From Pseudomonadota bacterium (GTDB taxonomy: Bacteria; Desulfobacterota; Desulfobulbia; Desulfobulbales; JAHJIY01): a DNA stretch of 64,000 nucleotides. Position 1 is the first letter of the stretch. Each line of letters begins with the position of its first letter. Below, piece by piece: positions 1-64,000 of the stretch. The stretch is taken from contig JAHJIY010000086.1 of the NCBI GenBank assembly GCA_018823175.1, positions 9,625 through 73,624 on the forward strand. The letters are read 5' to 3'. A model generated the notes under the pieces. The model ran no database searches. It was not told the DNA's origin and saw nothing but the letters and a program-made list of their open reading frames with translations. The position numbers and the translations under genes are program-made.

Positions 1-210
1 CCTTGGTAATAATATGGCCTGGCTGATTAAGAAGATCAAAGCTTGATTGGTTTGTAGCACTTGCACTTTGCCGGATCCCTGCCGTCGCTCATTCCCTCGC
101 GAACAGTAGCTTGACAGATGTTGTCAACTGGTTGTACTTTCTCACATTGTTTACCGATAATTAAAGGCCGTAGTTATAGGCTAAATGACAACAATTGAGA
201 AAGAAAAGAA

Positions 211-1206
211 ATGAATGAATTTAGAGAGGTAGTGGCGGAATTTTCTCTTTTTTTCAGCCGGCTGAAAGAAGAATGTGACGCGGTTGATCGAAAATTCCAG
301 AGCATTGAATGTCGGACCGCCTTTGTTAAAGAAAAAGAAAAGCAGGGGGTTTATGGCGCGATAAGTAATTATTTTGCCAAGGTTTGGGACCTGGTTAAAG
401 ATTATCCAAATGATGATCCCTGTTTTTTGTCCTGCCGAGACCATCTTCATCAAATGATTCATCGTTATATCTGTGCCGGTGGTCTTAATAATATGGTTGT
501 TGATAAACCATTGGGTCATGCCGGCGACTATCTGACCATCTATCATTATTTTCTCGATTACTCCGGCGAGCAGACTTACGAAATATTGATCAATCAATAT
601 TCCCGGTCGATCCCCGTGGCGGTTGCCCATCGCAACCGGATTCCGTTGCTGATGAAAGAGATCGAGGCCCAGTCCCGAAACGGCGGCGATATTATGTCTA
701 TCGGTTGCGGTCCGGCCATTGAGCTTCAGCGTGCCTCGTGTGAGCCATATTTTAAGGGCTGTAATTTTACCTTGTTTGACGTGGATGAGCGGGCCCTTGA
801 TTTTGTCGAGGCTAAACTGCCGGAAAATATCTCAAATGTTGAGTCTTTTAACTCTTCGGTTCTTGGATTGTTGAAGTTGCTGGCAAGGCGAAAAGACCAG
901 GGGCGACAGCAGGATTTCATCTATTGCTGCGGACTTTATGATTACCTCGGTGATCGCCTGGCCGGGCTTTTGCTTCAGAGTTTTTACGATAACCTTAAGC
1001 CGGGCGGCAAGATCATGGTCACCAATGTCAGTTCCGATGTTGGTGATCGTGGCTATTTTGAGTTTTTTGCCGGCTGGGACCTCATTCTGCGCTCTGATCA
1101 CGATATGCTGGCCTTGGCCCGCCATTGCCCGGCGGAGGCAAAATGTCGGGTCGAGCGTGATCCTGACACCGGGGCCAATCTTTATCTTTACCTGGAAAGA
1201 CAATAG
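211..1206 (+). CDS. Class I SAM-dependent methyltransferase with uncharacterised N-terminal domain
   Basis: 331-aa ORF. Rossmann-type SAM motifs SIGCGPAIE and KPGGKIMVTN sit in the C-terminal half. Convergent with recO. Confidence 0.7.
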   Translation: MNEFREVVAEFSLFFSRLKEECDAVDRKFQSIECRTAFVKEKEKQGVYGAISNYFAKVWDLVKDYPNDDPCFLSCRDHLHQMIHRYICAGGLNNMVVDKPLGHAGDYLTIYHYFLDYSGEQTYEILINQYSRSIPVAVAHRNRIPLLMKEIEAQSRNGGDIMSIGCGPAIELQRASCEPYFKGCNFTLFDVDERALDFVEAKLPENISNVESFNSSVLGLLKLLARRKDQGRQQDFIYCCGLYDYLGDRLAGLLLQSFYDNLKPGGKIMVTNVSSDVGDRGYFEFFAGWDLILRSDHDMLALARHCPAEAKCRVERDPDTGANLYLYLERQ

Positions 1207-1215
1207 ACTGTTTTT

Positions 1216-1977
1216 TTAGAGGCTTTGGAGGAAAGGTTTCCAGGAGTGGATGTCACGATGTAACAGGGAATCGCTGTATTTTTTCAGCAGATTGATAGCT
1301 TCCAACAGGGACTGACGTGCAAATTGGAGCCGGCTGATTTTCTCCAGGGGCATATCCTGGGCTTTGTTTAATATTTTTGCGGTATTGATCGCGAGTGGAA
1401 TTGTGGTTGGTTGGTGATCTTGATTGCAGGTCTTGCAGATAATTCCGTTCCGACCCAGACTGAAGCAGTATGGACCGTGCTTGACATCTAAAACTACGCC
1501 GCATGACACACAACCGGCAAGTTGCGGCCGGTAGCCGAGTAAATCAAGAAATTTGAGCAGAAATAATACGGTGATTTCAGGGGTGTGGTCTTTGGCATTT
1601 AATTTGGCCAGGGCCCAGGTTAAAAGTCTGAATATTTCCGGATCCGGATCGTTTTCCCTGGTCCAGAAAATGACCAGTTCACAGAAGAGAGTGGCGGCGA
1701 CATACTGTTTGTAATTTTCTCGCAGAAAGACGAAGGGGTCAAGCAGTTCGGCCTGATCAACTCGCACCAGGCTTGAGTGCTTGCTCTCCGTGTATTCGAT
1801 TTCCAGCAAGGAGAAGATCTCAAGTTTGTTGACGAAACGTTTTTTACTGCGCTTGGCACCTTTGGCAATGCCAGCCATCTTGCCAACATGCGGACAGTAG
1901 AAGGTTACGATTTTGTCTGATTCACCGTGGTCCTGGACATTGATGACCACGGCCGGGGTGAGATGCAGGGGCGGCAT
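1216..1977 (-). CDS. recO: DNA repair protein RecO
   Basis: 253 aa. N-terminal OB-fold-like region (AVVINVQDHGESDKIVTFY) and a C-terminal Cys-rich zinc motif (CVSCG...CKTC), typical of RecO in size and layout. Confidence 0.85.
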   Translation of the reverse strand: MPPLHLTPAVVINVQDHGESDKIVTFYCPHVGKMAGIAKGAKRSKKRFVNKLEIFSLLEIEYTESKHSSLVRVDQAELLDPFVFLRENYKQYVAATLFCELVIFWTRENDPDPEIFRLLTWALAKLNAKDHTPEITVLFLLKFLDLLGYRPQLAGCVSCGVVLDVKHGPYCFSLGRNGIICKTCNQDHQPTTIPLAINTAKILNKAQDMPLEKISRLQFARQSLLEAINLLKKYSDSLLHRDIHSWKPFLQSL

Positions 1978-1991
1978 GATATGGGGGCAGG

Positions 1992-3326
1992 TCAGGGGAG
2001 ATCGCGCGGGATCGAGAGCCTGATGACCTTTCCCGGTTCGCCGGCCAAATCCAGCGGGGTTCCGTTCAAGAAAAGTTTAAGGCCGGCGGCGTTACCGATG
2101 TGGAGTCTTATCTGTTCCTTGGCCTTCCATTCCTTGCTGGTGCCGGCCCGATAGGTGTATTGTCTGGGCCGTTCGCCGTCAACCCGGACTCTTAACCAGG
2201 TTGGTTCGATAAAGTCAGCTTTAAGTATGTAATTAAATTCTTCCTCAATCGGGGTTGGGTTGTCGGTTTTGGTAGTTGAAGGTTCTTCGGTGCCGCTGAT
2301 CTCGGCGTCTTCTTGAATTTCTGAAATGTCAGTCTGGGGATTGTCCGGGGTGATGGCCAGGATTTGCGGTTCGTCATCAAACTCCGCGACTTGTTCCGGT
2401 TTTTCTGCCGGTTCCGGCCTTGTTTCCGCAATCGTTTCGGGCTGAAGATCGGCAATCGCCGTATCATCGTTACTGTCTGGCGTTTCTATTTCTATATTTT
2501 CCTCGGCTTCTTCTTCGGCCGCTGCCGGGATAATTTCCTGCTCGGTTGGGATTGGTGTTTTATCCTGAGCAATGATTACCGCCTTGGCTTCCGCTTGTTT
2601 GTTGGAGACTTCGGCGATCATTTCGGACTTTTCCGAGGCAAGATCCGGGGCTGTAATTTTTGTTTCGGCCTTTTCTGTTACGACCACTGGGGCAGGGCTG
2701 GAATTTTGCTGATTTGTTGCCGCCCTTTCCTGGTTTACCTCTTTTTCAACCGGGGAGAATGATGGCCTTGCCGTAATTGCTGCCGGTTCTTTAGTTTTCG
2801 TTTCGCGGACGGTCTCTTCTTCTATTTCAATGGAAGACTTGAAGATATCTTCATTGACTGCAGCCTGCTGTTTGGTCTCCAGTGAAATCTGCTGGATTGG
2901 TGCGGTCGGGAACATGATACCGAAGACGATATAGAGGAAGAATCCTACAAAGAGAAGGGCGAAGGCGGTGACTATTTTTACCCCGAAGGAGGTTTTTTCC
3001 CGGTCATCGGTATGATCGGAGGAGATTATCTCCTGATTGTATAAATTGACTTCTTTTAATGAGTTGGTGGATGTTGATACATAGTGACTTAAAATCTCTT
3101 CCTGATCTAGACCAAGGTATTCGGCGTATATTTTAATAAATCCTTTGGTGAAAACCGGGGCAGGTAGCTGGTCGTAATTGTCATTCTCTAACGCCATGAG
3201 TGAACGGAGATGAATGCAGGTGGCTGCTGCGACATCTTCAATTGATTTGTGCTGGTTTTCACGTTCCCTTTTGAAGCGGGTGCCGATGGTTTCGGATATT
3301 GATTCCTGCTCTGCGGGATTGTTCAT
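1992..3326 (-). CDS. rodZ: RodZ-like cytoskeleton protein (HTH, TM helix, acidic/Pro-rich linker, DUF4115)
   Basis: N-terminal HTH (IGTRFKRERENQHKSIEDVAAATCIHLRSLMALE), one TM helix, and a C-terminal DUF4115-like segment (WLRVRVDG...LHIGNAAGLKLFLNG). The ORF track extends to 3362, but the ATG at 3326 has an AAGGA SD 7 nt upstream. Confidence 0.7.
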   Translation of the reverse strand: MNNPAEQESISETIGTRFKRERENQHKSIEDVAAATCIHLRSLMALENDNYDQLPAPVFTKGFIKIYAEYLGLDQEEILSHYVSTSTNSLKEVNLYNQEIISSDHTDDREKTSFGVKIVTAFALLFVGFFLYIVFGIMFPTAPIQQISLETKQQAAVNEDIFKSSIEIEEETVRETKTKEPAAITARPSFSPVEKEVNQERAATNQQNSSPAPVVVTEKAETKITAPDLASEKSEMIAEVSNKQAEAKAVIIAQDKTPIPTEQEIIPAAAEEEAEENIEIETPDSNDDTAIADLQPETIAETRPEPAEKPEQVAEFDDEPQILAITPDNPQTDISEIQEDAEISGTEEPSTTKTDNPTPIEEEFNYILKADFIEPTWLRVRVDGERPRQYTYRAGTSKEWKAKEQIRLHIGNAAGLKLFLNGTPLDLAGEPGKVIRLSIPRDLP

Positions 3327-3620
3327 TTCAATTCCTTGCTTGGTGCCTGTTCTTGGAGTCATCGGTCATTGTAGTTTGCCGGACTTAAGTTGACAGGTAA
3401 TGGTCGGGTCCGGCATTTTTGTAAAATAATATTATACCCTGAGGGTATCGGACCATCTACAGTTATAATTGTCGGTTTCAAAAAAAACTATCAAACTTGG
3501 ATGAAAGTGTCAGGTAACGAGTAAATATTAACGATTTTTCACTGCGGCTATTCGTCCTTTTTCATTATGGTTTGTCCAATTAACCGATTTTGCCTGTTTA
3601 TAAAGCCATCTGATCTGCGA

Positions 3621-4655
3621 TTACAGTAAATCCTCAATATCGGCTTGTTCCCTCAACTCTTTCAGCCATTGTGTATATTGGCGGCCTGTTTCCTGTTGAT
3701 AAATGATCCCCTTGATTTCCTCCTGCAGCTTTTCGAAAGGGGCCAGGCTGATCTGATCACCCGATTTGGTCGATAATAGCATGAAAAATTGAAAACCGGC
3801 CGGGGTTTCGATAATTTCGCTAAGCTCACCGGGCTGGATCTTAATAATGGCGTCCCGCATTTCCCTGGCCATTTCAGATTGTTTCAAAATGCCGATGTCG
3901 CCGCCATATACGGCAGATGGCAGGTCGGAGAATGATTCGGCCAACTGTCTGAAATTTTGTCCTTCCAGGACCATTTTGCGGATTTGGCCCGCGCGGTTTT
4001 CCGCCTCTTCCCTGGTTTTGGAGCTGGAGCGTTCGGTTCCCCAGGACAGGCCGATCTGGAGAATATGGTAGCCGTCCGCCGCATCTTTTTTCACATATTG
4101 TTCATTGTAGTAGGCCAGGGCTTCTTCTTCCGAGATAACTATCTTGGAGCGGATCTCATAATTGACCAGTTTGGAAACCAGCATTTTGTTCATGAGTGAT
4201 TCCCGGTAGTCTGCTTCATTCATTCCCGATCGGCTCAGCTCCTGGCGGAACTCTTCGATACTTTTTTTGTTCTCAGCCAGTATGTTTTCAATGTTCGCGT
4301 CAATTTCACTGTCGCTGATCGCGATCTCAAGCTTTTTAGCTTTCTGATTGATTAAAGCCAGATCGATTAGAGTAGCCAGGGTTTCCATTTCTGACTGTTT
4401 GGGTGGTGTTTTCCTTTGCAGCTCGGAAAGGGTGATGACCTGATCGTTTACGATCGCGACTATCCGGTCAACTACTTCCGCCGGAGTTAAGGAAGGATAA
4501 CAGAACATAATGGTTAAAAAAATTAAAATCAGGCGATTAATAAATTTTGAATTTAAAGACATAGTTTTTATTACATGAGAAGCGAAACGCACTCCAGGAG
4601 CATTTTTCTTCGGGACACATTTCCCGCGGCTTGAAGTCTTGCGCTTCATTGCCAT
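3621..4655 (-). CDS. SurA-like periplasmic peptidyl-prolyl cis-trans isomerase (PpiC/parvulin type)
   Basis: SurA N-domain-like region followed by a parvulin domain (YHILQIGL...GGDIGIL...PGELSEIIETPAGFQFF). The signal peptide fits better if translation starts at the internal ATG 4562 (MSLNSKFINRLILIFL...). Sits next to mfd. Confidence 0.75.
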   Translation of the reverse strand: MAMKRKTSSRGKCVPKKNAPGVRFASHVIKTMSLNSKFINRLILIFLTIMFCYPSLTPAEVVDRIVAIVNDQVITLSELQRKTPPKQSEMETLATLIDLALINQKAKKLEIAISDSEIDANIENILAENKKSIEEFRQELSRSGMNEADYRESLMNKMLVSKLVNYEIRSKIVISEEEALAYYNEQYVKKDAADGYHILQIGLSWGTERSSSKTREEAENRAGQIRKMVLEGQNFRQLAESFSDLPSAVYGGDIGILKQSEMAREMRDAIIKIQPGELSEIIETPAGFQFFMLLSTKSGDQISLAPFEKLQEEIKGIIYQQETGRQYTQWLKELREQADIEDLL

Positions 4656-4743
4656 GGGGAGTATGCCCGGAAGGGGGCATGAAGTTGCGGATCTGATTAT
4701 AATTCCACCAACAAAACGGAATCAGTATCCTGCAAAAATACTA

Positions 4744-7700
4744 CTAAGGATTAAATGAACAGTCCATTTTAGTAGCATTCTGCAGGAGTGTGCGCAAGAC
4801 ATTTTTAGTTTCCGCCAGGATAAGAGCTGGAGAATCAAGTTTACTCGGCACGACCAATTTGCTGTCCGGGGTCAATCGCCAGCGATTTCCTGGTTTGGCC
4901 AGAAGTAGCATGATTTTCTCCGGACTGACCGGGGTCCGGTCGGTAAAAGTGAAGACCAGGGTGTCAGCCCCTTGTTCCAGTTTGGATATCTTGAGCTTCT
5001 GCAGTTCTTTTTTCAGTCCGATGATCTGAAACAGATTCAAGGTTTCTTCCGGCATCGGGCCGTAACGATCCCGCATTTCATCCCGCATTTCGGCGAGATC
5101 TTCGTCGGTGGTCAGACCGGTTATCCGGCGGTAGGCCAGGTAGCGCTGGTCGGTATCGGTGATGAAGCTGTCCGGAATATAGGCGGAAAGCAGCAGGTTT
5201 ATTTCCGGGTCAACCTCGTCGCCGATAGTCTGGTCTTCGCCGGCCGCCCCTTTTCTTTTCAGGTCTTCGACGGTTTTTTGCAGGAGATCCAGATAAAGAT
5301 CATAGCCGACCGCCGCGATATTGCCGCTTTGGGATTCCCCTAAAATATTGCCGCCGCCCCTGATCTGCAGATCACTCATCGCCAGTTTGAAGCCCCCGCC
5401 TAATTCGTTGTAATCCATCAGGGCCCGCAGTCGGCGGCGCGCGTCTTTTGACAGGCCGTCCAGAGAAGGGACCAGCAGGTAGGCGTATGCCTGTTCACTG
5501 CTTCGGCCGACCCGGCCTCGCAACTGGTATATCTCAGCCAGACCAAGACGGTCAGCCCGGGGAATGATGATGGTATTGGCGTTGGGGATATCCAGGCCGG
5601 ATTCGATTATGGTGGTACAGATCAGGACATCAACTTCACGGTTGACGAAGCGGACCATGATTTCTTCGAGATCTTTGCCGGGCATCTGGCCATGGGCTAC
5701 GGCCACTCGGGCTTCCGGTCTCAAATTCTGGACCTTTCGCGCCATTTCATGGATGGAGCGGACCCGGTTGTGGACCAGAAATACCTGGCCGCCCCTTTGC
5801 AGTTCCTTGGTTATCGCCTCCTTGATCACCAGATCATCGTAGCGGGCGACAAAGGTTTTGACCGCGCGACGGTGTTGCGGCGGAGAACTGATTACTGAAA
5901 GGTCGCGGACGCCCAAAAGCGACATTTCCAGGGTGCGGGGGATCGGGGTGGCGGTCAAGGTAAGAACATCGACCCCGACCCTGAGTTTTTTCAGTTTTTC
6001 TTTATGGCTGACCCCGAACCGGTGTTCTTCATCGATGATCAGCAGGCCAAGTTTCTTGAAGGAGACATCCTTTGACAGCAGACGATGGGTGCCGATCACA
6101 ATGTCAACCGAGCCGTCGGCCAGGCCGCTGACTGTTTTGCGTTGTTCAGCCGGAGATCTGAAACGGTTCAGGCTATTTACCCGGACCGGAAATCCCTTGA
6201 AGCGCTCTTGAAAGGTTTCCAGATGTTGTTCGGCCAGGACGGTAGTCGGCACCAGGATTGCCACCTGGAAACCGTCTTCCATTACCTTGAAAGCGGCCCG
6301 GATCGCCACCTCGGTTTTGCCGTAGCCGACATCGCCGCAGACCAGGCGGTCCATGACCCGATCTGAAGTCAGGTCATCAATTACCTCTTTGATTGCCTTG
6401 CTCTGGCCGGTGGTTTCATCGTAAGGAAACGATTCCTCCAACTCATCAAACAACTCGCCGGGCGTGGAAAAGATGTTGCCTTTGGCCAGTTGGCGGCGAC
6501 CGTATAAATCCAACAATTCCTGGGCCACTTTCCAAACCGCTTCCTTGACTTTGCTTTTGGCCGAAGCCCATGATTTGCTGCCAAGTTTGTCAAGCTTCGG
6601 GGTTTTATCGGCCAAACCCTTGTATTTGCTTACGGCATTGATCCGGTCGACCGGCACATAAAGTATGTCATTGATCAGGTAATTTATCTGCATGAAATCA
6701 TTGATGATATTGTTGATCTTCATATTGACCAGACCGGCGTAGACCCCCAGGCCGTGCTCTTGGTGCACCACAATATCGTCAATCTTGAGTTCTTCAAAGC
6801 GGATGGGCTCACCGGAGGTTTTGCCGGTTACTTTCTTTCTGGCGCTGAGTCGTTTTTCGCCGAACAATTCACTTTCCGAGATAATATGCAGCTGTTCGGC
6901 CGGCAGGTCAAATCCCTGCGAAACAGGGTTGGGGCAGAGGATGACCTCGTTTTCTTTTTGTGCATGGCCAAAGGGAAGTTGTTCCGTTCTGGTCGGCAGA
7001 CTGTATTGTTTTAACAGGTCACTGAGATTTGCGGCGTGCCTGGCTGAACGACAGGCGAAGATAACCGTATCTTTTTGGGCCAGCCACTCTGAGATAAAAT
7101 CGGCCAGAGATGACAAAAGCCCGCGTTTTGCCCTTTGCAGCTCGATGGTCTGTTTCATCAGGGTGTGGTCGCCGGAGGAGATGTTTAAAATGTCTCCGGT
7201 CTCGGCCTCAGCGTCTGAATCGGGAAAGTCTTGCAACCGGACGATCTGTGATTTCGCTAATATTGTTGTTATTTCGGCGGGCGACACAAAAAGGTCAGTC
7301 TGGTCGAGGGCCGGGAAACCTAAGGCCTTTCCTTCATGGTAGTTGGCGTTAATTCTTTCCCAGGTAATTTCAATTGTCCGGTCGATCTCGATGGGGTCAA
7401 ACAAGATGATCATCGTGTCATCCGGCACGAAGTCAAGCGGGGTGGAGGTCTGGTCGTAGAATAAGGGCAGAAAAAATTCGATTCCCGGAAAGCGGCGGCG
7501 GTTGCGGATCTGTTCGGAAATGCGGGCCGCCTCTTCCTGATCCCACTCCAGCAGCCGGGAGTATTCGGTAAAGCGGGCAATGATCGCGGCCATTTCAGCT
7601 GTGTCTTCTTCCGGGAACAGGATATCGCTGGCCGGTAAAAAGACGGCCTCGCTCAGTTCGCTGACTGACCTTTGGCTGATCGGGTCAAACTGGCGGATCG

Positions 7701-8325
7701 ATTCGATGGTTTCCCCGAAAAAATCAAGTCTGACCGGCCCTGCACAGCATGAAGGCTTCTGATTACGGGTAGATTGAGTCTCTATCGCTTCATAGTCAAA
7801 GGCCGGCGGGAAGACGTCGACAATTCCCCCTCTGACGGAAAATTCACCGGCATTTTGCACCATGGACATAGATTCGTATCCTGCCTTGGCCAGGGCAAGG
7901 CAAAGCTGGTTTGGATCGGTATCTTCGCCGGTGATGACCAGTTCCGCCAGATCAGCCAGGATGTTTTTGGGAATGGTGCGCCGTAAAAGGGCGTCGGCCG
8001 GGATAATAATCAGGGACGGGGCGTCGGTGGTCAGTAATTTGTACAGGGTGGAGATCCGGGCCGCCACCGTTTGGGGATCAGGTGAAAGAGGGGTGTAGGG
8101 TGGAATGTCGTAACCCGGGAAAAAAAGAACTGGCAGTTCGCTGAAAAAAGCCAGGTCCTGTTCAAGCTGGGCCGCCTGTTGCTCATTGGGCAGAATGACC
8201 ACGACCGGTTTTTGCTGAACAACGGCGGCGCGTGCCACCAGCAGGGCAGGAGCGCTACCCCGCAGACCGGTGACGCTGATATTTTTCCAGTCCTTTTGCT
8301 GGAGGACTTTAAGTTTATCTTTCAT
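4744..8325 (-). CDS. mfd: Transcription-repair coupling factor Mfd
   Basis: 1193 aa. Superfamily-2 helicase motifs (GDVGYGKTEVA, DEEHRFG, LTATPIPRT), a CarD-like domain (HQEHGLGVY) and a TRG region. Confidence 0.95.
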   Translation of the reverse strand: MKDKLKVLQQKDWKNISVTGLRGSAPALLVARAAVVQQKPVVVILPNEQQAAQLEQDLAFFSELPVLFFPGYDIPPYTPLSPDPQTVAARISTLYKLLTTDAPSLIIIPADALLRRTIPKNILADLAELVITGEDTDPNQLCLALAKAGYESMSMVQNAGEFSVRGGIVDVFPPAFDYEAIETQSTRNQKPSCCAGPVRLDFFGETIESIRQFDPISQRSVSELSEAVFLPASDILFPEEDTAEMAAIIARFTEYSRLLEWDQEEAARISEQIRNRRRFPGIEFFLPLFYDQTSTPLDFVPDDTMIILFDPIEIDRTIEITWERINANYHEGKALGFPALDQTDLFVSPAEITTILAKSQIVRLQDFPDSDAEAETGDILNISSGDHTLMKQTIELQRAKRGLLSSLADFISEWLAQKDTVIFACRSARHAANLSDLLKQYSLPTRTEQLPFGHAQKENEVILCPNPVSQGFDLPAEQLHIISESELFGEKRLSARKKVTGKTSGEPIRFEELKIDDIVVHQEHGLGVYAGLVNMKINNIINDFMQINYLINDILYVPVDRINAVSKYKGLADKTPKLDKLGSKSWASAKSKVKEAVWKVAQELLDLYGRRQLAKGNIFSTPGELFDELEESFPYDETTGQSKAIKEVIDDLTSDRVMDRLVCGDVGYGKTEVAIRAAFKVMEDGFQVAILVPTTVLAEQHLETFQERFKGFPVRVNSLNRFRSPAEQRKTVSGLADGSVDIVIGTHRLLSKDVSFKKLGLLIIDEEHRFGVSHKEKLKKLRVGVDVLTLTATPIPRTLEMSLLGVRDLSVISSPPQHRRAVKTFVARYDDLVIKEAITKELQRGGQVFLVHNRVRSIHEMARKVQNLRPEARVAVAHGQMPGKDLEEIMVRFVNREVDVLICTTIIESGLDIPNANTIIIPRADRLGLAEIYQLRGRVGRSSEQAYAYLLVPSLDGLSKDARRRLRALMDYNELGGGFKLAMSDLQIRGGGNILGESQSGNIAAVGYDLYLDLLQKTVEDLKRKGAAGEDQTIGDEVDPEINLLLSAYIPDSFITDTDQRYLAYRRITGLTTDEDLAEMRDEMRDRYGPMPEETLNLFQIIGLKKELQKLKISKLEQGADTLVFTFTDRTPVSPEKIMLLLAKPGNRWRLTPDSKLVVPSKLDSPALILAETKNVLRTLLQNATKMDCSFNP

Positions 8326-8337
8326 TAGTAAATCGGG

Positions 8338-11139
8338 CTAGAAGGATCCGCCTATACTGAAGTCCCAGTTGCCCTGGTCCTCTCCCGGCTCCGGATTGAG
8401 GTTGTAACCCCATTCCAGTCGCAGAGGGCCGATGGGTGACATCCACCGGAAGCCATATCCGGCGCTTGATCTGGTCCTGGCCAGGTCCATAAACTCGTCA
8501 TCGTTATAAACATTGCCCAGATCGTAGAAGATTACCCCCTGCAGGCCGGTATCTTTAAGGATTGGGAAGATTAACTCAAGGTTGGCGTACCACATCTTAT
8601 CGCCACCGATTCGGTCGAGAGTCTTTTTATCAACCGGGCTGATGTCGCCGTTGTCAAAACCGCGGATACTTCTTAAGCCGCCTAAATAAAATCTTTCATA
8701 GATCGGCACGAAACCATCCGGATTTTCGGTGATATATCCGACCGCGGCCTTGGGATGAAAAGTCAGGTTTTTGGAAAGGGGAAAATACCAGCTGCTGATC
8801 CCTTCAAATTTGGTAAAGCCGTTGTCGCCACCCAGAGGGCCGCCGGCATATTTTACGCTGAAACTGTTGATCGACCCCTCGGTAGGATTATAAATATGGT
8901 TAGTGCTGGTCCGGCTTAAACCAAATCTAACCGAGCTGGTGGTCGGATGGTTCATTGAGTCAACGGTGCTTTGGGCCGGCGGATTTGTGACAACCTGCGC
9001 GGTCTCTCCGGTTTTAGGATCAATAACGAGCTCATCGGTAGCAGGATCAATTTCTGTTGTCTCAACGTAGATCGGGGTTGGTAATTCCAGGGTGGTATCG
9101 TCCCAGCCGTAGCCGGTGCTGAAGCGCCATTCTTCCCAGATCGGATAACCGAAATTAACCGAAAATCCGTTGGATAATTTGGTGTACTCGTCGTACTCCC
9201 GTTCCCAGTTAAAGACGTTGGTGCTGAACGATAACTTGCTGTCGAACAGATGCGGTTCCGTAAAGTTTAGGTTGTAGCGACTGCTGGTTTCACTGATATT
9301 GGCCTGCACCGCCAGGCTCTGGCCTCGACCCAGAAAGTTGTTTTCCTTTATCTCTCCCATAAAGGAAAGGCGGTCTACCGAGCTGTAGCCCGCGCCGATA
9401 CTGAAGTTGCCGGTCGGCTTTTCGGTAACTTCAACTATGATGTCGAGGAGGTTCTCATCTAGGGTCGGTTCGGGATTAATGTTGAGGTTTTCGAAAAAAT
9501 CCAGTCTTCGCAGGCGCTGGTGACTTTCTTTCAGGGCCTTGGAATCGAACAGGCCGTTTTCCTTGATTTTTATTTCACGCCGAATGACTTTGTCACGGGT
9601 CCGTGTGTTGCCCTTGATGATGATTCGGTTAATATGGACCAGATCACCTTTGGTGATTTTATAGATCAGGTCGACGCTTTTCTCCATGATGTTCTTGTTG
9701 CTATCATAGGTGGTTTCGGAAAATGCGTAGCCTTTTTCCGCGTAGAAGTCGGTCAGACGCAGAATGTCTTCCCGTAAAGTTTTGCGGCTGAAATATTCTT
9801 CCTCGCCAACCTTGATTAATTTCAGCAGGTTTTCCTTGGTGTCGATCAGGTCGCCGCTGATATCAATTTTCCCGACAACATAGCGTTCTCCCTCCTGGAT
9901 ATCGATGGTCACAAAAATCCATTTGTCACTGACGGTAATCTCCGGTGCGCCGACTCTGGCCTCAACAAAGCCGTGGTTATGGTAAAAGGAGGTGACTCGG
10001 GCGACGTCCTGTTCCAGGATTTCCCGTTTCAGCATGCCGGAATCGGTGAACCAGGACAATAACCCCTTTTCAGAGGTTGACATGACTTTGAGCAGTTCGG
10101 AGTTATCAAAAGAGTGGTTGCCGGTGAAGCTGATCTCCTTGATAAATATTTTCTCATTTTCGGTGATCACGAATTTCAGGTTGAGGCGGTCCGGTTTAGG
10201 GTAGGTTCTCTCAATGGCGACTGCGGCATTGTAATACCCTTTTTCCCGGTAAAGCTGCAGAATATTGTCGATTGAGGTTCTGACCAGTTGTTCGTCGATA
10301 ATGGAGTTTGCTCTTACCTTGATCACTTCCTTGATGTTTTCTTCCTTGACCTTGTCCTGACCGCTGATCTCCACCTGATTGACTATTGCTTTTTCGGTAA
10401 TCAGGAAGGTGACATTTTTCCCTTGTGGCGAGTCAGTTACCTCGACCTGGACGTCTTTGAAGTAGCCCATCTTGAAAATACTTTTGATGTCGTTACTGAA
10501 TTTGGCTGGATCGTAGAGGTCTTTTTCCTGACTGATAATGTTTTTGAGGATGGCGCCGGAATCAATTCTTTTGTTGCCCTTGATCTCGATTTTGCCAATC
10601 AGTGAATCACGATGGGCATAAGACCACACCTGATCGACCAGGGGGCCAAGGGCGGTGGCCAGCTCTTTTAGCGAATTGGTTTTCCCGTAAAAATAAACGG
10701 GGTCGGTCTCGGTTTGCAGATCAACCACCGCCAGATCAATGCTTATGGTGTCTCCCGTCTTCATTAAGCTGCCGGTGGCGGCATAACGGTATTCATTTCC
10801 GGCAAGTCTGTTCAGGTCCGGGCGGGTGGGAGGTGATGCCGGATAATTTATTTCCGCCGCCGCATTTTCCCGTGAGATGAGGGTGATATTTCTTAAAGAA
10901 AGGGTCTCCGCCAAAGCCTGGTCAGTGGCCTTGGTCAAGGTCTCCTGGTCGTGAGCGGCGTTTACCGTGAAAGGCAGAAAAACGACTTGCTGGTCAGAGC
11001 CGGCGGCCATTACTCTCTCAGGAGAAAAAATTTGAAAAAGCAGGGTGCAGATAATTATTAAATATAATGGTGAAAAATATCCTGGGCCAGGTGTTGTTGC
11101 GTAGTCGGTTTGGGTCAAATATTTCATGAGGTATATCAA
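8338..11139 (-). CDS. bamA: Outer membrane protein assembly factor BamA, with extra N-terminal domain
   Basis: 933 aa. Repeated POTRA-like units (I..I.I.GN.R), a C-terminal Omp85 barrel (RGF...GG, ...WDFSIGGSF end) and about 170 extra N-terminal residues. Confidence 0.9.
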   Translation of the reverse strand: MIYLMKYLTQTDYATTPGPGYFSPLYLIIICTLLFQIFSPERVMAAGSDQQVVFLPFTVNAAHDQETLTKATDQALAETLSLRNITLISRENAAAEINYPASPPTRPDLNRLAGNEYRYAATGSLMKTGDTISIDLAVVDLQTETDPVYFYGKTNSLKELATALGPLVDQVWSYAHRDSLIGKIEIKGNKRIDSGAILKNIISQEKDLYDPAKFSNDIKSIFKMGYFKDVQVEVTDSPQGKNVTFLITEKAIVNQVEISGQDKVKEENIKEVIKVRANSIIDEQLVRTSIDNILQLYREKGYYNAAVAIERTYPKPDRLNLKFVITENEKIFIKEISFTGNHSFDNSELLKVMSTSEKGLLSWFTDSGMLKREILEQDVARVTSFYHNHGFVEARVGAPEITVSDKWIFVTIDIQEGERYVVGKIDISGDLIDTKENLLKLIKVGEEEYFSRKTLREDILRLTDFYAEKGYAFSETTYDSNKNIMEKSVDLIYKITKGDLVHINRIIIKGNTRTRDKVIRREIKIKENGLFDSKALKESHQRLRRLDFFENLNINPEPTLDENLLDIIVEVTEKPTGNFSIGAGYSSVDRLSFMGEIKENNFLGRGQSLAVQANISETSSRYNLNFTEPHLFDSKLSFSTNVFNWEREYDEYTKLSNGFSVNFGYPIWEEWRFSTGYGWDDTTLELPTPIYVETTEIDPATDELVIDPKTGETAQVVTNPPAQSTVDSMNHPTTSSVRFGLSRTSTNHIYNPTEGSINSFSVKYAGGPLGGDNGFTKFEGISSWYFPLSKNLTFHPKAAVGYITENPDGFVPIYERFYLGGLRSIRGFDNGDISPVDKKTLDRIGGDKMWYANLELIFPILKDTGLQGVIFYDLGNVYNDDEFMDLARTRSSAGYGFRWMSPIGPLRLEWGYNLNPEPGEDQGNWDFSIGGSF

Positions 11140-11178
11140 TGTCTGCTTAAGATTAATGGGGAAATTCGTTCAGTGGTC

Positions 11179-11877
11179 CTATTCGCAGAGCCGGCCATCT
11201 TCCAGGGTAAGGCAACGATGCATCTGGCGGGCCAGGTCATAGTTGTGGGTCACCATTACCGTCGATAATCCGGATGACTGGTTAATCTCCTGGATCAGTT
11301 CGAATACCCGGTTGCCGGTGCCTGGATCCAGGTTGCCGGTCGGTTCATCCGCCAGGAGTAAGGAAGGTTTCATGATCATGGCCCGGGCCAGGGCAACGCG
11401 CTGCTGTTCACCACCGGATAATTCTCCCACCTTATGATTGAGGCGGCTGGTGAGTTCAACTCTGGCCAGGAGCTCGTGTCCTGCGGCCATTAGTTCTTTT
11501 CGGTTCATGCCGGCGATGATGGCCGGCATCACCGTATTTTCCAAAGCGGTGAAATCCGGCAGCAGGTGATGGGACTGGAAGACAAAGCCGATGGTCTGGT
11601 TACGAAAGATCGAAAGCTGGCTATCGTTTTTCAGGAAAACATCTTTCCCGTCACAGAACAGAGATCCTTCTGTGGGTCGGTCCAGGGTGCCCAGAATCTG
11701 CATCAGGGTAGTTTTGCCGGTCCCTGATTTGCCGACAATGGCGATCATCTCTCCTTTTTTAATGTGGAGATCGATGCCCTTGAGAACTTCCAGCTCATGA
11801 ACGGTGGAAAATGATTTTTTTATGCCGGTGGCCCGGAAATCAGTGGCCCGATTATTATTGTTAATATTTTTGCTCAT
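11179..11877 (-). CDS. lolD: Lipoprotein-releasing ABC transporter ATP-binding protein LolD
   Basis: Walker [13 protein letters not shown] signature LSGGEQQR and Walker B LLLADEPT. Adjacent to a LolC/E-type permease. Confidence 0.9.
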
Positions 11878-11892
11878 GGTCTTTTCGTCTTT

Positions 11893-13134
11893 TTAATGTT
11901 CGTAGCGTAAGGCTACGGCCGGTTCCACCCGGGATGCCTGCCATGAGGGGTAAAGGGTGGCGAGAAAAGTTATCAGGACCGCCGAGACCGAAATCATGAT
12001 GACATCAAGTGGCAGTACCTTGACCGGCAGGATCGATAGCGGATAAACATCGGGCAGTTTGATGAACTGATAATGGCTCAGCAGTTCGCACAGGGTCAGC
12101 CCGCCGATGATTCCCAGAATGGTGCCGGCCAGACCGATCACCAGTCCCTCGTAAATAAAGATCCGCATGATATTTCTGGCGGTGGCGCCCATGGATTTCA
12201 GGATGGCGATGTCCTTGTTTTTTTCCATAACCACCATGGTCAGGGTACTGACGATGTTAAAGGCCGCCACCAGAACGATCAGGGCCACGATTATCGACAG
12301 GGCGGTTTTTTCAAGTTGCAGGGCGGAGAAGAGGTTTTTGTTCATCTTCATCCAGTCTTTGGCAATATAGACCATGCCAAGTTTCTGTTCGATCTGTTCG
12401 GAGATAACTCCGGCCTGGTATATATCTTTAACCTTTACTTCCAAGCCGTGGACACTGTCGCCAATGTCAAGAAAACCCTGGGCTGTTTCCAGTGAAACAT
12501 AGATCAGGGTTGAGTCGTATTCATACATTCCGGTTTCGAAAACCCCGGCTACCCGGCATGCCTTCATCTTGGGAATGACCCCCATCGGGGTAAGGGGACC
12601 GGCGGCGGAGATCAGCCGGATCCGATCATTCTTTCTGAGCCGCAGTTGTTTGGCCAGTTCACTGCCGATAATTACGCCGGGGACTCGTGGCTGTTCAGGA
12701 TCGTCGGCCGGCAGGGCAAGATCCTCGATCGACCCTTGCTGCATATGCTGTTCGATACTTAATACCGAGGTGACCGAACCTGGGTCAATACCGCGCATGA
12801 TTGCGCCGGTCCCTCCGGAGTGGCCGCTGATCATGGTTTGGGTGTAAAGATAAGGGGTGACTGCGGCAACTCCTTCAATCTGCATAATCTTGGGCTGTAG
12901 TTCCGCGTAGTTGCTGATGGTGTCACCGAGTTTTTGGACCACAATATGCGAGTTGATCCCGAGGATCTTGGTCCGGAAACCGTCGGTGAAGCCGGTCATT
13001 ACCCCGAGCACGCAGATCAGGGCCATCACGCCGACCGCTACGCCGGCCACGGAAATAAAGGTGATCAGCGAAATGAAGCCTTGTTTGCGTTTGGCTTTCA
13101 GATAACGGAGACAGACAAACCATTCAAAATGCAA
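11893..13134 (-). CDS. lolC: Lipoprotein-releasing system permease LolC/LolE family (MacB-like FtsX)
   Basis: 413 aa. Four-TM FtsX-type permease with a large periplasmic loop. Upstream of lolD. Confidence 0.85.
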   Translation of the reverse strand: MHFEWFVCLRYLKAKRKQGFISLITFISVAGVAVGVMALICVLGVMTGFTDGFRTKILGINSHIVVQKLGDTISNYAELQPKIMQIEGVAAVTPYLYTQTMISGHSGGTGAIMRGIDPGSVTSVLSIEQHMQQGSIEDLALPADDPEQPRVPGVIIGSELAKQLRLRKNDRIRLISAAGPLTPMGVIPKMKACRVAGVFETGMYEYDSTLIYVSLETAQGFLDIGDSVHGLEVKVKDIYQAGVISEQIEQKLGMVYIAKDWMKMNKNLFSALQLEKTALSIIVALIVLVAAFNIVSTLTMVVMEKNKDIAILKSMGATARNIMRIFIYEGLVIGLAGTILGIIGGLTLCELLSHYQFIKLPDVYPLSILPVKVLPLDVIMISVSAVLITFLATLYPSWQASRVEPAVALRYEH

Positions 13135-13178
13135 AATTATATACCTTGTGCAAGATTATTACTTTAATTCGGGCCGCT

Positions 13179-14663
13179 TTATCTTTCCGATTTTCGCAGA
13201 TGCGGAAAAAGAATGACATCGCGGATTGAGGCGGAATTGGTTAGCAACATCACCAGGCGGTCAATGCCGATTCCTTCACCGGCGGCAGGTGGCATGCCAT
13301 ATTCCAGGGCCCGGAGAAAATCTTCATCCAGTTCCGGAAAGATCTCTTCGTTTTCCCCTTTTTCCGCGATCTGTTTTTCAAGACGTTGGCGCTGGTCGAT
13401 CGGGTCATTCAACTCGCTAAAGGCGTTGGCGATTTCCCGGCCGGTGATAAACAGTTCGAAACGGTCGGTCACTTCCGGGTCATTTTCGTTGCGTCGGGCC
13501 AGCGGCGAGACCTCGGTCGGGTAGGCCGTGATAAAGGTGGGGTTAATCAGCTTTTCTTCCACCAGCAATTCGAAGAGCTCGGTTTTGGCCTTGCCGTGCC
13601 CGGCTTTCTCTTCCAGTTTAATTCCGTTTTCCTTGACCAGTTGCATGACTTTGGCAGGATCGTCAAGGGTCTCTCTGGCGATTCCTGCTATTTCGATTAG
13701 CGACTCGTCCATAGTGTAACGTTTCCAGGGCGGCGAAAGATCTACTTCCTGCCCCTGGTAGGGAACGGTCATCGACCCGGTTACTTCCGCCGCGATCCAG
13801 GAAATCATTTCCTCGGTCAGGTCCATCATGTCATCATAGGTAGAGTAGGCCTGGTAAAACTCAAGCATGGTGAATTCGGGGTTATGCCTGGTTGATAGAC
13901 CTTCGTTTCTGAAGTTGCGGTTGATCTCGAACACTTTTTCAAAGCCGCCGACTAATAATCTTTTCAGATATAACTCCGGGGCGATCCTTAAATAAAGCTC
14001 CATGTCCAGGGCGTTGTGGTGGGTCTTGAAGGGTTTGGCCGTGGCGCCGCCGGCGATTGGATGCATCATCGGGGTCTCTACTTCCATGAAACCGCGATTG
14101 GCCAAAAAATCCCGGATCAGACGGATGATCTCCACCCGTTTTCTGAAGGTGTCTCTTACTTCCGGATTGACAATCAGATCAACATATCTTTGCCGGTATC
14201 TGGTTTCCACATCGGTCAGGCCGTGAAATTTTTCCGGCAAGGGCAGGAGGGATTTGGTGATCGGTTTAAGGGTCGAGGCCTGCAGGGACAATTCGTCGGT
14301 CTTGGTCCTGAACAGGGTGCCCGAAAAACCTGCAATATCGCCGATGTCCAATTTTTTGAAGATGGCGAATAACTCATCACCGACGATATCTTTTTTGATA
14401 TAGATCTGGATTTTATCCGTCTCATCCTGAATTTTCAGGAAGGCGGCTTTGCCGAAATTGCGCATCGCGACGATCCGGCCGGCCAGGGTGTATGAGGGGC
14501 CGGTGCCGGCGACGGTATCTTTGGTTATCGTGTCGGCCATTCCCAGGATGTCGCTGATCGCGTCGGTTGGTTTGAAGTCATTGGCGTAAAGATTTACGCC
14601 CATTTCCGCCAGGCTGGCGGCTTTTTCCCGACGTTGTTTTAAGAGTTGATTAAGTTCATTCAT
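13179..14663 (-). CDS. lysS: Lysine--tRNA ligase (class II)
   Basis: 494 aa. OB-fold anticodon-binding N-domain and class II motifs (FMEVETPMM, FRNEG, GIGIDRLVMLL). Confidence 0.95.
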   Translation of the reverse strand: MNELNQLLKQRREKAASLAEMGVNLYANDFKPTDAISDILGMADTITKDTVAGTGPSYTLAGRIVAMRNFGKAAFLKIQDETDKIQIYIKKDIVGDELFAIFKKLDIGDIAGFSGTLFRTKTDELSLQASTLKPITKSLLPLPEKFHGLTDVETRYRQRYVDLIVNPEVRDTFRKRVEIIRLIRDFLANRGFMEVETPMMHPIAGGATAKPFKTHHNALDMELYLRIAPELYLKRLLVGGFEKVFEINRNFRNEGLSTRHNPEFTMLEFYQAYSTYDDMMDLTEEMISWIAAEVTGSMTVPYQGQEVDLSPPWKRYTMDESLIEIAGIARETLDDPAKVMQLVKENGIKLEEKAGHGKAKTELFELLVEEKLINPTFITAYPTEVSPLARRNENDPEVTDRFELFITGREIANAFSELNDPIDQRQRLEKQIAEKGENEEIFPELDEDFLRALEYGMPPAAGEGIGIDRLVMLLTNSASIRDVILFPHLRKSER

Positions 14664-14743
14664 CTTGTTTCCGTTATCTTAGTGTTAAATGGTCCGGTAA
14701 AATATTTTTATCTGATGTCCGGTTGAATAGTATGTTTGGAATA

Positions 14744-15844
14744 TCAAGCCGGGTATTTGTGGCGCAGGGTCTCTGAGACGTCATGGGTCAGATTCAGGAC
14801 ACGTTGCGCCAACTCCAGCGACAGTGAGCCTGTTCCGCAGCTGGGGGTGATCATGGTCTGGTTTAAAAGAGCGGCCAGATCCCATTGGTCATTAGTTAAT
14901 TGGGCGGCCTGTTTTTCCCAGAGGGTAACCAGGGAAGCGGTGGTCTCACCGGTAATGATTTCTGCATTGGCGGTCGGGACAATACCCCAGGCCAGAATGC
15001 CGCCATTATTTAAATATTCATAAACCGGTTTCTTGTCGGCGATCAGGCGATCAAAAAATCCGTAGGCATCAAAACTTAAAACATCAAGACCGATTGACAG
15101 CAGCAGGTTCCAGTCGGTGTTGGCGCAGACATGTACGCCAGCCAGCCCCCCGGCTTCCTGGATTGCGGTGATGACTTCCGTCAGGTCCTGGCTTATATCA
15201 TCAAGACTGATGCTGATAAATGATGATGATCCAAGTCCGGCCAGGGCTGGTTCATCGATAAAAATTATGACCGGCAGTTTTGATTCTTTTAGAAAAGTTA
15301 CCTGCCAGGCAGCTTTCATGGCCAGCGCCTTGACCACCATTTCCCTGATGGTCGGATCGTAATAACCAAGTCTTTTATCTTTGTCATGGAGACCGGTCAG
15401 CAAGGTGAATGGCCCGGTGATCTGACCCTTGAGGGCGATCAACTCATTTTTGCCGGCGACTATCTCCTTGAACCGATATAGGCCGCCCCCCCTTTTTTCG
15501 CTGACCTGAAATCGGGAAGACAGTAGTTTGGAAGGGGACTCGATAACGGCCAGATATTCTTCGAAGAAGGCAAGAAGTTCCGGCTCGAAATTTTCGGTGG
15601 CGGTCTCGAAAAAAGTGGAGTTCTCTTGCTCAACAATTCCTGGGATCCCTTCAATGAACTGACTGAGCATTCCTTCCAGAGGGTTTGACGGTAACTGCGG
15701 CCAGAGCGGGATGTGTGGCGTGCTGGCCAGGATCAGGTCGAGGGCTTTATTGTGGTCGTTGACCGGCAGGCTGCCGATCAGGGTGGCATGGCCCGCGGCC
15801 CTGAATTGTTTGTCACTAATGATTTTGTTGCTAAGATCTGACAT
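14744..15844 (-). CDS. MetE-like (cobalamin-independent methionine synthase C-terminal domain family, COG0620-type) protein
   Basis: 366 aa. IFIDEPALAG resembles the MetE IQIDEPAL motif. Putative Zn ligands are HVC...ITPSCGTG, and the N-terminal LIGSLP resembles MetE IGSFP. Substrate unknown. Confidence 0.55.
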   Translation of the reverse strand: MSDLSNKIISDKQFRAAGHATLIGSLPVNDHNKALDLILASTPHIPLWPQLPSNPLEGMLSQFIEGIPGIVEQENSTFFETATENFEPELLAFFEEYLAVIESPSKLLSSRFQVSEKRGGGLYRFKEIVAGKNELIALKGQITGPFTLLTGLHDKDKRLGYYDPTIREMVVKALAMKAAWQVTFLKESKLPVIIFIDEPALAGLGSSSFISISLDDISQDLTEVITAIQEAGGLAGVHVCANTDWNLLLSIGLDVLSFDAYGFFDRLIADKKPVYEYLNNGGILAWGIVPTANAEIITGETTASLVTLWEKQAAQLTNDQWDLAALLNQTMITPSCGTGSLSLELAQRVLNLTHDVSETLRHKYPA

Positions 15845-16209
15845 GATAATTTTCTTCGGGAAAAGGTTATTTGTTCAGGTGGTTAAAGGAAAAATTGTTG
15901 TCTGCGCCGAAGTATTTTTGTTTCAGAGCCCCTCGGGATACGGAAAAGCGATTTGCCGATATATTGAGTTTGCGTGTTGATTATCGGGTCAGGATTTCTT
16001 TCGGAGCCGCTTACATTTAAGGCCTATTAGCTATCAGTAACGGTGCTTTCTGTCAATCAATTTTGTCGGTATGGCGGATTGGCAAAAACCGATTCTTCGA
16101 AAAACCTCCTTGCCGAAGGGTATCGACATAACTTGTTGATTTATGACGGCTTAATTAACCTATTTCAATTATTTGCGATATCTTAAATAATTAAATAATC
16201 ATCCCGGCC

Positions 16210-16238
16210 TTGACTGCGCAGCAAATTTTGTTTATTTT
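16210..16238 (+). promoter_or_regulatory. Putative sigma70 promoter of tRNA-Leu (TTGACT-17-TATTTT)
   Basis: TTGACT at 16210-16215, a 17-nt spacer and TATTTT at 16233-16238, 11 nt before the tRNA 5' end. Sequence match only. Confidence 0.3.
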
Positions 16239-16249
16239 TTGATGTTCAT

Positions 16250-16335
16250 GCGAGAGTGGCGGAACTGGTAGACGCACTAGACTTAGGATCTAGCGCCCTT
16301 CGGGTGTGGGGGTTCAACTCCCCCCTCTCGCACCA
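16250..16335 (+). tRNA. tRNA-Leu (anticodon TAG), CCA encoded
   Basis: Manual cloverleaf. Acceptor GCGAGAG/CTCTCGC, anticodon stem CTAGA/TCTAG with loop CTTAGGA, long variable arm, T-arm GGGGG-TTCAACT-CCCCC, then ACCA. Confidence 0.9.
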
Positions 16336-16452
16336 TTATTTAAGGTCAGATAATTACAATAGGCAAATAGCTTGAAACACGTAGTTTTTTCTGTGTTTGA
16401 CGGTGTTTTTGATATCCAAGGGAAAAACAGTTTTCCGCAGTTAGCTGCGGGT

Positions 16453-16644
16453 TTAATGAGTGTCTGTACATAAATGGTCTTTTTCTCCGATAACTTCGTT
16501 GCTGCGTTTTTTGAAAGTGCTCACGGACACAAGTCCGCGGAGTTTATACCCGTCAGGGTGCTTTTCAAAAATCATAGCGCCTTGTTCTCGAACAAAAATC
16601 CTCATTTCTGAACAGACACTAGTGAGCAAATCTGATGATAACAT
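16453..16644 (-). CDS. Orphan HicA-like small ORF, possibly degenerate
   Basis: 63 aa. FVREQGAMIFEKHPDGYKLRGLVSVSTFKK aligns by eye with the HicA consensus (V.R..GSH..F.HP......VTVP.H.KK), but the GSH His is replaced (GAM). There is no room for a HicB partner. Lies 118 nt from tRNA-Leu. Confidence 0.25.
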   Translation of the reverse strand: MLSSDLLTSVCSEMRIFVREQGAMIFEKHPDGYKLRGLVSVSTFKKRSNEVIGEKDHLCTDTH

Positions 16645-16779
16645 CCTTACATACGAAGATTTTCCCGCGGTACGATCAGGAGTTTACCCCCCGTGAGGGG
16701 TACGTATCTGCCGCGAGAGCTTCAATGTTCTTGTAAGATATAACTAATCAAATACCTATAGAATAAAGGAAGGTCCCTG

Positions 16780-18117
16780 ATGCAGGTTACTGTTGAAGAG
16801 GTAAGTTCACTTACCCGTAAAATGAAGATTGTTCTCTCCAAGGAAGATGTCGCCCCTAAAATTGAAGATGCGTATCGTAAACTTGCTTCCGAAGTTTCGA
16901 TTAAAGGATTCAGAAAAGGCAAGGTGCCGCGCAAGGTACTTGAAAAGAATTATGCGCCGAAGGTTAAATCTGAACTGGGCGAGAAACTGGTGCAGGAAAC
17001 ATATTTTGACGCTTTGAGCGAGGTGAAGCTTGATGCGGTGGTTCATCCTGATATTCGGAGTATAAGCTTTGAGGACGATGGTTCATTTGTCTATGAAGCG
17101 GAGGTGGATGTCAGGCCTCAGTTTGAGCTTGGCGCTTATACCGGGCTTGAGGTTGAACAGCAAGAGATTCTGGTGAGCGATGCTGATGTTGACGCGGAGC
17201 TTGAACGGATCAGAAAAGAGATGGCCCCGCTGCGCAGTGTTGATGATCGCGGCATAAAGAATGGAGATGTTGCCGTCTTGAAGTTTGAGGGTTTTCATGA
17301 AGGCAAGGAGATGGATAAGGTAAAGGCCGATGACTTTTCCGTTGATGTGGGCGCCGGACGTCTGGGTAAAGAATTTGAAGAAAACCTTGTCGGGTTGGCC
17401 AAGGGAGAAAAAACCGAGCGCGAGATTGATTTCCCCGTTTCTTTTGGTAATCAGATGCTGGCCGGGAAAAAGGTTAACTTTAAGATTGAAGTCAAAGATA
17501 TCAAGGAAAGAGCTTTACCCGAATTTGATGACGAGTTTGCCAAGGATGTGGGTGAAAATTTCAAAACCCTGGCTGATTTGAAAAAACATATTTCCGAGCA
17601 AAGACGTAAGACCATGGAAGAGGTGCAAAGTGGCGATTTCTCTGATAAAATAATGCTTAAACTGCTCGATAACCACGATTTTGAAGTGCCGCCAAGGTTG
17701 GTGGCCTATGAAGTCAATAATCTGATTACAGAGCTGGAAAATAACCTGACGAATCAGAATATGACCCTGGAGTCGGCCGGGATGAATCGGGACTCTCTGG
17801 TCGAGCAATATAAAGATACGGCTCAGAAAAGAGTGAAAGGCGATTTTATCCTGAAAAAAATTGCCGAGAAAGAAGAAATAAAGCTGGTTGATGAAGATAT
17901 CGAAAACGGCTTTAAACGGATCGCTGAAAAGTATGAAATGGCGGTTGCCGATGTTAAAAAATATTTCTCAAACCGGGATGATCTTCTGCCATTTATGAAT
18001 GAACTTCTCAGTGAGAAGATCCTTAAGTTTTTACGTGATGCTGCCGAAGTAAAGATAGTACCGGTCGGCTCCGCTGACGCCGCAAAAAAAGAAACCGTTA
18101 AAGGAGAAGCTGCATGA
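16780..18117 (+). CDS. tig: Trigger factor
   Basis: 445 aa. N-terminal ribosome-binding motif GFRKGKVP and an FKBP-type middle domain. Followed by clpP-clpX-lon. Confidence 0.95.
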
Positions 18118-18719
18118 GTCTGATTCCCATGGTGGTGGAGCAAAGTCCGCGTGGTGAGCGGGCTTATGATATCTACTCAAGGTTGCTGAAAGAGAGGATT
18201 ATTTTTCTCGGGACCGGGATTAATGATGATGTCGCCAACGTGATTATTGCGCAGCTTCTTTTTCTGGAGGCTGATGATCCGGAAAAAGACATCACCTTTT
18301 ATATTAATTCGCCGGGCGGCGTGGTTACTGCAGGTTTAGCCATTTATGATACGATGCAGTACGTAAAGTGCGATATTGCTACTTTATGTATGGGGCAGGC
18401 CGCCAGTATGGGGGCGGTTCTTCTTGCCGCCGGGGCTGCCGGTAAACGATATTCACTGCCCAATGCCCGGATCTTGATTCATCAGCCGATGGGCGGATTT
18501 CAGGGGCAGGCCACCGACATTGATATTCATGCCAGGGAAATTCTGAGAATGCGTGAGGATCTGAATAAAATTCTTTCGATTCATTCCGGCCAGAAAATCA
18601 AGAAGATTCAGAATGATACTGAACGTGATTATTTTATGAGTGCCGAAGAAGCAAGGAAATATGGTATAATAGACAAGGTGCTGGTTAAGAGACAGATCCA
18701 AGAGGACGAGGAGGCTTAA
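18114..18719 (+). CDS. clpP: ATP-dependent Clp protease proteolytic subunit ClpP
   Basis: 201 aa with the Ser-His-Asp triad context ([12 protein letters not shown]). ATGA overlap with the tig stop codon. Confidence 0.95.
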
Positions 18720-18720
18720 T

Positions 18721-19980
18721 ATGCCGAAAGACCACAGTGGTGATAGAGATGTGCTTTGTTCGTTCTGTGGGAAAGGGCAGGATGAGGTCAAGAAACTGAT
18801 TGCCGGTCCCACGGTTTATATTTGTGATGAATGCATCGAACTGTGTAATGATATTGTAAAAGAGGATCGGCATAAAGAGGCGGCCCATAATGAGAGGGCC
18901 GGGCTTAAGCCCATTGAGATCAAGGCCTTGCTGGATGAGTATGTTATCGGCCAGGATCAGGCGAAGAAGACTTTGGCCGTAGCCGTTCATAATCATTATA
19001 AACGGATTGATCTCCAGAAGAATGATGACGGCAAGGACGTTGAGCTGCAAAAAAGCAACATCATTATGATTGGGCCGACCGGTAGCGGCAAGACCCTGGT
19101 TGCCCAGACCTTGGCCCGGATTCTTAATGTGCCTTTCGCCATGGCTGATGCCACCACCTTGACCGAGGCGGGATATGTCGGTGAGGATGTGGAAAATATC
19201 CTGGTCAATCTGCTGCAGGCGGCGGATCATGACGTGAAAAAGGCCTCCTGCGGGATCGTCTATATTGACGAAATTGATAAAATAGCTCGTAAATCCGACA
19301 GTGCCTCGATCACCCGCGATGTATCCGGTGAAGGTGTTCAGCAGGCCTTGCTCAAGATTATCGAGGGCACGGTGGCCAGTATTCCGCCAAAGGGTGGTCG
19401 GAAGCATCCGCAGCAGGAATATATCAAGATCGATACCACTAATATTCTGTTTATCTGTGGCGGCGCCTTTGTCGGTCTTGAAGAAGTAATCAAGAAAAGG
19501 ACCGGCACCAAATCGATGGGATTTGGCGCCAAGGTGGTGGCTAACAGTAAAAAGAAAACCGGTGAGGTTCTTGCCCAGATCAGGTCGGAAGATCTTTTAC
19601 GGTTTGGGCTGATTCCGGAGTTTGTTGGTCGTTTGCCGGTAGTTGCCACCATGGAAGAGCTGGAAGAGGAGGATTTGATCAAGATACTGCGTGAACCCAA
19701 AAACGCTCTGACCAAACAGTACGAAAGATTGTTTGCTTACGATAATATTCGGTTGCGTTTTACCGAGGGCGCGTTGTCGGCCATTGCCCATGAGGCTCTT
19801 AAAAGAAAATCAGGAGCCAGGGGCTTACGAGCGGTAATGGAAGCCGCCATGCTTGATGTCATGTATGAACTGCCCTCCGATGTCGGAGTTAAAGAGTGCG
19901 TGATCAGTGAGCAGGTTATCCTCAATGGTGATTATCCTGTAGTTCTCTACGAGAATGAGAAGAAAAAGAAATCTGCCTGA
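18721..19980 (+). CDS. clpX: ATP-dependent Clp protease ATP-binding subunit ClpX
   Basis: N-terminal zinc finger CSFCGK...CDECI, Walker A GPTGSGKT and Walker B YIDEIDK. Confidence 0.95.
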
Positions 19981-20016
19981 TTTCTCGTAAAAATAGCGGT
20001 AAACCCGGTTTTAATT

Positions 20017-22425
20017 ATGAATCATATTGTTTACGAAGATAATGTTTATCCGATGATGTCCCTGCGGGACATCGTTCTTTTCCCTTATATGGTTGCGCCT
20101 CTGGTAGTGGGTCGTGAAAAATCGATCAGGGCCCTGGAAGAGGCGATGAGCAACCGGACCGAAATTTTTCTTGTTACCCAGAAAGATGGTTTGCAGGATG
20201 ATCCGGGCGAGGAAGATGTCTATAGTGCAGGTACCGTGGCCAATGTCCTGCAATTATTGCGGTTGCCTGACGGGACCATCAAGGCGCTGGTTGAGGGTAA
20301 AAAAAGAGGGGTGATTGCGGCCTTTGTTCCTAATGCTGATTTCCCGATTGTTGAGCTGGAAAAGATCGCTGATGATCCCCTGTCCGAGGGCGAGGCCAAT
20401 GCTTTCATGCGGACGATTCGTTCTTCTTTTAAGGAATATCAGGCCCATAATAATAAAATTCCCAAGGAGGTAATTAACTCCCTTGGCAAAATAGAAGATC
20501 CATCCAGGTTCGTCGATGTCTTGGCCTCGCACCTGCCGTTGAAGACTGAAGAAAAGCAGGCAATTCTGGGCGCTATTTCGCTGGCTGACCGGCTTACTCT
20601 TGTTTTGAGCATGCTTCACCGGGAGATCGAAATTGCCTCTCTTGAGGGCCGTATTCGTTCCCGGGTCAAGAAGAAGATGGAAAAAAGCCAGAAGGACTAC
20701 TATCTGGCCGAGCAGATGCGGGCGATTCAGAATGAGATGGGCGGTCAGGATGACGGTCATTCCGAGGTTGATGAACTGGAACAGGCGATCAAAGATAAGA
20801 ATCTGCCGGAAACGGTTCGGACTAAAGTAGAGAAGGAATTTAAAAAACTGAAGATGATGCCCGCCATGTCGGCCGAGGCCACTGTGGTAAGGAATTACAT
20901 CGATTACATCATAAGTCTGCCCTGGAATGATAAAACCGAGAGTCAGATTGATATCAATAAGGCTGAAGTAATTCTTGATGAAGATCATTTCGGACTGGCC
21001 AAGCCTAAAGAGCGGATTTTGGAATATCTGGCGGTTCAATCCCAGGTCAAGAAGGTAAAAGGTCCAATTCTTTGTCTGGTCGGCCCTCCCGGGGTTGGTA
21101 AAACTTCCCTTTGCAAGTCTGTGGCCCGGGCGATGGGTCGAGAGTTTGTGCGCCTTTCTCTGGGCGGGGTCCGTGATGAAGCTGAGATCCGTGGTCATCG
21201 ACGGACCTATATCGGGGCGATGCCCGGTAAGATCGTTCAATCTCTGCAAAAGGTGAAAGTTAACAATCCTGTTTTCTGTCTCGATGAAGTAGACAAGATG
21301 AGCATGGATTTCCGCGGCGATCCATCCGCCGCACTTCTCGAGGTGCTTGACCCGGAACAGAACAGCGCCTTTAATGATCATTATCTCGATCTTGACTATG
21401 ATCTTTCGGATGTATTTTTTATTACGACCGCCAATAATCTCCCGGCAATTCCTCCCCCTTTGCAGGATCGGATGGAGGTAATCAAACTAAGTGGTTATAC
21501 TGAGGAAGATAAGCTGCATATCGCCCAGGGATTTCTTGTTCCCAAGCAGTTGAAAGAAAACGGCTTTGAGCCTGGCGAAATTATCTTTAGTGAAGCAAGT
21601 CTGATGGAGATCGTGCAGCGTTATACCCGTGAGGCCGGGGTCCGTAATCTTGAAAGAAGTATTTCTTCGGTTTGCCGTAAAGTGGCCCGGGAACGGTTGA
21701 AGAAAAAATCGAACAAAAAATATCGGATTTCTCCTGCTTCCATTGCTAAATATCTTGGCGTTGCCAGGTATCGTTTTGGTTCGGCTGAAAAAAGCGACGA
21801 GGTCGGATTGTCGGTTGGTCTGGCCTGGACCGAGGTTGGCGGCGAGTTGCTGCAGATAGAGACGGTTTTAATGCCTGGCAAGGGTAAGTTGACCATTACC
21901 GGTAAACTTGGTGATGTTATGCAGGAATCGGCCCAGGCCGCGCTCAGTTATATCCGCTCAAGATCGGTAGCCTTGGGGTTTACGCCTGATTTTTATCAGA
22001 AGCTTGATATTCATATCCATGTGCCGGAAGGGGCTATTCCCAAAGATGGCCCGTCGGCCGGAATTACCATGGCTACTTCAATGGTTTCCGCTTTGTTGCA
22101 GGTTCCGGTTCGCAGGGATCTTGCCATGACCGGGGAGATCACCTTGCGTGGTTGCGTATTGCCGATCGGTGGTCTGACCGAGAAACTTCTTGCCGCTCGT
22201 CGGGGGAATATCAAACATGTCTTGATCCCGAAAGACAACGAGCGTGATTTGAAGGAGATTCCGGCCAAGATCTTGAAAAGCCTGGAGATTGAGCTGGTTG
22301 AGAATGCCGATGATGTTCTGGCCAGGGCCTTGATTTTACCCGAAGGTGAAGTGCTGTTTAAAGTCGTGCCCAACGTAAATTTTTGCGCTGAGATGGCGGA
22401 CACCGTAAACAATGTTCCTCATTAA
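20017..22425 (+). CDS. lon: Lon protease (LonA)
   Basis: 802 aa. LON N-domain, AAA+ motif GPPGVGKTS and a protease domain with PKDGPSAGI. Confidence 0.95.
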
Positions 22426-22465
22426 CTGCTTGTTGTAAAAAAATGATTTCGGCGTAGTATTTTTC

Positions 22466-22494
22466 TTGACTAAGTAAGGCTATACTGTTAAAAA
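22466..22494 (+). promoter_or_regulatory. Putative sigma70 promoter for the tRNA-Val/tRNA-Asp pair (TTGACT-17-TAAAAA)
   Basis: TTGACT at 22466-22471, a 17-nt spacer and TAAAAA at 22489-22494, about 16 nt before tRNA-Val. Sequence match only. Confidence 0.3.
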
Positions 22495-22510
22495 ATCGCA
22501 TCAACAAATT

Positions 22511-22586
22511 GGGCGGTTAGCTCAGCTGGGAGAGCATCGGCCTTACAAGCCGAGGGTCACAAGTTCAATCCTTGTACCGCCCACCA
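22511..22586 (+). tRNA. tRNA-Val (anticodon TAC), CCA encoded
   Basis: Acceptor GGGCGGT/ACCGCCC, anticodon stem TCGGC/GCCGA with loop CTTACAA, T-loop GTTCAATC. 76 nt. Confidence 0.9.
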
Positions 22587-22595
22587 CCATATTGT

Positions 22596-22672
22596 GGGGT
22601 CGTAGTTCAGTTGGTTAGAATGCCGGCCTGTCACGCCGGATGTCGCCGGTTCGAGCCCGGTCGGCCCCGCCA
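22596..22672 (+). tRNA. tRNA-Asp (anticodon GTC), CCA encoded
   Basis: Acceptor GGGGTCG/CGGCCCC, anticodon stem CCGGC/GCCGG with loop CTGTCAC, T-loop GGTTCGAGCC. 77 nt. Confidence 0.9.
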
Positions 22673-22682
22673 GTCGTATCAA

Positions 22683-22718
22683 GGGATCAGCTAGAAATAG
22701 CTGGTCCCTTTTTTTTTT
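22683..22718 (+). terminator. Rho-independent terminator after the tRNA pair
   Basis: Stem GGGATCAGCT / AGCTGGTCCC (one G-U pair), 6-nt loop, followed by a T10 run. Confidence 0.8.
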
Positions 22719-22967
22719 CGTGATAGCTCAATTTATATTGAAACAGCTTAGAATGATATTTGATTTTTTTTTTAAATATTTTGCCCGGTTTTGTCATCTT
22801 AGATGAAAGCAGGCAGGATTAGACTCGCCATTTTTAAATTTAATCAAAATTAAGTTATAAAATTGAGAGAAAGTTTTTATATCTATTTGGCATGTTTATC
22901 GAGAAGATTGAACGTAAGCCATGATGACTAATAGCTGACTGTTACCTTTTTTCACCCGGAGACTACG

Positions 22968-23720
22968 ATGAAACCGAGAGTAAAAATAGCTGCCGCCCCT
23001 ACTCCTGATGGAGGCGAGATGGTACTTTATCAGCATGACCGCGATTTTTTTATCAAGGTTAACGGTGAGGATTTGATGCACAGTCGTCACTATGAGTCTG
23101 AATTGGAGTTGGCGCGACTTGGTTGCAGACATCTGGTCGGTCGCAAGACGCCGCCCAGCATACTTATTGGTGGCCTGGGAATGGGCTATACCTTGCGCCA
23201 GGTTCTTGATCTGCTCGGCCCTACTTGCCAGGTTGTGGTGGCAGAGTTGTTGCCGATTGTGGTTGAATGGAATCGCATGTTCTTCGGGGATCTTAACGGT
23301 CAACCCCTGTCTGATGAACGAGTTGACCTGCAGGTTGTTGATGTTCTGGAGATTATATCCGGTTCCAAGAGCAGATTTGATGCGATCCTGCTGGATATTG
23401 ATAATGGTCCTAAAGCAATGACCGATGCCGGGAACAGTCGTTTATATGCCTATGAAGGAATTCTGGCTTGTTGTCTGGCGCTCCGCAAACAGGGGTGTCT
23501 GGCGGTATGGTCGGCCGGGGCAAGTAAAGAATTCGAGGAGCTCCTGATGACCTGCGGTTTGCATGTGCGCCGATACCGGGTTCCTGCCTATAAGGGGAGT
23601 AAGTCGCAGTCCCGGTTTGTATGGGTCGCTTCGGCCAGCAAGAGTGTGCTGCCGCCTGGCGGCGGTGAGCCGCGGCGGTCGGGGAAGAATGAAGCGAAGG
23701 GCAAGCGCCGCCATTCTTGA
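22968..23720 (+). CDS. Spermidine-synthase-like class I SAM-dependent methyltransferase family protein
   Basis: 250 aa. ILIGGLGMGYTLRQVLD (motif I) and ILLDIDNGP resemble the spermine/spermidine synthase fold. Has a basic C-terminal tail. Confidence 0.6.
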   Translation: MKPRVKIAAAPTPDGGEMVLYQHDRDFFIKVNGEDLMHSRHYESELELARLGCRHLVGRKTPPSILIGGLGMGYTLRQVLDLLGPTCQVVVAELLPIVVEWNRMFFGDLNGQPLSDERVDLQVVDVLEIISGSKSRFDAILLDIDNGPKAMTDAGNSRLYAYEGILACCLALRKQGCLAVWSAGASKEFEELLMTCGLHVRRYRVPAYKGSKSQSRFVWVASASKSVLPPGGGEPRRSGKNEAKGKRRHS

Positions 23721-23748
23721 CTGATTAATTCGTAGGTTTTGGGCGACG

Positions 23749-24321
23749 CTAAGTCTGGTCTTGCTCTCTTTCCTGTTGCTGTTTTTTGGAGAGCTGTTTT
23801 AAACGAAGTTTTGCCTCGGAGATAATCTGCGTGTTTGCGGGGATTAATTTGTAAGCAGGTACTTCCAGTTCAAAGGGGATGTCTTCCAAAATGATGTCCC
23901 GACCTAGATTTGTTTTCAGGGTAAGTTTCTCCATGGTGCTGTTAATTTTCAGCTTCACGGTGCCTGATTGCAGAACAAATTTGTTTTCATGTCCTTTGTA
24001 GACTGAAGTTCGAATAATATTTCGGGCAAAATTTGAGATACTCAGTTCGATATCAGTCACAAAATCTTCAATCTGCAGCCCGTCCAAAGTCATTTTTTTA
24101 GTCAGTTCATCATTAAACCATTTCTTGGTAAAGGGCAGCAGAATGTGTTTTGCAAAAACAGTTTCTATTTCTTCCTCGGTAATTGAAAAATAATAGGAGG
24201 CGATCTCGCCAAATAATTTGTCTTTGTGTTTCTCTTGTAAATTCAGAATGTTTCTCAGCTGGTCTCGGCTGATCACCCCTTCTCTTTGCAGAATCCAGCC
24301 GAATTTAATGTAGCGCGACAT
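23749..24321 (-). CDS. Hypothetical protein with N-terminal MshEN/T2SSE_N-like tandem motif
   Basis: 190 aa. KFGWILQREGVISRDQLRNILNLQ followed 6 residues later by LFGEIASYYFSITEEEIETVFAKH resembles the tandem 24-residue MshEN motif. The C-terminal ~110 aa are unassigned. Confidence 0.35.
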   Translation of the reverse strand: MSRYIKFGWILQREGVISRDQLRNILNLQEKHKDKLFGEIASYYFSITEEEIETVFAKHILLPFTKKWFNDELTKKMTLDGLQIEDFVTDIELSISNFARNIIRTSVYKGHENKFVLQSGTVKLKINSTMEKLTLKTNLGRDIILEDIPFELEVPAYKLIPANTQIISEAKLRLKQLSKKQQQEREQDQT

Positions 24322-24552
24322 TTTTTCATTATCAGGTTGAGATTTAAAAGAGAGAGACTGACCTCGTTAATCTATTTATTATAAGGTAATAATGGCGATT
24401 TGGGAAACGGGTTGAAATATATTATTGAAATGGACTTTTCATTGATTATTCAAATAGATATTTTGCCGGCAGTTAATTGACATCCAGTAGGGAATAATTA
24501 TTTTATAAGTAGGTAAAATGATTAATTTAAATATCTGAAAGGGGGTGACGTT

Positions 24553-25005
24553 ATGTACGGTATTGTACCATTTCGTAGCCAAGGATTAGCATCGGTTTTG
24601 CGCAACATGGACGAAATCTTCAAGCGAGTTTGGCATGACATCCCACTCAATGAATGGAATGTTGATTTTGGCGGTGACTGGTTGCCGCCGGTTGATCTGA
24701 CCGAAAGCAAGGATTCCGTCACCGTTAAGGTTGAGTTGCCCGGACTTGAGAAGAAAGATGTCGACTTGACCGTGAACGAAGGATTGTTGACGATCAAGGG
24801 CGAGAAGAAGGAAGAGAAGAAGGAGACTGATAAGTATTTCCATCGGATCGAGCGTAGTTTCGGTAGCTTCATCCGGACCTTCCGGCTCCCGGCCGGAGTG
24901 AAGGAAGATAAGGTGAAAGCCGAGTTTAAGGATGGTGTCTTGATTGTCACTCTGCCGAAAGCTGAGGAAGAAATCAAGAAAGTGACCCACGTTGAGATCC
25001 ATTAG
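24553..25005 (+). CDS. Hsp20/alpha-crystallin family small heat shock protein
   Basis: 150 aa. Alpha-crystallin domain (PVDLTESKDSVTVKVELPGLEKKDVDLTV...FGSFIRTFRLP...GVLIVTLPK). Confidence 0.9.
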   Translation: MYGIVPFRSQGLASVLRNMDEIFKRVWHDIPLNEWNVDFGGDWLPPVDLTESKDSVTVKVELPGLEKKDVDLTVNEGLLTIKGEKKEEKKETDKYFHRIERSFGSFIRTFRLPAGVKEDKVKAEFKDGVLIVTLPKAEEEIKKVTHVEIH

Positions 25006-25033
25006 TCAGTTCAGTTCTCTTTCTTAACCAAAA

Positions 25034-25061
25034 GACCCGCGTTTTCAGCGGGTCTTTTTTT
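25034..25061 (+). terminator. Rho-independent terminator after hsp20
   Basis: GACCCGC - gttttca - GCGGGTC followed by T7. Confidence 0.85.
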
Positions 25062-25229
25062 GTGTTTGCCAAAGATAAAAACTGGAATAGTCTTCAGGTA
25101 ATTGTTAATTATAGGTTTGTGGGATTTGATCAATAATTTATAGTATGAGTGACAAAATTGCCTGAAAGGGATATGATTAATGGTTTCGAGATGATTATGG
25201 CTTTTGATTGTTCGGGGTGATGGGTTTTA

Positions 25230-26150
25230 ATGTCGATTATTCATAGTTTGCAAAGCATATTGTCTGGTGATCGTAAGGGAATAACGTTTATCAGGACGCT
25301 TCTTAATTTTATGTTGATTGCCTTGATCGCTAATCTGGCGGCCTCGTTGACCTGGGAATTGGCCGGTGTTTCCGGGGGTGACGGCGCGGTGGCCTCGGTG
25401 ACAACCGCAAACGGTCCGCTGAGCAAGAAGGGTAGGGTCGGCATGCGGACAGCCAAGGTTTCTGATTCTGTTGATCTGCATCTTTTCGGCAATGCCGGGA
25501 AGGTCGTAGTCCGTGATCTTAACGATGAACCGACTTCCGCCCCCCAGACTACTTTGAGTCTGGTCCTGAAAGGAATTGTTTTCTCATCGGATACGAGCAG
25601 GGGGCTTGCGATAATCGCTGAGAAAAACAAGACCCAGATCGATAATGTCTATGGTATCGGGGATCAGGTGCCGGGTGATGCCGTGATCAGCGAGATATAT
25701 AATGACCGGGTCATTCTGTTGAGAAACGGGCAACCTGAGACCTTAATGCTTATTGACGTTCTGGTCTCTGAGTCCGCCCCGGTAAGAAGGTCGGTCAGTC
25801 GGGAGAAGATCAGAAGCACGGGAGATGGCAATAAGTTTGCGATAAACGGCAGTTATCTTGATGAAAGGTTGCAGGATATTCCTTCGCTGGCCAAGGAGAT
25901 CGGGGTTGAGGTCTATAAAGAAGATGGTGTCTCGGTCGGCTTTAAGCTGATTTCTTCTCGGGGCAGCAAGTTGTTGACTGATTTGGGGCTGCAGGCCGGG
26001 GATGTCTTGTATGAAGTGAACGGCGTCCGGCTTAATAGTATTCATGGGGGGCTTGAGGCCTATAAGCGGCTGAAGGAAGCGTCTCAGGTCAGGGTTATGA
26101 TCGGCCGAAACGGGAACCGTGAGAACAGGGTTTATTCGATTAACCGGTAG
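25230..26150 (+). CDS. gspC: Type II secretion system protein C (PDZ domain)
   Basis: 306 aa. N-terminal TM helix, a HR-like middle region and a C-terminal PDZ (LGLQAGDVLYEVNGVRL). First gene of the gsp cluster. Confidence 0.8.
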   Translation: MSIIHSLQSILSGDRKGITFIRTLLNFMLIALIANLAASLTWELAGVSGGDGAVASVTTANGPLSKKGRVGMRTAKVSDSVDLHLFGNAGKVVVRDLNDEPTSAPQTTLSLVLKGIVFSSDTSRGLAIIAEKNKTQIDNVYGIGDQVPGDAVISEIYNDRVILLRNGQPETLMLIDVLVSESAPVRRSVSREKIRSTGDGNKFAINGSYLDERLQDIPSLAKEIGVEVYKEDGVSVGFKLISSRGSKLLTDLGLQAGDVLYEVNGVRLNSIHGGLEAYKRLKEASQVRVMIGRNGNRENRVYSINR

Positions 26151-26341
26151 ACTTCTTTTGTTTTAAAAGGGCTTGCCGCGCCCGGCAGCAAATCTTTAAT
26201 TGTCTGAGCATTCGAGCGGCGGGGAAACTCCGGACCTTAGGAGTTATTAACAATCAGATCAGTGCGCGGATCGGACGGCAGGGAGATGTTTTCTGATCCC
26301 ATAAGTCGCGAGGAACGCCTGCTGATCGTGTTCAAAGAAAA

Positions 26342-28303
26342 GTGAAAATGGGAAAAACGCATAGCTGTAAGAAATTGCTGATGGTGCTGATCGTTTCTTT
26401 TTTGATTGTTTTGCCCCGGGTGAGTCCGGCTGAGCTTGAGGTCAGTGATGAGGGCAAGGTTACGGTCAACTTCCAGGATGTGGATATCAGAACGGTGGCA
26501 AAATCGGTCGCTAAGATAACCGGCCGGAGTTTTCTTCTGGATCCGGATATTAAGGGGAATGTGACCATTATTTCATCGGAGCCGGTGTCTGAAAATGAGC
26601 TTTATCCGCTTTTTCTCGCGATTCTGCAGGTCCATGATTTTGTCGCCATTGATAGTGATAACGTAACTAAAATTATTCCTCTGGTTCGGGCCAAACATGA
26701 CAATTTTACGGTAATTGATAGTGAAGGGGACCAGAGTCCGGCCGATAGTGTCGTGACCATCATTTATAAATTGCAGTATGTCGCGGCAGACCAGTTAGTG
26801 CCTATCCTGCGGCCGTTGGTTCCGGCCAAATGTTATCTTGCCGCCCAGGTGGACAGCAATATGCTGATTATCTCCGATCGCAAGGCAAATATTGATCGGT
26901 TAACCGAAATAATCAAGAAGATTGACCTGGAGGAGTCCGGCGATATCGAGATTATGAAACTTGAATATGCCGACGCCGGAGAGGTGGTCTCCGTCATCGA
27001 GGGCCTGGAAGGGAAAGCCAATCCCAAGCGCAATGATAAAAGTTTGCGGCTTATTGCCGATGCCCGGACCAACAGTATTCTTTTAAGTGGCAGCAGTTAT
27101 AATATCCTGCGGATCAAAACCCTGATCACTCATCTTGACTCGCCTATTGAATCAGAGGGTACCACCCAGGTTATTTTCCTGCGCTATGCCAAGGCCAAGG
27201 ATCTGGTCGATATTCTGCGCGGCGTTGATGCCCAGAGTGCAGATAAAAAAAATATCAAACCGTCATCCCAGCGGACCGATCTCATGATTCAGGCCGACGA
27301 ATCGACTAATGCCCTGATTATTAACGCGGCGCCGGCCGTCATGAAAAATATTCGGGCCGTGATCCGTACCCTTGATATCCGCCGGACTCAGGTGTTGATC
27401 GAGGCGATCATCGCCGAGGTTTCAACCGATAAGGGTGCAGAATTAGGGGTCCAGTGGCGGTTGACCGACATGACCAATTCAAGTGATGACGGTTTTATCG
27501 GCGGCACTAATTTTAACACCGGTGATGCCAGTCCGGGCATTAATATTTTGAGCGGCGATCCCGTTTCCGGGGTTATGGGGCTTAATGGCTTTAATCTCGG
27601 CTATGTCAAGGGTACGGCGAGTATTTTGGGTAATACTGTACTGAATATCGGTACTCTGGTCTCGGCCCTGGCCGCCGACGGCGATGCCAATATTCTTTCC
27701 ACCCCCTCGCTGGTGACCATGGACAACGAAGAGGCCGAGATCGTGGTCGGCAAGAATGTGCCTTTTGCCACCGGCAGCTATACCTCGACCGGCAGCAGTA
27801 ACCCGCAAAATCCATTTACTACCTATGAGCGTCATGATGTCGGCGTCAAGCTTAAGGTGATGCCCCAGATCAATGAAGACGATACGATCAGGCTCGATAT
27901 CGTGCAGGAGGTGTCGAATCTGACTTCCGTCGCCACCGATGGCGGGCCGATCACCAATAATCGGACGATTAAAACCATTGTCATGATGGATAACGGTAAA
28001 ATCCTGGTTCTGGGAGGTTTGATCAGCGACGATGTCTCGGAGGTTGAGCAACGAGTGCCGATCCTCGGCAGTATTCCATTAATCGGATATTTTTTCCGTT
28101 ATACCAAAACCGGTCATAATAAACAGAACCTGATGGTTTTCCTGAAGGCGACAATTCTGCGGGATGAAAACGATAGCAACAAGATCACCTTTGATAAATA
28201 TGATTACATGAGACGTCTGCAGATTGATTATCGGGAAGATGGCATCTCTTTGATGCCCGATGAGGTTTCGCCGGTGATGGATGAAATCAAGAAGATTGAA
28301 TAA
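26342..28303 (+). CDS. gspD: Type II secretion system secretin GspD
   Basis: 653 aa. Signal peptide, N0-N3 domains (VNFQDVDIRTVAKSVAKITGRSF) and a C-terminal secretin domain (VPILGSIPLIGYFF). GTG at 26342 or ATG at 26348. Confidence 0.95.
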   Translation: MKMGKTHSCKKLLMVLIVSFLIVLPRVSPAELEVSDEGKVTVNFQDVDIRTVAKSVAKITGRSFLLDPDIKGNVTIISSEPVSENELYPLFLAILQVHDFVAIDSDNVTKIIPLVRAKHDNFTVIDSEGDQSPADSVVTIIYKLQYVAADQLVPILRPLVPAKCYLAAQVDSNMLIISDRKANIDRLTEIIKKIDLEESGDIEIMKLEYADAGEVVSVIEGLEGKANPKRNDKSLRLIADARTNSILLSGSSYNILRIKTLITHLDSPIESEGTTQVIFLRYAKAKDLVDILRGVDAQSADKKNIKPSSQRTDLMIQADESTNALIINAAPAVMKNIRAVIRTLDIRRTQVLIEAIIAEVSTDKGAELGVQWRLTDMTNSSDDGFIGGTNFNTGDASPGINILSGDPVSGVMGLNGFNLGYVKGTASILGNTVLNIGTLVSALAADGDANILSTPSLVTMDNEEAEIVVGKNVPFATGSYTSTGSSNPQNPFTTYERHDVGVKLKVMPQINEDDTIRLDIVQEVSNLTSVATDGGPITNNRTIKTIVMMDNGKILVLGGLISDDVSEVEQRVPILGSIPLIGYFFRYTKTGHNKQNLMVFLKATILRDENDSNKITFDKYDYMRRLQIDYREDGISLMPDEVSPVMDEIKKIE

Positions 28304-28308
28304 TTTAT

Positions 28309-29823
28309 ATGCTTTCTGAAAAAAACATATCGGTTAAAAGACTGCCTTTCTCTTTTGCCAAAAGACACGGCGTGCTTCTGGTCGGGGTTGAGAACGACAA
28401 GGCCCTGGTTACCTGTCGTAACGGTTTACTGCCTTCGGCCCTGGTCGAGATCCGGCGCTTTGCCGGCATGCCTCTGCAGCTTTCGAGGGTTGATCGTGAA
28501 CGCTTTGATACCCTTTTGCAGCAATATTATGAAGGCGGTTCCAGCGATGCCATGCAGATTGCCGATGACCTCGGTGATGATTTTGATCTGCATAGTATCG
28601 CCGAGCAGATGCCGGAAACCGAGGACTTGCTGGAGAGCGAAGATGATGCCCCGATTATCCGGTTGATTAACGGACTGCTGACCGAGGCGATCAAGGAGAA
28701 TGCCTCGGACATTCATATCGAACCATACGAGAGCCGTTTACGGATCCGCCTGCGGGTTGACGGGGTCTTGCGGGAAATTCTGCAGCCGGCTCGGGTACTG
28801 GCGCCGCTGATTATTTCACGGATCAAGGTCATGGCCCGGCTCGATATCGCCGAGAAGAGACTGCCCCAGGACGGGCGGATATCGTTACGGATCGCCGGGC
28901 GACCGGTAGATGTTCGGGTTTCGACCATCCCTTCGGCGGCCGGTGAGAGGGTGGTGTTGCGTTTGCTCGATAAACAGGTAGGGCGCCTTGATTTTCAGAA
29001 TCTCGGGATGTCGGATGTAATCCTGCCGGTCATGAATCGGTTGATTAATCGGCCCAACGGTATTTTGCTGGTGACCGGGCCGACCGGCTCCGGCAAGACC
29101 ACCACCCTCTATGCCGGTCTTACCGTGCTCAATAAAAACAGCCGCAATATCATGACGGTTGAAGATCCGATTGAATACTATCTCGACGGGATCAGTCAGA
29201 CCCAGGTCAATACCAAGGTCGAGATGACTTTTGCCAAGGGCTTGCGGGCCATTCTGCGTCAGGATCCCGATGTGGTAATGATCGGTGAAATCCGGGATCT
29301 GGAAACCGCTGAAATTGCAGTCCAGGCCAGTCTCACCGGTCATCTGGTCCTTTCCACCCTGCACACCAATACCGCGGTGGGGGCGATGACCCGGCTGCGG
29401 GACATGGGGGTTGAGCCGTTTCTGTTGTCGTCGACTATTGTCGGGGTGCTTTCCCAGCGGTTGGTTCGGGTCTTGTGTGAGCATTGCAAAAGGCCGTATC
29501 AGGCGACCAGGTCTGAGTGTGTGAGTCTGGGAATCAGTGTCGATAATCCACCGACCTTTCATGCCGCGGTGGGTTGTGATAAATGTAAGCAGAATGGGTA
29601 TACCGGTCGGACCGGCATTTATGAGCTGGTTGAAATGGATGATACCATCCGGACCATGATTCATGACGGAACCAGTGAACATGAGATTGAAAAATACGCC
29701 CGCCTCCGCTCCGCCCATATCAGACAGGATGGCCTGCGGCGTATTCTCTCCGGCGACACCTCGATTGAAGAAGTATTGCGGGTAACGGCCGAGGACCAGA
29801 AAGAAGACCCTCTGGAACCATGA
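28309..29823 (+). CDS. gspE: Type II secretion system ATPase GspE
   Basis: 504 aa. Walker [10 protein letters not shown], Asp/His boxes and a tetracysteine motif (CEHCK...CDKCK). The N1 domain is of the GspE type. Confidence 0.95.
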   Translation: MLSEKNISVKRLPFSFAKRHGVLLVGVENDKALVTCRNGLLPSALVEIRRFAGMPLQLSRVDRERFDTLLQQYYEGGSSDAMQIADDLGDDFDLHSIAEQMPETEDLLESEDDAPIIRLINGLLTEAIKENASDIHIEPYESRLRIRLRVDGVLREILQPARVLAPLIISRIKVMARLDIAEKRLPQDGRISLRIAGRPVDVRVSTIPSAAGERVVLRLLDKQVGRLDFQNLGMSDVILPVMNRLINRPNGILLVTGPTGSGKTTTLYAGLTVLNKNSRNIMTVEDPIEYYLDGISQTQVNTKVEMTFAKGLRAILRQDPDVVMIGEIRDLETAEIAVQASLTGHLVLSTLHTNTAVGAMTRLRDMGVEPFLLSSTIVGVLSQRLVRVLCEHCKRPYQATRSECVSLGISVDNPPTFHAAVGCDKCKQNGYTGRTGIYELVEMDDTIRTMIHDGTSEHEIEKYARLRSAHIRQDGLRRILSGDTSIEEVLRVTAEDQKEDPLEP

Positions 29824-30050
29824 TGGTCAATGGATCTAAATGCTTTCTCCCCCTTTTAATTCATGCAACAAGATAATAAGGTCTCAGTTTTTGAAAACTT
29901 CAACCGAACTATCCAATGTTTATCTGCCTGATGGCAGTCGGCCTCTTTCTGGTGAGGGCGGTAGATTTTTGATCTCCAGCTGGATAATTAAATCGGATGT
30001 TGTTTTTGATCTGCGGCACTCATTAACGCTCACGAGTTCGGGTAATCTTC

Positions 30051-31265
30051 ATGGGCGCCTTTGAATACAGCGCGGTTGATAAGGCCGGCCGACTTAAGAA
30101 AGGGGTGTTGGAGGGAGATACCCCACGGCAGGTCCGGCAGATTATCAGGGACCGAGGGTTGTCGCCGGTTTCGGTTGAAGCGGTGGCTGAACAGGGGCAA
30201 AGCGGTGCCGTCCCTTTTTTTGGGCGAAGAAGTATCAGCAGTACCGATCTGGCCCTGATTACCCGGCAGCTCGCCACCCTGGTCCGGTCTGGTACTGTTC
30301 TGGAAGAGGCTCTGCGGGCGATTGCCGAACAGGCGGAAAAGGCCAGGATTATCGGCATCGTCACGGCGGTTCGTTCCAAGGTGGTGGAAGGACATCCGCT
30401 GGCCAACGCTTTGGCCGATTTTCCATCGGTATTCTCAAATTTATATCGGGCGACGGTCGGCGCCGGTGAGCAGACGGGCAAGCTTGATCTGGTGCTCGAA
30501 CGGCTGGCCGACCATACCGAATTTAATCAGCAGCTTCGGCAAAAGGTGATGCTGAGCCTTCTCTATCCAACCCTGTTGACCATTGTTGCTATTCTGGTGG
30601 TCTCCGCTCTGTTGACTTATGTGGTGCCGCAGGTGGTTTCGGTTTTTCGTAATATCAATCAGGAATTGCCGTTGTTGACCAAGGTCTTGATCGCCAGCAG
30701 TTCTTTTCTGCGCAGCAACGGTATTTTGATTCTGATCTTACTGGTTGGTTCTTTTGTCTTGTTTCGCTTCCTGATGCGAGGCGAGGGGTTTCGCCTGAAA
30801 TTCCATCATTTATTGCTCCGGCTTCCTCTGGTCTCGAGGTTCACCCGGTCAATCAATACGGCCCGTTTTGCCAGGACTTTCAGCATCTTGACCGCCAGCG
30901 GCGTACCGGTCCTGGAAGGGATGAATATCTCGGCCAAGGTCTTGGATAATCTGGCCATGCGTTATGCGGTTGAAGAGGCCTCCCGCCGGGTTCGGGAGGG
31001 GAGCACCGTCCATCGGACCCTGGCCAAGAGCGGCTATTTTTCCCCGATCATGATCCACCTTATTGCCAGCGGTGAGGCCAGCGCCAATCTTGATGAGATG
31101 CTGGAGCGGGCTGCTATTAATCAGGAACGTGATGTCGAAACCCTGATCGCCGCGGCCATGGGTATTTTTGAACCGCTGCTTATTCTGGTCATGGGTGGCG
31201 TGGTTTTGTTGATTGTTTTGGCGATTTTGTTGCCGATCTTTGATCTGAATCAACTGGTGAAGTGA
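30051..31265 (+). CDS. gspF: Type II secretion system inner-membrane platform protein GspF
   Basis: 404 aa. Duplicated T2SSF domains, three TM segments, and an MGAFEYSAVDKAGR start typical of GspF. Confidence 0.95.
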   Translation: MGAFEYSAVDKAGRLKKGVLEGDTPRQVRQIIRDRGLSPVSVEAVAEQGQSGAVPFFGRRSISSTDLALITRQLATLVRSGTVLEEALRAIAEQAEKARIIGIVTAVRSKVVEGHPLANALADFPSVFSNLYRATVGAGEQTGKLDLVLERLADHTEFNQQLRQKVMLSLLYPTLLTIVAILVVSALLTYVVPQVVSVFRNINQELPLLTKVLIASSSFLRSNGILILILLVGSFVLFRFLMRGEGFRLKFHHLLLRLPLVSRFTRSINTARFARTFSILTASGVPVLEGMNISAKVLDNLAMRYAVEEASRRVREGSTVHRTLAKSGYFSPIMIHLIASGEASANLDEMLERAAINQERDVETLIAAAMGIFEPLLILVMGGVVLLIVLAILLPIFDLNQLVK

Positions 31266-31648
31266 TGCATTCGGGCTTGTCTGATCGCCGGGGGTTTACC
31301 CTGTTGGAGATTCTGGTCGCCCTGGCGGTCCTTAGTCTGGTGGTGGTGGCGGTGTTGAAGAACAATAACGCCATGATCGACAACAGCATATATTTGCGCG
31401 ATAAAACCCTGGCCGGTTTTGTGGCCTCAAACAAGGCGGCTGATCTGGAGCTGGCCAATCTCTGGGTCAAGACCGGCACCGAGCAGGGGGAGGTCGTGCT
31501 GGCCGACCGGCGGTGGTTCTGGACGGTGGTCGGCAAGGAAACGCCTGATCCAGATATGCGGATCGCCGAAATCGAAGTAAGAAGCGAAAATGAAGAGGAG
31601 ACAGCCCTGGCCTCTTTGGTTATTTATCTTGGTCGTCCTCCTTTTTAA
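31262..31648 (+). CDS. gspI: Type II secretion minor pseudopilin GspI
   Basis: 128 aa. Prepilin leader plus GFTLLEILVALAVLSL. Size and position fit GspI. Overlaps the gspF stop codon. Confidence 0.8.
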   Translation: MMHSGLSDRRGFTLLEILVALAVLSLVVVAVLKNNNAMIDNSIYLRDKTLAGFVASNKAADLELANLWVKTGTEQGEVVLADRRWFWTVVGKETPDPDMRIAEIEVRSENEEETALASLVIYLGRPPF

Positions 31649-32300
31649 TGTGCAAGGTAATGGTTTGACTGATAATTATAACGGTTTGGCCGGCAAAGGT
31701 TTTACCCTGTTGGAATTACTTGTCGCCATGTCGATTTTCTCAGTAATGTCGGTTATGGCCTATAGCGGTCTGGCGACGATGATCGTAAGCCGGGAACATA
31801 TGATGGGGGAGGCGGAAAAACTTCAGGCGATCCAGCGGGTCTTTACCCTCATTTCCTATGATTTCAGGCAGGTTCTGGATCGGCCGGTCCGCGATGAGTT
31901 CGGTCAGGATTTAGGCGCCATGCTGGGCACCTTTGATCTGGAAATTGCCGCCGTCGAATTTACCCGAAGTGGCTGGCGTAATCCAACCGGCGCCAAACGC
32001 AGCAGCATGCAGAGGGTTGCTTACGAGCTTGAGAACGATAAGCTGATCAGAAAAAGCTGGCCGGTTTTGGATCGGGCCTATGATAGTAAACCATTTTCAA
32101 CCGTACTACTGTCCGGCGTCGAAAGGTTGGAGATCCGATATTTCAATGCCTATGATCAGGTGACCAACGTCTGGCCGCCGGCTAGCGGCTCGTTAGCTGG
32201 TTCCTTTGGGTCGCTTGCTTTGCCCAAGGCCGTGGAAATTGCGGTTGACCTGAAAGATTGGGGTCGGATTAATCGGCTATTTGTTCTGGTCAACGGATAA
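31590..32300 (+). CDS. gspJ: Type II secretion minor pseudopilin GspJ
   Basis: GFTLLELLVAMSIFSVMSVMAYSGL prepilin N-terminus. The true start is probably the in-frame GTG at 31650, just after the gspI stop, rather than ATG 31590. Confidence 0.8.
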   Translation: MKRRQPWPLWLFILVVLLFNVQGNGLTDNYNGLAGKGFTLLELLVAMSIFSVMSVMAYSGLATMIVSREHMMGEAEKLQAIQRVFTLISYDFRQVLDRPVRDEFGQDLGAMLGTFDLEIAAVEFTRSGWRNPTGAKRSSMQRVAYELENDKLIRKSWPVLDRAYDSKPFSTVLLSGVERLEIRYFNAYDQVTNVWPPASGSLAGSFGSLALPKAVEIAVDLKDWGRINRLFVLVNG

Positions 32301-32329
32301 TTGATTTGTCATATTTGTTGCGGAAAAAC

Positions 32330-33271
32330 ATGCTTGTTTATTTGAATAATCAAAAAGGGGTGGCGCTGGTTACCGTTTTGCTGATCGCCGGGATTGTTTC
32401 GGTAATGGCCCTCAGCATGACCTCAAGTCAGCAGATTGATATCAGGCGGACCGCCAACATTATTGAGTCGGAAAGGGCTCTCTGGCTCGTTAAAGGGGTG
32501 GAGACCTGGGGTGTGTGTCTACTGATGCGTGACAATGTGAGTGGCGGTAACGATAATCTGGGAGAAGACTGGGCCCAGGGCATGTTGCCGACCGGGATTG
32601 ACGGGGCTTTTGTCTCGGGTGAACTTGAAGATCTCCAGGGTCGGATAAATATTAATAATCTGGTGTCGGTACTCACCGTAGGCCAGGCCACCCTTAAAGG
32701 CGAGACCTGGAGCCAGCTGACCAGATTGTTTGAGAGGTGCGAGATTGATCCTGCCGCTCTTTATAAAGTGCTTGACTGGATTGATCCGGATGTCGATGCT
32801 CAGGGCTACGGTGCGGAGGATGAATATTATCTTGTTCAGGAGACCCCATACCGGGCGGCAAATCGGTTGATGGTCAGTCCCACCGAGCTCAGGGCAGTCG
32901 GGGACATTAGTGAAGAGGGTTATCAGTGTCTGGCCCCCAATATTTCGACCTTGCCCTACGATACATATATTAATGTCAATACGGTGCCGCCCGGGGTTAT
33001 TGCGGCCCTGGGTGATGACATTAGCCTGGCAGTTGCCGAGGAAGTTGTCGACGAGCGGCCGATCGACGGTTTTGCCTCTATTGCCGAGTTTCGGAATCTG
33101 CCGCAGTTCGCTGGAAAGGATATGGACATCGTGTTTCTGACCGATAGAAGTGAATATTTTCTGGCGACCTCCAGGGCCAGAGTTGGTCGGCAGGATATCG
33201 TCATGTATAGTCTGGTCGCTAAAAAATCCGATAAAGTCTCTGTTTTAAGCCGAAGTATTGGGGTATATTGA
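32330..33271 (+). CDS. gspK: Type II secretion minor pseudopilin GspK
   Basis: N-terminus QKGVALVTVLLIAGIV (GspK lacks the conserved Glu5) and a C-terminal helix-hairpin-helix-like region. The ORF track starts at TTG 32306; ATG 32330 is preferred. Confidence 0.8.
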   Translation: MLVYLNNQKGVALVTVLLIAGIVSVMALSMTSSQQIDIRRTANIIESERALWLVKGVETWGVCLLMRDNVSGGNDNLGEDWAQGMLPTGIDGAFVSGELEDLQGRININNLVSVLTVGQATLKGETWSQLTRLFERCEIDPAALYKVLDWIDPDVDAQGYGAEDEYYLVQETPYRAANRLMVSPTELRAVGDISEEGYQCLAPNISTLPYDTYINVNTVPPGVIAALGDDISLAVAEEVVDERPIDGFASIAEFRNLPQFAGKDMDIVFLTDRSEYFLATSRARVGRQDIVMYSLVAKKSDKVSVLSRSIGVY

Positions 33272-33326
33272 ACCGATATTTCAGGGCAAATCATTTTGAA
33301 AATTAGGTTATGAGCTGATTGATCAT

Positions 33327-34568
33327 ATGAATGAATTAATTATCTGCATAGGGGCGGAGGCCCCGGAAAAGGTCTGTTGGGCGGAGCGTGATGCCACAGG
33401 ATCCTTGTCCGTGGTTTGCGGCTCATTGCGTGAGGCGTCGGGCCGGATAGTGAAACGGACCGTGGTTCTGGTTCCCGGCTCTGAGGTTTTGCTTACTCGC
33501 GCCACCCTGCCGACCGGCAGCAAGAAACTGGCTTTAAAGGCTATTCCTTATGCCATTGAGGACAATCTGGCTTCCGATGTTGAAGGTCAACATTTTGCCT
33601 TTGGTCGAAAAAATTCCGACCAGACTTTAGCCGTGGCGGTGGTTGATAATCTCCGAATGGAGGCGTGGCTTTCCATGTTGCGCGAAGTAGGGATCGAGCC
33701 TGATATTATTTGTCCCGCTACCCTGGCTGTGCCGATTAATGATCAGGGGATTGCGGTGCTGATTGAAGGGGGCGATGCCTTGGTCCGGCTCGACAGTCAG
33801 CAGGGTTACGGGATTGATCAGGATAATTTGCCGATGATCCTCAATGCTGATTCTGACAAGGCGGCCGAGGGTGCGGCGCTTAAGGTCAGGATCTATAATT
33901 GTTCCGGCGAGCAACTGCCGGCCTTTGGTCCGGCTATTGAGCTTGATGAGGTGGCCGCCGGCAAGGGACGACTGGCGATGTTGTCATCGGCTGGCCAGGC
34001 CGCCTGGCATCTGGCATCCGGCTTTGATGAGAAGAAGGCGATCAATCTTCTGCAGGGTACGTACAGTCGTAATGCCGAGTGGGGAAAAGCCTGGCAGAAA
34101 TGGCAATTGCCGATCATGCTGCTCGCCGTTTTAATGGTATTGCATATCTCCAGCCAGATTTCGGATTTTTATCGATTGCGGGCCGAGAGTTTAAACTTGG
34201 ACTCCGCGATTGTCAATGTTTACAAGACAACTTTTCCCAAGGCCAAAAAAGTGGTTAAACCACGGGTCCAGATGGAACAAAAGCTTAAACTCCTCCAGGG
34301 TGGCGGTGATGCAGGCGGCTCTGGATTTCTTGAATTATTTGATAAGACCGGGCAGATTTTAATCCAAGGTAAAGGGGTTAAACTTTTGAACCTGCGTTTT
34401 CAGGAGGAAGTTATTGAGCTTGAATTTGAGACGACTGACCTGCAGGCCCTTGATGAATTAAAGGGGGCGTTAGTCAAACAGCCGGGAGTTGAGGTGGAAA
34501 TTAAAAACGCTTCAGCGGTAAATGACCATGTTCTGGCCCGGATGCGGATTAAGGCGGTGGCCCAATGA
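33327..34568 (+). CDS. gspL: Type II secretion system protein L
   Basis: 413 aa. Cytoplasmic actin-like domain, a single TM helix (WQLPIMLLAVLMVLHI) and a periplasmic domain. Position between gspK and gspM. Confidence 0.8.
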   Translation: MNELIICIGAEAPEKVCWAERDATGSLSVVCGSLREASGRIVKRTVVLVPGSEVLLTRATLPTGSKKLALKAIPYAIEDNLASDVEGQHFAFGRKNSDQTLAVAVVDNLRMEAWLSMLREVGIEPDIICPATLAVPINDQGIAVLIEGGDALVRLDSQQGYGIDQDNLPMILNADSDKAAEGAALKVRIYNCSGEQLPAFGPAIELDEVAAGKGRLAMLSSAGQAAWHLASGFDEKKAINLLQGTYSRNAEWGKAWQKWQLPIMLLAVLMVLHISSQISDFYRLRAESLNLDSAIVNVYKTTFPKAKKVVKPRVQMEQKLKLLQGGGDAGGSGFLELFDKTGQILIQGKGVKLLNLRFQEEVIELEFETTDLQALDELKGALVKQPGVEVEIKNASAVNDHVLARMRIKAVAQ

Positions 34569-35047
34569 TGGCTTTCTGGGAAAAATGGAGTAATCGTGAA
34601 CGATTGATGGTTGTTGGCTGCAGTTTATTCATCCTCCTTGCCGTGGCTTATCTGCTGGTCCTTGAACCTTTTTACAGTGGCCTTGACGAGTATCGGCGAC
34701 AGGTTCCCGGACAAAGGGCCGAACTTGCCTGGATGCAATCGGCCTCGCTTCGGATCAAGGAACTCGGTGGGCCGGCGGCGGATATCGTCGGACAGAACGC
34801 CTCTCCGCTGGCGGCGGTCGATCGGGCGGCCAGGAAAATGAAGATTGATTCTGCGATTAAACGGGTTGAACCGGGGGATAATGAGACGGTGAAGGTCTGG
34901 TTTGATGAGGTCCTTTTTGATGATCTTATTGCGTGGTGCCGGGTGTTAAGTGTGGAGTATGGCATCAAGATTGTAAGTTTTTCGGCTGATCGGCAGCAGG
35001 CGCCCGGTTATGTCAGCGCCCGGGTCGTTTTTGGTGGCCGGACCTGA
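34565..35047 (+). CDS. gspM: Type II secretion system protein M
   Basis: 160 aa. One N-terminal TM helix and a ferredoxin-like periplasmic domain. ATGA overlap with gspL. Confidence 0.8.
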   Translation: MMAFWEKWSNRERLMVVGCSLFILLAVAYLLVLEPFYSGLDEYRRQVPGQRAELAWMQSASLRIKELGGPAADIVGQNASPLAAVDRAARKMKIDSAIKRVEPGDNETVKVWFDEVLFDDLIAWCRVLSVEYGIKIVSFSADRQQAPGYVSARVVFGGRT

Positions 35048-35051
35048 TAAT

Positions 35052-35822
35052 ATGAAAAAATTCTCCAAGAGATATATTGTTTTTGGCTTTACCGCCTATC
35101 TGTTTTTCCTGGCCTTGTCTTTTCCCGCAGACCGGGCCTGGTCGATTGCCGAAAAACGGCTTGGTCCGTCGTCTGCTTTGCCGCAAGTTTCCGGAATCAG
35201 CGGGGTCTGGTGGTCTGGTCGGGTTGATGAAGTCAGGTTTAATGCGATAGAGCTGCGGAATCTGCGCTGGACATTTCGCCCATTAGCTCTGGTCCGGGGT
35301 ATGGTTAAGGCGGTGGTTGCTTTTGAACCGCCGGGCGGCAACTTTGCCGGGGTTATCGCGGTCGGACGTAAAACTATTGAACTGACTAAAGTAAAAGCCA
35401 AAGTTCCTTTCGATCAGCTTAACGATATCTTGACCGTTTTTGGGGTGCAGGTAGGCGGGTTTCTGGTTGCTGATCTGCAAAAGATAATCCTGGTAGACAA
35501 ATCGCTTCTTCTGGCAGACGGTTTGCTGGTCTGGCAGGATGCGTTGGTGGAACGGCCGCAAAAACTAATTTTAGGTGAGTTGAAGGCCGCTCTGTCAACG
35601 GAAAAGGAAGGGGTGCGAGCCGTAATTTCGGACAGCGGCGGGCCTTTGGTGGCGGAGGGCATTTCCACCCTGGATTCTGCCGGCCTATATAGTCTGGCGG
35701 TTAAACTCGCCTCACGGGACTCGGCGCAGCCGGATTTGGCCGATGCCATAAAGTTGCTGGGTACACCTGGTGGTGACGGCAAGGTCTCTTTATCTTATAA
35801 CGGCAAACTGCCGGAATTTTGA
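35052..35822 (+). CDS. gspN: Type II secretion system protein N
   Basis: About 256 aa. N-terminal TM helix and GspN-like length and position. ATG 35052 lies 5 nt after the gspM stop; the ORF track starts at 35010. Confidence 0.7.
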   Translation: MKKFSKRYIVFGFTAYLFFLALSFPADRAWSIAEKRLGPSSALPQVSGISGVWWSGRVDEVRFNAIELRNLRWTFRPLALVRGMVKAVVAFEPPGGNFAGVIAVGRKTIELTKVKAKVPFDQLNDILTVFGVQVGGFLVADLQKIILVDKSLLLADGLLVWQDALVERPQKLILGELKAALSTEKEGVRAVISDSGGPLVAEGISTLDSAGLYSLAVKLASRDSAQPDLADAIKLLGTPGGDGKVSLSYNGKLPEF

Positions 35823-35963
35823 TCGCCATGTCCTAAGGGGTGAGCAAACCAAGATCCGGTAAAAAGCATGGGTGATTTTCATAGTCAAAACCTTGGGCCT
35901 TTTTTGCGGCTCGTGTTTGTAATGATTTTTTTTGTATCGTATCAGTTAATAAGGAAAACAATA

Positions 35964-36428
35964 ATGGACAGAAAGATAATAACGGCAGGAACGGTTCGTG
36001 TTCTTGGTCAAAAAGGTTTTACCCTGATTGAGATTATGGTGGTGGTCGTAATTTTAAGTATCCTGGCTGCGATCATTGTGCCGCGCATCATGGATCGGCC
36101 GGATCAGGCCCGGGTGGTCAAGGCCCGGCAGGACATCAGGGCCCTGGAAAGCGCTCTGAAACTTTACAAGCTTGATAATTATGTATATCCCACCACCGAC
36201 CAGGGGTTGGAGGCCCTTTCGGTCAAACCAACCGATGAGCCTGAACCGAAAAAATGGAAAGATGGCGGCTATATTGATCGTCTGCCGAAAGATCCATGGG
36301 GTGGCGATTATCAATATCTGAGTCCGGGTGAGAACGGACCTATTGATATTTATTCACTCGGTGGCGATAATCAGCCCGGCGGTGAGGGGATTAATGCCGA
36401 TATCGGTAACTGGGACCTTGAAGAATAA
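35964..36428 (+). CDS. gspG: Type II secretion major pseudopilin GspG
   Basis: [55 protein letters not shown]... is a classic GspG sequence. ATG 35964 follows an AAGGAAAA SD; the ORF track starts at 35868. Confidence 0.9.
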
Positions 36429-36960
36429 GAAAGCAGGCCTTACTCAACAGGGCTTTACCCTGCTTGAATTAATTGTTGTTGTGTTGCTTATCGGGATCAT
36501 TACCAGCTTTGTCACTTTGTCCATCGGGTCGCGTAGTGATAAAATCGATACGGAAGCCCGCCGCCTGGTCGCCTTGCTCAACCTGGCCGGGGATGAGGCA
36601 GTGATGAGCGCCCGGGAATATGCCGCTGATTTTACGCCGACCACTTATCGGTTTATGGAATACGGTCGTGATGGCTGGCAGGACCTTGGAGAAAACGGTG
36701 ATGATGTCCTCCGCTCCCGCTCTCTGGCCGAAGGCATAAGTTTTAAGCTGGAGATCGCCGGAGAACCGGTGGATTTTGAGCGCTCTGCCCTGGTCGAGGA
36801 AAGAAAAGATCCGGTCGGTATCTTCCTTTTTTCCAGCGGCGAAGTCTCCCCTTTTGAAATTACCATCACCGATTCCTATTCCGGAGTGAGCCGAGTCGTT
36901 TCCAATCTGATCGATGGGCGGGCCAGGCTCGCTGATCCCGGTTTGTCCGTCAAAGATTAA
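36394..36960 (+). CDS. gspH: Type II secretion minor pseudopilin GspH
   Basis: [22 protein letters not shown] prepilin N-terminus, about 185 aa. Start at ATG 36394 or TTG 36418; the ORF track starts at 36328 inside gspG. Confidence 0.75.
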
Positions 36961-37324
36961 GCCTTCCCCAAAATAGATATCTTTTTGTCCTAAAATTCTA
37001 ATGGTTATTTTTTGATCGGCACCTTGGGTGACGGGAAAAATGAAGTAGATATTGACCTTAAATATTTAGTTAGTTTAGGATTGATTATTAAAATTTTGGT
37101 GGGCAAAAAAAAACTGTTTTTTTTTTGATTGTTGTAATATCATAAAAAAATGAATATCTGTTCAGCATGATGAGACCTAACAAGACTTGAATTGGAGTTT
37201 GGGCTGTAATAAGCATGAAATAAAGTTATTTACCTCTTGCTTCAAACAACCCAAAATGAGTATATTAAATGTTGTCCATTGTGGATAACATGAGCGCTTA
37301 ACAACAATAAAGGGAGAAGGGTCT

Positions 37325-39445
37325 ATGCAAAAGTTCAAGATTGGATTGCTGATTGTCCTTATGGCAATGGGGTCTGGCCTGTATGGCTGTAGCGGTGATG
37401 ACGGGACTAACGGCGTCAATGGCGTTGATGGTGTCGATGGTTCCGATGGGACGGCAACACACACAGAGGAAAGCTGTACGGTATGTCATGGCGATAATCG
37501 GCTTTTGGATACAGCTGCCCTGCATACCGCAAACGCTACGGCCCTGGCAAACGATGATCTGGTTGGCACGGTCACGGGCATTACCGACGATGGTACTGGC
37601 CTTCTGACAATCGCCTTCTCCGTGGTCGACCAAGACGGTGCAGCAGTTACTGGCATTGCTCAGGGTCGCGCCTATCTGGCCGACATCGTCCCGGCCGGCG
37701 TTGGTACCAACACTTTTGGCTCCTCCTATTTGGAGCGTTGGGCCTACGAAACTAGTACAGGCACCTGGACAGATTTAGGTGCTGGAAACTACACCTATAA
37801 GTTTACTACCGCTGCCGTCCTTGGGGCCGCCGGTTTTGATGCCACGGCCGTAGATTTCGATACGACTCACACTCAGCGTCTGGTCTTGCGTCTTGGCGCT
37901 GATGACCATAATAACGGTCTCATCGTTCAAGACTTCAACCTGACCGGTGCCGGTGCCCAGACTCTGCTTGCTCCTCAACGCGTACTCGCCCCCACCGACG
38001 GCTGCAAGAATTGTCATAGCAACCAGATGGTCGGTGCCGCTCATGCCGATAGCTACCTCGACGTTCGCGCCTGTAACGTTTGTCATAGCCCCATCGGTCA
38101 TTACGCTGCGTCTATGACCGAAGATGATGCCTACATCGGCCGCTTTATTCATGGTATCCATGCTGCGAAGTCTTCGACTGAGTTGCCTGGTTTTGCTGAA
38201 TTTGAAGAGGGTGGCGGCCATGCCCGTTTCCCTGATGCCGCTGGCGTAGACCAAGGTTATGCGGCTGTTACCTATCCCAAAGCGATCAATGACTGTGCTG
38301 CTTGCCATACCGGCAGCGAGAGCATGACTGACGGTTGGAAGAGCAACCCGACGATGGAGATTTGTACCTCATGCCATACCTCCAGCACCGTTAATATCGA
38401 CGGCACCTTTACCCACACCGCAGAGAACACTTCTGCCCCGAGCTCCACCAAAACCAACGCTCAATGTGCCGGTTGTCATGGTGCAACGGATATAGTGGGC
38501 TACCATGCGGTGACCACGCTCAAAGGTGATTCGGCAGTATCTATCACCCCGGTCTATACGGCGACCATTGCCATGACCCCCCCCGCCAACGGTACTCACT
38601 ATGTAGCAGGTGAAGCACCAGTGGTCACGGTTACTACAACTGCATCCGGTGCCTACGACAGTCTTGACAACACTACCGATTATACTGCGGCCACTCTCTA
38701 TGTTTATGGCCCAAGGGCTGAAGCGGTACCGGTCTTGACTCCTGGTTCAACTACTGATCCTGATTATATTTCCATGATTAGTGATGACACTGATCCTGAT
38801 TATGATCCGACCGCACTTCCGACTCAGGGTCATAACATGCGCGCCAGTGATGCTGCAAGCGACGCCAATGTCCTGACCGATGCCACCGGCTTTAAGTATC
38901 AACTTCAGGCAATTCCTGCTGATCTTGCGCCGGGCACCTACATGGCTCAGGTTGCAATTGGCCATACCAGTAGCAGGACCACCGGCAGCCGTAACTACAA
39001 GATTGACGGTTGGCAGATGGTAAGCTTCCAGGTAGGAACGGCTACGACAGAGCAGAGAATTGGTGGCGATAAATGCAGCAATTGCCACGATCTGACCGAC
39101 TGGACCAGCACCTATCATCGTGCTTACTTTGGTACCGACGGTTGTAATGCCTGTCATGACAAATCGGGTAACCACGCTAATCCGATCGCCAACCGGGTCC
39201 ATGCTATCCATGCCTCTAGCGAAGCTGGCGATGCGCTTGGCGCTGATTGGGCGGAAATCACCTTCCCACAAAGCGATGTTGCTGAAGGTGAGCCTGAAAG
39301 CACGCTCTGTCAGGGTTGTCATACTACGGACAATACCAGCTACCTGACTAACCCAGGCGGCTTCCCTTGTCTTGGTTGTCATGGTGATACGCCAAATGCC
39401 GTGGATCATATGATCCAAAATGGTGCTCCGCTTGCAGCACACTAA
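37325..39445 (+). CDS. Decahaem c-type cytochrome lipoprotein, MtrC/OmcA-like
   Basis: 706 aa. Lipobox LYGC (Cys22) followed by the Gly-X-Y linker GDDGTNGVNGVDGVDGSDG. Ten CXXCH motifs have their first Cys at residues 51, 227, 250, 324, 347, 381, 584, 607, 662 and 682. Two haem-free beta-rich segments (GNYTYKF, GTYMAQV) resemble the MtrC/OmcA domain plan. Strong SD AAGGGAGAAGGG. Confidence 0.85.
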   Translation: MQKFKIGLLIVLMAMGSGLYGCSGDDGTNGVNGVDGVDGSDGTATHTEESCTVCHGDNRLLDTAALHTANATALANDDLVGTVTGITDDGTGLLTIAFSVVDQDGAAVTGIAQGRAYLADIVPAGVGTNTFGSSYLERWAYETSTGTWTDLGAGNYTYKFTTAAVLGAAGFDATAVDFDTTHTQRLVLRLGADDHNNGLIVQDFNLTGAGAQTLLAPQRVLAPTDGCKNCHSNQMVGAAHADSYLDVRACNVCHSPIGHYAASMTEDDAYIGRFIHGIHAAKSSTELPGFAEFEEGGGHARFPDAAGVDQGYAAVTYPKAINDCAACHTGSESMTDGWKSNPTMEICTSCHTSSTVNIDGTFTHTAENTSAPSSTKTNAQCAGCHGATDIVGYHAVTTLKGDSAVSITPVYTATIAMTPPANGTHYVAGEAPVVTVTTTASGAYDSLDNTTDYTAATLYVYGPRAEAVPVLTPGSTTDPDYISMISDDTDPDYDPTALPTQGHNMRASDAASDANVLTDATGFKYQLQAIPADLAPGTYMAQVAIGHTSSRTTGSRNYKIDGWQMVSFQVGTATTEQRIGGDKCSNCHDLTDWTSTYHRAYFGTDGCNACHDKSGNHANPIANRVHAIHASSEAGDALGADWAEITFPQSDVAEGEPESTLCQGCHTTDNTSYLTNPGGFPCLGCHGDTPNAVDHMIQNGAPLAAH

Positions 39446-39488
39446 TTGAAAAGGATTAACTCCCATTTCAAGTAAAGTCTCAGTAAAA

Positions 39489-39521
39489 GGGGGCGGGCCG
39501 TAAGGTTCGCCCCCTTTTTTT
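39489..39521 (+). terminator. Rho-independent terminator after the decahaem cytochrome gene
   Basis: GGGGGCG - 12-nt loop - CGCCCCC followed by T7. Confidence 0.85.
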
Positions 39522-39698
39522 GCCCAGTATAAATGACCTGTAAATCTCGCCAATAATGTAGTCGTTTCACCTCTGTAAATTTCAATAAAGTTCTTGACCA
39601 CGAGCAACAAACCTAATCATATAGTAATTTGTCTAAATAATTTGAATGCAGCCCTTTAACTTTGTTGTTCAATCACCACCCGCAAAGGTCCATGTTCA

Positions 39699-41900
39699 AT
39701 GCCTAAAAAACAATCTCATTCCGATTTTCCCCCTGGATCAGAATTAAAGTCAAAGGTTTCTCAACGCTTACCCCTCTGGCAGGCCCTTGTCCTGCCAATA
39801 GTCGCTATCCTGGTCTTTTTTCTGCTCTTGGAAGGCGGACTCGCCCTTTTCGGTCTGCAACCGACCCTGCATAATAAGGACCCCTTTGTCGGCTTTGCTG
39901 CCAATGTCCCACTCTTTACCGCCTCACCTGGAGCAAACGGCAAACAACTGCTGACTACCCCAGCCAATAAAAAGGACTATTTCAACCGGCAGAGTTTTAC
40001 CAAAGAAAAAGATCCGAACACCTATCGTATATTTTCTCTCGGTGGCTCGACCACCTATGGCCGGCCTTACGCTGACAGTACTTCTTTTAGCGGCTGGCTG
40101 CGGCAACTGCTGCCCGTAGCCGACAGCAGTAAAAAATGGGAGGTGATTAACGCCGGTGGCATCAGTTATGCCAGCTATCGGGTTGCCCAGTTGATGGAAG
40201 AGTTGGTTCAGTATCAGCCGGATCTGTTCATCATCTATACCGGTCATAACGAATTCCTTGAAGAACGCACTTACCGTAAACTAAAAGAGATCCCGCCGCT
40301 GATCCGCTCAACTGCTTCGTTGCTGGCCAAAACCCGTACCTGGACAGCCCTGACCGGCGTATTAGAAAAGGTGGACCTCGCGCCGGTTGCGGAAAAGGAA
40401 ACCCGTTTTAAGCTTGGTACGGAAGTTGATGCTATCCTCGATCGTACTACAGGTCCGAAAAGTTACTCGCGTAACGATACCTTGAAAAACAACATCTTAA
40501 ACCATTTTCGGATCAGCCTGGAACAGATGGTTACCCTTGCCCAATCGGTGGGTGCTCAGGTCATTTTTGTCACGCCAGCCGCAAATCTGAAGGAATGTTC
40601 ACCCTTTAAAAGTGAGCACACCCCTGGCATCAATGCCGCATCACTGCGACGCTCCGAAGATTTGCTAACCATGAGCAAGCCAATGGTCTGGGAAAAAAAC
40701 TGGCCCATGGTTCTGCATTTCCTGGATGAGGCGGCGGCCATTGATCCGCGCTTTGCCGATCTACAGTATCATCGCGGTCAGGCTTTACTGGCGTTGGGCC
40801 GCAATAAAGAAGCCAAAACAGCCCTGCGCCTGGCGAGCGACGAAGATGTCTGCCCGCTTCGAGCTTTAACCCCGATGGCTCAAATCGTCACCGAGGTCGC
40901 CAAGCAGCACGGAGCTATGCTGGTCGATTTTATTGATCTCCTGGAGCAGAGGATGGTAAACAACAAAGAGTATCCCATCCTTGGTGCGGAGTTTTTTCTC
41001 GATCATGTGCACCCTACCATTGAAGGCCACAAACTATTGGCGGTCGAACTGCTTGAAACCATGTCTGCCCGAGGCATAGTGCATCCCGGTGCTGACTGGG
41101 GTACAGCAGCCATTTCGGCAGTCGCTGCAAAAATTGAAGCGGGTGTCGATCAATGGGTTCAGGGACATGCTTTGGCTAACCTGGCTCGGGTGCTATTGTG
41201 GGCCGGAAAAGAGCAAGATTCAGCCCGTCTGGCCAGGCAGGCATTGGAGCTCGCTGGTGATAATCAGCAAGTGGCGATCAACGCGACCACTACTCTGGCA
41301 ACCATCTACATCATGCAGAAAAATCCAAAGCGGGCCGTGAAGTTACTTTACGCTGCCCTTGAAAAAGCACCAAGCGCAATCGAGCTACGCCTCAAACTTG
41401 GCCAGATCATGCTGGGTCAGAAATCCCCAAATTTGGAAGGGGCAGCCGCAAATCTGCTATTGATCACCCAGCTGATGCCCTACTATGATGTTGGTCACAC
41501 CATATTCGGCATTGCCATGGCAGATCGAGGTCGTCCGCAAATTGCCTACCCGAGCCTGATGCAGGCGCTGCAGATTAACCCGAATAACAAGGACGCCAGC
41601 TTTAAATTGGCCCAAATCCGGCCCTTGCTCAAGGGGCTGGAATTCAGTCGGAAGTTCCTTCTTGTTCAGCTTGATTATTATCCTTCCACCGCCCCACGCA
41701 AAATGGTTCAGGGACGGCGTAATACCAACGGTCAATTCATCCAGGATGGTATTGAAGTGGAATTTCATGAGAATGGTCGGCTTAAAAGCTTCCTCGATAT
41801 TGAGCAAGGAAAACCAAATGGGCTCGAAATGACTTGGGATTCGGAGGGCAAGGTTTTGTCACGTAAGATTTATAAGCAGGGGATTCTTGTCGATGGTTAG
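39699..41900 (+). CDS. Membrane-anchored SGNH/GDSL-hydrolase-like, TPR and MORN(YwqK-like) fusion protein
   Basis: 733 aa. N-terminal TM helix. SGNH-like blocks are FSLGGSTTYG, NAGGISYAS, GHNEF and DHVHPT. The central region is TPR-like helical repeats. The C-terminal region has MORN/YwqK-like repeats (NGQFIQDGIEVEFHENGRLKS...NGLEMTWDSEGKV). Confidence 0.6.
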   Translation: MPKKQSHSDFPPGSELKSKVSQRLPLWQALVLPIVAILVFFLLLEGGLALFGLQPTLHNKDPFVGFAANVPLFTASPGANGKQLLTTPANKKDYFNRQSFTKEKDPNTYRIFSLGGSTTYGRPYADSTSFSGWLRQLLPVADSSKKWEVINAGGISYASYRVAQLMEELVQYQPDLFIIYTGHNEFLEERTYRKLKEIPPLIRSTASLLAKTRTWTALTGVLEKVDLAPVAEKETRFKLGTEVDAILDRTTGPKSYSRNDTLKNNILNHFRISLEQMVTLAQSVGAQVIFVTPAANLKECSPFKSEHTPGINAASLRRSEDLLTMSKPMVWEKNWPMVLHFLDEAAAIDPRFADLQYHRGQALLALGRNKEAKTALRLASDEDVCPLRALTPMAQIVTEVAKQHGAMLVDFIDLLEQRMVNNKEYPILGAEFFLDHVHPTIEGHKLLAVELLETMSARGIVHPGADWGTAAISAVAAKIEAGVDQWVQGHALANLARVLLWAGKEQDSARLARQALELAGDNQQVAINATTTLATIYIMQKNPKRAVKLLYAALEKAPSAIELRLKLGQIMLGQKSPNLEGAAANLLLITQLMPYYDVGHTIFGIAMADRGRPQIAYPSLMQALQINPNNKDASFKLAQIRPLLKGLEFSRKFLLVQLDYYPSTAPRKMVQGRRNTNGQFIQDGIEVEFHENGRLKSFLDIEQGKPNGLEMTWDSEGKVLSRKIYKQGILVDG

Positions 41901-42245
41901 GGACGGGAGTAACCTTGATCCCTGTATCGCTTTAGCAAATAATCATCTTTAAATTCAGTAACGTGGATTTTGTTTGTGATTTTTTCCGATCAGAAATTGA
42001 TACTGGAAGTGGGGTAATTAACCTGAAATAAAGGTTGTCAGCTTATATTATAATTAATAAGTGATCTTAGTAATGACTAATTTATTAAACTGTAATTTTT
42101 GTCTAACCGCATAAATGATCTTTAAGTACACTTTAATTATTGCATTTTATTTGTTGTTTTAGTAGTTATCTACTCTGTTTCTTTATCAAAACTAATTTGT
42201 ATTGCTGGCACATCCTAGGAACTTTTACCTTGTTCAGGGGGTAGC

Positions 42246-43535
42246 ATGATAATGACTAAATGGTCGGGCCGTTTTTTGGGGTTGGGGATAATGTCGGTAC
42301 TATGTTTGCCGACAGCTGCTTTTGCGGCGGAGATAAGTGTTAAATCCGACACGATCTTCCGGGGCTTTGAACGGGATACCGCGACAGAGTCTGAAGCCAT
42401 GGTGCTTCCTGCCTATGAGTATCTGCAGATTGACGTTGACACTCCAGGCGAGCCGGGACTGGCTCTTCATCTTTATGGCTGGGGGCGCGGAGATTTAGCG
42501 GATAAAGATTATTACGACGACACCACGGACGGGGAAGTCCTCTATGGTTATTTGGAATATAGCAAAAAAGAGGCGCGCTTCAACGCTAAACTTGGTCGGC
42601 AGCACGTGTTTGAAGGGGTGGCCAATGAAACCTTGGATGGCTTGCGGATCAGCTCTGATCTGGGGCGGTATTTTTCCGGATCGCTCTATGGCGGACAACA
42701 GGTCGCGATGAGCGATGAACAGGGGAGGAGTGGCGACAGTATTTATGGTGGCCGTTTGTCCCATCACCTGATCGGCCGTTATGCTCTGGGGGTCTCTTAC
42801 AAGAAAATTACTAATGACAGCGAAGATGCCGAAGAGATGACCGGTGTTGATCTGGCGGCTTATCTGCCTTACGATGTAAACCTGTTTGGGAATTCCACCT
42901 ACAATTTTGAAAGCGAAGACTGGGCTGAACATTCCTATGAAATGCGCGCCACCTTCGGCCAGTTGGCGGTACGTCCATATTTCCAGAAATTTAAATATGA
43001 TGATTATTTCGCTACTGGCGCCAACAGCGCCGGTCCTTTCCGTTTTCTTGCCGACAGCGGTGAGGAGTTGACGGTAGGTGGTGGTGACTTCACCCTGTCG
43101 CTTGATTCCACCTGGGTTCTGGTTGGCAAGTTTAAACATTATACTTATGAAGTGCTTGATGACGCCTCTCCCTATTATGGTGCGCAGGCCACCTGGTCGG
43201 GTGAAAAACACTGCCAGATCGGTGGCGAGGTCGGTTATATGAATGGCGAGGTGGCGCAGAACGACTATTACCTGGTTAGACTTTTCACCTATTGGGACCA
43301 GTTGCCGGCAATCTTGCCGATTGGGTTTGTCAGTGCCGATGTAGTCTATGTTGGATATGACAAGCCGATTTACGAAGAAGACAACTCGCTTTTTGTCTCT
43401 CTTGGCGCCGGCAAAAAGTTTATGGAGGATGCGCTTGAGTTGAAACTTTCCGGTGACTACAGCAGCGATCCTTACTTTGACCAAGACGTGCGGGGGATGT
43501 TGACGGCCAGTTACCGCTTTGGCCATTCACTGTAA
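42246..43535 (+). CDS. Predicted outer-membrane beta-barrel (porin-like) protein of a porin-cytochrome module
   Basis: 429 aa. Sec signal peptide (...LPTAAFA/AE), a pervasive alternating hydrophobic/aromatic pattern, Y/G-rich turns and a near-C-terminal OMP-like ...LTASYRF. No Cys-haem motifs. Immediately followed by two cytochrome genes. Confidence 0.6.
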   Translation: MIMTKWSGRFLGLGIMSVLCLPTAAFAAEISVKSDTIFRGFERDTATESEAMVLPAYEYLQIDVDTPGEPGLALHLYGWGRGDLADKDYYDDTTDGEVLYGYLEYSKKEARFNAKLGRQHVFEGVANETLDGLRISSDLGRYFSGSLYGGQQVAMSDEQGRSGDSIYGGRLSHHLIGRYALGVSYKKITNDSEDAEEMTGVDLAAYLPYDVNLFGNSTYNFESEDWAEHSYEMRATFGQLAVRPYFQKFKYDDYFATGANSAGPFRFLADSGEELTVGGGDFTLSLDSTWVLVGKFKHYTYEVLDDASPYYGAQATWSGEKHCQIGGEVGYMNGEVAQNDYYLVRLFTYWDQLPAILPIGFVSADVVYVGYDKPIYEEDNSLFVSLGAGKKFMEDALELKLSGDYSSDPYFDQDVRGMLTASYRFGHSL

Positions 43536-43564
43536 TGGATTTAATTACGATCAGGAGTCAAGTG

Positions 43565-44035
43565 ATGCGAACGAAATTTTGGATAGGAATTGGATTGTCT
43601 CTTTTGCTGCTGGCCTTGGGTGCTTGCGCAGCATTGGATAGCGGGTTAGATCTGCCGGCACGTCATCAAACGGCGGAGGATTTGGGGGAGGCCCCGAAGA
43701 TGTGTACCAATTGTCATGAGGCGCGCGGGGAGAAGCTGGCGTTTGGCAACTTCAACCATACGGCGACCTGGATGCAGACCCATCGGCAGCAGGCATATCA
43801 ACAGGAGGCTGTGTGTTCGATGTGTCATCAGCCCAGTTTCTGTAGCGACTGTCACGCGTCACGGGTGGAGCTTAAACCATCCTTGAAGAATCAGGCGGAA
43901 ACATCCCGGCAAATGCCGCATCGAGGAGATTATCTGACCAGGCATCGGATTGATGGCCGGGTTGATCCGACCTCTTGCTTCCGCTGTCACGGTAATCCGA
44001 AATCGGCTAAAACTTGCGTCCGTTGTCACGGTTAA
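43565..44035 (+). CDS. Pentahaem c-type cytochrome (small, periplasmic or lipoprotein)
   Basis: Five CXXCH motifs (CTNCH, CSMCH, CSDCH, CFRCH, CVRCH) in about 156 aa. Signal peptide with a possible lipobox ALGAC. ATG 43565 has an AGGAG SD 7 nt upstream; the ORF track starts at 43535. Confidence 0.85.
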   Translation: MRTKFWIGIGLSLLLLALGACAALDSGLDLPARHQTAEDLGEAPKMCTNCHEARGEKLAFGNFNHTATWMQTHRQQAYQQEAVCSMCHQPSFCSDCHASRVELKPSLKNQAETSRQMPHRGDYLTRHRIDGRVDPTSCFRCHGNPKSAKTCVRCHG

Positions 44036-44111
44036 GAGATAAAGTTGAGTTGAGCAGCCTTTCTGCTCAAATGAAACTTATGCCCTTGCGGTATAAGAAG
44101 GAGAAAACTAG

Positions 44112-44861
44112 ATGCTACGCTCATTTGCCTTTTTGATGTTGTTTCTTATCCCCTTCGCCCTGACCGGTTGTGGTGAAGGAAATTCTAATGCGCCTTTGGA
44201 TACAGAGCCCCATCCAGAGTCATGGATTTCGACTCATTCTGCGGCCGCCATCGCTGATGCTGGATACACGGGATGTATCAGCTGCCACGGTTCAGATCTG
44301 ACTGGTTATGGTGAGGTGCCCAGTTGCTATTCCTGTCACGTCTTTAACACCAGCCCGCCTTTAACGATTCATCCGGCGGCCTGGACCAATATCTATGTTA
44401 ATCATCGTGGCTCAGCAGATATCACCATTTGTGAAAATTGTCATGGTGTGCTTTTGCAGGGTAGTGAGTCTGCACCCAGTTGTTATTCAAGCATTTTCGA
44501 TGGTTTAAGTTGTCATGCAGCCGGCCCAGGACAGGCGCCTCATCCCGTCGATACTTCTTATTTGTCTGGTACTGTTCATGGTCCAGTTGCCAAATCGGAT
44601 TTGAGAGTATGCCAGGCCTGTCATGGCCAGGCGGGTGGACCGGGAGATAATCCGCGCTTTAATGTCGGGATCAGTAGTGCAGGTGGTAATGGTTGTGAGT
44701 CATGCCATGGTACCAACTATGCCCATCCGGCCAGCTGGATGAGTGGTCATCGTTCAGCCGGGAATATCTCGAATGTCTGCACCCTCTGTCATGGGGTCGC
44801 TCTTGATGGTAGTGGCGGAGTAGGTATCAGTTGCGGAACATGCCATGGAATCCCAGGGTAA
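44112..44861 (+). CDS. Multihaem c-type cytochrome lipoprotein (7 CXXCH plus 1 CX9CH)
   Basis: 249 aa. Lipobox LTGC (Cys20). Seven CXXCH motifs (CISCH, CYSCH, CENCH, CQACH, CESCH, CTLCH, CGTCH) plus CYSSIFDGLSCH. Four tandem two-haem modules. AAGGAG SD. Confidence 0.85.
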   Translation: MLRSFAFLMLFLIPFALTGCGEGNSNAPLDTEPHPESWISTHSAAAIADAGYTGCISCHGSDLTGYGEVPSCYSCHVFNTSPPLTIHPAAWTNIYVNHRGSADITICENCHGVLLQGSESAPSCYSSIFDGLSCHAAGPGQAPHPVDTSYLSGTVHGPVAKSDLRVCQACHGQAGGPGDNPRFNVGISSAGGNGCESCHGTNYAHPASWMSGHRSAGNISNVCTLCHGVALDGSGGVGISCGTCHGIPG

Positions 44862-44946
44862 TAAATATACTGGGTTATTTGTGCGGAATTACTTCCTGCC
44901 TTTGTCTTAAATACCAGGGAGTATGAAAATTACAGAATCTGAAAAA

Positions 44947-44979
44947 AGGCGAATCCAATTGTGGATTCGCCTTTTTTTA
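44947..44979 (+). terminator. Rho-independent terminator after the cytochrome module
   Basis: AGGCGAATCCA - attg - TGGATTCGCCT followed by T7. Confidence 0.85.
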
Positions 44980-45164
44980 TTGGGTGATAAATTATCTGGT
45001 TCACATCGAAATTCAGCTATTGTGCCGGCGAGACCGTGCAAGTCTTTGGGAGGAGCACCCAGCAAGGGGGGATAAACTTTGCGAGGCGGCAGATAAGCAA
45101 CCGAAGGGCGACTTCGATCTTATGATACTTGTATAAAGCATGAGATTGTTTCTGAATTATTGAG

Positions 45165-45218
45165 ATCGAAGTATGCGCTATCTGCTTCAATTAGTTCGCA
45201 GATAGCGCATACTTCGAT
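45165..45218. repeat. Perfect 21-bp inverted repeat with 12-nt loop
   Basis: ATCGAAGTATGCGCTATCTGC (45165-45185) and GCAGATAGCGCATACTTCGAT (45198-45218). Lies between convergent transcription units, 44 nt past the mgtC stop. Confidence 0.8.
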
Positions 45219-45261
45219 GACTCCTTTTGGAGCTGAAGATTAATGGTAATTAGAAAATATA

Positions 45262-45759
45262 TTACTCAGGTTCGTCTGTGGAGATGTCGGAGGTGTTGTT
45301 TTCGCTATAATTTGCGTGTGCGCCACGTCTTAGCTTTTTGAAGGTTGACTCCAGAAGCTCAACTCCCAGAAGCACGCTGACTGTAACCAGCGTCAGGGCC
45401 AGGGCCGGGGACAGCATCCCGTAACCGATACAAGCCCCAATCCCTGCCAGGACCCAGATGACTGCCGCAGAGGTCACTCCCTTGACCAGGCTGTCCTTGC
45501 CCATGATTACGCCGGCCCCGATGAAACCGATCCCGGTGACGATCTGCCCGATTATCCGGGAAGGATCACGGTTTTGAGGGCTCAGCGAGTCTGCCAGGCT
45601 GACAAAGATATAGGTGCCAAGGCAGATGAGGATGCTGGTTCGGATACCGGCTGGTTTGCCGCGGAGCTGTCTTTCAACGCCGATAATGCCGCCACAGAGA
45701 ATGGTAACAAAAATAGGTACCCAGAATTCAACGGTTAGCGGGTTGAGGATGGTGTGCAT
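45262..45759 (-). CDS. mgtC: MgtC/SapB family membrane protein
   Basis: 165 aa. GGIIGVERQLRGKPAGIRT motif and 4-5 TM helices, typical of the MgtC N-domain. Confidence 0.85.
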   Translation of the reverse strand: MHTILNPLTVEFWVPIFVTILCGGIIGVERQLRGKPAGIRTSILICLGTYIFVSLADSLSPQNRDPSRIIGQIVTGIGFIGAGVIMGKDSLVKGVTSAAVIWVLAGIGACIGYGMLSPALALTLVTVSVLLGVELLESTFKKLRRGAHANYSENNTSDISTDEPE

Positions 45760-45854
45760 TTCGTCTATTTATCTCACAAAGTAGATTGGCGGCATTGACT
45801 GCTGACTAACAGGAATCAATGCCGCCATTTAAAACTAATCTCGAAAAGGCAGAT

Positions 45855-46223
45855 CTATTTGCCTTCTTTTCCGGTCAATTCCAGATAAAGTTTCAGTTCT
45901 TCTTCCGTCAGGTTTTCCAAGGAGACTTCGTCGTCTGAGGCTGGTTGGTAATCCTGCAATCTTCCATCTTCTGAATCTGCTTCGACAGTTTCGTTAGAGT
46001 GGTTATTTAGGGAGTTTTCCTCATCAGTGTAAGTGGCATCGGTTTCTTCCGGTAAAGATTCATTGTTCTCAATGACCACGGAGTCGTCTTCATCGCTGGC
46101 AGCCATAGTTATTGATGCATCGTGATCGAAGTCAGTGGCTGCTCCAATACCCGTGATCAAACTCAGACAAGTGATAACTGTAAACACGGAAATAATTGAT
46201 TTGAGCGTTAATTTTTTCTGCAT
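45855..46223 (-). CDS. Secreted, highly acidic (D/E/S-rich) hypothetical protein
   Basis: 122 aa. Signal peptide (KSIISVFTVITCLSLITGIGA/ATD); the mature part is low-complexity and acidic. Has its own TATAAT-like box (46256-46261, minus strand) and an AAAGG SD. Confidence 0.5.
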   Translation of the reverse strand: MQKKLTLKSIISVFTVITCLSLITGIGAATDFDHDASITMAASDEDDSVVIENNESLPEETDATYTDEENSLNNHSNETVEADSEDGRLQDYQPASDDEVSLENLTEEELKLYLELTGKEGK

Positions 46224-46324
46224 TTTGACACCTTTAAATTCTAGGATTGATAACGATTATACCTTTAAATGATTTAATAACAGATGTTAATTTCGCAACA
46301 TCATGCGCTCCTTGTTGGTAATTT

Positions 46325-47650
46325 TTATAAAGTAACTACTTTAGGAAGTGGCTTGATGAAATTTTGCCGTAAACTATAGGTGTATGCTCCCTGGGTCGGA
46401 ATCATCAGAATGTCGCCGGGTTGAATGTCACCTCCCCAATAGGAATCGCCCCAGAGATCGTGAGGGGTGCATAATGAACCGACTATCTGACATGGTTTTT
46501 CTGTCAGCGCCGGGCGGCTCAGGTTTAAAACCGGGAAATAATCTACTTCGTACCTTTCCCAGCCTACGGAATTGGTCCCGGCATCAGTTATCACCAGATC
46601 ATCCATCTTTTTGTCGACCACGGAAAAAATAAGATGCATGGCATCATTGCAGATCCAGCGACCCGGTTCAAAACATATCCGACAGGAGATCCGGCTGAAG
46701 ATATGTTTTTGGATCGCCTCGGCCAGTTTCTCGGCAAAGTTGTCAATAGGGGTGGCGGCAAGCCGGTATCTTTTGCCGAAAGTTTTCGGGTAGCCAAGCA
46801 GGCCTCTGATTTTGCCGGCTTCTGTTCCTTCTTCCTGCAACCATTCACCTTGCGGCGGCCAGTAACCACCGCCAATGTCGATAAAGCTGATTTCGGAACG
46901 GAAATTATCCGGCAGGGTCTGGATTATGCTGCCGAGTTTTTTAATAAAGGAAATCTGTTTCTCAGGGTCAAGATTCCAACTGGAATGAAACTGGATACCT
47001 TCTAGTTTTACGTTGGAAGCTTCCCTGGCTTTTCGCCAGAAGGCGGATAATTCTTCCGGCAGAATGCCGAATTTACGCCAGAGACCGTGCGGGTTATTGT
47101 TCAGGCGTATTCCGGCCCTGATCTCCCGGTCCAGTGATTCGGTGATTTTTTTTAGCCTTTCCAGTTCGCCGAAACTGTCGATCAGAATAATGACCCTGTC
47201 GGCATGTTCCACGGCCAGGGTAAGTTCCTGATCGGTTTTGCCCGGGCCGCTGAAAATTATATCCGTTGCGTTTAAGCCGAGCGCCAGCTCCAGCTCAACC
47301 CCGCTTGAGACGTCAAGCCCGAATCCTGATTCCAGTAAGGTATTTGCTACCTGCGGGTGGTTGTTGCTCTTTACGGCATAATAAAATGAGGTCTCGGGCA
47401 GGTTGTTGATAAAGGCGTTTTTGAATTCATCGGCTTTTTTGCGCAGGATGGAACTGTCGAGCAGATAGATGGGTGACGACTCTTTATTAAAGGCCTGTAG
47501 GTAAAGTTCTCGACAGGAGAAATGGTGCTGGACAAATTCCCAGATCTCCTCTTGTGGCATGAACGGTGGTTCTACAAGTAGTTCTCCTGGCAGATCAGCC
47601 GGCTTAAAATGAATAAGGTTTATATCAGATAGTATTTGTTCAGTTTTCAT
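46325..47650 (-). CDS. PLP-dependent decarboxylase, Orn/DAP/Arg decarboxylase (alanine-racemase fold) family
   Basis: YYAVKSNNHP (PLP-binding Lys), DIGGGY and GSLCTPHD motifs. ATG 47650 is preferred over the TTG at 47683 used by the ORF track. Overlaps the ATP-grasp gene stop codon. Confidence 0.8.
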   Translation of the reverse strand: MKTEQILSDINLIHFKPADLPGELLVEPPFMPQEEIWEFVQHHFSCRELYLQAFNKESSPIYLLDSSILRKKADEFKNAFINNLPETSFYYAVKSNNHPQVANTLLESGFGLDVSSGVELELALGLNATDIIFSGPGKTDQELTLAVEHADRVIILIDSFGELERLKKITESLDREIRAGIRLNNNPHGLWRKFGILPEELSAFWRKAREASNVKLEGIQFHSSWNLDPEKQISFIKKLGSIIQTLPDNFRSEISFIDIGGGYWPPQGEWLQEEGTEAGKIRGLLGYPKTFGKRYRLAATPIDNFAEKLAEAIQKHIFSRISCRICFEPGRWICNDAMHLIFSVVDKKMDDLVITDAGTNSVGWERYEVDYFPVLNLSRPALTEKPCQIVGSLCTPHDLWGDSYWGGDIQPGDILMIPTQGAYTYSLRQNFIKPLPKVVTL

Positions 47651-48911
47651 GGTTTTCAATAATTTCGATTGCGAGCTGCGCAACTATTTTATCGGCCTGG
47701 GCTACCGGGTCTAAGCCGTTGGCACATTTAAAGATGATATGGCCGAGCAGCCAGGAATCATAGTCGGCCGGCGGCATATTGATTACATGGCCTGGCGTCT
47801 TGAGGATCTGCACCTTGATCACGCCAAGTTCAGCCGGCATGTTGCCAATCGTGATTTTTTTGAGAATCCCGGGTTTGGCGGCATGCAGGCGGATACAGGC
47901 GTGCGGGACCTGTTTCTTGTCATGGAAAATAAATATCTCGCGTTCCTGGGCAAAATCAAGGGCCATGGTCAGAACGTCCAGGCCCGCGACATGTCTGAGC
48001 ATGAAGGGTAGGCAGTCGCCACCCGGTCTGGGTGAAAGTTCGATAAGCACAATTTCCCCGTTTCTGACGATAAAATCGAGCATGCAGATTGCTCTTTCCA
48101 GGCCAAGGGCCTTGGCGCTTTTGACTAATATGTCTTTTAATTGTTGCGGATCAATCCCTGCCAGAACCGGTTCGGCCAGGATATAACCACGAATAGTCCC
48201 AAAAGGAGCATTTTGAGCCGGAATTTTTCGGGTCAGCCTGATAATTTCGGCCCGGCTGTTTTCAAGGATGAAATCACAACTGTATTCCGGACCATCAATG
48301 AATTCTTCGGCCAGAATCTCTGGGCTGAACCCGTATGCCGCCGCGGCCGAATTTTTTTGTTTAAAATTGTCATTAATAACCCTTAGCGCATTCCGGCTGT
48401 CTTCTCTGGTCTTACATTTGGCGACCATTTCACTGCCGGTCCCGGAAAGTGGTTTGATCACGCAAGGAGTGTGTTTGCTCTGAAAAGAGTCAATATCTTC
48501 GTCTGAATTAATCAGCGCGGTCTCAGGGCAGGACAGACCTTGCTCTCTCCAGAGTTGTTTACTGGCAAATTTGTCCCGGCAATTATGAATCGCTTTGATC
48601 GACGGATATGACAAAGAAAAATCAGAAGCAATGGTGGCTGCCAGCTCCATTGCTTCGCAATCAAAACAACATATTGAGTCAATGGTGATTTTTTCCTCAC
48701 AAAGAAAATTCAATAAAGCTGTCTGGGTCTGCTGGATATCGCTAAGATCACAGAGTATTTCTTCGTCCGTTTCCGGACGCTGCTCGCGGGCCCTCTCTCT
48801 GACCGATGAGTTGGTCAGAAAAATCGCCCGGTCGGGATTGGATTTTCTGATCAGATCGATGTAGTCTGGTGTGGTGCCGACAACAAGTAGTTTGGAATTA
48901 TTGTATCGCAA
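47640..48911 (-). CDS. ATP-grasp domain carboxylate-amine ligase
   Basis: 423 aa. CRDKFASKQLWREQGLSCPE, VIKPLSGTGSEMV, EEFIDGPEYSCDF and LIELSPRPGG match ATP-grasp signatures. Confidence 0.8.
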   Translation of the reverse strand: MRYNNSKLLVVGTTPDYIDLIRKSNPDRAIFLTNSSVRERAREQRPETDEEILCDLSDIQQTQTALLNFLCEEKITIDSICCFDCEAMELAATIASDFSLSYPSIKAIHNCRDKFASKQLWREQGLSCPETALINSDEDIDSFQSKHTPCVIKPLSGTGSEMVAKCKTREDSRNALRVINDNFKQKNSAAAAYGFSPEILAEEFIDGPEYSCDFILENSRAEIIRLTRKIPAQNAPFGTIRGYILAEPVLAGIDPQQLKDILVKSAKALGLERAICMLDFIVRNGEIVLIELSPRPGGDCLPFMLRHVAGLDVLTMALDFAQEREIFIFHDKKQVPHACIRLHAAKPGILKKITIGNMPAELGVIKVQILKTPGHVINMPPADYDSWLLGHIIFKCANGLDPVAQADKIVAQLAIEIIENHEN

Positions 48912-49866
48912 CTTTCCGGTGCCTGTGTGTGAGATTGTTGCTGCATTTTGCAGGATTATTTACCCGTAATTCAAAAAGAGGTCGAGGTGTGAGCCGGAAT
49001 CGTTCTTTCCAGCCGAAGTCGCCACAAAGAAAATCAACACTTTGCTGATGGCTGCGGCAGGCCCATTCCAGGTGATGGAAGTTTATCATCTTGGCAACGC
49101 CGGGAAATTCCGGGCTGGTGCCGCCGGCCAGCACTGTATATTGCTTGTTCCAGACCGCGCCTAGATCAATGGCTGCAACTTTGCCGCCGATAAGCACGGT
49201 GGTGATTCGCAACATTTTATTCCGGCTTAGAAATGAGATGAGTTCTTCAAATGAGAGCATGAACCGTGAATCTGCGAAATAAGAGGATTCGCCAAAGGCG
49301 TCAAGGTTCAGTTTGAATAGAAGGGCGATGTCGGCGGTCTTATTGTGGCGGAATGAAACGCCGATCTCGTCAAAGCGAGATAATTCCTTGTCTATTTTTT
49401 TACGGGACTTGTTCGGGATAAGTTCCCGGTATTTTGGAAAAGAGTAGTCAAGCGTTGGCGGATGAAACATATATCCTGTCTCATCCACCAATGCTGTAAA
49501 GCGTTTTTCCGGGAATGAACTCTTGGTCAGATATCTCAAATGAACGCGGCCGGGAGCGGCGGCAAGCATCTTGGTGAAAATATCGTTATCTTTAGCCAGG
49601 ATTCTGTTTTGTTCAAGCCAGGTTTTTCCCTGCCAGGTTTCTCCCGGGAAATGAGAAAAATACTGCTCTTTTTTGAGCCAGCTCAAGGCCAGCATTCCGT
49701 TAGGTTTCCCGTTGTTTTCCGAAACAAGAAAACATGGGCGATTGTTGTAATGTTTATGGAAGGCGTAACGCACTTCCCACAGGTCAAAGAGACATTTTTG
49801 CGGCCAGAGCTCCTGCCAGAGCTGACGGCAATCATCAAGGTCCTCGTACTCTTTTATTTGCAGCAT
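48898..49866 (-). CDS. GNAT-fold acyl/aminoacyl-transferase, CelD/BioF2-like (FemAB-related) family
   Basis: 322 aa. The C-terminal half (ITTVLIGGKVAAIDLGAVWNKQYTVLAGG...GVAKMINFHHLEWA) resembles the Acetyltransf_6-type GNAT. 14-nt overlap with the ATP-grasp gene. Confidence 0.55.
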   Translation of the reverse strand: MLQIKEYEDLDDCRQLWQELWPQKCLFDLWEVRYAFHKHYNNRPCFLVSENNGKPNGMLALSWLKKEQYFSHFPGETWQGKTWLEQNRILAKDNDIFTKMLAAAPGRVHLRYLTKSSFPEKRFTALVDETGYMFHPPTLDYSFPKYRELIPNKSRKKIDKELSRFDEIGVSFRHNKTADIALLFKLNLDAFGESSYFADSRFMLSFEELISFLSRNKMLRITTVLIGGKVAAIDLGAVWNKQYTVLAGGTSPEFPGVAKMINFHHLEWACRSHQQSVDFLCGDFGWKERFRLTPRPLFELRVNNPAKCSNNLTHRHRKVAIQ

Positions 49867-49868
49867 GG

Positions 49869-50300
49869 CTAACGCCTCAGGGATACGTTGATTATGCTGT
49901 CGCTACCGCCAAAAAAATTCTGGGTGAACCAGCGCACGACTTCAGGGGGATAAGGTTTACAGCTGAAAACATCAATGTATGCGGCATTGGTCTGGTTGGC
50001 GAAATGGCCTGAAATCAGTGAAGTCTCAATGAGTTGGACCATGGAATAGCCGGCTACTTTTTCATCTTCGCCAAAGTGAACAACCTGGGTTTCTCCGAAG
50101 CGTTTCATTTCAATGAGGTCGCAAAGTTCAACGACAAATCGACGAATTTCATCGGCATTGCGAATTTTTTCCGGATTACAGTTGTATACATCGATAGACG
50201 AGGCAATTCCCCAAACGTCAAGGGCTCTGGCTTGATCTTCTATGCTCAGGTATTTGATGTCCGTTTCTCTTGCCTCGCTTAAAACTGGTTGTAATTGCAT
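49869..50300 (-). CDS. Divergent S-adenosylmethionine-decarboxylase-like (SpeD/SpeH fold) putative pyruvoyl enzyme
   Basis: SSIDVYNC...VQLIETSLISGHFANQTNAAYIDVFSC aligns with class 1 AdoMetDC (...LWGC...[27 protein letters not shown]). ATG 50300 has a GAAAGGAGA SD; the ORF track starts at GTG 50354. Two nt separate it from the GNAT gene. Confidence 0.65.
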   Translation of the reverse strand: MQLQPVLSEARETDIKYLSIEDQARALDVWGIASSIDVYNCNPEKIRNADEIRRFVVELCDLIEMKRFGETQVVHFGEDEKVAGYSMVQLIETSLISGHFANQTNAAYIDVFSCKPYPPEVVRWFTQNFFGGSDSIINVSLRR

Positions 50301-50420
50301 TTGCTTTCTCCTTTCGGGTGCAGAGGTCTTGAATGTTGATTTGTTTAATTTCACATAAGCCTGGTTGTTTGTTTTATTACTCCAGGTTTGGCGTCGATCT
50401 TTTCAAACATTGGCGTTATT

Positions 50421-50436
50421 AGCATCTTTTATGCCA
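50421..50436 (-). promoter_or_regulatory. Sigma54 (-24/-12) promoter of the speD-like/GNAT/ATP-grasp/decarboxylase operon
   Basis: The minus strand reads TGGCATAAAAGATGCT. GG and GC have the exact consensus spacing (TGGCACG-N4-TTGCW). Lies about 120 nt upstream of ATG 50300. Confidence 0.65.
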
Positions 50437-50537
50437 ATAAGAATATAGGGCGCTAAAAAGATATAACTGTATGAAAAATGGTCTAAATGCTTGATCTTAT
50501 TATTTTTTGGACAAGGGCGGAAATGTTATTGTTGAGA

Positions 50538-50590
50538 AAAAAGAGAATATTATTGCTTATTTTTTCAAAAAGAGAATATTATTGCTTATT
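50538..50590. repeat. Two perfect 24-nt direct repeats (AAAAAGAGAATATTATTGCTTATT), period 29 nt; candidate enhancer (UAS)
   Basis: Copies at 50538-50561 and 50567-50590. They lie 100-155 bp upstream of the minus-strand sigma54 promoter, in the divergent intergenic region shared with the EBP gene. Confidence 0.6.
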
Positions 50591-50701
50591 ATTGTTTGAT
50601 ATTCTGTTTTCATAAAAGGTGTATTCCAATAAAATATAATATTTACAGTAGGTTGGTTCTGTAAATTAAAAGGTATTTTTTTTCTCTTTTCAGGTGAAAT
50701 T

Positions 50702-52129
50702 ATGTTGAAACGCTTAGTTCTGGCTATTAAGAACAAGGATTTGGAGTCAAGTCTTGAGGCTGAATTTTCAGGGGTTGATACCCAGGTTGAATGTTATGGC
50801 AGCACGAAGAATCCATGGCTTAATGCGGTACAGAGTTGTGGCGATATTATTATCGTCAGTGAGAAATTTATTCCCGGGCCTATCGAATACGGGATCGCCA
50901 TGATTAATGATCTGCCTGAGAAGCCGACCACCGTAGTCCTGCACGGGGTTGATTCCTCTCAGGAGCACGCGAAGATCGTCGCTGCCGGTGCCGATGTAGT
51001 CCTTTATGAAAGAATAACCATTCAAAGTCTTATTGAGGCCATTTATGCCACTCTGGAATCTAGGCAACAGCTTATACAGATGGAGCAACCGGGTATTCAG
51101 GTTATTCCGCCGCCCCGGATTAACGATTTTTCTTCTGAAAATGAGGAAATGCAGCTTTTTTTAAACCAGGTCCTGCAGGTGGCGCCAACGAATTCATCGT
51201 TGCTTCTTTTAGGTGAAACCGGAGTGGGCAAAGAGCATCTGGCTAAAGCGATCCATGCCAAAAGCAAAAGGTCCGGTGGACCTTTCGTTACCGTTAATAC
51301 AGCAGCTCTGCCCGAGCATCTGCTGGAAAGTGAACTTTTTGGTCATAAACAGGGGGCCTTTACCGGAGCGGTAAGGTCTAGGCGAGGGTCATTTGAACTG
51401 GCCCATGGCGGCACCATCTTTCTTGATGAAATTGGCGAAATGCCCCTGCATCTTCAGTCGAAACTTCTTCGGGTTCTGCAGGATTTTGAGGTGAAACCAG
51501 TGGGTAGCGAGAATTCGATATGGGTTGATGTGCGGGTTGTGGCCGCGACTAATCGTGACCTGGAAGAAGAGGTGACGAAGGGGAATTTCAGAAAGGATCT
51601 TTATTATCGACTAAATGTCATGACTTTGATCATCCCGCCTTTAAGGCAGCGGCAGGAGGATATCCCCGCCCTGGCGCAGCATTTTCTCCGTAATTTCCGT
51701 TATAAAATCGGTCGGGAAGTTAATTCTATCTCAGAATCTGCAATGGAGGCGCTCTGCCAATATGACTGGCCGGGAAACGTGCGTGAATTGATGAATGTTA
51801 TCGAACGGGCCATGCTTTTAAGTAAAGGGAAATCTGTTTCCATTTATGATCTGCCCAATGTTTTTCACCTTAGCAGTATCAGTAACCTCTTAACGGATAA
51901 TATTATCAAGGAGGATATGCAGGTTACAGGTTTCTGGAAAGATAAAAGTCTGGCTGAGGTGAAAAATGAAATTATCGATCGGGTGGAGATCCTTTACTTC
52001 GATATGGTTCTCAAGCAGACAAAAGGCAGAATCAGGGAGGCCGCCGGGATCGCTAAAATTCACACCCGGGCTCTTTATAACAAGATGAGAAGATTGGGTC
52101 TGAAGAAAGAAGACTATAAGGGGAAATGA
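50702..52129 (+). CDS. Sigma54-dependent transcriptional activator (bacterial enhancer-binding protein) with degenerate receiver-like N-domain
   Basis: AAA+ core with Walker [15 protein letters not shown], Walker [10 protein letters not shown], plus a C-terminal Fis-type HTH. The N-terminal ~120 aa are receiver-like but lack the acidic pocket and phospho-Asp. Confidence 0.9.
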
Positions 52130-52459
52130 TTTGATAATCCTCGAATAAGAGAAATCAATGAGAGTAAATTGGTAGTTCGGTAATAGAATGAAAGGGGTTG
52201 TGCTGGAATAGTCGGTCACCACTTGTTGAAGAGATAATGTACAAAAAAGACCTGTTATGTTAGTATTGCCAACTTTGGTTCGAGGGTTCTGTTGCCGGAA
52301 CGAGTGGTTAATTTTTGCTGATCGTTTGATTTTGTCTGATCAGCTAATTGACTGACTACACGGAGGTATTTAGCAGAGCCCAGCTTTGACGGACTGGTTG
52401 TTTTATGGAGTTAAATATATAAATTTTTCAGATAATGTTCAGATTTCAGGAGTTAAGTA

Positions 52460-54373
52460 ATGGGTAAAACAGTTACGGAAAAAATTTTAGAGGCACATCT
52501 GGTTGAGGGGAAGATGGCTAAAGGTCAGGAGATCGGGATTCGTATCGATCAGACCCTGACCCAGGATGCCACCGGTACCATGGCATATCTGGAGTTTGAG
52601 GCGATCGGCATTCCAAGGGTGCAGACGGAACTTTCGGTCTGTTATGTTGATCATAATCTGGTCCAGTCTGATTTCAGGAACGCCGATGACCATCGTTTTT
52701 TGCAATCCATTGCCCGTAAATACGGGCTGTATTTTTCTCCTCCCGGCAATGGTATCTCTCATCAGATTCATCTTGAAAGGTTCGGTTTGCCCGGCAAAAC
52801 TCTGCTCGGTTCGGACAGCCATACCCCAACCGGGGGCGGTCTAGGGATGCTGGCCATTGGCGCCGGCGGTCTGGATGTCGCGATGGCGATGGCCGGCAAG
52901 CCTTTTTATCTTGTAATGCCAAAGGTTTACGGCATCAAGTTGATCGGTAAATTGCAGCCCTGGGTATCGGCCCGTGATATACTTCTTGAGGTGTTGCGCC
53001 GTCTTTCAGTAAAGGGCGGGGTGGGCTATATCATGGAATATTTTGGCCCAGGCGTTAAAGAACTGACCGTTACCGATCGGGCTTCGATTACCAATTTTGG
53101 GGCGGAGTTGGGCGCCACTACTTCTGTTTTCCCCTCTGATGAAAATACCAGACAATTTCTGCAAAGCCAGGGTCGGGCTGATAACTGGGTGGAATTGATT
53201 GCCGATTCGGATGCGGTTTATGATGAGGTTATCGAGATTGACATGTCCAGCCTCGAGCCGTTGATTGCCTGTCCGTCCTCGCCGGATAATGTGGTAAAGG
53301 TGAGTGAGGTGGCAGGTAAACCTGTAGCTCAGGTCCTGGTTGGTTCTTGTTCCAACTCTTCGTTAAGAGATTTGATGGTGGTGGCCAAGACCCTTGAGAC
53401 CCGTGAAATCAGCCGCGATGTAAGTTTTGAGATCAACCCCGGTAGTCGCCAGGTTCTGGAAAATATGACTGCTCAGGGCGATATGCTTACGTTGGTCAAG
53501 GCCGGCGCCCGAGTGCATCAGGCCGGTTGTCTTGGTTGTATCGGAATGGGGCAGGCCCCTTCAACCGGGACTATTTCGTTACGGACCTTTCCCCGTAATT
53601 TTCCGGGCCGAAGCGGGACCAAGGATGATCAGGTTTATCTGTGCAGTCCTGAGGTTGCGGTCGCTTCCGCCATTACCGGTAAGATTACCGATCCTCGTGA
53701 TCTTGGGTCATATCCATCCTTCAGTCTGCCGAAAAACTATCTGTTAGGTGATCAGCGCATTGAGGCCCCTCTGGCCGAGGGTGTGGCGGGAGAGATTGTT
53801 CGTGGTCCTAATATTACCCCTTTTCCAAAATTTGATGCTATTCCTGATACCTGGAGCGGTAAAATTCTATTGAAGGTTGGTGATAATATTACTACTGATC
53901 ATATTATGCCGGCCGGTGCTAAAATATTGCCGCTGCGCAGCAACATCCCGGCGATCAGTGAGTTTGTTTTTGACTCGGTTGATCATGATTTTACGGTGCG
54001 GGCCAAAGCGTCTGATGCCGGGATGGTCGTGGGCGGAGAAAATTACGGACAGGGTTCTTCCCGTGAGCATGCGGCTTTGGCTCCTCGCTTTCTGGGCGTA
54101 AGGGTTAAACTGGTCAAGAGTTTTGCCCGGATCCATAAGGCCAATCTGATTAATTTTGGGATCCTGCCGTTGACTTTTGAGAACCCGGCGGATTCTGATT
54201 CGATCGAACAGGGGGATGATGTTCTTATCCCTGGGTTGCGTAAAGCATTGGAAACCGGTCTTGAGATAATCGCTGTCCGGATTGGTGACCGTGAAATATC
54301 GGCAAAACTTGATATCTCCGCCAGGCATCGGGAGATACTCCTGGCTGGTAGTCTATTGAATTGGGCCAAATAA
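52460..54373 (+). CDS. acn: Aconitate hydratase (short bacterial AcnA_Bact-type, ~640 aa)
   Basis: 637 aa. Aconitase catalytic domain (GSDSHT, cluster Cys in GSCSNSS and CLGCIGMG) fused to a swivel domain (GENYGQGSSREHAA). Confidence 0.85.
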   Translation: MGKTVTEKILEAHLVEGKMAKGQEIGIRIDQTLTQDATGTMAYLEFEAIGIPRVQTELSVCYVDHNLVQSDFRNADDHRFLQSIARKYGLYFSPPGNGISHQIHLERFGLPGKTLLGSDSHTPTGGGLGMLAIGAGGLDVAMAMAGKPFYLVMPKVYGIKLIGKLQPWVSARDILLEVLRRLSVKGGVGYIMEYFGPGVKELTVTDRASITNFGAELGATTSVFPSDENTRQFLQSQGRADNWVELIADSDAVYDEVIEIDMSSLEPLIACPSSPDNVVKVSEVAGKPVAQVLVGSCSNSSLRDLMVVAKTLETREISRDVSFEINPGSRQVLENMTAQGDMLTLVKAGARVHQAGCLGCIGMGQAPSTGTISLRTFPRNFPGRSGTKDDQVYLCSPEVAVASAITGKITDPRDLGSYPSFSLPKNYLLGDQRIEAPLAEGVAGEIVRGPNITPFPKFDAIPDTWSGKILLKVGDNITTDHIMPAGAKILPLRSNIPAISEFVFDSVDHDFTVRAKASDAGMVVGGENYGQGSSREHAALAPRFLGVRVKLVKSFARIHKANLINFGILPLTFENPADSDSIEQGDDVLIPGLRKALETGLEIIAVRIGDREISAKLDISARHREILLAGSLLNWAK

Positions 54374-54668
54374 GTTGTCGAGTTTTTTCGTCTTATAGTG
54401 GAAAGTTCTGACTTTGAAGTAAAAATAATTGTACTAAAAGTTTGTGGCGGCTTGTTTGGTGATAAATTAACGTTTATTTTAATGGCGGGTATAAAAATTA
54501 GTACCTCTTAATATCCTGTTTTTATTGATTAATTGTTGAAAGTACTTTGGGGAGGAGGGTGGGTATAAATAATTATATCGAATGTCGCTGTGGATGGAAT
54601 GACGGTCTTTCGTTATAACTGCTTGATATTGTTTGGTTTTAGTTGAAAAATGCAATAATATTTTTTAT

Positions 54669-54684
54669 TGGCATGGCTATTGCT
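54669..54684 (+). promoter_or_regulatory. Sigma54 (-24/-12) promoter
   Basis: TGGCATGGCTATTGCT matches TGGCACG-N4-TTGCW at all key positions with correct GG-GC spacing. Predicted TSS near 54695. Confidence 0.65.
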
Positions 54685-54694
54685 CTATTACAAT

Positions 54695-54768
54695 ATCAAA
54701 TAAAGAAAACTTCCCTCCTTTCTCTAAAAAGGTCGACCTCCTCCCCCTTGGTCGGCCTTTTTTCTTTT
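54695..54768 (+). ncRNA. Candidate sigma54-dependent small RNA or attenuator leader (C-rich, terminator-ended, ~70 nt)
   Basis: Runs from the predicted TSS to the intrinsic terminator. Contains CUUCCCUCCUUUCUCU and a terminator loop UCCUCCCCCUU (anti-Shine-Dalgarno-like CCUCC motifs). No ORF. Confidence 0.3.
54729..54768 (+). terminator. Rho-independent terminator-like hairpin
   Basis: AAGGTCGACC (54729-54738) pairs with GGTCGGCCTT (54750-59, one G-U pair). 11-nt C-rich loop, then TTTTTTCTTTT. Confidence 0.65.
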
Positions 54769-54800
54769 CAAGCCCAATATATTTCTCTGATCGGCAAATT

Positions 54801-55769
54801 ATGAAGGATCTGAACAATCAGTTAAAGGTAGCGTTAGTCTCATGCAAAAATTATGAGCGGCGCTTAATGAAAGAGCAGATTGATCAAATCTGCCATGCTT
54901 TAAACTTTCGACCACCGGCCGGGAGTCGGGTTCTTCTCAAGCCTAATCTTGTTTCTGCCGGCAGTAGAGGTAATATTGCCTGTACAAATGCGGAGTTTGT
55001 GGCGGCCGTCGCCGAGTGGATGCTTGATCATGGGGCTATGGTTAAAATTGGTGATTCACCGGCTTTTGGCAGTGCCTGTAAAGTGATGGCGGCCTCTGGT
55101 ATATCTGAGGCCTTGCACGGTTTGCCGGTCACTATGGTGGATTTTAGCGATAATCGTTCAGTATCTTTGCCCTGCGGTCTTGAAACGGCGATTGCCGTTG
55201 AGGCCCTTGAATGTGATCTCCTGGTTAATCTGCCGAAGATAAAATCTCATTGTCAGTTATTGGTCAGCCTGGCGGTAAAAAATTATTTCGGAGTGGTGGT
55301 TGGTTGGCGCAAGCCATTGATTCATGCCAGATATGGAGAGGTGGATAATTTGTTTGAGGCCTTACTGGTAGATTTGCCGGAGATGGTCCCGTCAGGTATC
55401 TCTCTGCTGGACGGGGTTGTTGCCATGCAAGGAAACGGTCCCTTGAAGGGGGATCCCTTTTCTCTGGGACTGCTGGCCGGGGCAATTAACCCGGTGGCCG
55501 TTGATTCCGCTCTGCTCAAAATTCTGGGGCTGGAACCGGAACAAAGTCCTCTCTGGCGTGAATGTGCGCGCAGAAAATTACCCGGGGTCAAAAATCAATC
55601 TCTTGTATATCCCCTGTTGATGCCCGATGAACTTCGGGTCAGTGATTTTGAAGTGGTACAGCCGCTAAAGCCGGTGACTTTTCATCCCGGCAAATTGTTT
55701 GTCGGCGGGTTGAAACGGGTGGCGACTTCTTTAGCTGATAGAGTTAACTATGGTAACCACAAGAGCTGA
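54801..55769 (+). CDS. DUF362 domain-containing protein
   Basis: About 322 aa from ATG 54801 (MKDLNNQLKVALVSCKNYE...), which resembles the DUF362 family N-terminus and length. The ORF-track extension to 54633 spans a promoter and a terminator and is rejected. Confidence 0.6.
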   Translation: MKDLNNQLKVALVSCKNYERRLMKEQIDQICHALNFRPPAGSRVLLKPNLVSAGSRGNIACTNAEFVAAVAEWMLDHGAMVKIGDSPAFGSACKVMAASGISEALHGLPVTMVDFSDNRSVSLPCGLETAIAVEALECDLLVNLPKIKSHCQLLVSLAVKNYFGVVVGWRKPLIHARYGEVDNLFEALLVDLPEMVPSGISLLDGVVAMQGNGPLKGDPFSLGLLAGAINPVAVDSALLKILGLEPEQSPLWRECARRKLPGVKNQSLVYPLLMPDELRVSDFEVVQPLKPVTFHPGKLFVGGLKRVATSLADRVNYGNHKS

Positions 55770-56029
55770 TTGTATCTATTTCGGCAGAGCAGGGAAAATC
55801 TTCATGCGGTGAATTTGCACCTCATAAATGAAAGGTAGTTTTGAGGTCTGCACTTATCTGGAAAAATTCAATTACCTGTGGGTTATTTTTGGCTTTGCAT
55901 GTTCAGGTGTATTATCTTGAGAATCATGTTTACAAGAGAGTATGAAAATTTTATCGTAGCCCAAACTGAAAGCTTGATGGCGTATTTATCGGGCGCCATT
56001 GTTAAATATGATTGAGACTAGGGAGTTGC

Positions 56030-56785
56030 ATGATGTTTAATCTGGAAGGAAAAGTTGCGCTGGTGACCGGTAGTTCCCGAGGAATTGGCAAGGCCATTGT
56101 CCTGAGGTTGGCGGAAAATGGTGTGAATATAGTGGTGAATTATATCAGACATCGGCGGGATGCCGAAGATACCGCGGCCTTGATTGAGGCAAAGGGTGCT
56201 AAATGTCTGGTGGTTAAGGCCAATGTCGCTAATGATGATGATGTGGTCGCCATGTTTGATCTGATTAAAAAAGAATATGGCCGCCTTGATTTTCTGGTAA
56301 GTAATGCGGCGTCCGGGGTTTTGAAACCGGCGCTTGAGTTAAATGCGCGTCATTGGAATTGGGCGATGGATATTAACGCCCGATCATTATTGACTCTGGC
56401 CCAGCAGGCAGTGCCCCTCATGGAGGCAGGTGGACGGATTATCGCGGTTTCCAGTCTAGGCGCAATCCGGGCGGTGGAAAATTATACAGCGGTTGGCGCC
56501 TCGAAGGCCGCTTTGGAATCCCTGGTTCGCCATTTGGCCGTGGAGTTGGGGCCGATGGGGATACTGGTTAATACCATCAGCGCCGGCGCGGTTGATACCG
56601 AGGCCTTGAAAAAATTTCCAAACCGCACGGAGATTCTTGAAGGAGCCCTGGTGCGGACTCCGATCGGTCGGTTGACGACTCCGGAAGATGTGGCCGATCT
56701 GGCTTTATTCTTGTGCAGCGATCTTGCCTCCATGATCCACGGTCAGACCGTGGTGGTTGATGGCGGTTACTCGATCCGGGCCTGA
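56030..56785 (+). CDS. fabL: Enoyl-[acyl-carrier-protein] reductase FabL-type (SDR family)
   Basis: GKVALVTGSSRGIGKA, NAASGVL and SSLGAIRAVENYTAVGASKAALESLVRHLAVEL closely parallel B. subtilis FabL as I recall it. GGGAG SD before ATG 56030/56033. Confidence 0.75.
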   Translation: MMFNLEGKVALVTGSSRGIGKAIVLRLAENGVNIVVNYIRHRRDAEDTAALIEAKGAKCLVVKANVANDDDVVAMFDLIKKEYGRLDFLVSNAASGVLKPALELNARHWNWAMDINARSLLTLAQQAVPLMEAGGRIIAVSSLGAIRAVENYTAVGASKAALESLVRHLAVELGPMGILVNTISAGAVDTEALKKFPNRTEILEGALVRTPIGRLTTPEDVADLALFLCSDLASMIHGQTVVVDGGYSIRA

Positions 56786-56796
56786 GTTGAGCTTTA

Positions 56797-57390
56797 ATGT
56801 TTAAAACATTACAGCCTTTGATTCTGGCCTCTTCTTCACCTCGGCGGCAGGAATTCCTTGTAAATCTTGGCCTTGATTTTGAGATAAAGACGGCCGAGGT
56901 TGAGGAGAACCTGCGTCCCGACGAATCAGCGCAGGATTTTGTTCAACGTCTTGCGTTGGACAAGGCCTGGGCAATATCGATCAACCATCAGGACTCGTGG
57001 GTTTTGGGCGCCGATACCGTCGTGGTCAAGGATGACCATATCATGGGAAAGCCGGTTGATGAGGTTGAGGCACGCTTGATGTTGAGAGGTCTGTCCGGCC
57101 GTAGTCATGAGGTCTGGACCGGTTTTGCCGTTTGCCGGGCAAGTGATGCCTATAAAGTTGTCGATTCGGTTAAGACCATCGTCAAGTTCGCATCTTTTTT
57201 TCCGGAGCAGCTTCTTGATGCCTATGTCCGGACCGGCGAGCCGCTGGACAAGGCTGGCGCTTACGGCATCCAGGGCCTGGGCGGTTTGCTGGTGGAAAGC
57301 ATTGACGGTTCCTATAGTAACGTGGTCGGCCTGCCGGTTGCAGAAGTTATTCGCGAGTTTCTTCGACTGGGCATTGTTGTTCCCGCCTGA
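56797..57390 (+). CDS. maf: Maf-like nucleoside triphosphate pyrophosphatase
   Basis: 197 aa. LILASSSPRR, GADTVV and KAGAYGIQG motifs. Confidence 0.9.
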   Translation: MFKTLQPLILASSSPRRQEFLVNLGLDFEIKTAEVEENLRPDESAQDFVQRLALDKAWAISINHQDSWVLGADTVVVKDDHIMGKPVDEVEARLMLRGLSGRSHEVWTGFAVCRASDAYKVVDSVKTIVKFASFFPEQLLDAYVRTGEPLDKAGAYGIQGLGGLLVESIDGSYSNVVGLPVAEVIREFLRLGIVVPA

Positions 57391-57563
57391 TCTAATCTGT
57401 TCTGGTTTGTTTTAAAGAACTTATCCCTTTTATATTCGCATAGTTAAAAAAATTCCGGTCAAACTTTGCTGGTTGCGTCAAAAAGACAAGATTAGCTACC
57501 CGCCATAACATAATTATTGATTTGCCTGATCCCTTCTCCCTGATTTAAAGGCGTCTAAATGGA

Positions 57564-57594
57564 TTGACAATTTTTTATCTTTTTAAACTATAAT
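57564..57594 (+). promoter_or_regulatory. Putative sigma70 promoter (TTGACA-19-TATAAT)
   Basis: Perfect hexamers TTGACA (57564-69) and TATAAT (57589-94), but with a long 19-nt spacer. About 135 nt upstream of the EAL-HDOD start. Confidence 0.3.
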
Positions 57595-57730
57595 TATTTG
57601 TGTCGCTGAGTATATAATAATATCGAAATAGTATCTTTTCTCTGCTCGGTAAGCGTATTTGGTTGAAAAGGCGAGGAACCTCTTGTTTTTTGAGTGCGGT
57701 ACGAGCTTAAGTTTTCAATTGAGAATATTT

Positions 57731-58981
57731 ATGTTTCAAGAGCAACTGGCTAATAAGGATAATGGTAATATTTTTATTGCCCGGCAGCCTATTTTTCGAA
57801 AAAATAAAAGGGTGTTCGGATATGAACTTCTGTTCAGGTCCAGTCTTGACAATTTCTTTGACCCGGCTGAGGATGGGGTAAAGGCCTCGTCCAACGTTAT
57901 TGTCGATAGCTTTCTGTTAATCGGCATCAATAATATTACCCAAGGTAAAAAGGCTTTTATCAATTTTACCCAGGAAATGCTTCGCCTCGAATATCCGATT
58001 CTTTTCCCCAGGCGGCAGACCGTTATTGAAATCTTGGAGGATGTTGAGATCACCGATGAGTTGATCTCTGCCTGCCGTTATCTTTCCAATGAAGGGTATG
58101 TCCTGGCCCTTGATGATTTTCAATATGAACCACGTTTTGATCCGTTGTTGCCGCTGGTTGATATTATTAAATTTGACATACAATTAATGAGTCTTGGTGA
58201 ATTAGAACGGCAGGTCGAGATCGTCTCGCAATATAATGTGAAACTTCTGGCGGAAAAAATCCAGAATGATGATGAGTTTGAAACTACCAAAGACATGGGT
58301 TTTGATTATTTCCAGGGCTACTTTTTCCGTCGACCAAACATTATCGTCGGTAAAGATATCCCTGGTTCCAAAATGCAGTATCTGCAGATCTTGAAGGAGA
58401 TTAAGGATGATAATTACAGTTTTGTTAAATTGGCCAAGCTTATCGCCGATGATGTTTCGCTGTCCTATAAACTTTTAAAGTATGTAAATTCCGCTTTTTT
58501 TAGAAGGAGGCAGGAAATTCATTCCTTGCAGAGCGCCGTGGCCATGGTCGGCGAGGATAGTTTGCGTAAGTGGTTGTCTTTTATGATGATTTCTTATCTG
58601 GCGGAGGACAAGCCCGATGAGCTGGTCAGATTGGCGATATTGCGGGCTAATTTTTGTGAACAACTTGGTGAAATGATGCCGGGGCCGGGCAAAGCTGACA
58701 AATTTCATACGGTAGGGATGTTTTCAATGCTTGAAGCCTTGCTGGATAAACCGATGCCGGTAATCCTCCAGGGACTAAATCTGTCTGATGATATTAATAA
58801 CGCCTTGCTGGGCCGTAAAAAAGGGAGATTGTATGGCGCTCTTTATCTGGCGCAGGCCTATGAACGGGGGGCCTGGGAGGCGGTGGCAAAACTTTCCCGC
58901 AAACTCGGGGTGGACCAGGAAACCCTGCCGGTAATATATGAGAAGTCCCTTGAAGTGGTAAGGATGTATGATTTTCTTTAA
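57731..58981 (+). CDS. EAL-like (YuxH-type) plus HDOD domain signalling protein
   Basis: IFIARQPIF...VFGYELLFRS EAL-type start and ALDDF...KFD...LAEKI..., followed by an HDOD-like C-terminal half. ATG 57731 is preferred over the TTG at 57659. Confidence 0.8.
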   Translation: MFQEQLANKDNGNIFIARQPIFRKNKRVFGYELLFRSSLDNFFDPAEDGVKASSNVIVDSFLLIGINNITQGKKAFINFTQEMLRLEYPILFPRRQTVIEILEDVEITDELISACRYLSNEGYVLALDDFQYEPRFDPLLPLVDIIKFDIQLMSLGELERQVEIVSQYNVKLLAEKIQNDDEFETTKDMGFDYFQGYFFRRPNIIVGKDIPGSKMQYLQILKEIKDDNYSFVKLAKLIADDVSLSYKLLKYVNSAFFRRRQEIHSLQSAVAMVGEDSLRKWLSFMMISYLAEDKPDELVRLAILRANFCEQLGEMMPGPGKADKFHTVGMFSMLEALLDKPMPVILQGLNLSDDINNALLGRKKGRLYGALYLAQAYERGAWEAVAKLSRKLGVDQETLPVIYEKSLEVVRMYDFL

Positions 58982-59012
58982 CCGTTAACCGTTAACCGTT
59001 AACCGTTAACCG
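58978..59012. repeat. Perfect heptanucleotide tandem repeat (TTAACCG)x5
   Basis: Five exact copies. The first contains the TAA stop of the EAL-HDOD gene, and the last abuts the TAG stop (59013-15, minus strand) of the oxoprolinase gene. Confidence 0.95.
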
Positions 59013-62000
59013 CTAATTCCCTTTTTTGCTATAGCCGCCGCCTCCTGGAGTCATTATGCGGAGCCGATCACCAGGTTGGGCCACTATTTCATTTTTGCCG
59101 CCGATATCTACCGGTTCCTGGTTTTTCCGGATAAAGATGTTTTGCCCTTTAGCGCCTGGTTTTCCTCCCTTCAGCCCATATGGGTTATTGATCCGGCGTT
59201 CGGAAAGAATGGCGGCCTGCATGGGGGTGGTAAACTCAATCTCTCTGATCAGCCCCTCTCCCCCGTTAAATTGACCTTGCCCGCCTGAATTTGGGCGGAG
59301 AGAGAATTCCTTCAGGATTACCGGGTAGCGTTTTTCCAGGACCTCAGGGTCGGTGATCCGGGTATTGGTCATGTGGGTATGAACGCCGGATTGCCCATGC
59401 CATCCCGGTCCGGCGCCCGCCCCTCCACCTATCGTTTCGTAGTAGCCGAAAGAGGCGTTGCCGAAAGTCAGGTTGTTCATGCAGCCCTGGGAAGCAGCCG
59501 CTGCCTTAAAGGCTTTCAGGATAACATCGACGATCCGCTGGGAGGTTAAAACATTACCGCCGACCACGGCGGCTTTCTCGGAAGGGGCCAGCAGAGAACC
59601 TGCCGGAATTATTATTCTGATCGGCCTTAAGCAACCCTGATTCAGGGGGATCTCCTCTTTGATCAGACATCGCAGAACATAAATAATGGCGGAGTGGCTG
59701 ACGGCCTTCGGAGCATTGCAGTTACCCGTGAGTTCCGGAGCCGTACCGGAAAAATCAAAAATAGCGCCCCCGGTCTCCGGGGCGATCGTGATTTTCAACT
59801 TGATCGGACTCCCGTCGTCCAGGTAGTCGACTGCTTGCAAGGTGGTTTGACCTGTGTCGGCGGCCAGTTTTTTAAGCATCTGGCGGACCGCGTGCTCGGC
59901 ATTGCTCTGGACATGTTCCATATATTTTTGCACGGTATTAAGGGAATAGCGAGCCACTATTTCGGTCAACAGGGTAATCCCCCGGCGGTTGGCGGCGACC
60001 TGGGCCTTAAGGTCTGAAATGTTATCGGTAAGGGTGCGGGTGCCGATTATGTTCGGGCCGGGATCGGTGAGTAGGGTGATGATCCCTTCTTCCTGAAAAA
60101 TATGGTTTACTACCAGTTTGAAGCTTTTGATGCAGATTCCTTCATCGGCAAGTTTATGGGAAAAAGGTGGCATGGAGCCGGGTGATATTCCTCCCACATC
60201 GGCATGATGCCCACGGTTTGCCACAAAAAAAACAGGTTCGCCATTCTTGATAATCGGGGAAATTACTGTCAGGTCCGGCAGATGACTGCCGCCGGTCAAG
60301 GGATGGTTGGTAAGCAGGACATCTCCTTCTTTGAGTGATGTTCCATGTATTTTGATCTGCTGGCGTACCGCTTCGCTCATGGCTCCGAGATGGACCGGTT
60401 GATGCGGTGCGTTGGCTACCAGAGCGCCGGTGTGGTCAAAAAGCGCGCAGGAAAAATCATGCCTCTCCTTGATGTTGGTCGAAATGGCGGTGCGCTGTAA
60501 TGTGCGTCCCATCTGTTCGGCAATGGACATGAACAGGTTGCTGAAGATGGCCAGTTGCACCGGATCTATTCTCGACGATATTTCTTTCTTCCGTTGGTTT
60601 GCGAGGGTGATTCGGATATCACCGTTTTCGGTGATTAAGGCGGTGCACTCAGGTTCCAGCACGATTGTTGAGGTATCATGAATGATGATGGCTGGGCCGG
60701 TTAATATTTCCTCTGCGCCGAGTTCTGCTAGTTTAAATACCGGGGTGTCCTCAAATCCGTTTGCAAAATAGCAGGAGGTGAAGGCCACAGGATTTGTTGC
60801 TGTTTTCTTATGGTCGATTACCACCTTTGCCAGGTGGGGGGAAAGACCTTTGGCCTGCACCCGGACATTATCAACGATGATCGGTCGATTTTCCAGATCA
60901 AAGCCGAATTCGCGAAGATAGTGGTTGCGAAAAGAAGTTTCGTAGTCCTGGTCGTTTAATTTTTGGATCATCAGGGACGTGTCGGTGCCCTGATAGCGTA
61001 AGTTAAGAAAGAAAGTTGTTTCTATCTGCTCATCAGCAAAACCCTGGTCGGTTAATTTCTGCTTGGTCGAAGTTGCAAGTCTTGCCAGTCTGGTGTTCAG
61101 GTCGCTAAGATTATCTTGAGTATAAATTAATGCGGCTGGTTCCTGTTGATCTTCTATGACATCGGCCATGCCCAGACCATAAGCGGAAAGAATTCCGGCA
61201 AAACGGTGGATGAATATTTCTGTAATTTCTAAATTACGGGCAATGGCGCAGGCATGCTGACCACCGGCCCCGCCAAAACAGGCTAGGACGTGCTCTTTAA
61301 TATCGTAGCCCCGGGCGGTTGAAATCTCGCGCATTGGCCGGGCCATGGTTTCATTGGCTACTTGAATAAAACCGTAGGCCACTTGCTCAAGGGTCATGGC
61401 CGGTATATTTTGTGTGTTGCGATATTGGTTTATCTCATCACGCATTCGACAAAAGGCTTTGCGGCTGGCTTTCAGATCCAGAGCATCTTTGCCGCCAGGG
61501 CCGAAAATTTTCGGGAAAAAGTCGGGTAGTAGACGGCCGAGCACCAGATTGGCATCGGTGATCGTTAACTGCCCGTCTTTCCGGTAACAAACCGGACCGG
61601 GATGAGAACCGGCTGATTCCGGTCCAACCTCGAACATGTTGTGCCGGAAAAAAAGGCGGGACCCGCCGCCGGCGGCGACGGTAATAATATCGAGTTGCGG
61701 GGCCTGAATTCTGGTGCCGGCTGTTTCTGTTTCATGGACCAGGGCAAATTGGCCATCATACCGGGAGACATCGGTTGAGGTGCCGCCCATGTCAAAGCCG
61801 ATGACCGGTTGGGGTTTTAATTTATTGATGGTCGTGGCGGCATAGCCGATTACGCCACCTGCCGGACCGGACAAGATGGCCTTGCTGCCCGAAAAATTAT
61901 CTGCTGGAGTCAGGCCGCCATCGGAACGCATAAATTGCAGATTTACATGCTGCAGCAGATCTGAAAATCCGTTCCGGAAATTTTCAATGTATTGATGAAT

Positions 62001-62735
62001 GTGAGGCGTGAGATAGGCATCAACCACGGTGGTATCTCCACGGCTGACGATTTTAATCATCGGCATGATCTCTGAAGAGATCGAAACCTGTCTGAATCCT
62101 AATTGGCGGGCGATCAGGCCGATTTGTCTTTCGTGGTCCGGAAAGATGTATGCGTGCATGCAGACCACGGCAATGCTTTCGATTCCTTCTTTTTTGAGGC
62201 GAAGCAGATCCTTTTTTATTTGGTCAAGGTTGGGGCGGTGGATGATCTTGAGATATTCGTCGCTCAAACCCCGGACGATTTCGTCTGTTTCGTTGGGCTG
62301 TTCGTCTTTGAGCAGAACTACTCTCTCGTTGATCTCCACAACTTTTTCGTATAGTAATTCCGGTTTTTTGATTTCCAGGTCAAAGATGCGGGGCCGGTTC
62401 TGGTTGCCGATCTGTAAAAGATCACGGAACCCCTTGGTGATCAGCAGGCCGCAACGGGAACCCTGCCGCTCCAGGAGGGCATTGGTCGCCACGGTTGTCC
62501 CCATTCGGATGTACTCGATCTGGTCGGCATTGATCGCATCGGGTGGAATCGTTTTACCACCAACTTCTTCCAGGATGCGGCGGATACCTTCCCGTGGAGC
62601 GTCTGGATAATTTTGAGGGTCTTCGGAGAGTAGTTTCAGGACACGGAAGCCCGGATTGCCCGGAACTTCCGCGTAAATGTCAGTAAAGGTCCCGCCCCGG
62701 TCGATGGCGAAGCGAAATTTGTCATGAACCGGCAT
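59013..62735 (-). CDS. Fused hydantoinase A/B family 5-oxoprolinase (ATP-hydrolysing)-like protein
   Basis: 1240 aa. The N-terminal half is HyuA-like ([21 protein letters not shown]) and the C-terminal half HyuB-like (HPGPVCYR..., [12 protein letters not shown]). Confidence 0.85.
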
Positions 62736-64000
62736 GGGTCATTTTGGAAAAATCACCGATCTTGAGAAATAGTTTGGAGATTGCGGTGAGCAGGGCCAGG
62801 CGATTGTTCTTTACCTTATCGTCTTCGGCCATAACCATGACATCATCAAAGAAATTGTCCACCGGTTCTTTCATCTGGAGGATGACCGCCATTGCCGACA
62901 AATAGTTTCGGTTGGCCAGAAGGGGGGTGGTGTCTTTTTCTGCTTGTTGCAGAGCGGCAAACAGTCTTTTCTCGGCCCCTTCGGTAAGGAGTTCTTCCGC
63001 TACTTTGGTGTCCTGGTGTTCTTTGATAATGTTTCTAACCCGTTTGAAAGAGCCGGCCAGAATAGGAAAGGCCGGTTCCTTGCTGATGGTGGTAAGGGCG
63101 CTTATCTTCAGATTGCATTCAGCCACATCATCAAAGCCGGTCGAGGTGACCGCTTCGACGGTTTCAATCGGGATGCCGCCGGCGATTCGATCATTAACAT
63201 AGCGGCCTTTGATGAATTCCATGATGTTTTGTTTGGCGGTTGCGACATCTTCGGTGATTTTGTCCTGGTAAAGATTAAGCGCTTCGTCGGTCATGGCCGA
63301 TAGTGAAAGATTAAATCCTTTGTCTGAAATGGTATACAACAGGCCAAGGGTCAGCCTCCGCAAACCATAGGGATCGGTAGTGCCGGTGGGGAGTTTGCCG
63401 ATGCCGAAACATCCGGCAATAGTATCAATCCGGTCGGCCAGACTTACCAGGGCGCCGGTAACAGATACTGGCAGTTCGCCGCCCGCCCTGATCGGCAGAT
63501 AGTGTTCGGTGATGGCAGCCGCTACCTCGGGATTTTCACCTTCCTGTAAGGCGTAGACCCGGCCCATCACACCTTGCAGAGAAGGGAATTCGTTGACCAT
63601 TGCGGTCAACAGGTCAGCTTTTGCCAGGCGGGCGGCTTTTTGGCAATTTACGGTCAGTTCGGGGGCCAGTTTGTTTGCCAGGGTGCCGGCAAGTTTTTCG
63701 ATCCTTTCGGTCTTCTCAAGCATGGTGCCAAGTCCGGACTGGAAAATTACGCCGGAAAGATCATCGATTCGATCAACCATTTTTTTGTTTTTGTCTTCAT
63801 GGAAGAAGAACAGGGCGTCTTCAAGCCTGGCCCTTAACACGCGTTGGTGTCCAGCCTTTGCCACGATAGGGTCTTTTGTTTCGGTATTGTTGACTGCTAC
63901 AAAATAAGGAAGCAGGTCTCCCTTGTCGTTAACAACCGCAAAGTATTTCTGGTGTTCACGCATGGAGGTGATCAGCGCCTCGCGGGGCAGTTCCAGAAAT
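62722..64000 (-). CDS. glyS: Glycine--tRNA ligase beta subunit (3' part; gene continues beyond the window)
   Basis: The frame stays open to the window edge (…FLELPREALITSMREHQKYFAV…), with a C-terminal anticodon-binding DALR-like region. Its stop overlaps the oxoprolinase start by 14 nt. Confidence 0.9.
   Translation of the reverse strand, partial: FLELPREALITSMREHQKYFAVVNDKGDLLPYFVAVNNTETKDPIVAKAGHQRVLRARLEDALFFFHEDKNKKMVDRIDDLSGVIFQSGLGTMLEKTERIEKLAGTLANKLAPELTVNCQKAARLAKADLLTAMVNEFPSLQGVMGRVYALQEGENPEVAAAITEHYLPIRAGGELPVSVTGALVSLADRIDTIAGCFGIGKLPTGTTDPYGLRRLTLGLLYTISDKGFNLSLSAMTDEALNLYQDKITEDVATAKQNIMEFIKGRYVNDRIAGGIPIETVEAVTSTGFDDVAECNLKISALTTISKEPAFPILAGSFKRVRNIIKEHQDTKVAEELLTEGAEKRLFAALQQAEKDTTPLLANRNYLSAMAVILQMKEPVDNFFDDVMVMAEDDKVKNNRLALLTAISKLFLKIGDFSKMTHAGS

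Follow-up and report, generated by a model that had tools for sequence, protein, structure and literature searches.

The four-gene operon described here may be a self-contained, inducible biosynthetic unit that builds a small amine-derived amide from putrescine, a reading to which we give an even chance of being correct, and our best guess at the product is an aminoacylated or acylated putrescine. The operon lies in a 64,000-nucleotide stretch of DNA (the window) and occurs in many species of anaerobic bacteria from at least ten phyla. An earlier note on this DNA had interpreted the genes as a toolkit for an amine-derived amide, had pointed out that NIS synthetases were absent, and could match the combination to no known pathway. 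All three points stand: no NIS synthetase, carrier protein or transporter was conserved near the operon in 82 related loci, and the literature and curated family models yielded no description of the four-gene combination or of a pathway with this gene set. As a new combination of known enzyme families, the operon is a good discovery target.

Organization and conservation of the operon

The four enzyme genes span 46325-50300 on the minus strand (Table 1) and are tightly packed, and a base-by-base check reproduced both the layout and the junction sizes given in the earlier note. The first gene starts at ATG 50300, which AGGAG precedes, and stops at TAG 49869-49871; the two nucleotides "cc" separate this stop from the GNAT start codon (ATG 49866). 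The GNAT stop codon (TAA 48898-48900) falls inside the ATP-grasp open reading frame, which starts at TTG 48911, for an overlap of 14 nt, and the ATP-grasp stop codon (TGA 47640-47642) overlaps the decarboxylase gene, starting at ATG 47650, by 11 nt. This packing, together with the promoter motif upstream, predicts that the four genes are co-transcribed from a sigma54 promoter. The five family assignments that the earlier note had made were all correct, with every Pfam match above its curated cut-off. Automatic annotation calls the first protein "S-adenosylmethionine decarboxylase" and puts the PLP decarboxylase in a lysA-like family.

Table 1. Features of the operon and its divergent regulatory region (positions in the window).
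Feature	Position	Strand	Evidence
Pyruvoyl-dependent decarboxylase proenzyme, AdoMetDC fold, SpeDC type (predicted), 143 aa	49869..50300	-	AdoMet_dc 77 bits
Tandem-GNAT transferase, FemX/MprF type (putative), 322 aa	48898..49866	-	Acetyltransf_6 (PF13480) 66 bits
ATP-grasp carboxylate-amine ligase, closest to L-amino-acid-ligase type, 423 aa, TTG start	47640..48911	-	ATP-grasp_4 68 bits
Fold-type III PLP-dependent decarboxylase, 441 aa	46325..47650	-	Orn_Arg_deC_N 101.6 bits
Sigma54 enhancer-binding protein, 475 aa	50702..52129	+	Sigma54_activat 234.7 bits, AAA_lid_14 97.8 bits
Sigma54-type -24/-12 promoter, TGGCAT-AAAAG-ATGCT, GG-N10-GC spacing	50421..50436	-	Motif match
Two tandem 27-nt direct repeats, candidate UAS	50538..50593	.	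Repeat search, position

The same four genes stood in the same order in 70 of the 82 related loci; nine loci were cut by contig ends and three were damaged or masked. These loci include members of the Thermodesulfobacteriota, Planctomycetota, Lentisphaeria, Sumerlaeota, Zixibacteria, Krumholzibacteriota, Hydrogenedentota, Nitrospirota, Armatimonadota and Omnitrophota. Because the order is kept in so many loci of many phyla, the arrangement is more than chance, and the check that the earlier note had suggested, whether the four families occur together elsewhere, gave a clear positive answer. Its label of an "orphan" operon is apt in the sense of uncharacterized; it is wrong in the sense of isolated, since the operon is this widely distributed. 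Regulators were the only other recurrent neighbors among the 82 loci, with a sigma54 activator in 51 and a TetR regulator in 13.

A predicted pyruvoyl-dependent ornithine decarboxylase

The AdoMetDC-like protein encoded by the first gene failed the AdoMetDC equivalog, with 26 bits where SAM_DCase requires 75.65. Its predicted self-cleavage site is T93-S94 and its predicted catalytic residues are H99 and C114; the Ser, His and Cys are invariant in the family alignment. Li et al. (J Biol Chem 2023, PMC10407285) reported Gln, Thr, Phe and Tyr residues as diagnostic of ornithine decarboxylase activity in SpeDC, and the window protein carries this signature as Q89, T93, F100 and Y108, positions that were placed from the text of that paper and from the architecture of fusion proteins rather than from a validated SpeDC sequence. 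The four residues are also present in the C-terminal domains of SpeD-SpeDC fusions. The likeness to SpeDC extends to the AdoMet_dc fold, to the self-processing Ser and the His and Cys that partner it, and to the loss of a Pro specific to AdoMetDC. Clade members encoded with speE are 45-66% identical to the window protein: at 66% there is the C-terminal half of the match, the SpeDC domain of a SpeD-SpeDC fusion whose gene adjoins speE, and at 45% a relative in a speD-speD-speE cluster. Other relatives are fused to SpeE. At one locus (L076) a canonical speD-speE pair adjoins the operon, so that the operon's AdoMetDC-like copy is a separate paralogue, and the window enzyme has no significant similarity to that coexisting SpeD. 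On these sequence grounds the protein is predicted to belong to the SpeDC clade as a pyruvoyl-dependent L-ornithine decarboxylase, a membership from which it would probably make putrescine. Among the products that the earlier note had considered, a SpeDC-type enzyme favors a modified polyamine or pseudopeptide and disfavors a siderophore.

It is possible, although we consider it doubtful, that the operon makes an amine-derived amide without putrescine, its pyruvoyl enzyme having shifted to AdoMet, arginine, an N-substituted ornithine or an intermediate, and its product being a different pseudopeptide, signal or metal-binding molecule. True AdoMetDC activity does occur in the SpeDC-like clade, in at least the enzyme of Sinorhizobium phage phiN3 (PMC9992855), a protein whose relatives were the only phage matches to the window protein (31% identity). 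The operon subfamily is a tight group with invariant residues of its own, e.g. HFAN and SCKPY, and is unusually conserved (62-80% identity across phyla), such that its substrate could be something other than free ornithine. Its context also differs. Validated SpeDC genes adjoin speD/speE, casdh/casdc or hss and supply the synthesis of spermidine or homospermidine (PMC10407285), whereas the operon gene heads a set of FemX-like GNAT, ATP-grasp and PLP decarboxylase genes with no polyamine synthase, and no speE, casdh/casdc, hss or aminopropyltransferase gene was conserved beside it in the 82 loci. However, the window protein has all four reported ornithine decarboxylase residues. One of them, the Thr that precedes the cleavage Ser, is replaced by Asp in the Sinorhizobium phage phiM12 homologue, which is closely related to the assayed phiN3 enzyme. 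The 66% identity to a SpeDC domain encoded beside speE also argues against a shift of substrate, as does the absence of a nearby aminopropyltransferase to use decarboxylated AdoMet.

The transferase, ligase and PLP decarboxylase

The predicted model of the tandem GNAT (pLDDT 89.8) had as its best PDB fold matches the aminoacyl-tRNA-dependent peptide synthases Sbb17 and Sba18, together with FemX and MprF (E about 1e-11, TM about 0.6), and FemA was also among the closest folds. Some family members additionally carry PF09924 (LPG_synthase_C). In sequence, however, the operon GNAT is only 10-13% identical to the FemX/Sbb17/MprF proteins, and it belongs to PF13480 rather than PF02388. The title of PDB entry 9wqx describes Sbb17 as aminoacylating a small-molecule amine from aminoacyl-tRNA, and the modeled fold suggests that the operon GNAT is a putative aminoacyl-tRNA-dependent aminoacyl transferase acting on an amine. 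Its tRNA dependence is not established, because acyl-CoA tandem GNATs (VipF, the clavulanate tandem GNAT and glucosamine N-acetyltransferase) appeared in the same fold search with E-values only slightly weaker.

The ATP-grasp protein matched LAL_C2 at 22.6 bits, below the cut-off of that model, and its best PDB sequence matches were 4dim, BL00235 and BacD. The best folds for its model (pLDDT 90.1) were BL00235 (TM 0.78), RizA and BacD, which makes the L-amino-acid-ligase type the closest assignment.

The PLP decarboxylase scored 153.7 bits on the lysA equivalog, whose cut-off is 297.9, and was roughly equidistant from DAPDC, Lys/Orn decarboxylases, FslC and BtrK. It lacks the residues for binding free DAP at its distal end, and for this reason and its low score a LysA identity was rejected. 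Its motif GSLCTPHD, invariant in 68 family members, resembles GPLCTPED of BtrK, whereas DAPDC has CETGD and L/ODC has CDSVD; the link to BtrK consists of this one short motif, CTP(H/E)D. The enzyme probably acts on an alpha-amino-acid moiety with a conjugated distal end.

Proposed pathway and alternatives

In the pathway that we propose, the SpeDC-type enzyme would convert L-ornithine to putrescine, and the ATP-grasp enzyme would activate an amino-acid carboxylate as an acyl phosphate and couple it to an amine, which could be that of putrescine or of a diamino-acid side chain. The FemX/Sbb17-like tandem GNAT would use aminoacyl-tRNA to place another aminoacyl group on a free amine, and the BtrK/FslC-like PLP decarboxylase would strip the alpha-carboxylate from an amino-acid moiety conjugated at its other end. 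The order of the last three steps and the amino acids used are left free. The pathway would end in a cationic pseudo-oligoamine free of carboxylates, e.g. aminoacyl- or aminoacyl-(omega-aminoacyl)-putrescine. As no exporter was conserved with the operon in the 82 loci, this product probably has an intracellular role, for instance that of a stress-induced polyamine analogue.

Parts of this scheme have precedents. Phevamine biosynthesis (hsv, Pseudomonas syringae) likewise uses a small dedicated operon under a specialized regulon, and ATP-grasp enzymes ligate amino acids to polyamines there without an NRPS (PMC6187163). Unlike the operon, which is predicted to make its own amine and has a putative tRNA-type transferase, hsv combines an amidinotransferase with two ATP-grasp enzymes, takes host spermidine, and lacks both a decarboxylase and a GNAT. 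In butirosin biosynthesis, BtrJ and BtrK pair an ATP-grasp enzyme with a fold-type III PLP decarboxylase, which shares the CTP(H/E)D active-site motif and acts on a conjugated amino acid, and an acyl-transfer step follows; butirosin assembly, however, proceeds on a carrier protein, BtrI, and also requires BtrO/V, BtrH and BtrG, none of which was conserved at the operon (82 loci). LysA-like decarboxylases of rhizoferrin, vibrioferrin and staphyloferrin synthesis (FslC, PvsE and SbnH) act on an N-acylated diamino acid, FslC was among the best PDB matches to the operon enzyme, and vibrioferrin synthesis also uses an ATP-grasp enzyme, but none of the 82 loci contained an NIS synthetase, an enzyme for handling citrate, a receptor or an exporter.

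An unlikely alternative is that the operon remodels peptidoglycan precursors instead of making a free metabolite. In that case UDP-MurNAc-peptide would receive side-chain or cross-bridge residues from the FemX-like enzyme and the ATP-grasp, peptide-bound meso-DAP would be decarboxylated at its free D-center by the LysA-like enzyme, and the stem peptide would carry covalently bound putrescine made by the SpeDC enzyme. FemX and FemA, among the closest folds to the GNAT, act on peptidoglycan precursors; a DAPDC-like decarboxylase without distal-end residues for free DAP is expected if that end is peptide-bound; and the lack of a conserved exporter fits as well. There is also precedent in the ATP-grasp D-aspartate ligase Aslfm, which makes peptidoglycan side chains, and in Selenomonas and Veillonella, where cadaverine or putrescine is linked to peptidoglycan D-Glu in an ATP-dependent manner. 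However, the neighborhoods of the 82 loci showed no conserved mur, ddl, pbp or other cell-wall gene. The ATP-grasp most resembles ligases of free amino acids (BL00235, RizA and BacD) and not Ddl, the top GNAT matches Sbb17 and Sba18 act on a small molecule, and a dedicated inducible regulator is more typical of specialized metabolism.

Two decarboxylases under an inducible regulator could also consume protons or degrade amino acids as a catabolic or acid-stress module with no biosynthetic product, and some sigma54 regulons do control amino-acid and polyamine catabolism, but we regard this as very improbable, given that no antiporter or transporter was conserved (82 loci) and that an ATP-consuming ligase and a FemX-like transferase would have no role there. 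The automatic annotations would fit a lysA and a speD of housekeeping function that stand next to unrelated genes by chance, and the earlier note had named housekeeping lysA and speD genes as a refutation of its reading. This alternative is refuted by the scores of both decarboxylases far below their equivalog cut-offs, the fixed gene order across phyla, the overlapping reading frames, and the canonical speD-speE pair alongside the operon in L076.

Regulation by a sigma54 activator

The 400-nt divergent intergenic region contains the minus-strand sigma54 promoter TGGCATAAAAGATGCT. The consensus TGGCAY-N6-TGCW had two matches in the 64 kb (0.56 expected), one of which is this promoter, and an equivalent motif lay upstream of the operon in 42 of 52 activator-flanked intergenic regions, the window included. 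The motif was kept where the activator gene was present. The consensus-spaced promoter and the divergent activator gene reported in the earlier note were therefore both upheld.

In the activator, the central AAA+ sigma54-interaction domain contains GAFTGA and is accompanied by an AAA lid, and the C-terminus matches HTH_8 weakly; its N-terminal ~140 amino acids (residues 1-143) matched no Pfam family. Full-length orthologues (49-64% identity) were divergent from the operon in the 51 activator-bearing loci. Sigma54 control is common, not obligatory, as TetR takes the activator's place in 13 loci; the dedicated enhancer-binding protein is predicted to control the operon in most lineages, and the TetR regulator in others. 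A k-mer and dyad search across the loci found no shared motif. In the window, two direct repeats (repeat family D1), AAAAAGAGAATATTATTGCTTATT(T/A)TT, with a spacing of 29 nt and 100% and 96% identity, sit about 100-170 nt upstream of the -24 element, a position that makes them a candidate binding site for the activator.

Gene organization and distribution of the operon

The ORF listing of the window placed four minus-strand ORFs within 46325-50354 and one plus-strand ORF at 50702-52129. Base-by-base reading of the minus-strand junctions reproduced all three that the earlier note had described, namely a 2-nt gap between genes 1 and 2 (TAG-cc-ATG, 49866-49871), a 14-nt overlap between genes 2 and 3 (TTG start at 48911, TAA stop at 48898-48900) and an 11-nt overlap between genes 3 and 4 (ATG at 47650, TGA at 47640-47642). 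The ATG at 50300, with an AGGAG ribosome-binding site just before it, is most plausibly the start of the first gene. All five proteins are members of known superfamilies, each scoring above the curated Pfam cut-off for the family to which that note had assigned it. None of the curated NCBIfam models reached its cut-off with any of the five proteins, and the GNAT had no match among them.

Features of the operon, its surroundings and compared loci. Positions are in the window unless a locus is named; median identities are those of the proteins of the compared loci to the window proteins
Feature	Position	Strand	Pfam family	Median identity
Pyruvoyl enzyme	49869-50300	-	AdoMet_dc	73%
GNAT	48898-49866	-	Acetyltransf_6	48%
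ATP-grasp ligase	47640-48911	-	ATP-grasp_4	40%
PLP decarboxylase	46325-47650	-	Orn_Arg_deC_N, Orn_DAP_Arg_deC	54%
Sigma54 activator	50702-52129	+	Sigma54_activat, AAA_lid_14	56%
Operon sigma54 promoter, TGGCATAAAAGATGCT	50421-50436	-
Two 27-nt tandem repeats	50538-50593
Second sigma54 motif match, TGGCATGGCTATTGCT	54669-54684	+
ORF of the DUF362 gene	54633-55769
tRNA genes (three, two of them adjacent)	16250-16332, 22511-22669
GspL and GspN genes with decahaem cytochrome	33327-35822, 37325-39445, 42246-44861
Acidic protein and MgtC-family genes	45262-46223	-
L001, called 112-aa ORF in leader	7436-7774
L055, spacer between ATP-grasp and decarboxylase genes	11594-12495
L076, canonical speD-speE pair	5866-7157, 8244-8918
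L084, gene of fusion protein P0247	6001-6852
L085/L086, gene of phage-borne relative P0255	6001-6432

Databases contain more than 5,000 relatives of the pyruvoyl enzyme, of which the best 120 are 66-100% identical to it and come from many lineages, and a scan of one genome per species recovered at least 585 related stretches. The best 80 of these included Desulfobacterales, Desulfobulbaceae, Desulfocapsaceae, Desulfatiglandales and Desulfarculaceae, as well as Phycisphaerae and other Planctomycetota, Lentisphaeria, Sumerlaeota, Zixibacteria, Krumholzibacteriota, Hydrogenedentota, Nitrospirota, Armatimonadota and Omnitrophota. Among cultured bacteria, the operon is carried by Desulfoluna butyratoxydans, Desulfobacter latus, Desulfocicer vacuolatum and Desulfobacula toluolica; another cultured species, Desulfosudis oleivorans, is represented by locus L055 of a MAG classified under that name.

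Co-conservation of the four genes, on which the earlier note had made its reading depend, was found in 70 of 82 compared loci (two of them the same contig), where they occur in the same order and orientation. Nine further loci end at a contig edge, and the three exceptions are a truncated operon (L049), one disrupted by an insertion element (L060) and one with a masked stretch (L076). When the flanking ORFs of the 82 loci were clustered, the only recurrent genes beyond the quartet encoded regulators, and no transporter, carrier protein, NIS synthetase or cell-wall gene was conserved. L055 has a spacer of about 900 nt between the ATP-grasp and decarboxylase genes; at other loci the two adjoin or overlap. 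A 'Candidatus Hodarchaeota archaeon' MAG is the annotated source of a homologue of the ATP-grasp ligase (P0501, 44% identical), which reflects either transfer into Asgard archaea or contamination of the bin.

Promoter, leader and regulators

The sigma54 promoter proposed for the operon has GG-N10-GC spacing and lies between the divergent genes, in an intergenic region of 400 nt. The 64-kb window contains two matches to TGGCAY-N6-TGCW, this one included, where 0.56 were expected. The only other match lies just 5' of the probable true start of the DUF362 gene and may be another sigma54 promoter. Across loci, a -24/-12 motif was present in 42 of 52 activator-linked intergenic regions and was mostly missing where the activator was absent.

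The activator has the hallmarks of a sigma54 enhancer-binding protein (Sigma54_activat, 234.7 bits; GAFTGA visible in the translation) and a weak C-terminal HTH_8 match in Pfam (16.8 bits). Its N-terminal ~140 residues are conserved among orthologues and matched no Pfam family, including no receiver domain; by eye, they give the impression of a degenerate receiver with Glu replacing the phospho-Asp. The two 27-nt tandem repeats, situated 100-170 nt upstream of the operon's sigma54 element, are a candidate activator binding site by position alone, and a k-mer and dyad search for a site common to the loci yielded AT-rich words only.

The divergent arrangement of the activator was borne out by its orthologues, which are divergent in 51 of 82 loci. 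In 13 loci that lack the activator, a TetR-family gene lies immediately upstream on the same strand. Because the regulators vary in this way while the four enzymes are constant, we regard the enzymatic quartet as the core of the system and the regulator as exchangeable.

An Rfam scan of the whole window identified only three tRNAs, with no match in the operon leader. Comparison of the leaders of 42 loci showed conservation confined to close relatives, and hence no general riboswitch or leader peptide. In the Desulfosudis-like loci L027, L040 and L055, the ~410-435 nt from the sigma54 promoter to the first gene are 70-79% conserved throughout, and L001, L032 and L046 have a conserved segment common to their leaders of ~470-490 nt, within which a 112-aa ORF is called in L001. 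These stretches could be lineage-specific leader elements or small genes.

The pyruvoyl enzyme is probably of the SpeDC type

The first gene product contains an AdoMet_dc domain (PF02675, 77.1 bits; cut-off 25). It is not a housekeeping SpeD: it scored only 26 bits against the canonical AdoMetDC equivalog TIGR03330 (cut-off 75.65), lacks the canonical ESH...HTWPE motif, and had no significant match by BLASTP with the canonical SpeD encoded in L076. That locus has its canonical speD-speE pair 3 kb upstream of the operon, and a TetR gene replaces the sigma54 activator, so both kinds of SpeD homologue coexist in one genome.

According to the text of PMC10407285, S63 (the pyruvoyl precursor), H68 and C83 form the self-processing and catalytic trio of T. 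maritima AdoMetDC. Their equivalents in the window protein, S94, H99 and C114, do not vary among 25 family members and align with the canonical motif, which is the same in the L076 SpeD. The same text diagnoses SpeDC, the AdoMetDC-derived L-ornithine decarboxylase, by four central-region residues in the order Gln, Thr, Phe and Tyr, where AdoMetDCs keep a Pro; we inferred these positions from the text of that paper rather than from its figure. The window motif VQLIETSLISGHFAN..Y.DVFSC supplies Q89, T93, F100 and Y108 and lacks the AdoMetDC-specific Pro. Within it the protein reads VQLIETSLISGHFANQTNAAYIDVFSC, with T93 directly before the cleavage Ser and F100 directly after the His, and with HFAN in place of the HTWPE of AdoMetDC.

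Searching 1.84 billion cluster representatives additionally revealed two-domain relatives with ESH...HTWPE...FTC in the N-terminal half and QLIETS...HF...Y.D.FSC in the C-terminal half. This is the architecture of the SpeD-SpeDC fusion, the C-terminal domain of which was shown to be an ornithine decarboxylase (PMC10407285). The fusion P0247, which shares 66% identity with the window protein in its C-terminal domain, is encoded directly upstream of a spermidine synthase; P0312 (45% identical) belongs to a speD-speD-speE cluster, P0263 is a SpeDC-like domain fused to spermidine synthase, and P0255 (51% identical) is phage-borne. We conclude from motif and architecture that the first gene probably encodes a SpeDC-type enzyme, predicted to produce putrescine from L-ornithine. 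A look-up of fusion representatives in the clusters gave no accession tying them to the assayed proteins. Single-sequence and profile searches of the PDB with the pyruvoyl enzyme returned nothing significant; AdoMetDC entries there are probably stored as cleaved chains.

It is possible that the pyruvoyl enzyme acts on another substrate. The Sinorhizobium phage phiN3 protein, a member of the wider clade, is a true AdoMetDC (PMC9992855), and the unusually tight conservation of the operon subfamily is a further caveat to the SpeDC call. Moreover, no polyamine synthase gene (speE, casdh/casdc or hss) is conserved beside the operon, whereas relatives of 45-66% identity do have them. The four diagnostic residues and the fusion architecture favor SpeDC.

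Several relatives have features of their own. SpeDC-like domains are fused to an Acetyltransf_1 GNAT (P0292), a SET domain (P0262) and spermidine synthase, and the available text of PMC10407285 makes no mention of the GNAT and SET fusions. In P0247, Trp occupies positions that are conserved Gly in the window protein (RFWDT, HFWED), and translation of its L084 locus with table 11 differs from the stored protein, which suggests that it comes from a UGA-recoding lineage (code 25, UGA = Gly) and was called with the wrong genetic code. The P0255 gene is carried by a phage-like contig of 39.5 kb (Sipho_Gp157, DNA methylase) that recurs in about 20 samples.

The PLP decarboxylase, the ligase and the GNAT

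The PLP decarboxylase exceeded the cut-offs of both fold-type III Pfam domains, and the segments AVKSNN, FHSSWN, DIGGGYW, EPGRW, CTPHD and QGAYTYS are conserved in 68 family members. We take these to include the PLP-binding Lys, the GGG loop, EPGR, the catalytic Cys and GAY. The expectation that this is not the housekeeping LysA (DAPDC) held, with 153.7 bits against TIGR01048 (cut-off 297.9). In DAPDC, residues of CE(S/T)xD and IRPxxY bind the distal end of DAP, and in the window protein these segments are replaced by CTPHD and GWERYE. The protein is about equidistant from DAPDC, Lys/Orn decarboxylase, the N-citrylornithine decarboxylase FslC and the L-glutamyl-ACP decarboxylase BtrK. Its catalytic-Cys motif, CTPHD, compares with CTPED in BtrK, CMQHD in FslC, CETGD in DAPDC and CDSVD in Lys/Orn decarboxylase. 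No acidic residue follows the Cys, and the protein resembles BtrK and FslC; these short motifs weakly suggest that the substrate might be an alpha-amino-acid unit already amide-linked or similarly conjugated at its far end.

The ligase (ATP-grasp_4, 68 bits in Pfam) gave a structural model of pLDDT 90.1, for which the best Foldseek matches were BL00235 (TM 0.78), RizA and BacD. Its PDB sequence matches were likewise closest to L-amino-acid ligases (LALs), and not to D-Ala-D-Ala ligase or RimK/LysX-type enzymes. The LAL C-terminal domain 2 (PF18603) scored 22.6 bits in the window ligase (cut-off 29.4) and is a precomputed annotation on many family members.

The GNAT model (pLDDT 89.8) is a tandem GNAT fold, with best Foldseek matches to 9wqx, 1xe4, 1ne9, 9goe and 4v35 (E 3e-11 to 2e-8). 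This ranking places the aminoacyl-tRNA-dependent peptide synthases Sbb17/Sba18 first, followed by FemX and then by MprF-type aminoacyl-phosphatidylglycerol synthases. In sequence searches the GNAT matched PF13480 (Acetyltransf_6) only, not the FemAB family PF02388, and had no relative in the PDB; PF09924, the MprF C-terminal domain, is annotated on some family members. Since acyl-CoA-using tandem GNATs (VipF, 2wpw) are found slightly lower in the same Foldseek list, we only infer that the donor is an aminoacyl-tRNA.

Predicted product of the operon

The product of the operon is a prediction. The earlier note read the two decarboxylases, the ligase and the transferase as a toolkit for an amine-derived amide, an interpretation that our results support and sharpen. 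In the model we favor, the activator (TetR in other lineages) would sense a signal and switch on the operon, and the pyruvoyl enzyme would supply one free diamine, putrescine. Two amide-bond-forming activities would then use different modes of activation, acyl phosphate for the ATP-grasp ligase and aminoacyl-tRNA for the GNAT, and the PLP decarboxylase would belong to a kind that trims amino acids in conjugates. In its simplest form the product would be a putrescine core with one or two aminoacyl-derived units and no alpha-carboxylate left, that is, a cationic pseudo-polyamine. The lack of a conserved exporter argues for an intracellular role. We tentatively suggest, as a possibility rather than a probability, that the operon makes an undescribed class of polyamine derivative, an amide-linked putrescine pseudo-oligoamine built by one ATP-grasp and one aminoacyl-tRNA-dependent ligation with PLP-decarboxylase trimming, which would be inducible and intracellular in anaerobic sediment bacteria of more than 10 phyla.

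Precedents exist for the individual steps. An ATP-grasp enzyme ligates amino acids to a polyamine in phevamine biosynthesis (PMC6187163), Sbb17 performs tRNA-dependent aminoacylation of a small-molecule amine, and FslC and BtrK decarboxylate N-acylated or thioester-bound amino acids. The operon thus belongs with NRPS-independent assembly of amino-acid/amine conjugates, and is set apart by its SpeDC head enzyme, tRNA-type transferase, wide phylogenetic spread and dedicated regulators.

Remodelling of a peptidoglycan precursor, instead of synthesis of a free metabolite, is a coherent alternative because every enzyme type in the operon has a cell-wall precedent. However, the LAL-like ligase disfavors it, and none of the 82 loci comparisons revealed a conserved cell-wall neighbor. 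A catabolic or acid-stress role and a chance adjacency of housekeeping genes are effectively excluded, and a lysA plus speD pair is rejected by the scores of both decarboxylases, well below the equivalog cut-offs.

Known systems were also compared with the putative pseudo-polyamine pathway. The remark that NIS synthetases are absent proved correct across the 82 loci, where only regulators are conserved beside the operon; with no IucA/IucC synthetase among the conserved neighbors, we rejected a siderophore cluster of the vibrioferrin/rhizoferrin type. A carrier-protein pathway of the butirosin AHBA type was rejected for want of a conserved small ACP ORF (ORFs of at least 70 aa, 82 loci), and a known anti-phage defense system because no PADLOC model matches the four enzymes and the activator matches generic RtcR/PspF AAA models only. 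Like the earlier note, we could not match the gene set to a known pathway in the full-text literature, coverage of which is incomplete, so that a description in a subscription journal is possible; the sigma54 regulome papers do not mention the operon.

Polyamine metabolism is regarded as well mapped, and the operon suggests a widespread, tightly conserved branch of it that leads to a so far unseen product; most of the carriers are uncultured anaerobes (sulfate reducers, Planctomycetota, Lentisphaeria and candidate phyla). If the proposal is true, polyamine metabolism would have its first tRNA-dependent step, and the SpeDC enzymes, a recent discovery, would have their first role beyond spermidine or homospermidine synthesis and a second physiological context; FemX-type transferases would possibly gain a new class of acceptor. 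The operon is a tractable target for discovering a new polyamine-derived metabolite: its four genes (~4 kb) are small enough for direct heterologous expression and LC-MS, the cultured carriers open the way to genetics and induction studies, and the dedicated activator, or TetR in other lineages, offers a handle on the inducing signal.

Neighboring genes in the window

Downstream of the operon, on the same strand, are genes for a 122-aa acidic protein with a signal-peptide-like N-terminus and no Pfam match and for an MgtC-family protein. No terminator-like site was scored between them and the operon, and neither is conserved in the other loci, except for MgtC in L011. Elsewhere in the window, type II secretion genes (GspL, GspN) adjoin the gene of an MtrC/MtrF-like outer-membrane decahaem cytochrome, which is followed by a 429-aa ORF without a Pfam match, by eye an outer-membrane beta-barrel, and then by two small multihaem cytochromes. 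Together, these secretion and cytochrome genes look like an extracellular-electron-transfer module; the MAG that carries them appears to be Desulfobulbaceae-like.

What the first reader, a model, noticed from the sequence alone, without database searches (positions are those of the whole stretch)
54669..54800. Sigma54 promoter driving a ~70-nt C-rich, terminator-ended transcript: candidate sigma54-dependent sRNA or attenuator upstream of DUF362
**Seen in sequence:**
- TGGCATGGCTATTGCT (54669-84) is a near-perfect -24/-12 element.
- About 35 nt downstream of the predicted TSS begins a 10-bp hairpin with a U-run (54729-68).
- The short transcript carries two anti-Shine-Dalgarno-like tracts. CUUCCCUCCUUUCUCU is unpaired, and UCCUCCCCCUU lies in the terminator loop.
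- The DUF362 ATG (54801) follows 32 nt after the terminator and has no visible SD.

**Established knowledge:** Sigma54-dependent sRNAs exist, for example Qrr and GlmY.

**Inference:** This is either a trans-acting, SD-targeting sRNA or a conditional terminator gating DUF362.
Basis: partly seen in the sequence, partly recalled or inferred. Interest (0 to 1): 0.6.

Follow-up and report, generated by a model that had tools for sequence, protein, structure and literature searches.

The report
New sigma-54-driven small RNA family
The flagged stretch is a real small-RNA gene with its own activator sites, sigma-54 promoter, pyrimidine-rich pairing region and terminator; it is conserved across the sulfur-cycling order Desulfobulbales, absent from Rfam and the searched literature, and probably silences messenger RNAs by covering their ribosome-binding sites.

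Summary

- **In the window:** TGGCATGGCTATTGCT (54669-84) is the only exact sigma-54 consensus match in 64 kb. A strong terminator hairpin follows at 54726-62, then a U-run. Three copies of a palindrome, GTAYAAA-N3-TTRTAC, lie 106, 180 and 250 nt upstream.
- **In relatives:** the same cassette (palindromes, promoter, G-poor tract AUCUCCUUUCUCC, terminator) precedes 45 of 80 DUF362 orthologues.
- **Structure:** the terminator covaries, with compensatory changes at 11 of 11 pairs. No Rfam family matches.
- **Other contexts:** a search anchored on the RNA also found the cassette upstream of dusB, maf and fabL. In the complete genome of Thiovibrio sp. JS02 it faces convergent genes, while that genome's DUF362 locus lacks it. 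It is therefore an independent small-RNA gene, not a DUF362-specific leader.
- **Against an attenuator:** no antiterminator structure exists, and the RNA shows no pairing preference for the DUF362 start region.
- **Read-through:** the terminator-to-ATG spacer is 32 nt here (median 50 in relatives, minimum 6). DUF362 is therefore probably also fed by read-through.

The most likely function is a trans-acting regulator, dependent on an enhancer-binding protein, that pairs with Shine-Dalgarno sequences. The targets, the activator and the signal are unknown. It is a new family of a known kind.

The parts
54419..54434 (.). Distal upstream activator site (UAS-3), GTAAAAATAATTGTAC, 250 nt upstream of the promoter
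   Evidence: One mismatch to GTAYAAANNNTTRTAC. Sites at about -250 to -296 recur in relatives.
54489..54504 (.). Middle upstream activator site (UAS-2), GTATAAAAATTAGTAC, 180 nt upstream of the promoter
   Evidence: A site at about -180 recurs in many loci and aligns.
54563..54578 (.). Proximal upstream activator site (UAS-1), GTATAAATAATTATAT, 106 nt upstream of the promoter
   Evidence: Where present, the proximal site lies about 91-115 nt upstream, most often at -102 to -105. At least one UAS match was found in 39 of 44 DUF362-anchored cassettes. All 34 perfect matches in 1.46 Mb of held DNA lie upstream of an sRNA promoter.
54669..54684 (+). Sigma-54 (-24/-12) promoter TGGCATGGCTATTGCT
   Evidence: The only exact consensus match in the window. 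Positions my search pattern did not demand also fit the consensus across 44 cassettes: T before GG in 41 of 44, C after GG in 43 of 44, W after GC in 44 of 44.
54695..54768 (+). Predicted small RNA, about 69-74 nt. The 5' end is inferred from promoter geometry and the 3' end from the U-run.
   Evidence: The covariance model built from relatives scores 54.2 bits at 54697-54761. It is the only copy in the window. The fold has z = -5.
54710..54725 (+). Unpaired pyrimidine tract CUUCCCUCCUUUCUCU, the proposed seed. It contains CCUCCUUUCU, complementary to Shine-Dalgarno sequences.
   Evidence: It aligns with the family's best-conserved block, cTCTT-aTCTCc-TTTC-TCC. The unpaired 5' segment of the family is 8% G and 67% pyrimidine.
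54726..54762 (+). Rho-independent terminator hairpin: 13-nt arms and an 11-nt C-rich loop UCCUCCCCCUU at 54739-49. The U-run extends to 54768.
   Evidence: In the family, 94% of cells are paired and 11 of 11 pairs show compensatory changes; 0 of 500 shuffles reach the observed score.
54801..55769 (+). DUF362 gene. It is a probable read-through product of the same promoter in this lineage, and it lacks a Shine-Dalgarno sequence.
   Evidence: Pfam DUF362, 2.6e-46. The start is supported by alignment. The 32-nt spacer leaves no room for an ordinary promoter plus leader.

Best explanation
Bases 54419-54768 are a complete, independent small-RNA gene of a family not in Rfam 15 or the searched literature, conserved in Desulfobulbales.

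**Shown**
- One to three copies of the palindrome GTAYAAA-N3-TTRTAC lie at fixed distances upstream of a near-consensus sigma-54 promoter.
- A 52-87-nt transcript is predicted. Its G-poor, unpaired 5' part carries a highly conserved tract (consensus AACUCUUAUCUCCUUUCUCC; here CUUCCCUCCUUUCUCU).
- The transcript ends in a covarying Rho-independent terminator, often with a C-rich loop.
- The cassette keeps this form in at least five different gene neighbourhoods.

**Inferred**
- An unidentified enhancer-binding protein, encoded elsewhere, binds the palindromes and switches the promoter on in response to an unknown signal.
- The RNA acts in trans. Its pyrimidine tract, which resembles the 3' end of 16S rRNA, and probably the C-rich loop, pair with purine-rich Shine-Dalgarno regions of target mRNAs and block translation initiation.
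- In the window's lineage a fraction of transcripts reads through the terminator and supplies the SD-less DUF362 gene 32 nt downstream. The locus then gives two outputs from one regulated promoter.
For: **Promoter and terminator in the window**
- The promoter is the only exact consensus match in 64 kb.
- The transcript folds with z = -5.

**Conservation**
- 45 of 80 DUF362 loci collected without reference to the RNA carry the cassette on the same strand.
- The core tract has at most 2 mismatches to ATCTCCTTTCTCC in 31 of 44 cassettes.

**Structure**
- Terminator covariation: 9 of 11 pairs; 11 of 11 pairs, 94% paired, 0 of 500 shuffles as good, and slid controls far lower.

**Upstream activator palindrome**
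- It aligns across clades.
- At least one match within 300 nt upstream in 39 of 44 and 84 of 111 loci, most often about 103 nt upstream. It is absent from most non-family pattern hits.
- The window's three sites are its only matches with at most one mismatch in 64 kb.
- 34 of 34 perfect matches in 1.46 Mb are upstream of the RNA.

**Independence from DUF362**
- In the RNA-anchored scan the downstream gene is DUF362 in 44 loci, dusB in 26, maf in 5, fabL in 1 and another gene in 7.
- The dusB group is Desulfurivibrionaceae.
- In the complete Thiovibrio sp. JS02 genome the RNA (56.8 bits) lies between an MCP gene and convergent genes. Its DUF362 locus has none.

**Seed character**
- The seed is unpaired in the consensus fold.
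- It is complementary to RBS-like sequences such as GAGAAAGGAGA seen in these genomes.

**Read-through geometry**
- The spacer from U-run to ATG has a median of 50 nt and is 6 nt in L068 and L075.

**Precedent**
- A sigma-54 response regulator with an sRNA target is known in Desulfovibrio vulgaris (PMC3333781).
Against: - No transcript data exist. The 5' and 3' ends are predictions.
- No target has been identified. In-window target prediction gave only weak leads: clpX and an MtrC-like cytochrome. No extended complement to the seed exists in the window.
- The activator is unknown. No EBP gene lies within the flanks of any related locus. The window's own EBP seems to serve a different, divergent promoter.
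- The C-rich loop is not universal; it is absent in the Desulfocapsaceae-type members.
- The metagenome set was seeded with promoter plus core, so its core conservation is partly by construction.
- Very short spacers to DUF362 show some cis coupling.
Confidence: 0.6

Rival explanations
1. It is a cis-acting leader or conditional terminator. The sigma-54 promoter exists to express DUF362, and the conserved tract plus terminator form an attenuator whose read-through is modulated by a protein, a small RNA or the ribosome. The short RNA is a by-product.
For: - It is always on the same strand as DUF362 in the DUF362 loci.
- The spacer from U-run to ATG is 32 nt here, with a median of 50 nt and a minimum of 6 nt in relatives. 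This leaves little room for a separate promoter.
- DUF362 behind the cassette has a weak or absent Shine-Dalgarno (median -2.5 against -7.8 kcal/mol without the cassette; Mann-Whitney p = 1.4e-6).
Against: - The same cassette, with the same palindromes and seed, lies upstream of dusB (26 loci), maf (5) and fabL (1, where DUF362 is absent), 60-680 nt away.
- In Thiovibrio sp. JS02 it faces convergent genes, and that genome's DUF362 has no cassette.
- There is no competing antiterminator. The terminator averages -20.5 kcal/mol against -6.0 for the best upstream alternative.
- The spacer sequence is not conserved.
- The seed shows no pairing preference for the DUF362 start region (mean z = 0.03).
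Confidence: 0.15
2. It is a protein-titrating small RNA. The pyrimidine tract and C-rich loop bind and sequester an RNA-binding protein (for example ribosomal protein S1, Hfq or another pyrimidine-binding regulator) rather than pairing with mRNAs. This would work like CrcZ or RsmZ.
For: - The roughly 20-nt single-stranded tract is conserved well beyond what a generic anti-SD needs.
- Sigma-54-driven protein sponges are known, such as CrcZ (my own knowledge).
- One member, L062, has an expanded CU repeat.
Against: - There are only one or two motif copies per RNA, whereas known sponges carry several.
- No GGA or A-rich motif is present (sequence).
- The tract is an exact complement of the local RBS consensus, which gives a simpler pairing explanation.
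Confidence: 0.15
3. There is no dedicated RNA function. The promoter simply drives DUF362, and the hairpin is a leftover or bidirectional terminator of neighbouring genes. The pyrimidine tract is a DNA-level or chance feature.
For: The single-window statistics for the promoter alone are modest (12 of 100 shuffles give at least one match).
Against: - Sequence conservation of the tract is higher than that of the flanks.
- Compensatory changes are confined to the stem.
- The palindrome spacing is fixed, and the cassette recurs in unrelated neighbourhoods.
Confidence: 0.03

Closest known systems
Qrr sRNAs of Vibrio (sigma-54 plus LuxO)
   Same: A small terminator-ended RNA is transcribed from a sigma-54 promoter that depends on an enhancer-binding protein bound at upstream palindromes. 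A conserved unpaired segment pairs with mRNAs.
   Different: - No sequence or structure relationship; no Rfam family reaches threshold.
- Different phylum.
- One copy per locus or window here, whereas Vibrio carries several paralogues.
- The seed here is a pyrimidine-only anti-SD tract.
- The activator and signal are unknown.
RsaE/RoxS of Firmicutes, and other C-rich-motif sRNAs such as the alphaproteobacterial ar14 family
   Same: C-rich and CU-rich motifs sit in an unpaired region and in a hairpin loop. In those systems they pair with G-rich Shine-Dalgarno regions. The size is similar and both end in a terminator.
   Different: - The promoter type differs (sigma-54 plus EBP here).
- There is no homology. 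The only Rfam echo is ar14 at 20.5 bits against a gathering score of 58.8, E = 1.1. That reflects shared C-rich composition.
- The targets here are unknown.
Dv_sRNA2, target of the sigma-54 response regulator DVU0679 in Desulfovibrio vulgaris (PMC3333781)
   Same: It is a sulfate-reducer sRNA whose promoter is bound by a sigma-54-dependent regulator. Its function is likewise unknown.
   Different: - There the regulator gene lies directly upstream of the sRNA. Here no EBP gene is linked in relatives.
- The sequences could not be compared because Dv_sRNA2 was not available to me.
GlmY/GlmZ (sigma-54 plus GlrR) and CrcZ (sigma-54 plus CbrB)
   Same: These are sigma-54 and EBP-controlled small RNAs with upstream activator sites.
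   Different: Those act mainly by protein binding or decoy mechanisms and are longer and more structured. This RNA has one hairpin and a single-stranded pairing tract.
Premature-termination (5' UTR-derived) sRNAs that share a promoter with a downstream gene
   Same: In the DUF362 lineages, one promoter probably yields both a terminated small RNA and a read-through mRNA.
   Different: The cassette exists without any co-directional downstream gene in Thiovibrio. The coupling is therefore facultative.

Membership tests
Sigma-54 (RpoN)-dependent promoter | -24 GG and -12 GC elements with the canonical spacing (TGGCAC-N5-TTGCW) | tested here: met
   Exact match at 54669-84, unique in the window. 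The consensus is kept in 44 cassettes, including at positions my search pattern did not demand.
Sigma-54 (RpoN)-dependent promoter | Upstream activator sequences for an enhancer-binding protein, about 100-200 bp upstream | tested here: met
   Palindrome GTAYAAA-N3-TTRTAC at -106, -180 and -250 in the window. The proximal site lies about 91-115 nt upstream across clades, most often at -102 to -105. 34 of 34 perfect matches in 1.46 Mb are upstream of the RNA.
Sigma-54 (RpoN)-dependent promoter | Transcription requires RpoN and ATP hydrolysis by a cognate EBP | not testable with these tools
   This needs genetics or in vitro transcription. The cognate EBP has not been identified.
Rho-independent terminator | G+C-rich hairpin immediately followed by a U-run | tested here: met
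   13-nt arms, -18 to -19 kcal/mol, then T6CT4. The family mean is -20.5 kcal/mol.
Rho-independent terminator | The stem is maintained by compensatory substitutions in relatives | tested here: met
   11 of 11 pairs have changes on both sides, 94% of cells are paired, and 0 of 500 shuffles are as good.
Trans-acting base-pairing sRNA | Autonomous transcription unit, independent of the identity and orientation of neighbouring genes | tested here: met
   At least five contexts were found: DUF362, dusB, maf, fabL and convergent genes.
Trans-acting base-pairing sRNA | Conserved, accessible single-stranded seed | tested here: met
   The tract is the best-conserved block. It is unpaired in the consensus structure.
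Trans-acting base-pairing sRNA | Identified target mRNAs with conserved complementarity | tested here: inconclusive
   Only the window and about 1.5 Mb of flanks could be searched. That gave generic RBS matches and weak leads.
Trans-acting base-pairing sRNA | A discrete stable transcript is detected | not testable with these tools
   No transcriptome data are available.
Transcription attenuator or riboswitch leader of DUF362 | Constant association with the regulated downstream gene | tested here: not met
   44 of the 83 resolvable RNA-anchored loci precede DUF362. The rest precede other genes. 35 of 80 DUF362 loci lack the cassette.
Transcription attenuator or riboswitch leader of DUF362 | Mutually exclusive antiterminator structure of comparable stability | tested here: not met
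   The best upstream alternative averages -6.0 kcal/mol against -20.5 for the terminator. The 5' segment is only 8% G.
Any Rfam 15 family (Qrr, RsaE, ar14 and others) | Covariance-model score at or above the family's gathering threshold | tested here: not met
   The window region gave its best hit to ar14, 20.5 bits against 58.8. Twelve canonical loci gave only a tRNA. The whole window gave only tRNAs.
Desulfotalea-1 motif (Weinberg 2010; no Rfam model) | Sequence and structure of the published alignment; multi-copy, near rRNA operons | tested here: not met
   The first part of the published alignment, which is all I read, shows an unrelated sequence without the CU tract. The motif is described as located near rRNA operons.

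The most novel reading that the evidence does not exclude
The RNA mimics the 3' end of 16S rRNA. The window copy carries CCUCCUUUCU, and the family core is AUCUCCUUUCUCC. When its activator fires, the RNA is made in bulk, competes with ribosomes for Shine-Dalgarno sequences genome-wide, and shifts translation towards SD-less messages. The genes co-transcribed behind it (DUF362, dusB) have lost their SD and therefore escape. This would be a sigma-54-triggered global reprogramming of translation initiation rather than a regulator of a few targets.
Probability: 0.1. Interest if true: 0.8.

Novelty: new member of a known kind. Interest (0 to 1): 0.55.

Why it matters
**Why the taxon matters.** Desulfobulbales include sulfur disproportionators, sulfide oxidisers and the relatives of cable bacteria. 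My searches found almost nothing published on their post-transcriptional regulation.

**What this locus offers.**
- A well-defined, order-wide small RNA with a dedicated activator-site motif. It can serve directly for Northern blots, reporter fusions, DAP-seq to find the cognate regulator, and CopraRNA-type target prediction.
- A carrier with a complete genome record, Thiovibrio sp. JS02, in which to do these experiments.
- A case where one regulated promoter probably yields both a riboregulator and an SD-less mRNA.

**Annotation consequences.** It would add a family to Rfam. It would also fill a 427-nt apparently empty intergenic region in many metagenome-assembled genomes.

Tried and rejected
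**Searches that found nothing**
- A close-relative search of genome contigs with the single DUF362 protein found nothing. An alignment-based search was needed.
- Rfam has no family above threshold for the window or for canonical members. The ar14 echo is compositional.
- Literature searches found no description of this RNA or of a link between DUF362 and sigma-54. Desulfotalea-1 is unrelated.

**Structural and pairing ideas rejected**
- A 5' hairpin (AAGAG...CUCUU) exists only in one clade, not in the window or in the dusB group. It is therefore not a family feature.
- An antiterminator was rejected on energies and on the G-poor 5' segment.
- Cis or trans pairing of the seed with the DUF362 start region gave mean z = 0.03.
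- The upstream G-tract 54549-58, complementary to the loop, is at chance level (14 of 200 shuffles; family mean z = 0.33).

**Target and regulator leads**
- In-window target prediction gave only weak leads. The clpX score is inflated by stem nucleotides. No extended seed complement exists.
- The window's EBP (50702-52129) is probably not the regulator. It is not linked in relatives. It faces its own sigma-54-like promoter, which has a different upstream repeat.

**Other readings rejected**
- The link between SD-less downstream genes and the RNA is real within the DUF362 orthologues but confounded by phylogeny. The window baseline is only 31-60% of genes with a clear SD.
- A coding reading (the 378-aa TTG-extended ORF 54633-55769, or the 53-aa ORF 54643-54804) was rejected. 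Homologues start at the ATG at 54801, and N-terminal extensions are not conserved.

Full report
**1. What is in the window**

- The promoter TGGCATGGCTATTGCT (54669-84) has the sigma-54 -24 GG / -12 GC spacing. It is the only exact match to TGGCAY-N5-TTGCW in 64 kb (0.13 expected). With one mismatch allowed the count is at chance, so the window alone gives only modest support.
- From the geometry the start is about 54695.
- The unpaired tract CUUCCCUCCUUUCUCU lies at 54710-25.
- A hairpin follows with 13-nt arms (54726-38 and 54750-62), an 11-nt loop UCCUCCCCCUU, and then T6CT4 to 54768.
- The transcript folds far better than shuffles (-19.3 against -8.3 kcal/mol, z = -5).

Neighbouring genes:
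- a sigma-54 enhancer-binding protein (EBP), 50702-52129
- aconitate hydratase, 52460-54373
- the RNA
- DUF362, 54801-55769
- FabL enoyl-ACP reductase
- Maf
- an EAL/HDOD protein

The ATG at 54801 is supported by a 31-protein alignment. The deposited annotation starts 22 codons later. The window comes from a Desulfobulbales-like MAG, GCA_018812655.1, contig JAHJDI010000046.1.

**2. Conservation, anchored on DUF362 and therefore blind to the RNA**

A profile search of species-representative genomes returned 80 DUF362 loci at 42-60% protein identity.
- In 45 of them a covariance model built from the first alignment finds the same element directly upstream on the same strand. There is exactly one copy in the window (54.2 bits) and no second copy in any flank.
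- The element consists of a near-consensus sigma-54 promoter, 10-45 nt of variable sequence, the tract (A)CUCUUAUCUCCUUUCUCC, an A-rich linker, and a G+C-rich hairpin with a U-run.
- Predicted RNAs are 52-87 nt long. Their unpaired part is 8% G and 67% pyrimidine.
- Promoter positions that my search pattern did not require still match the consensus.
- The stem varies freely but stays paired: 9 of 11 pairs covary in the first alignment. In 70 distinct sequences, 11 of 11 pairs covary and 94% of cells are paired. No shuffle of 500 reaches the observed score, and slid controls are far lower.
- The window's copy is a divergent member (3 mismatches in the 13-nt core). Both of its pyrimidine tracts contain a canonical CCUCC.

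**3. A conserved activator site**

Aligning the DNA upstream of the promoters revealed a 16-bp palindrome, GTAYAAA-N3-TTRTAC.
- Its proximal copy most often begins 102-105 nt upstream of the promoter (range about 91-115). Further copies lie near -180 and -250 to -296.
- At least one match is present in 39 of 44 DUF362-anchored cassettes and 84 of 111 pattern-anchored loci. It is absent from most pattern hits that are not family members.
- In the window the three sites (54419, 54489, 54563) are the only matches with at most one mismatch in 64 kb.

This is the architecture expected of a promoter served by a dedicated EBP.

No EBP gene is linked to the cassette in relatives. The window's own EBP faces a divergent sigma-54-like promoter (TGGCATAAAAGATGCT, 50436-50421, minus strand). 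That promoter has a different upstream direct repeat and precedes an AdoMetDC-like operon. I infer that the window's EBP is not the regulator of the RNA.

**4. Small-RNA gene or DUF362 leader?**

A metagenome scan anchored on promoter plus core returned 120 loci, of which 95 are family members.

| Downstream gene | Loci |
|---|---|
| DUF362 | 44 |
| dusB | 26 |
| maf | 5 |
| fabL (aconitase-RNA-fabL, DUF362 absent) | 1 |
| other genes | 7 |
| contig ends too soon | 12 |

- The dusB group belongs to Desulfurivibrionaceae. That is the clade whose DUF362 loci lack the cassette and instead face a divergent fliL promoter.
- In the complete genome of Thiovibrio sp. JS02, the DUF362 locus has no cassette. 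The RNA (56.8 bits, with promoter and palindromes) sits between an MCP gene and two genes on the opposite strand. There it has no co-directional gene to control.
- No antiterminator can form. The terminator averages -20.5 kcal/mol and the best upstream alternative -6.0.
- The spacer to DUF362 is not conserved.
- The seed shows no pairing preference for the DUF362 start region (mean z = 0.03).

These results favour an autonomous small-RNA gene.

The distance from U-run to the DUF362 ATG is nevertheless short. It is 32 nt here, with a median of 50 nt and a minimum of 6 nt in two loci. In these lineages DUF362 is therefore most simply transcribed by read-through from the same promoter.

**5. Likely mechanism**

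The conserved tract is single-stranded. It is the exact complement of RBS-like sequences seen in these genomes, such as GAGAAAGGAGA. From my own knowledge, it resembles the 3' end of 16S rRNA. Many members also carry a C-rich terminator loop.

I infer a trans-acting, translation-blocking RNA that pairs with Shine-Dalgarno regions and is switched on by an unidentified EBP. This is inference.
- No targets were found, because only about 1.5 Mb could be searched.
- The best in-window leads, clpX and an MtrC-like cytochrome, are weak.

A protein-sponge role is a reasonable rival, but the RNA has only one or two motif copies.

**6. Comparison with known systems**

- No Rfam 15 family matches. The ar14 echo (20.5 bits against a gathering score of 58.8) reflects shared C-rich motifs.
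- Desulfotalea-1 is unrelated.
- The literature held here has no description of this RNA. The nearest precedent is the sigma-54 regulator DVU0679 and its sRNA target in Desulfovibrio vulgaris.
- Functionally it combines the promoter logic of Qrr, GlmY and CrcZ with the C-rich anti-SD seed logic of RsaE/RoxS.

**7. An unexplained side observation**

- DUF362 behind the cassette has a weak or absent SD (median -2.5 kcal/mol). DUF362 without it has a strong one (-7.8; p = 1.4e-6, not corrected for phylogeny).
- dusB behind the cassette is also SD-poor (median -2.4).
- The baseline is low: only 31-60% of window genes have a clear SD. The evidence is therefore weak.
- It leaves open the more novel reading that the RNA competes globally for SD sequences while its co-transcribed genes escape.

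**8. Verdict**

This is a genuine, conserved sigma-54/EBP-dependent small-RNA gene and a new family of a known kind.
- Confidence that it is a real conserved RNA gene: about 0.85.
- Confidence in the full proposed mechanism: about 0.6.
- Interest: 0.55.

Noticed in passing
window 50421-50436 (-) and 50540-50588; EBP gene 50702-52129 (+): A sigma-54-like promoter (TGGCATAAAAGATGCT, one mismatch) precedes the AdoMetDC-like, GNAT and ATP-grasp-like operon on the minus strand. A tandem direct repeat, AATAAGCAATAATATTCTCTTTTT x2, lies about 110-150 nt upstream of it, and the window's EBP gene is divergent from it. This is probably that EBP's own regulon, distinct from the RNA's palindrome.
   Followed up: partly
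window 54801 vs 54867: The deposited DUF362 protein (300 aa) starts 22 codons downstream of the ATG supported by the alignment of 31 homologues. The public annotation therefore overstates the intergenic gap and leaves the RNA region blank.
   Followed up: yes
L001, L005, L010, L012, L015, L201 (about 150-450 nt upstream of DUF362): In Desulfurivibrionaceae and Thiovibrio, DUF362 faces a divergent sigma-54 promoter (CGGCACAATGCTTGCTT) that drives fliL and the fliMNOPQ genes. A highly conserved block of about 45 nt (TATATGTAAATTATCGGTAATTCAATGTATTTCTGG) and a GTCA-N-TGAC-like palindrome lie between them. DUF362 there has a strong GGAGGGGG Shine-Dalgarno.
   Followed up: partly
L095, L150, L152, L180, L200: These are non-family hits of the pattern scan. 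A sigma-54 promoter is followed by a CU-rich leader (GCGCATCTCTTCTCTCCTCCC) and then a complementary GGGAGCTGAGGAGG just before an ATG. This looks like a cis anti-SD hairpin masking the ribosome-binding site of a sigma-54-dependent gene.
   Followed up: no
DUF362 and dusB start regions in L001-L200: Genes lying co-directionally behind the RNA (DUF362, dusB) have weak or no Shine-Dalgarno. DUF362 orthologues without the RNA have strong ones. The contrast is confounded by phylogeny and by a low SD baseline.
   Followed up: partly
window 54549-54558: GGGGAGGAGG, just upstream of the proximal palindrome, is a perfect complement of the terminator-loop region CCUCCUCCCC (54737-46). The match is reached in 14 of 200 shuffles, and the family shows no such trend, so it is probably chance.
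   Followed up: yes
L030:2752 and L031:1566 (about 30 nt upstream of the promoter): A 9-12-nt perfect complement of the RNA's own seed (AGGAGATAAGAA) lies just upstream of the sigma-54 promoter in two related loci. In L030 it is reached in 1 of 200 shuffles. Its meaning is unknown.
   Followed up: no
window 18681-18741 (clpX start) and 37285-37345 (MtrC-like decaheme cytochrome start): These are the best in-window complementarity to the RNA's pyrimidine tracts (-16 and -13 kcal/mol for the seed). The clpX score partly uses stem nucleotides. Treat them only as leads.
   Followed up: partly
L063 between the RNA and DUF362: The spacer holds a run of N flanked by tandem CATTAGCC repeats. This is an assembly gap inside a short tandem repeat.
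   Followed up: no
Supplementary alignment of Desulfotalea-1 (PMC2864571, file 93): The conserved core of that published motif begins UGGCAUCGCUUGC, which itself looks like a sigma-54 -24/-12 element. The 'RNA motif' may include a promoter.
   Followed up: no
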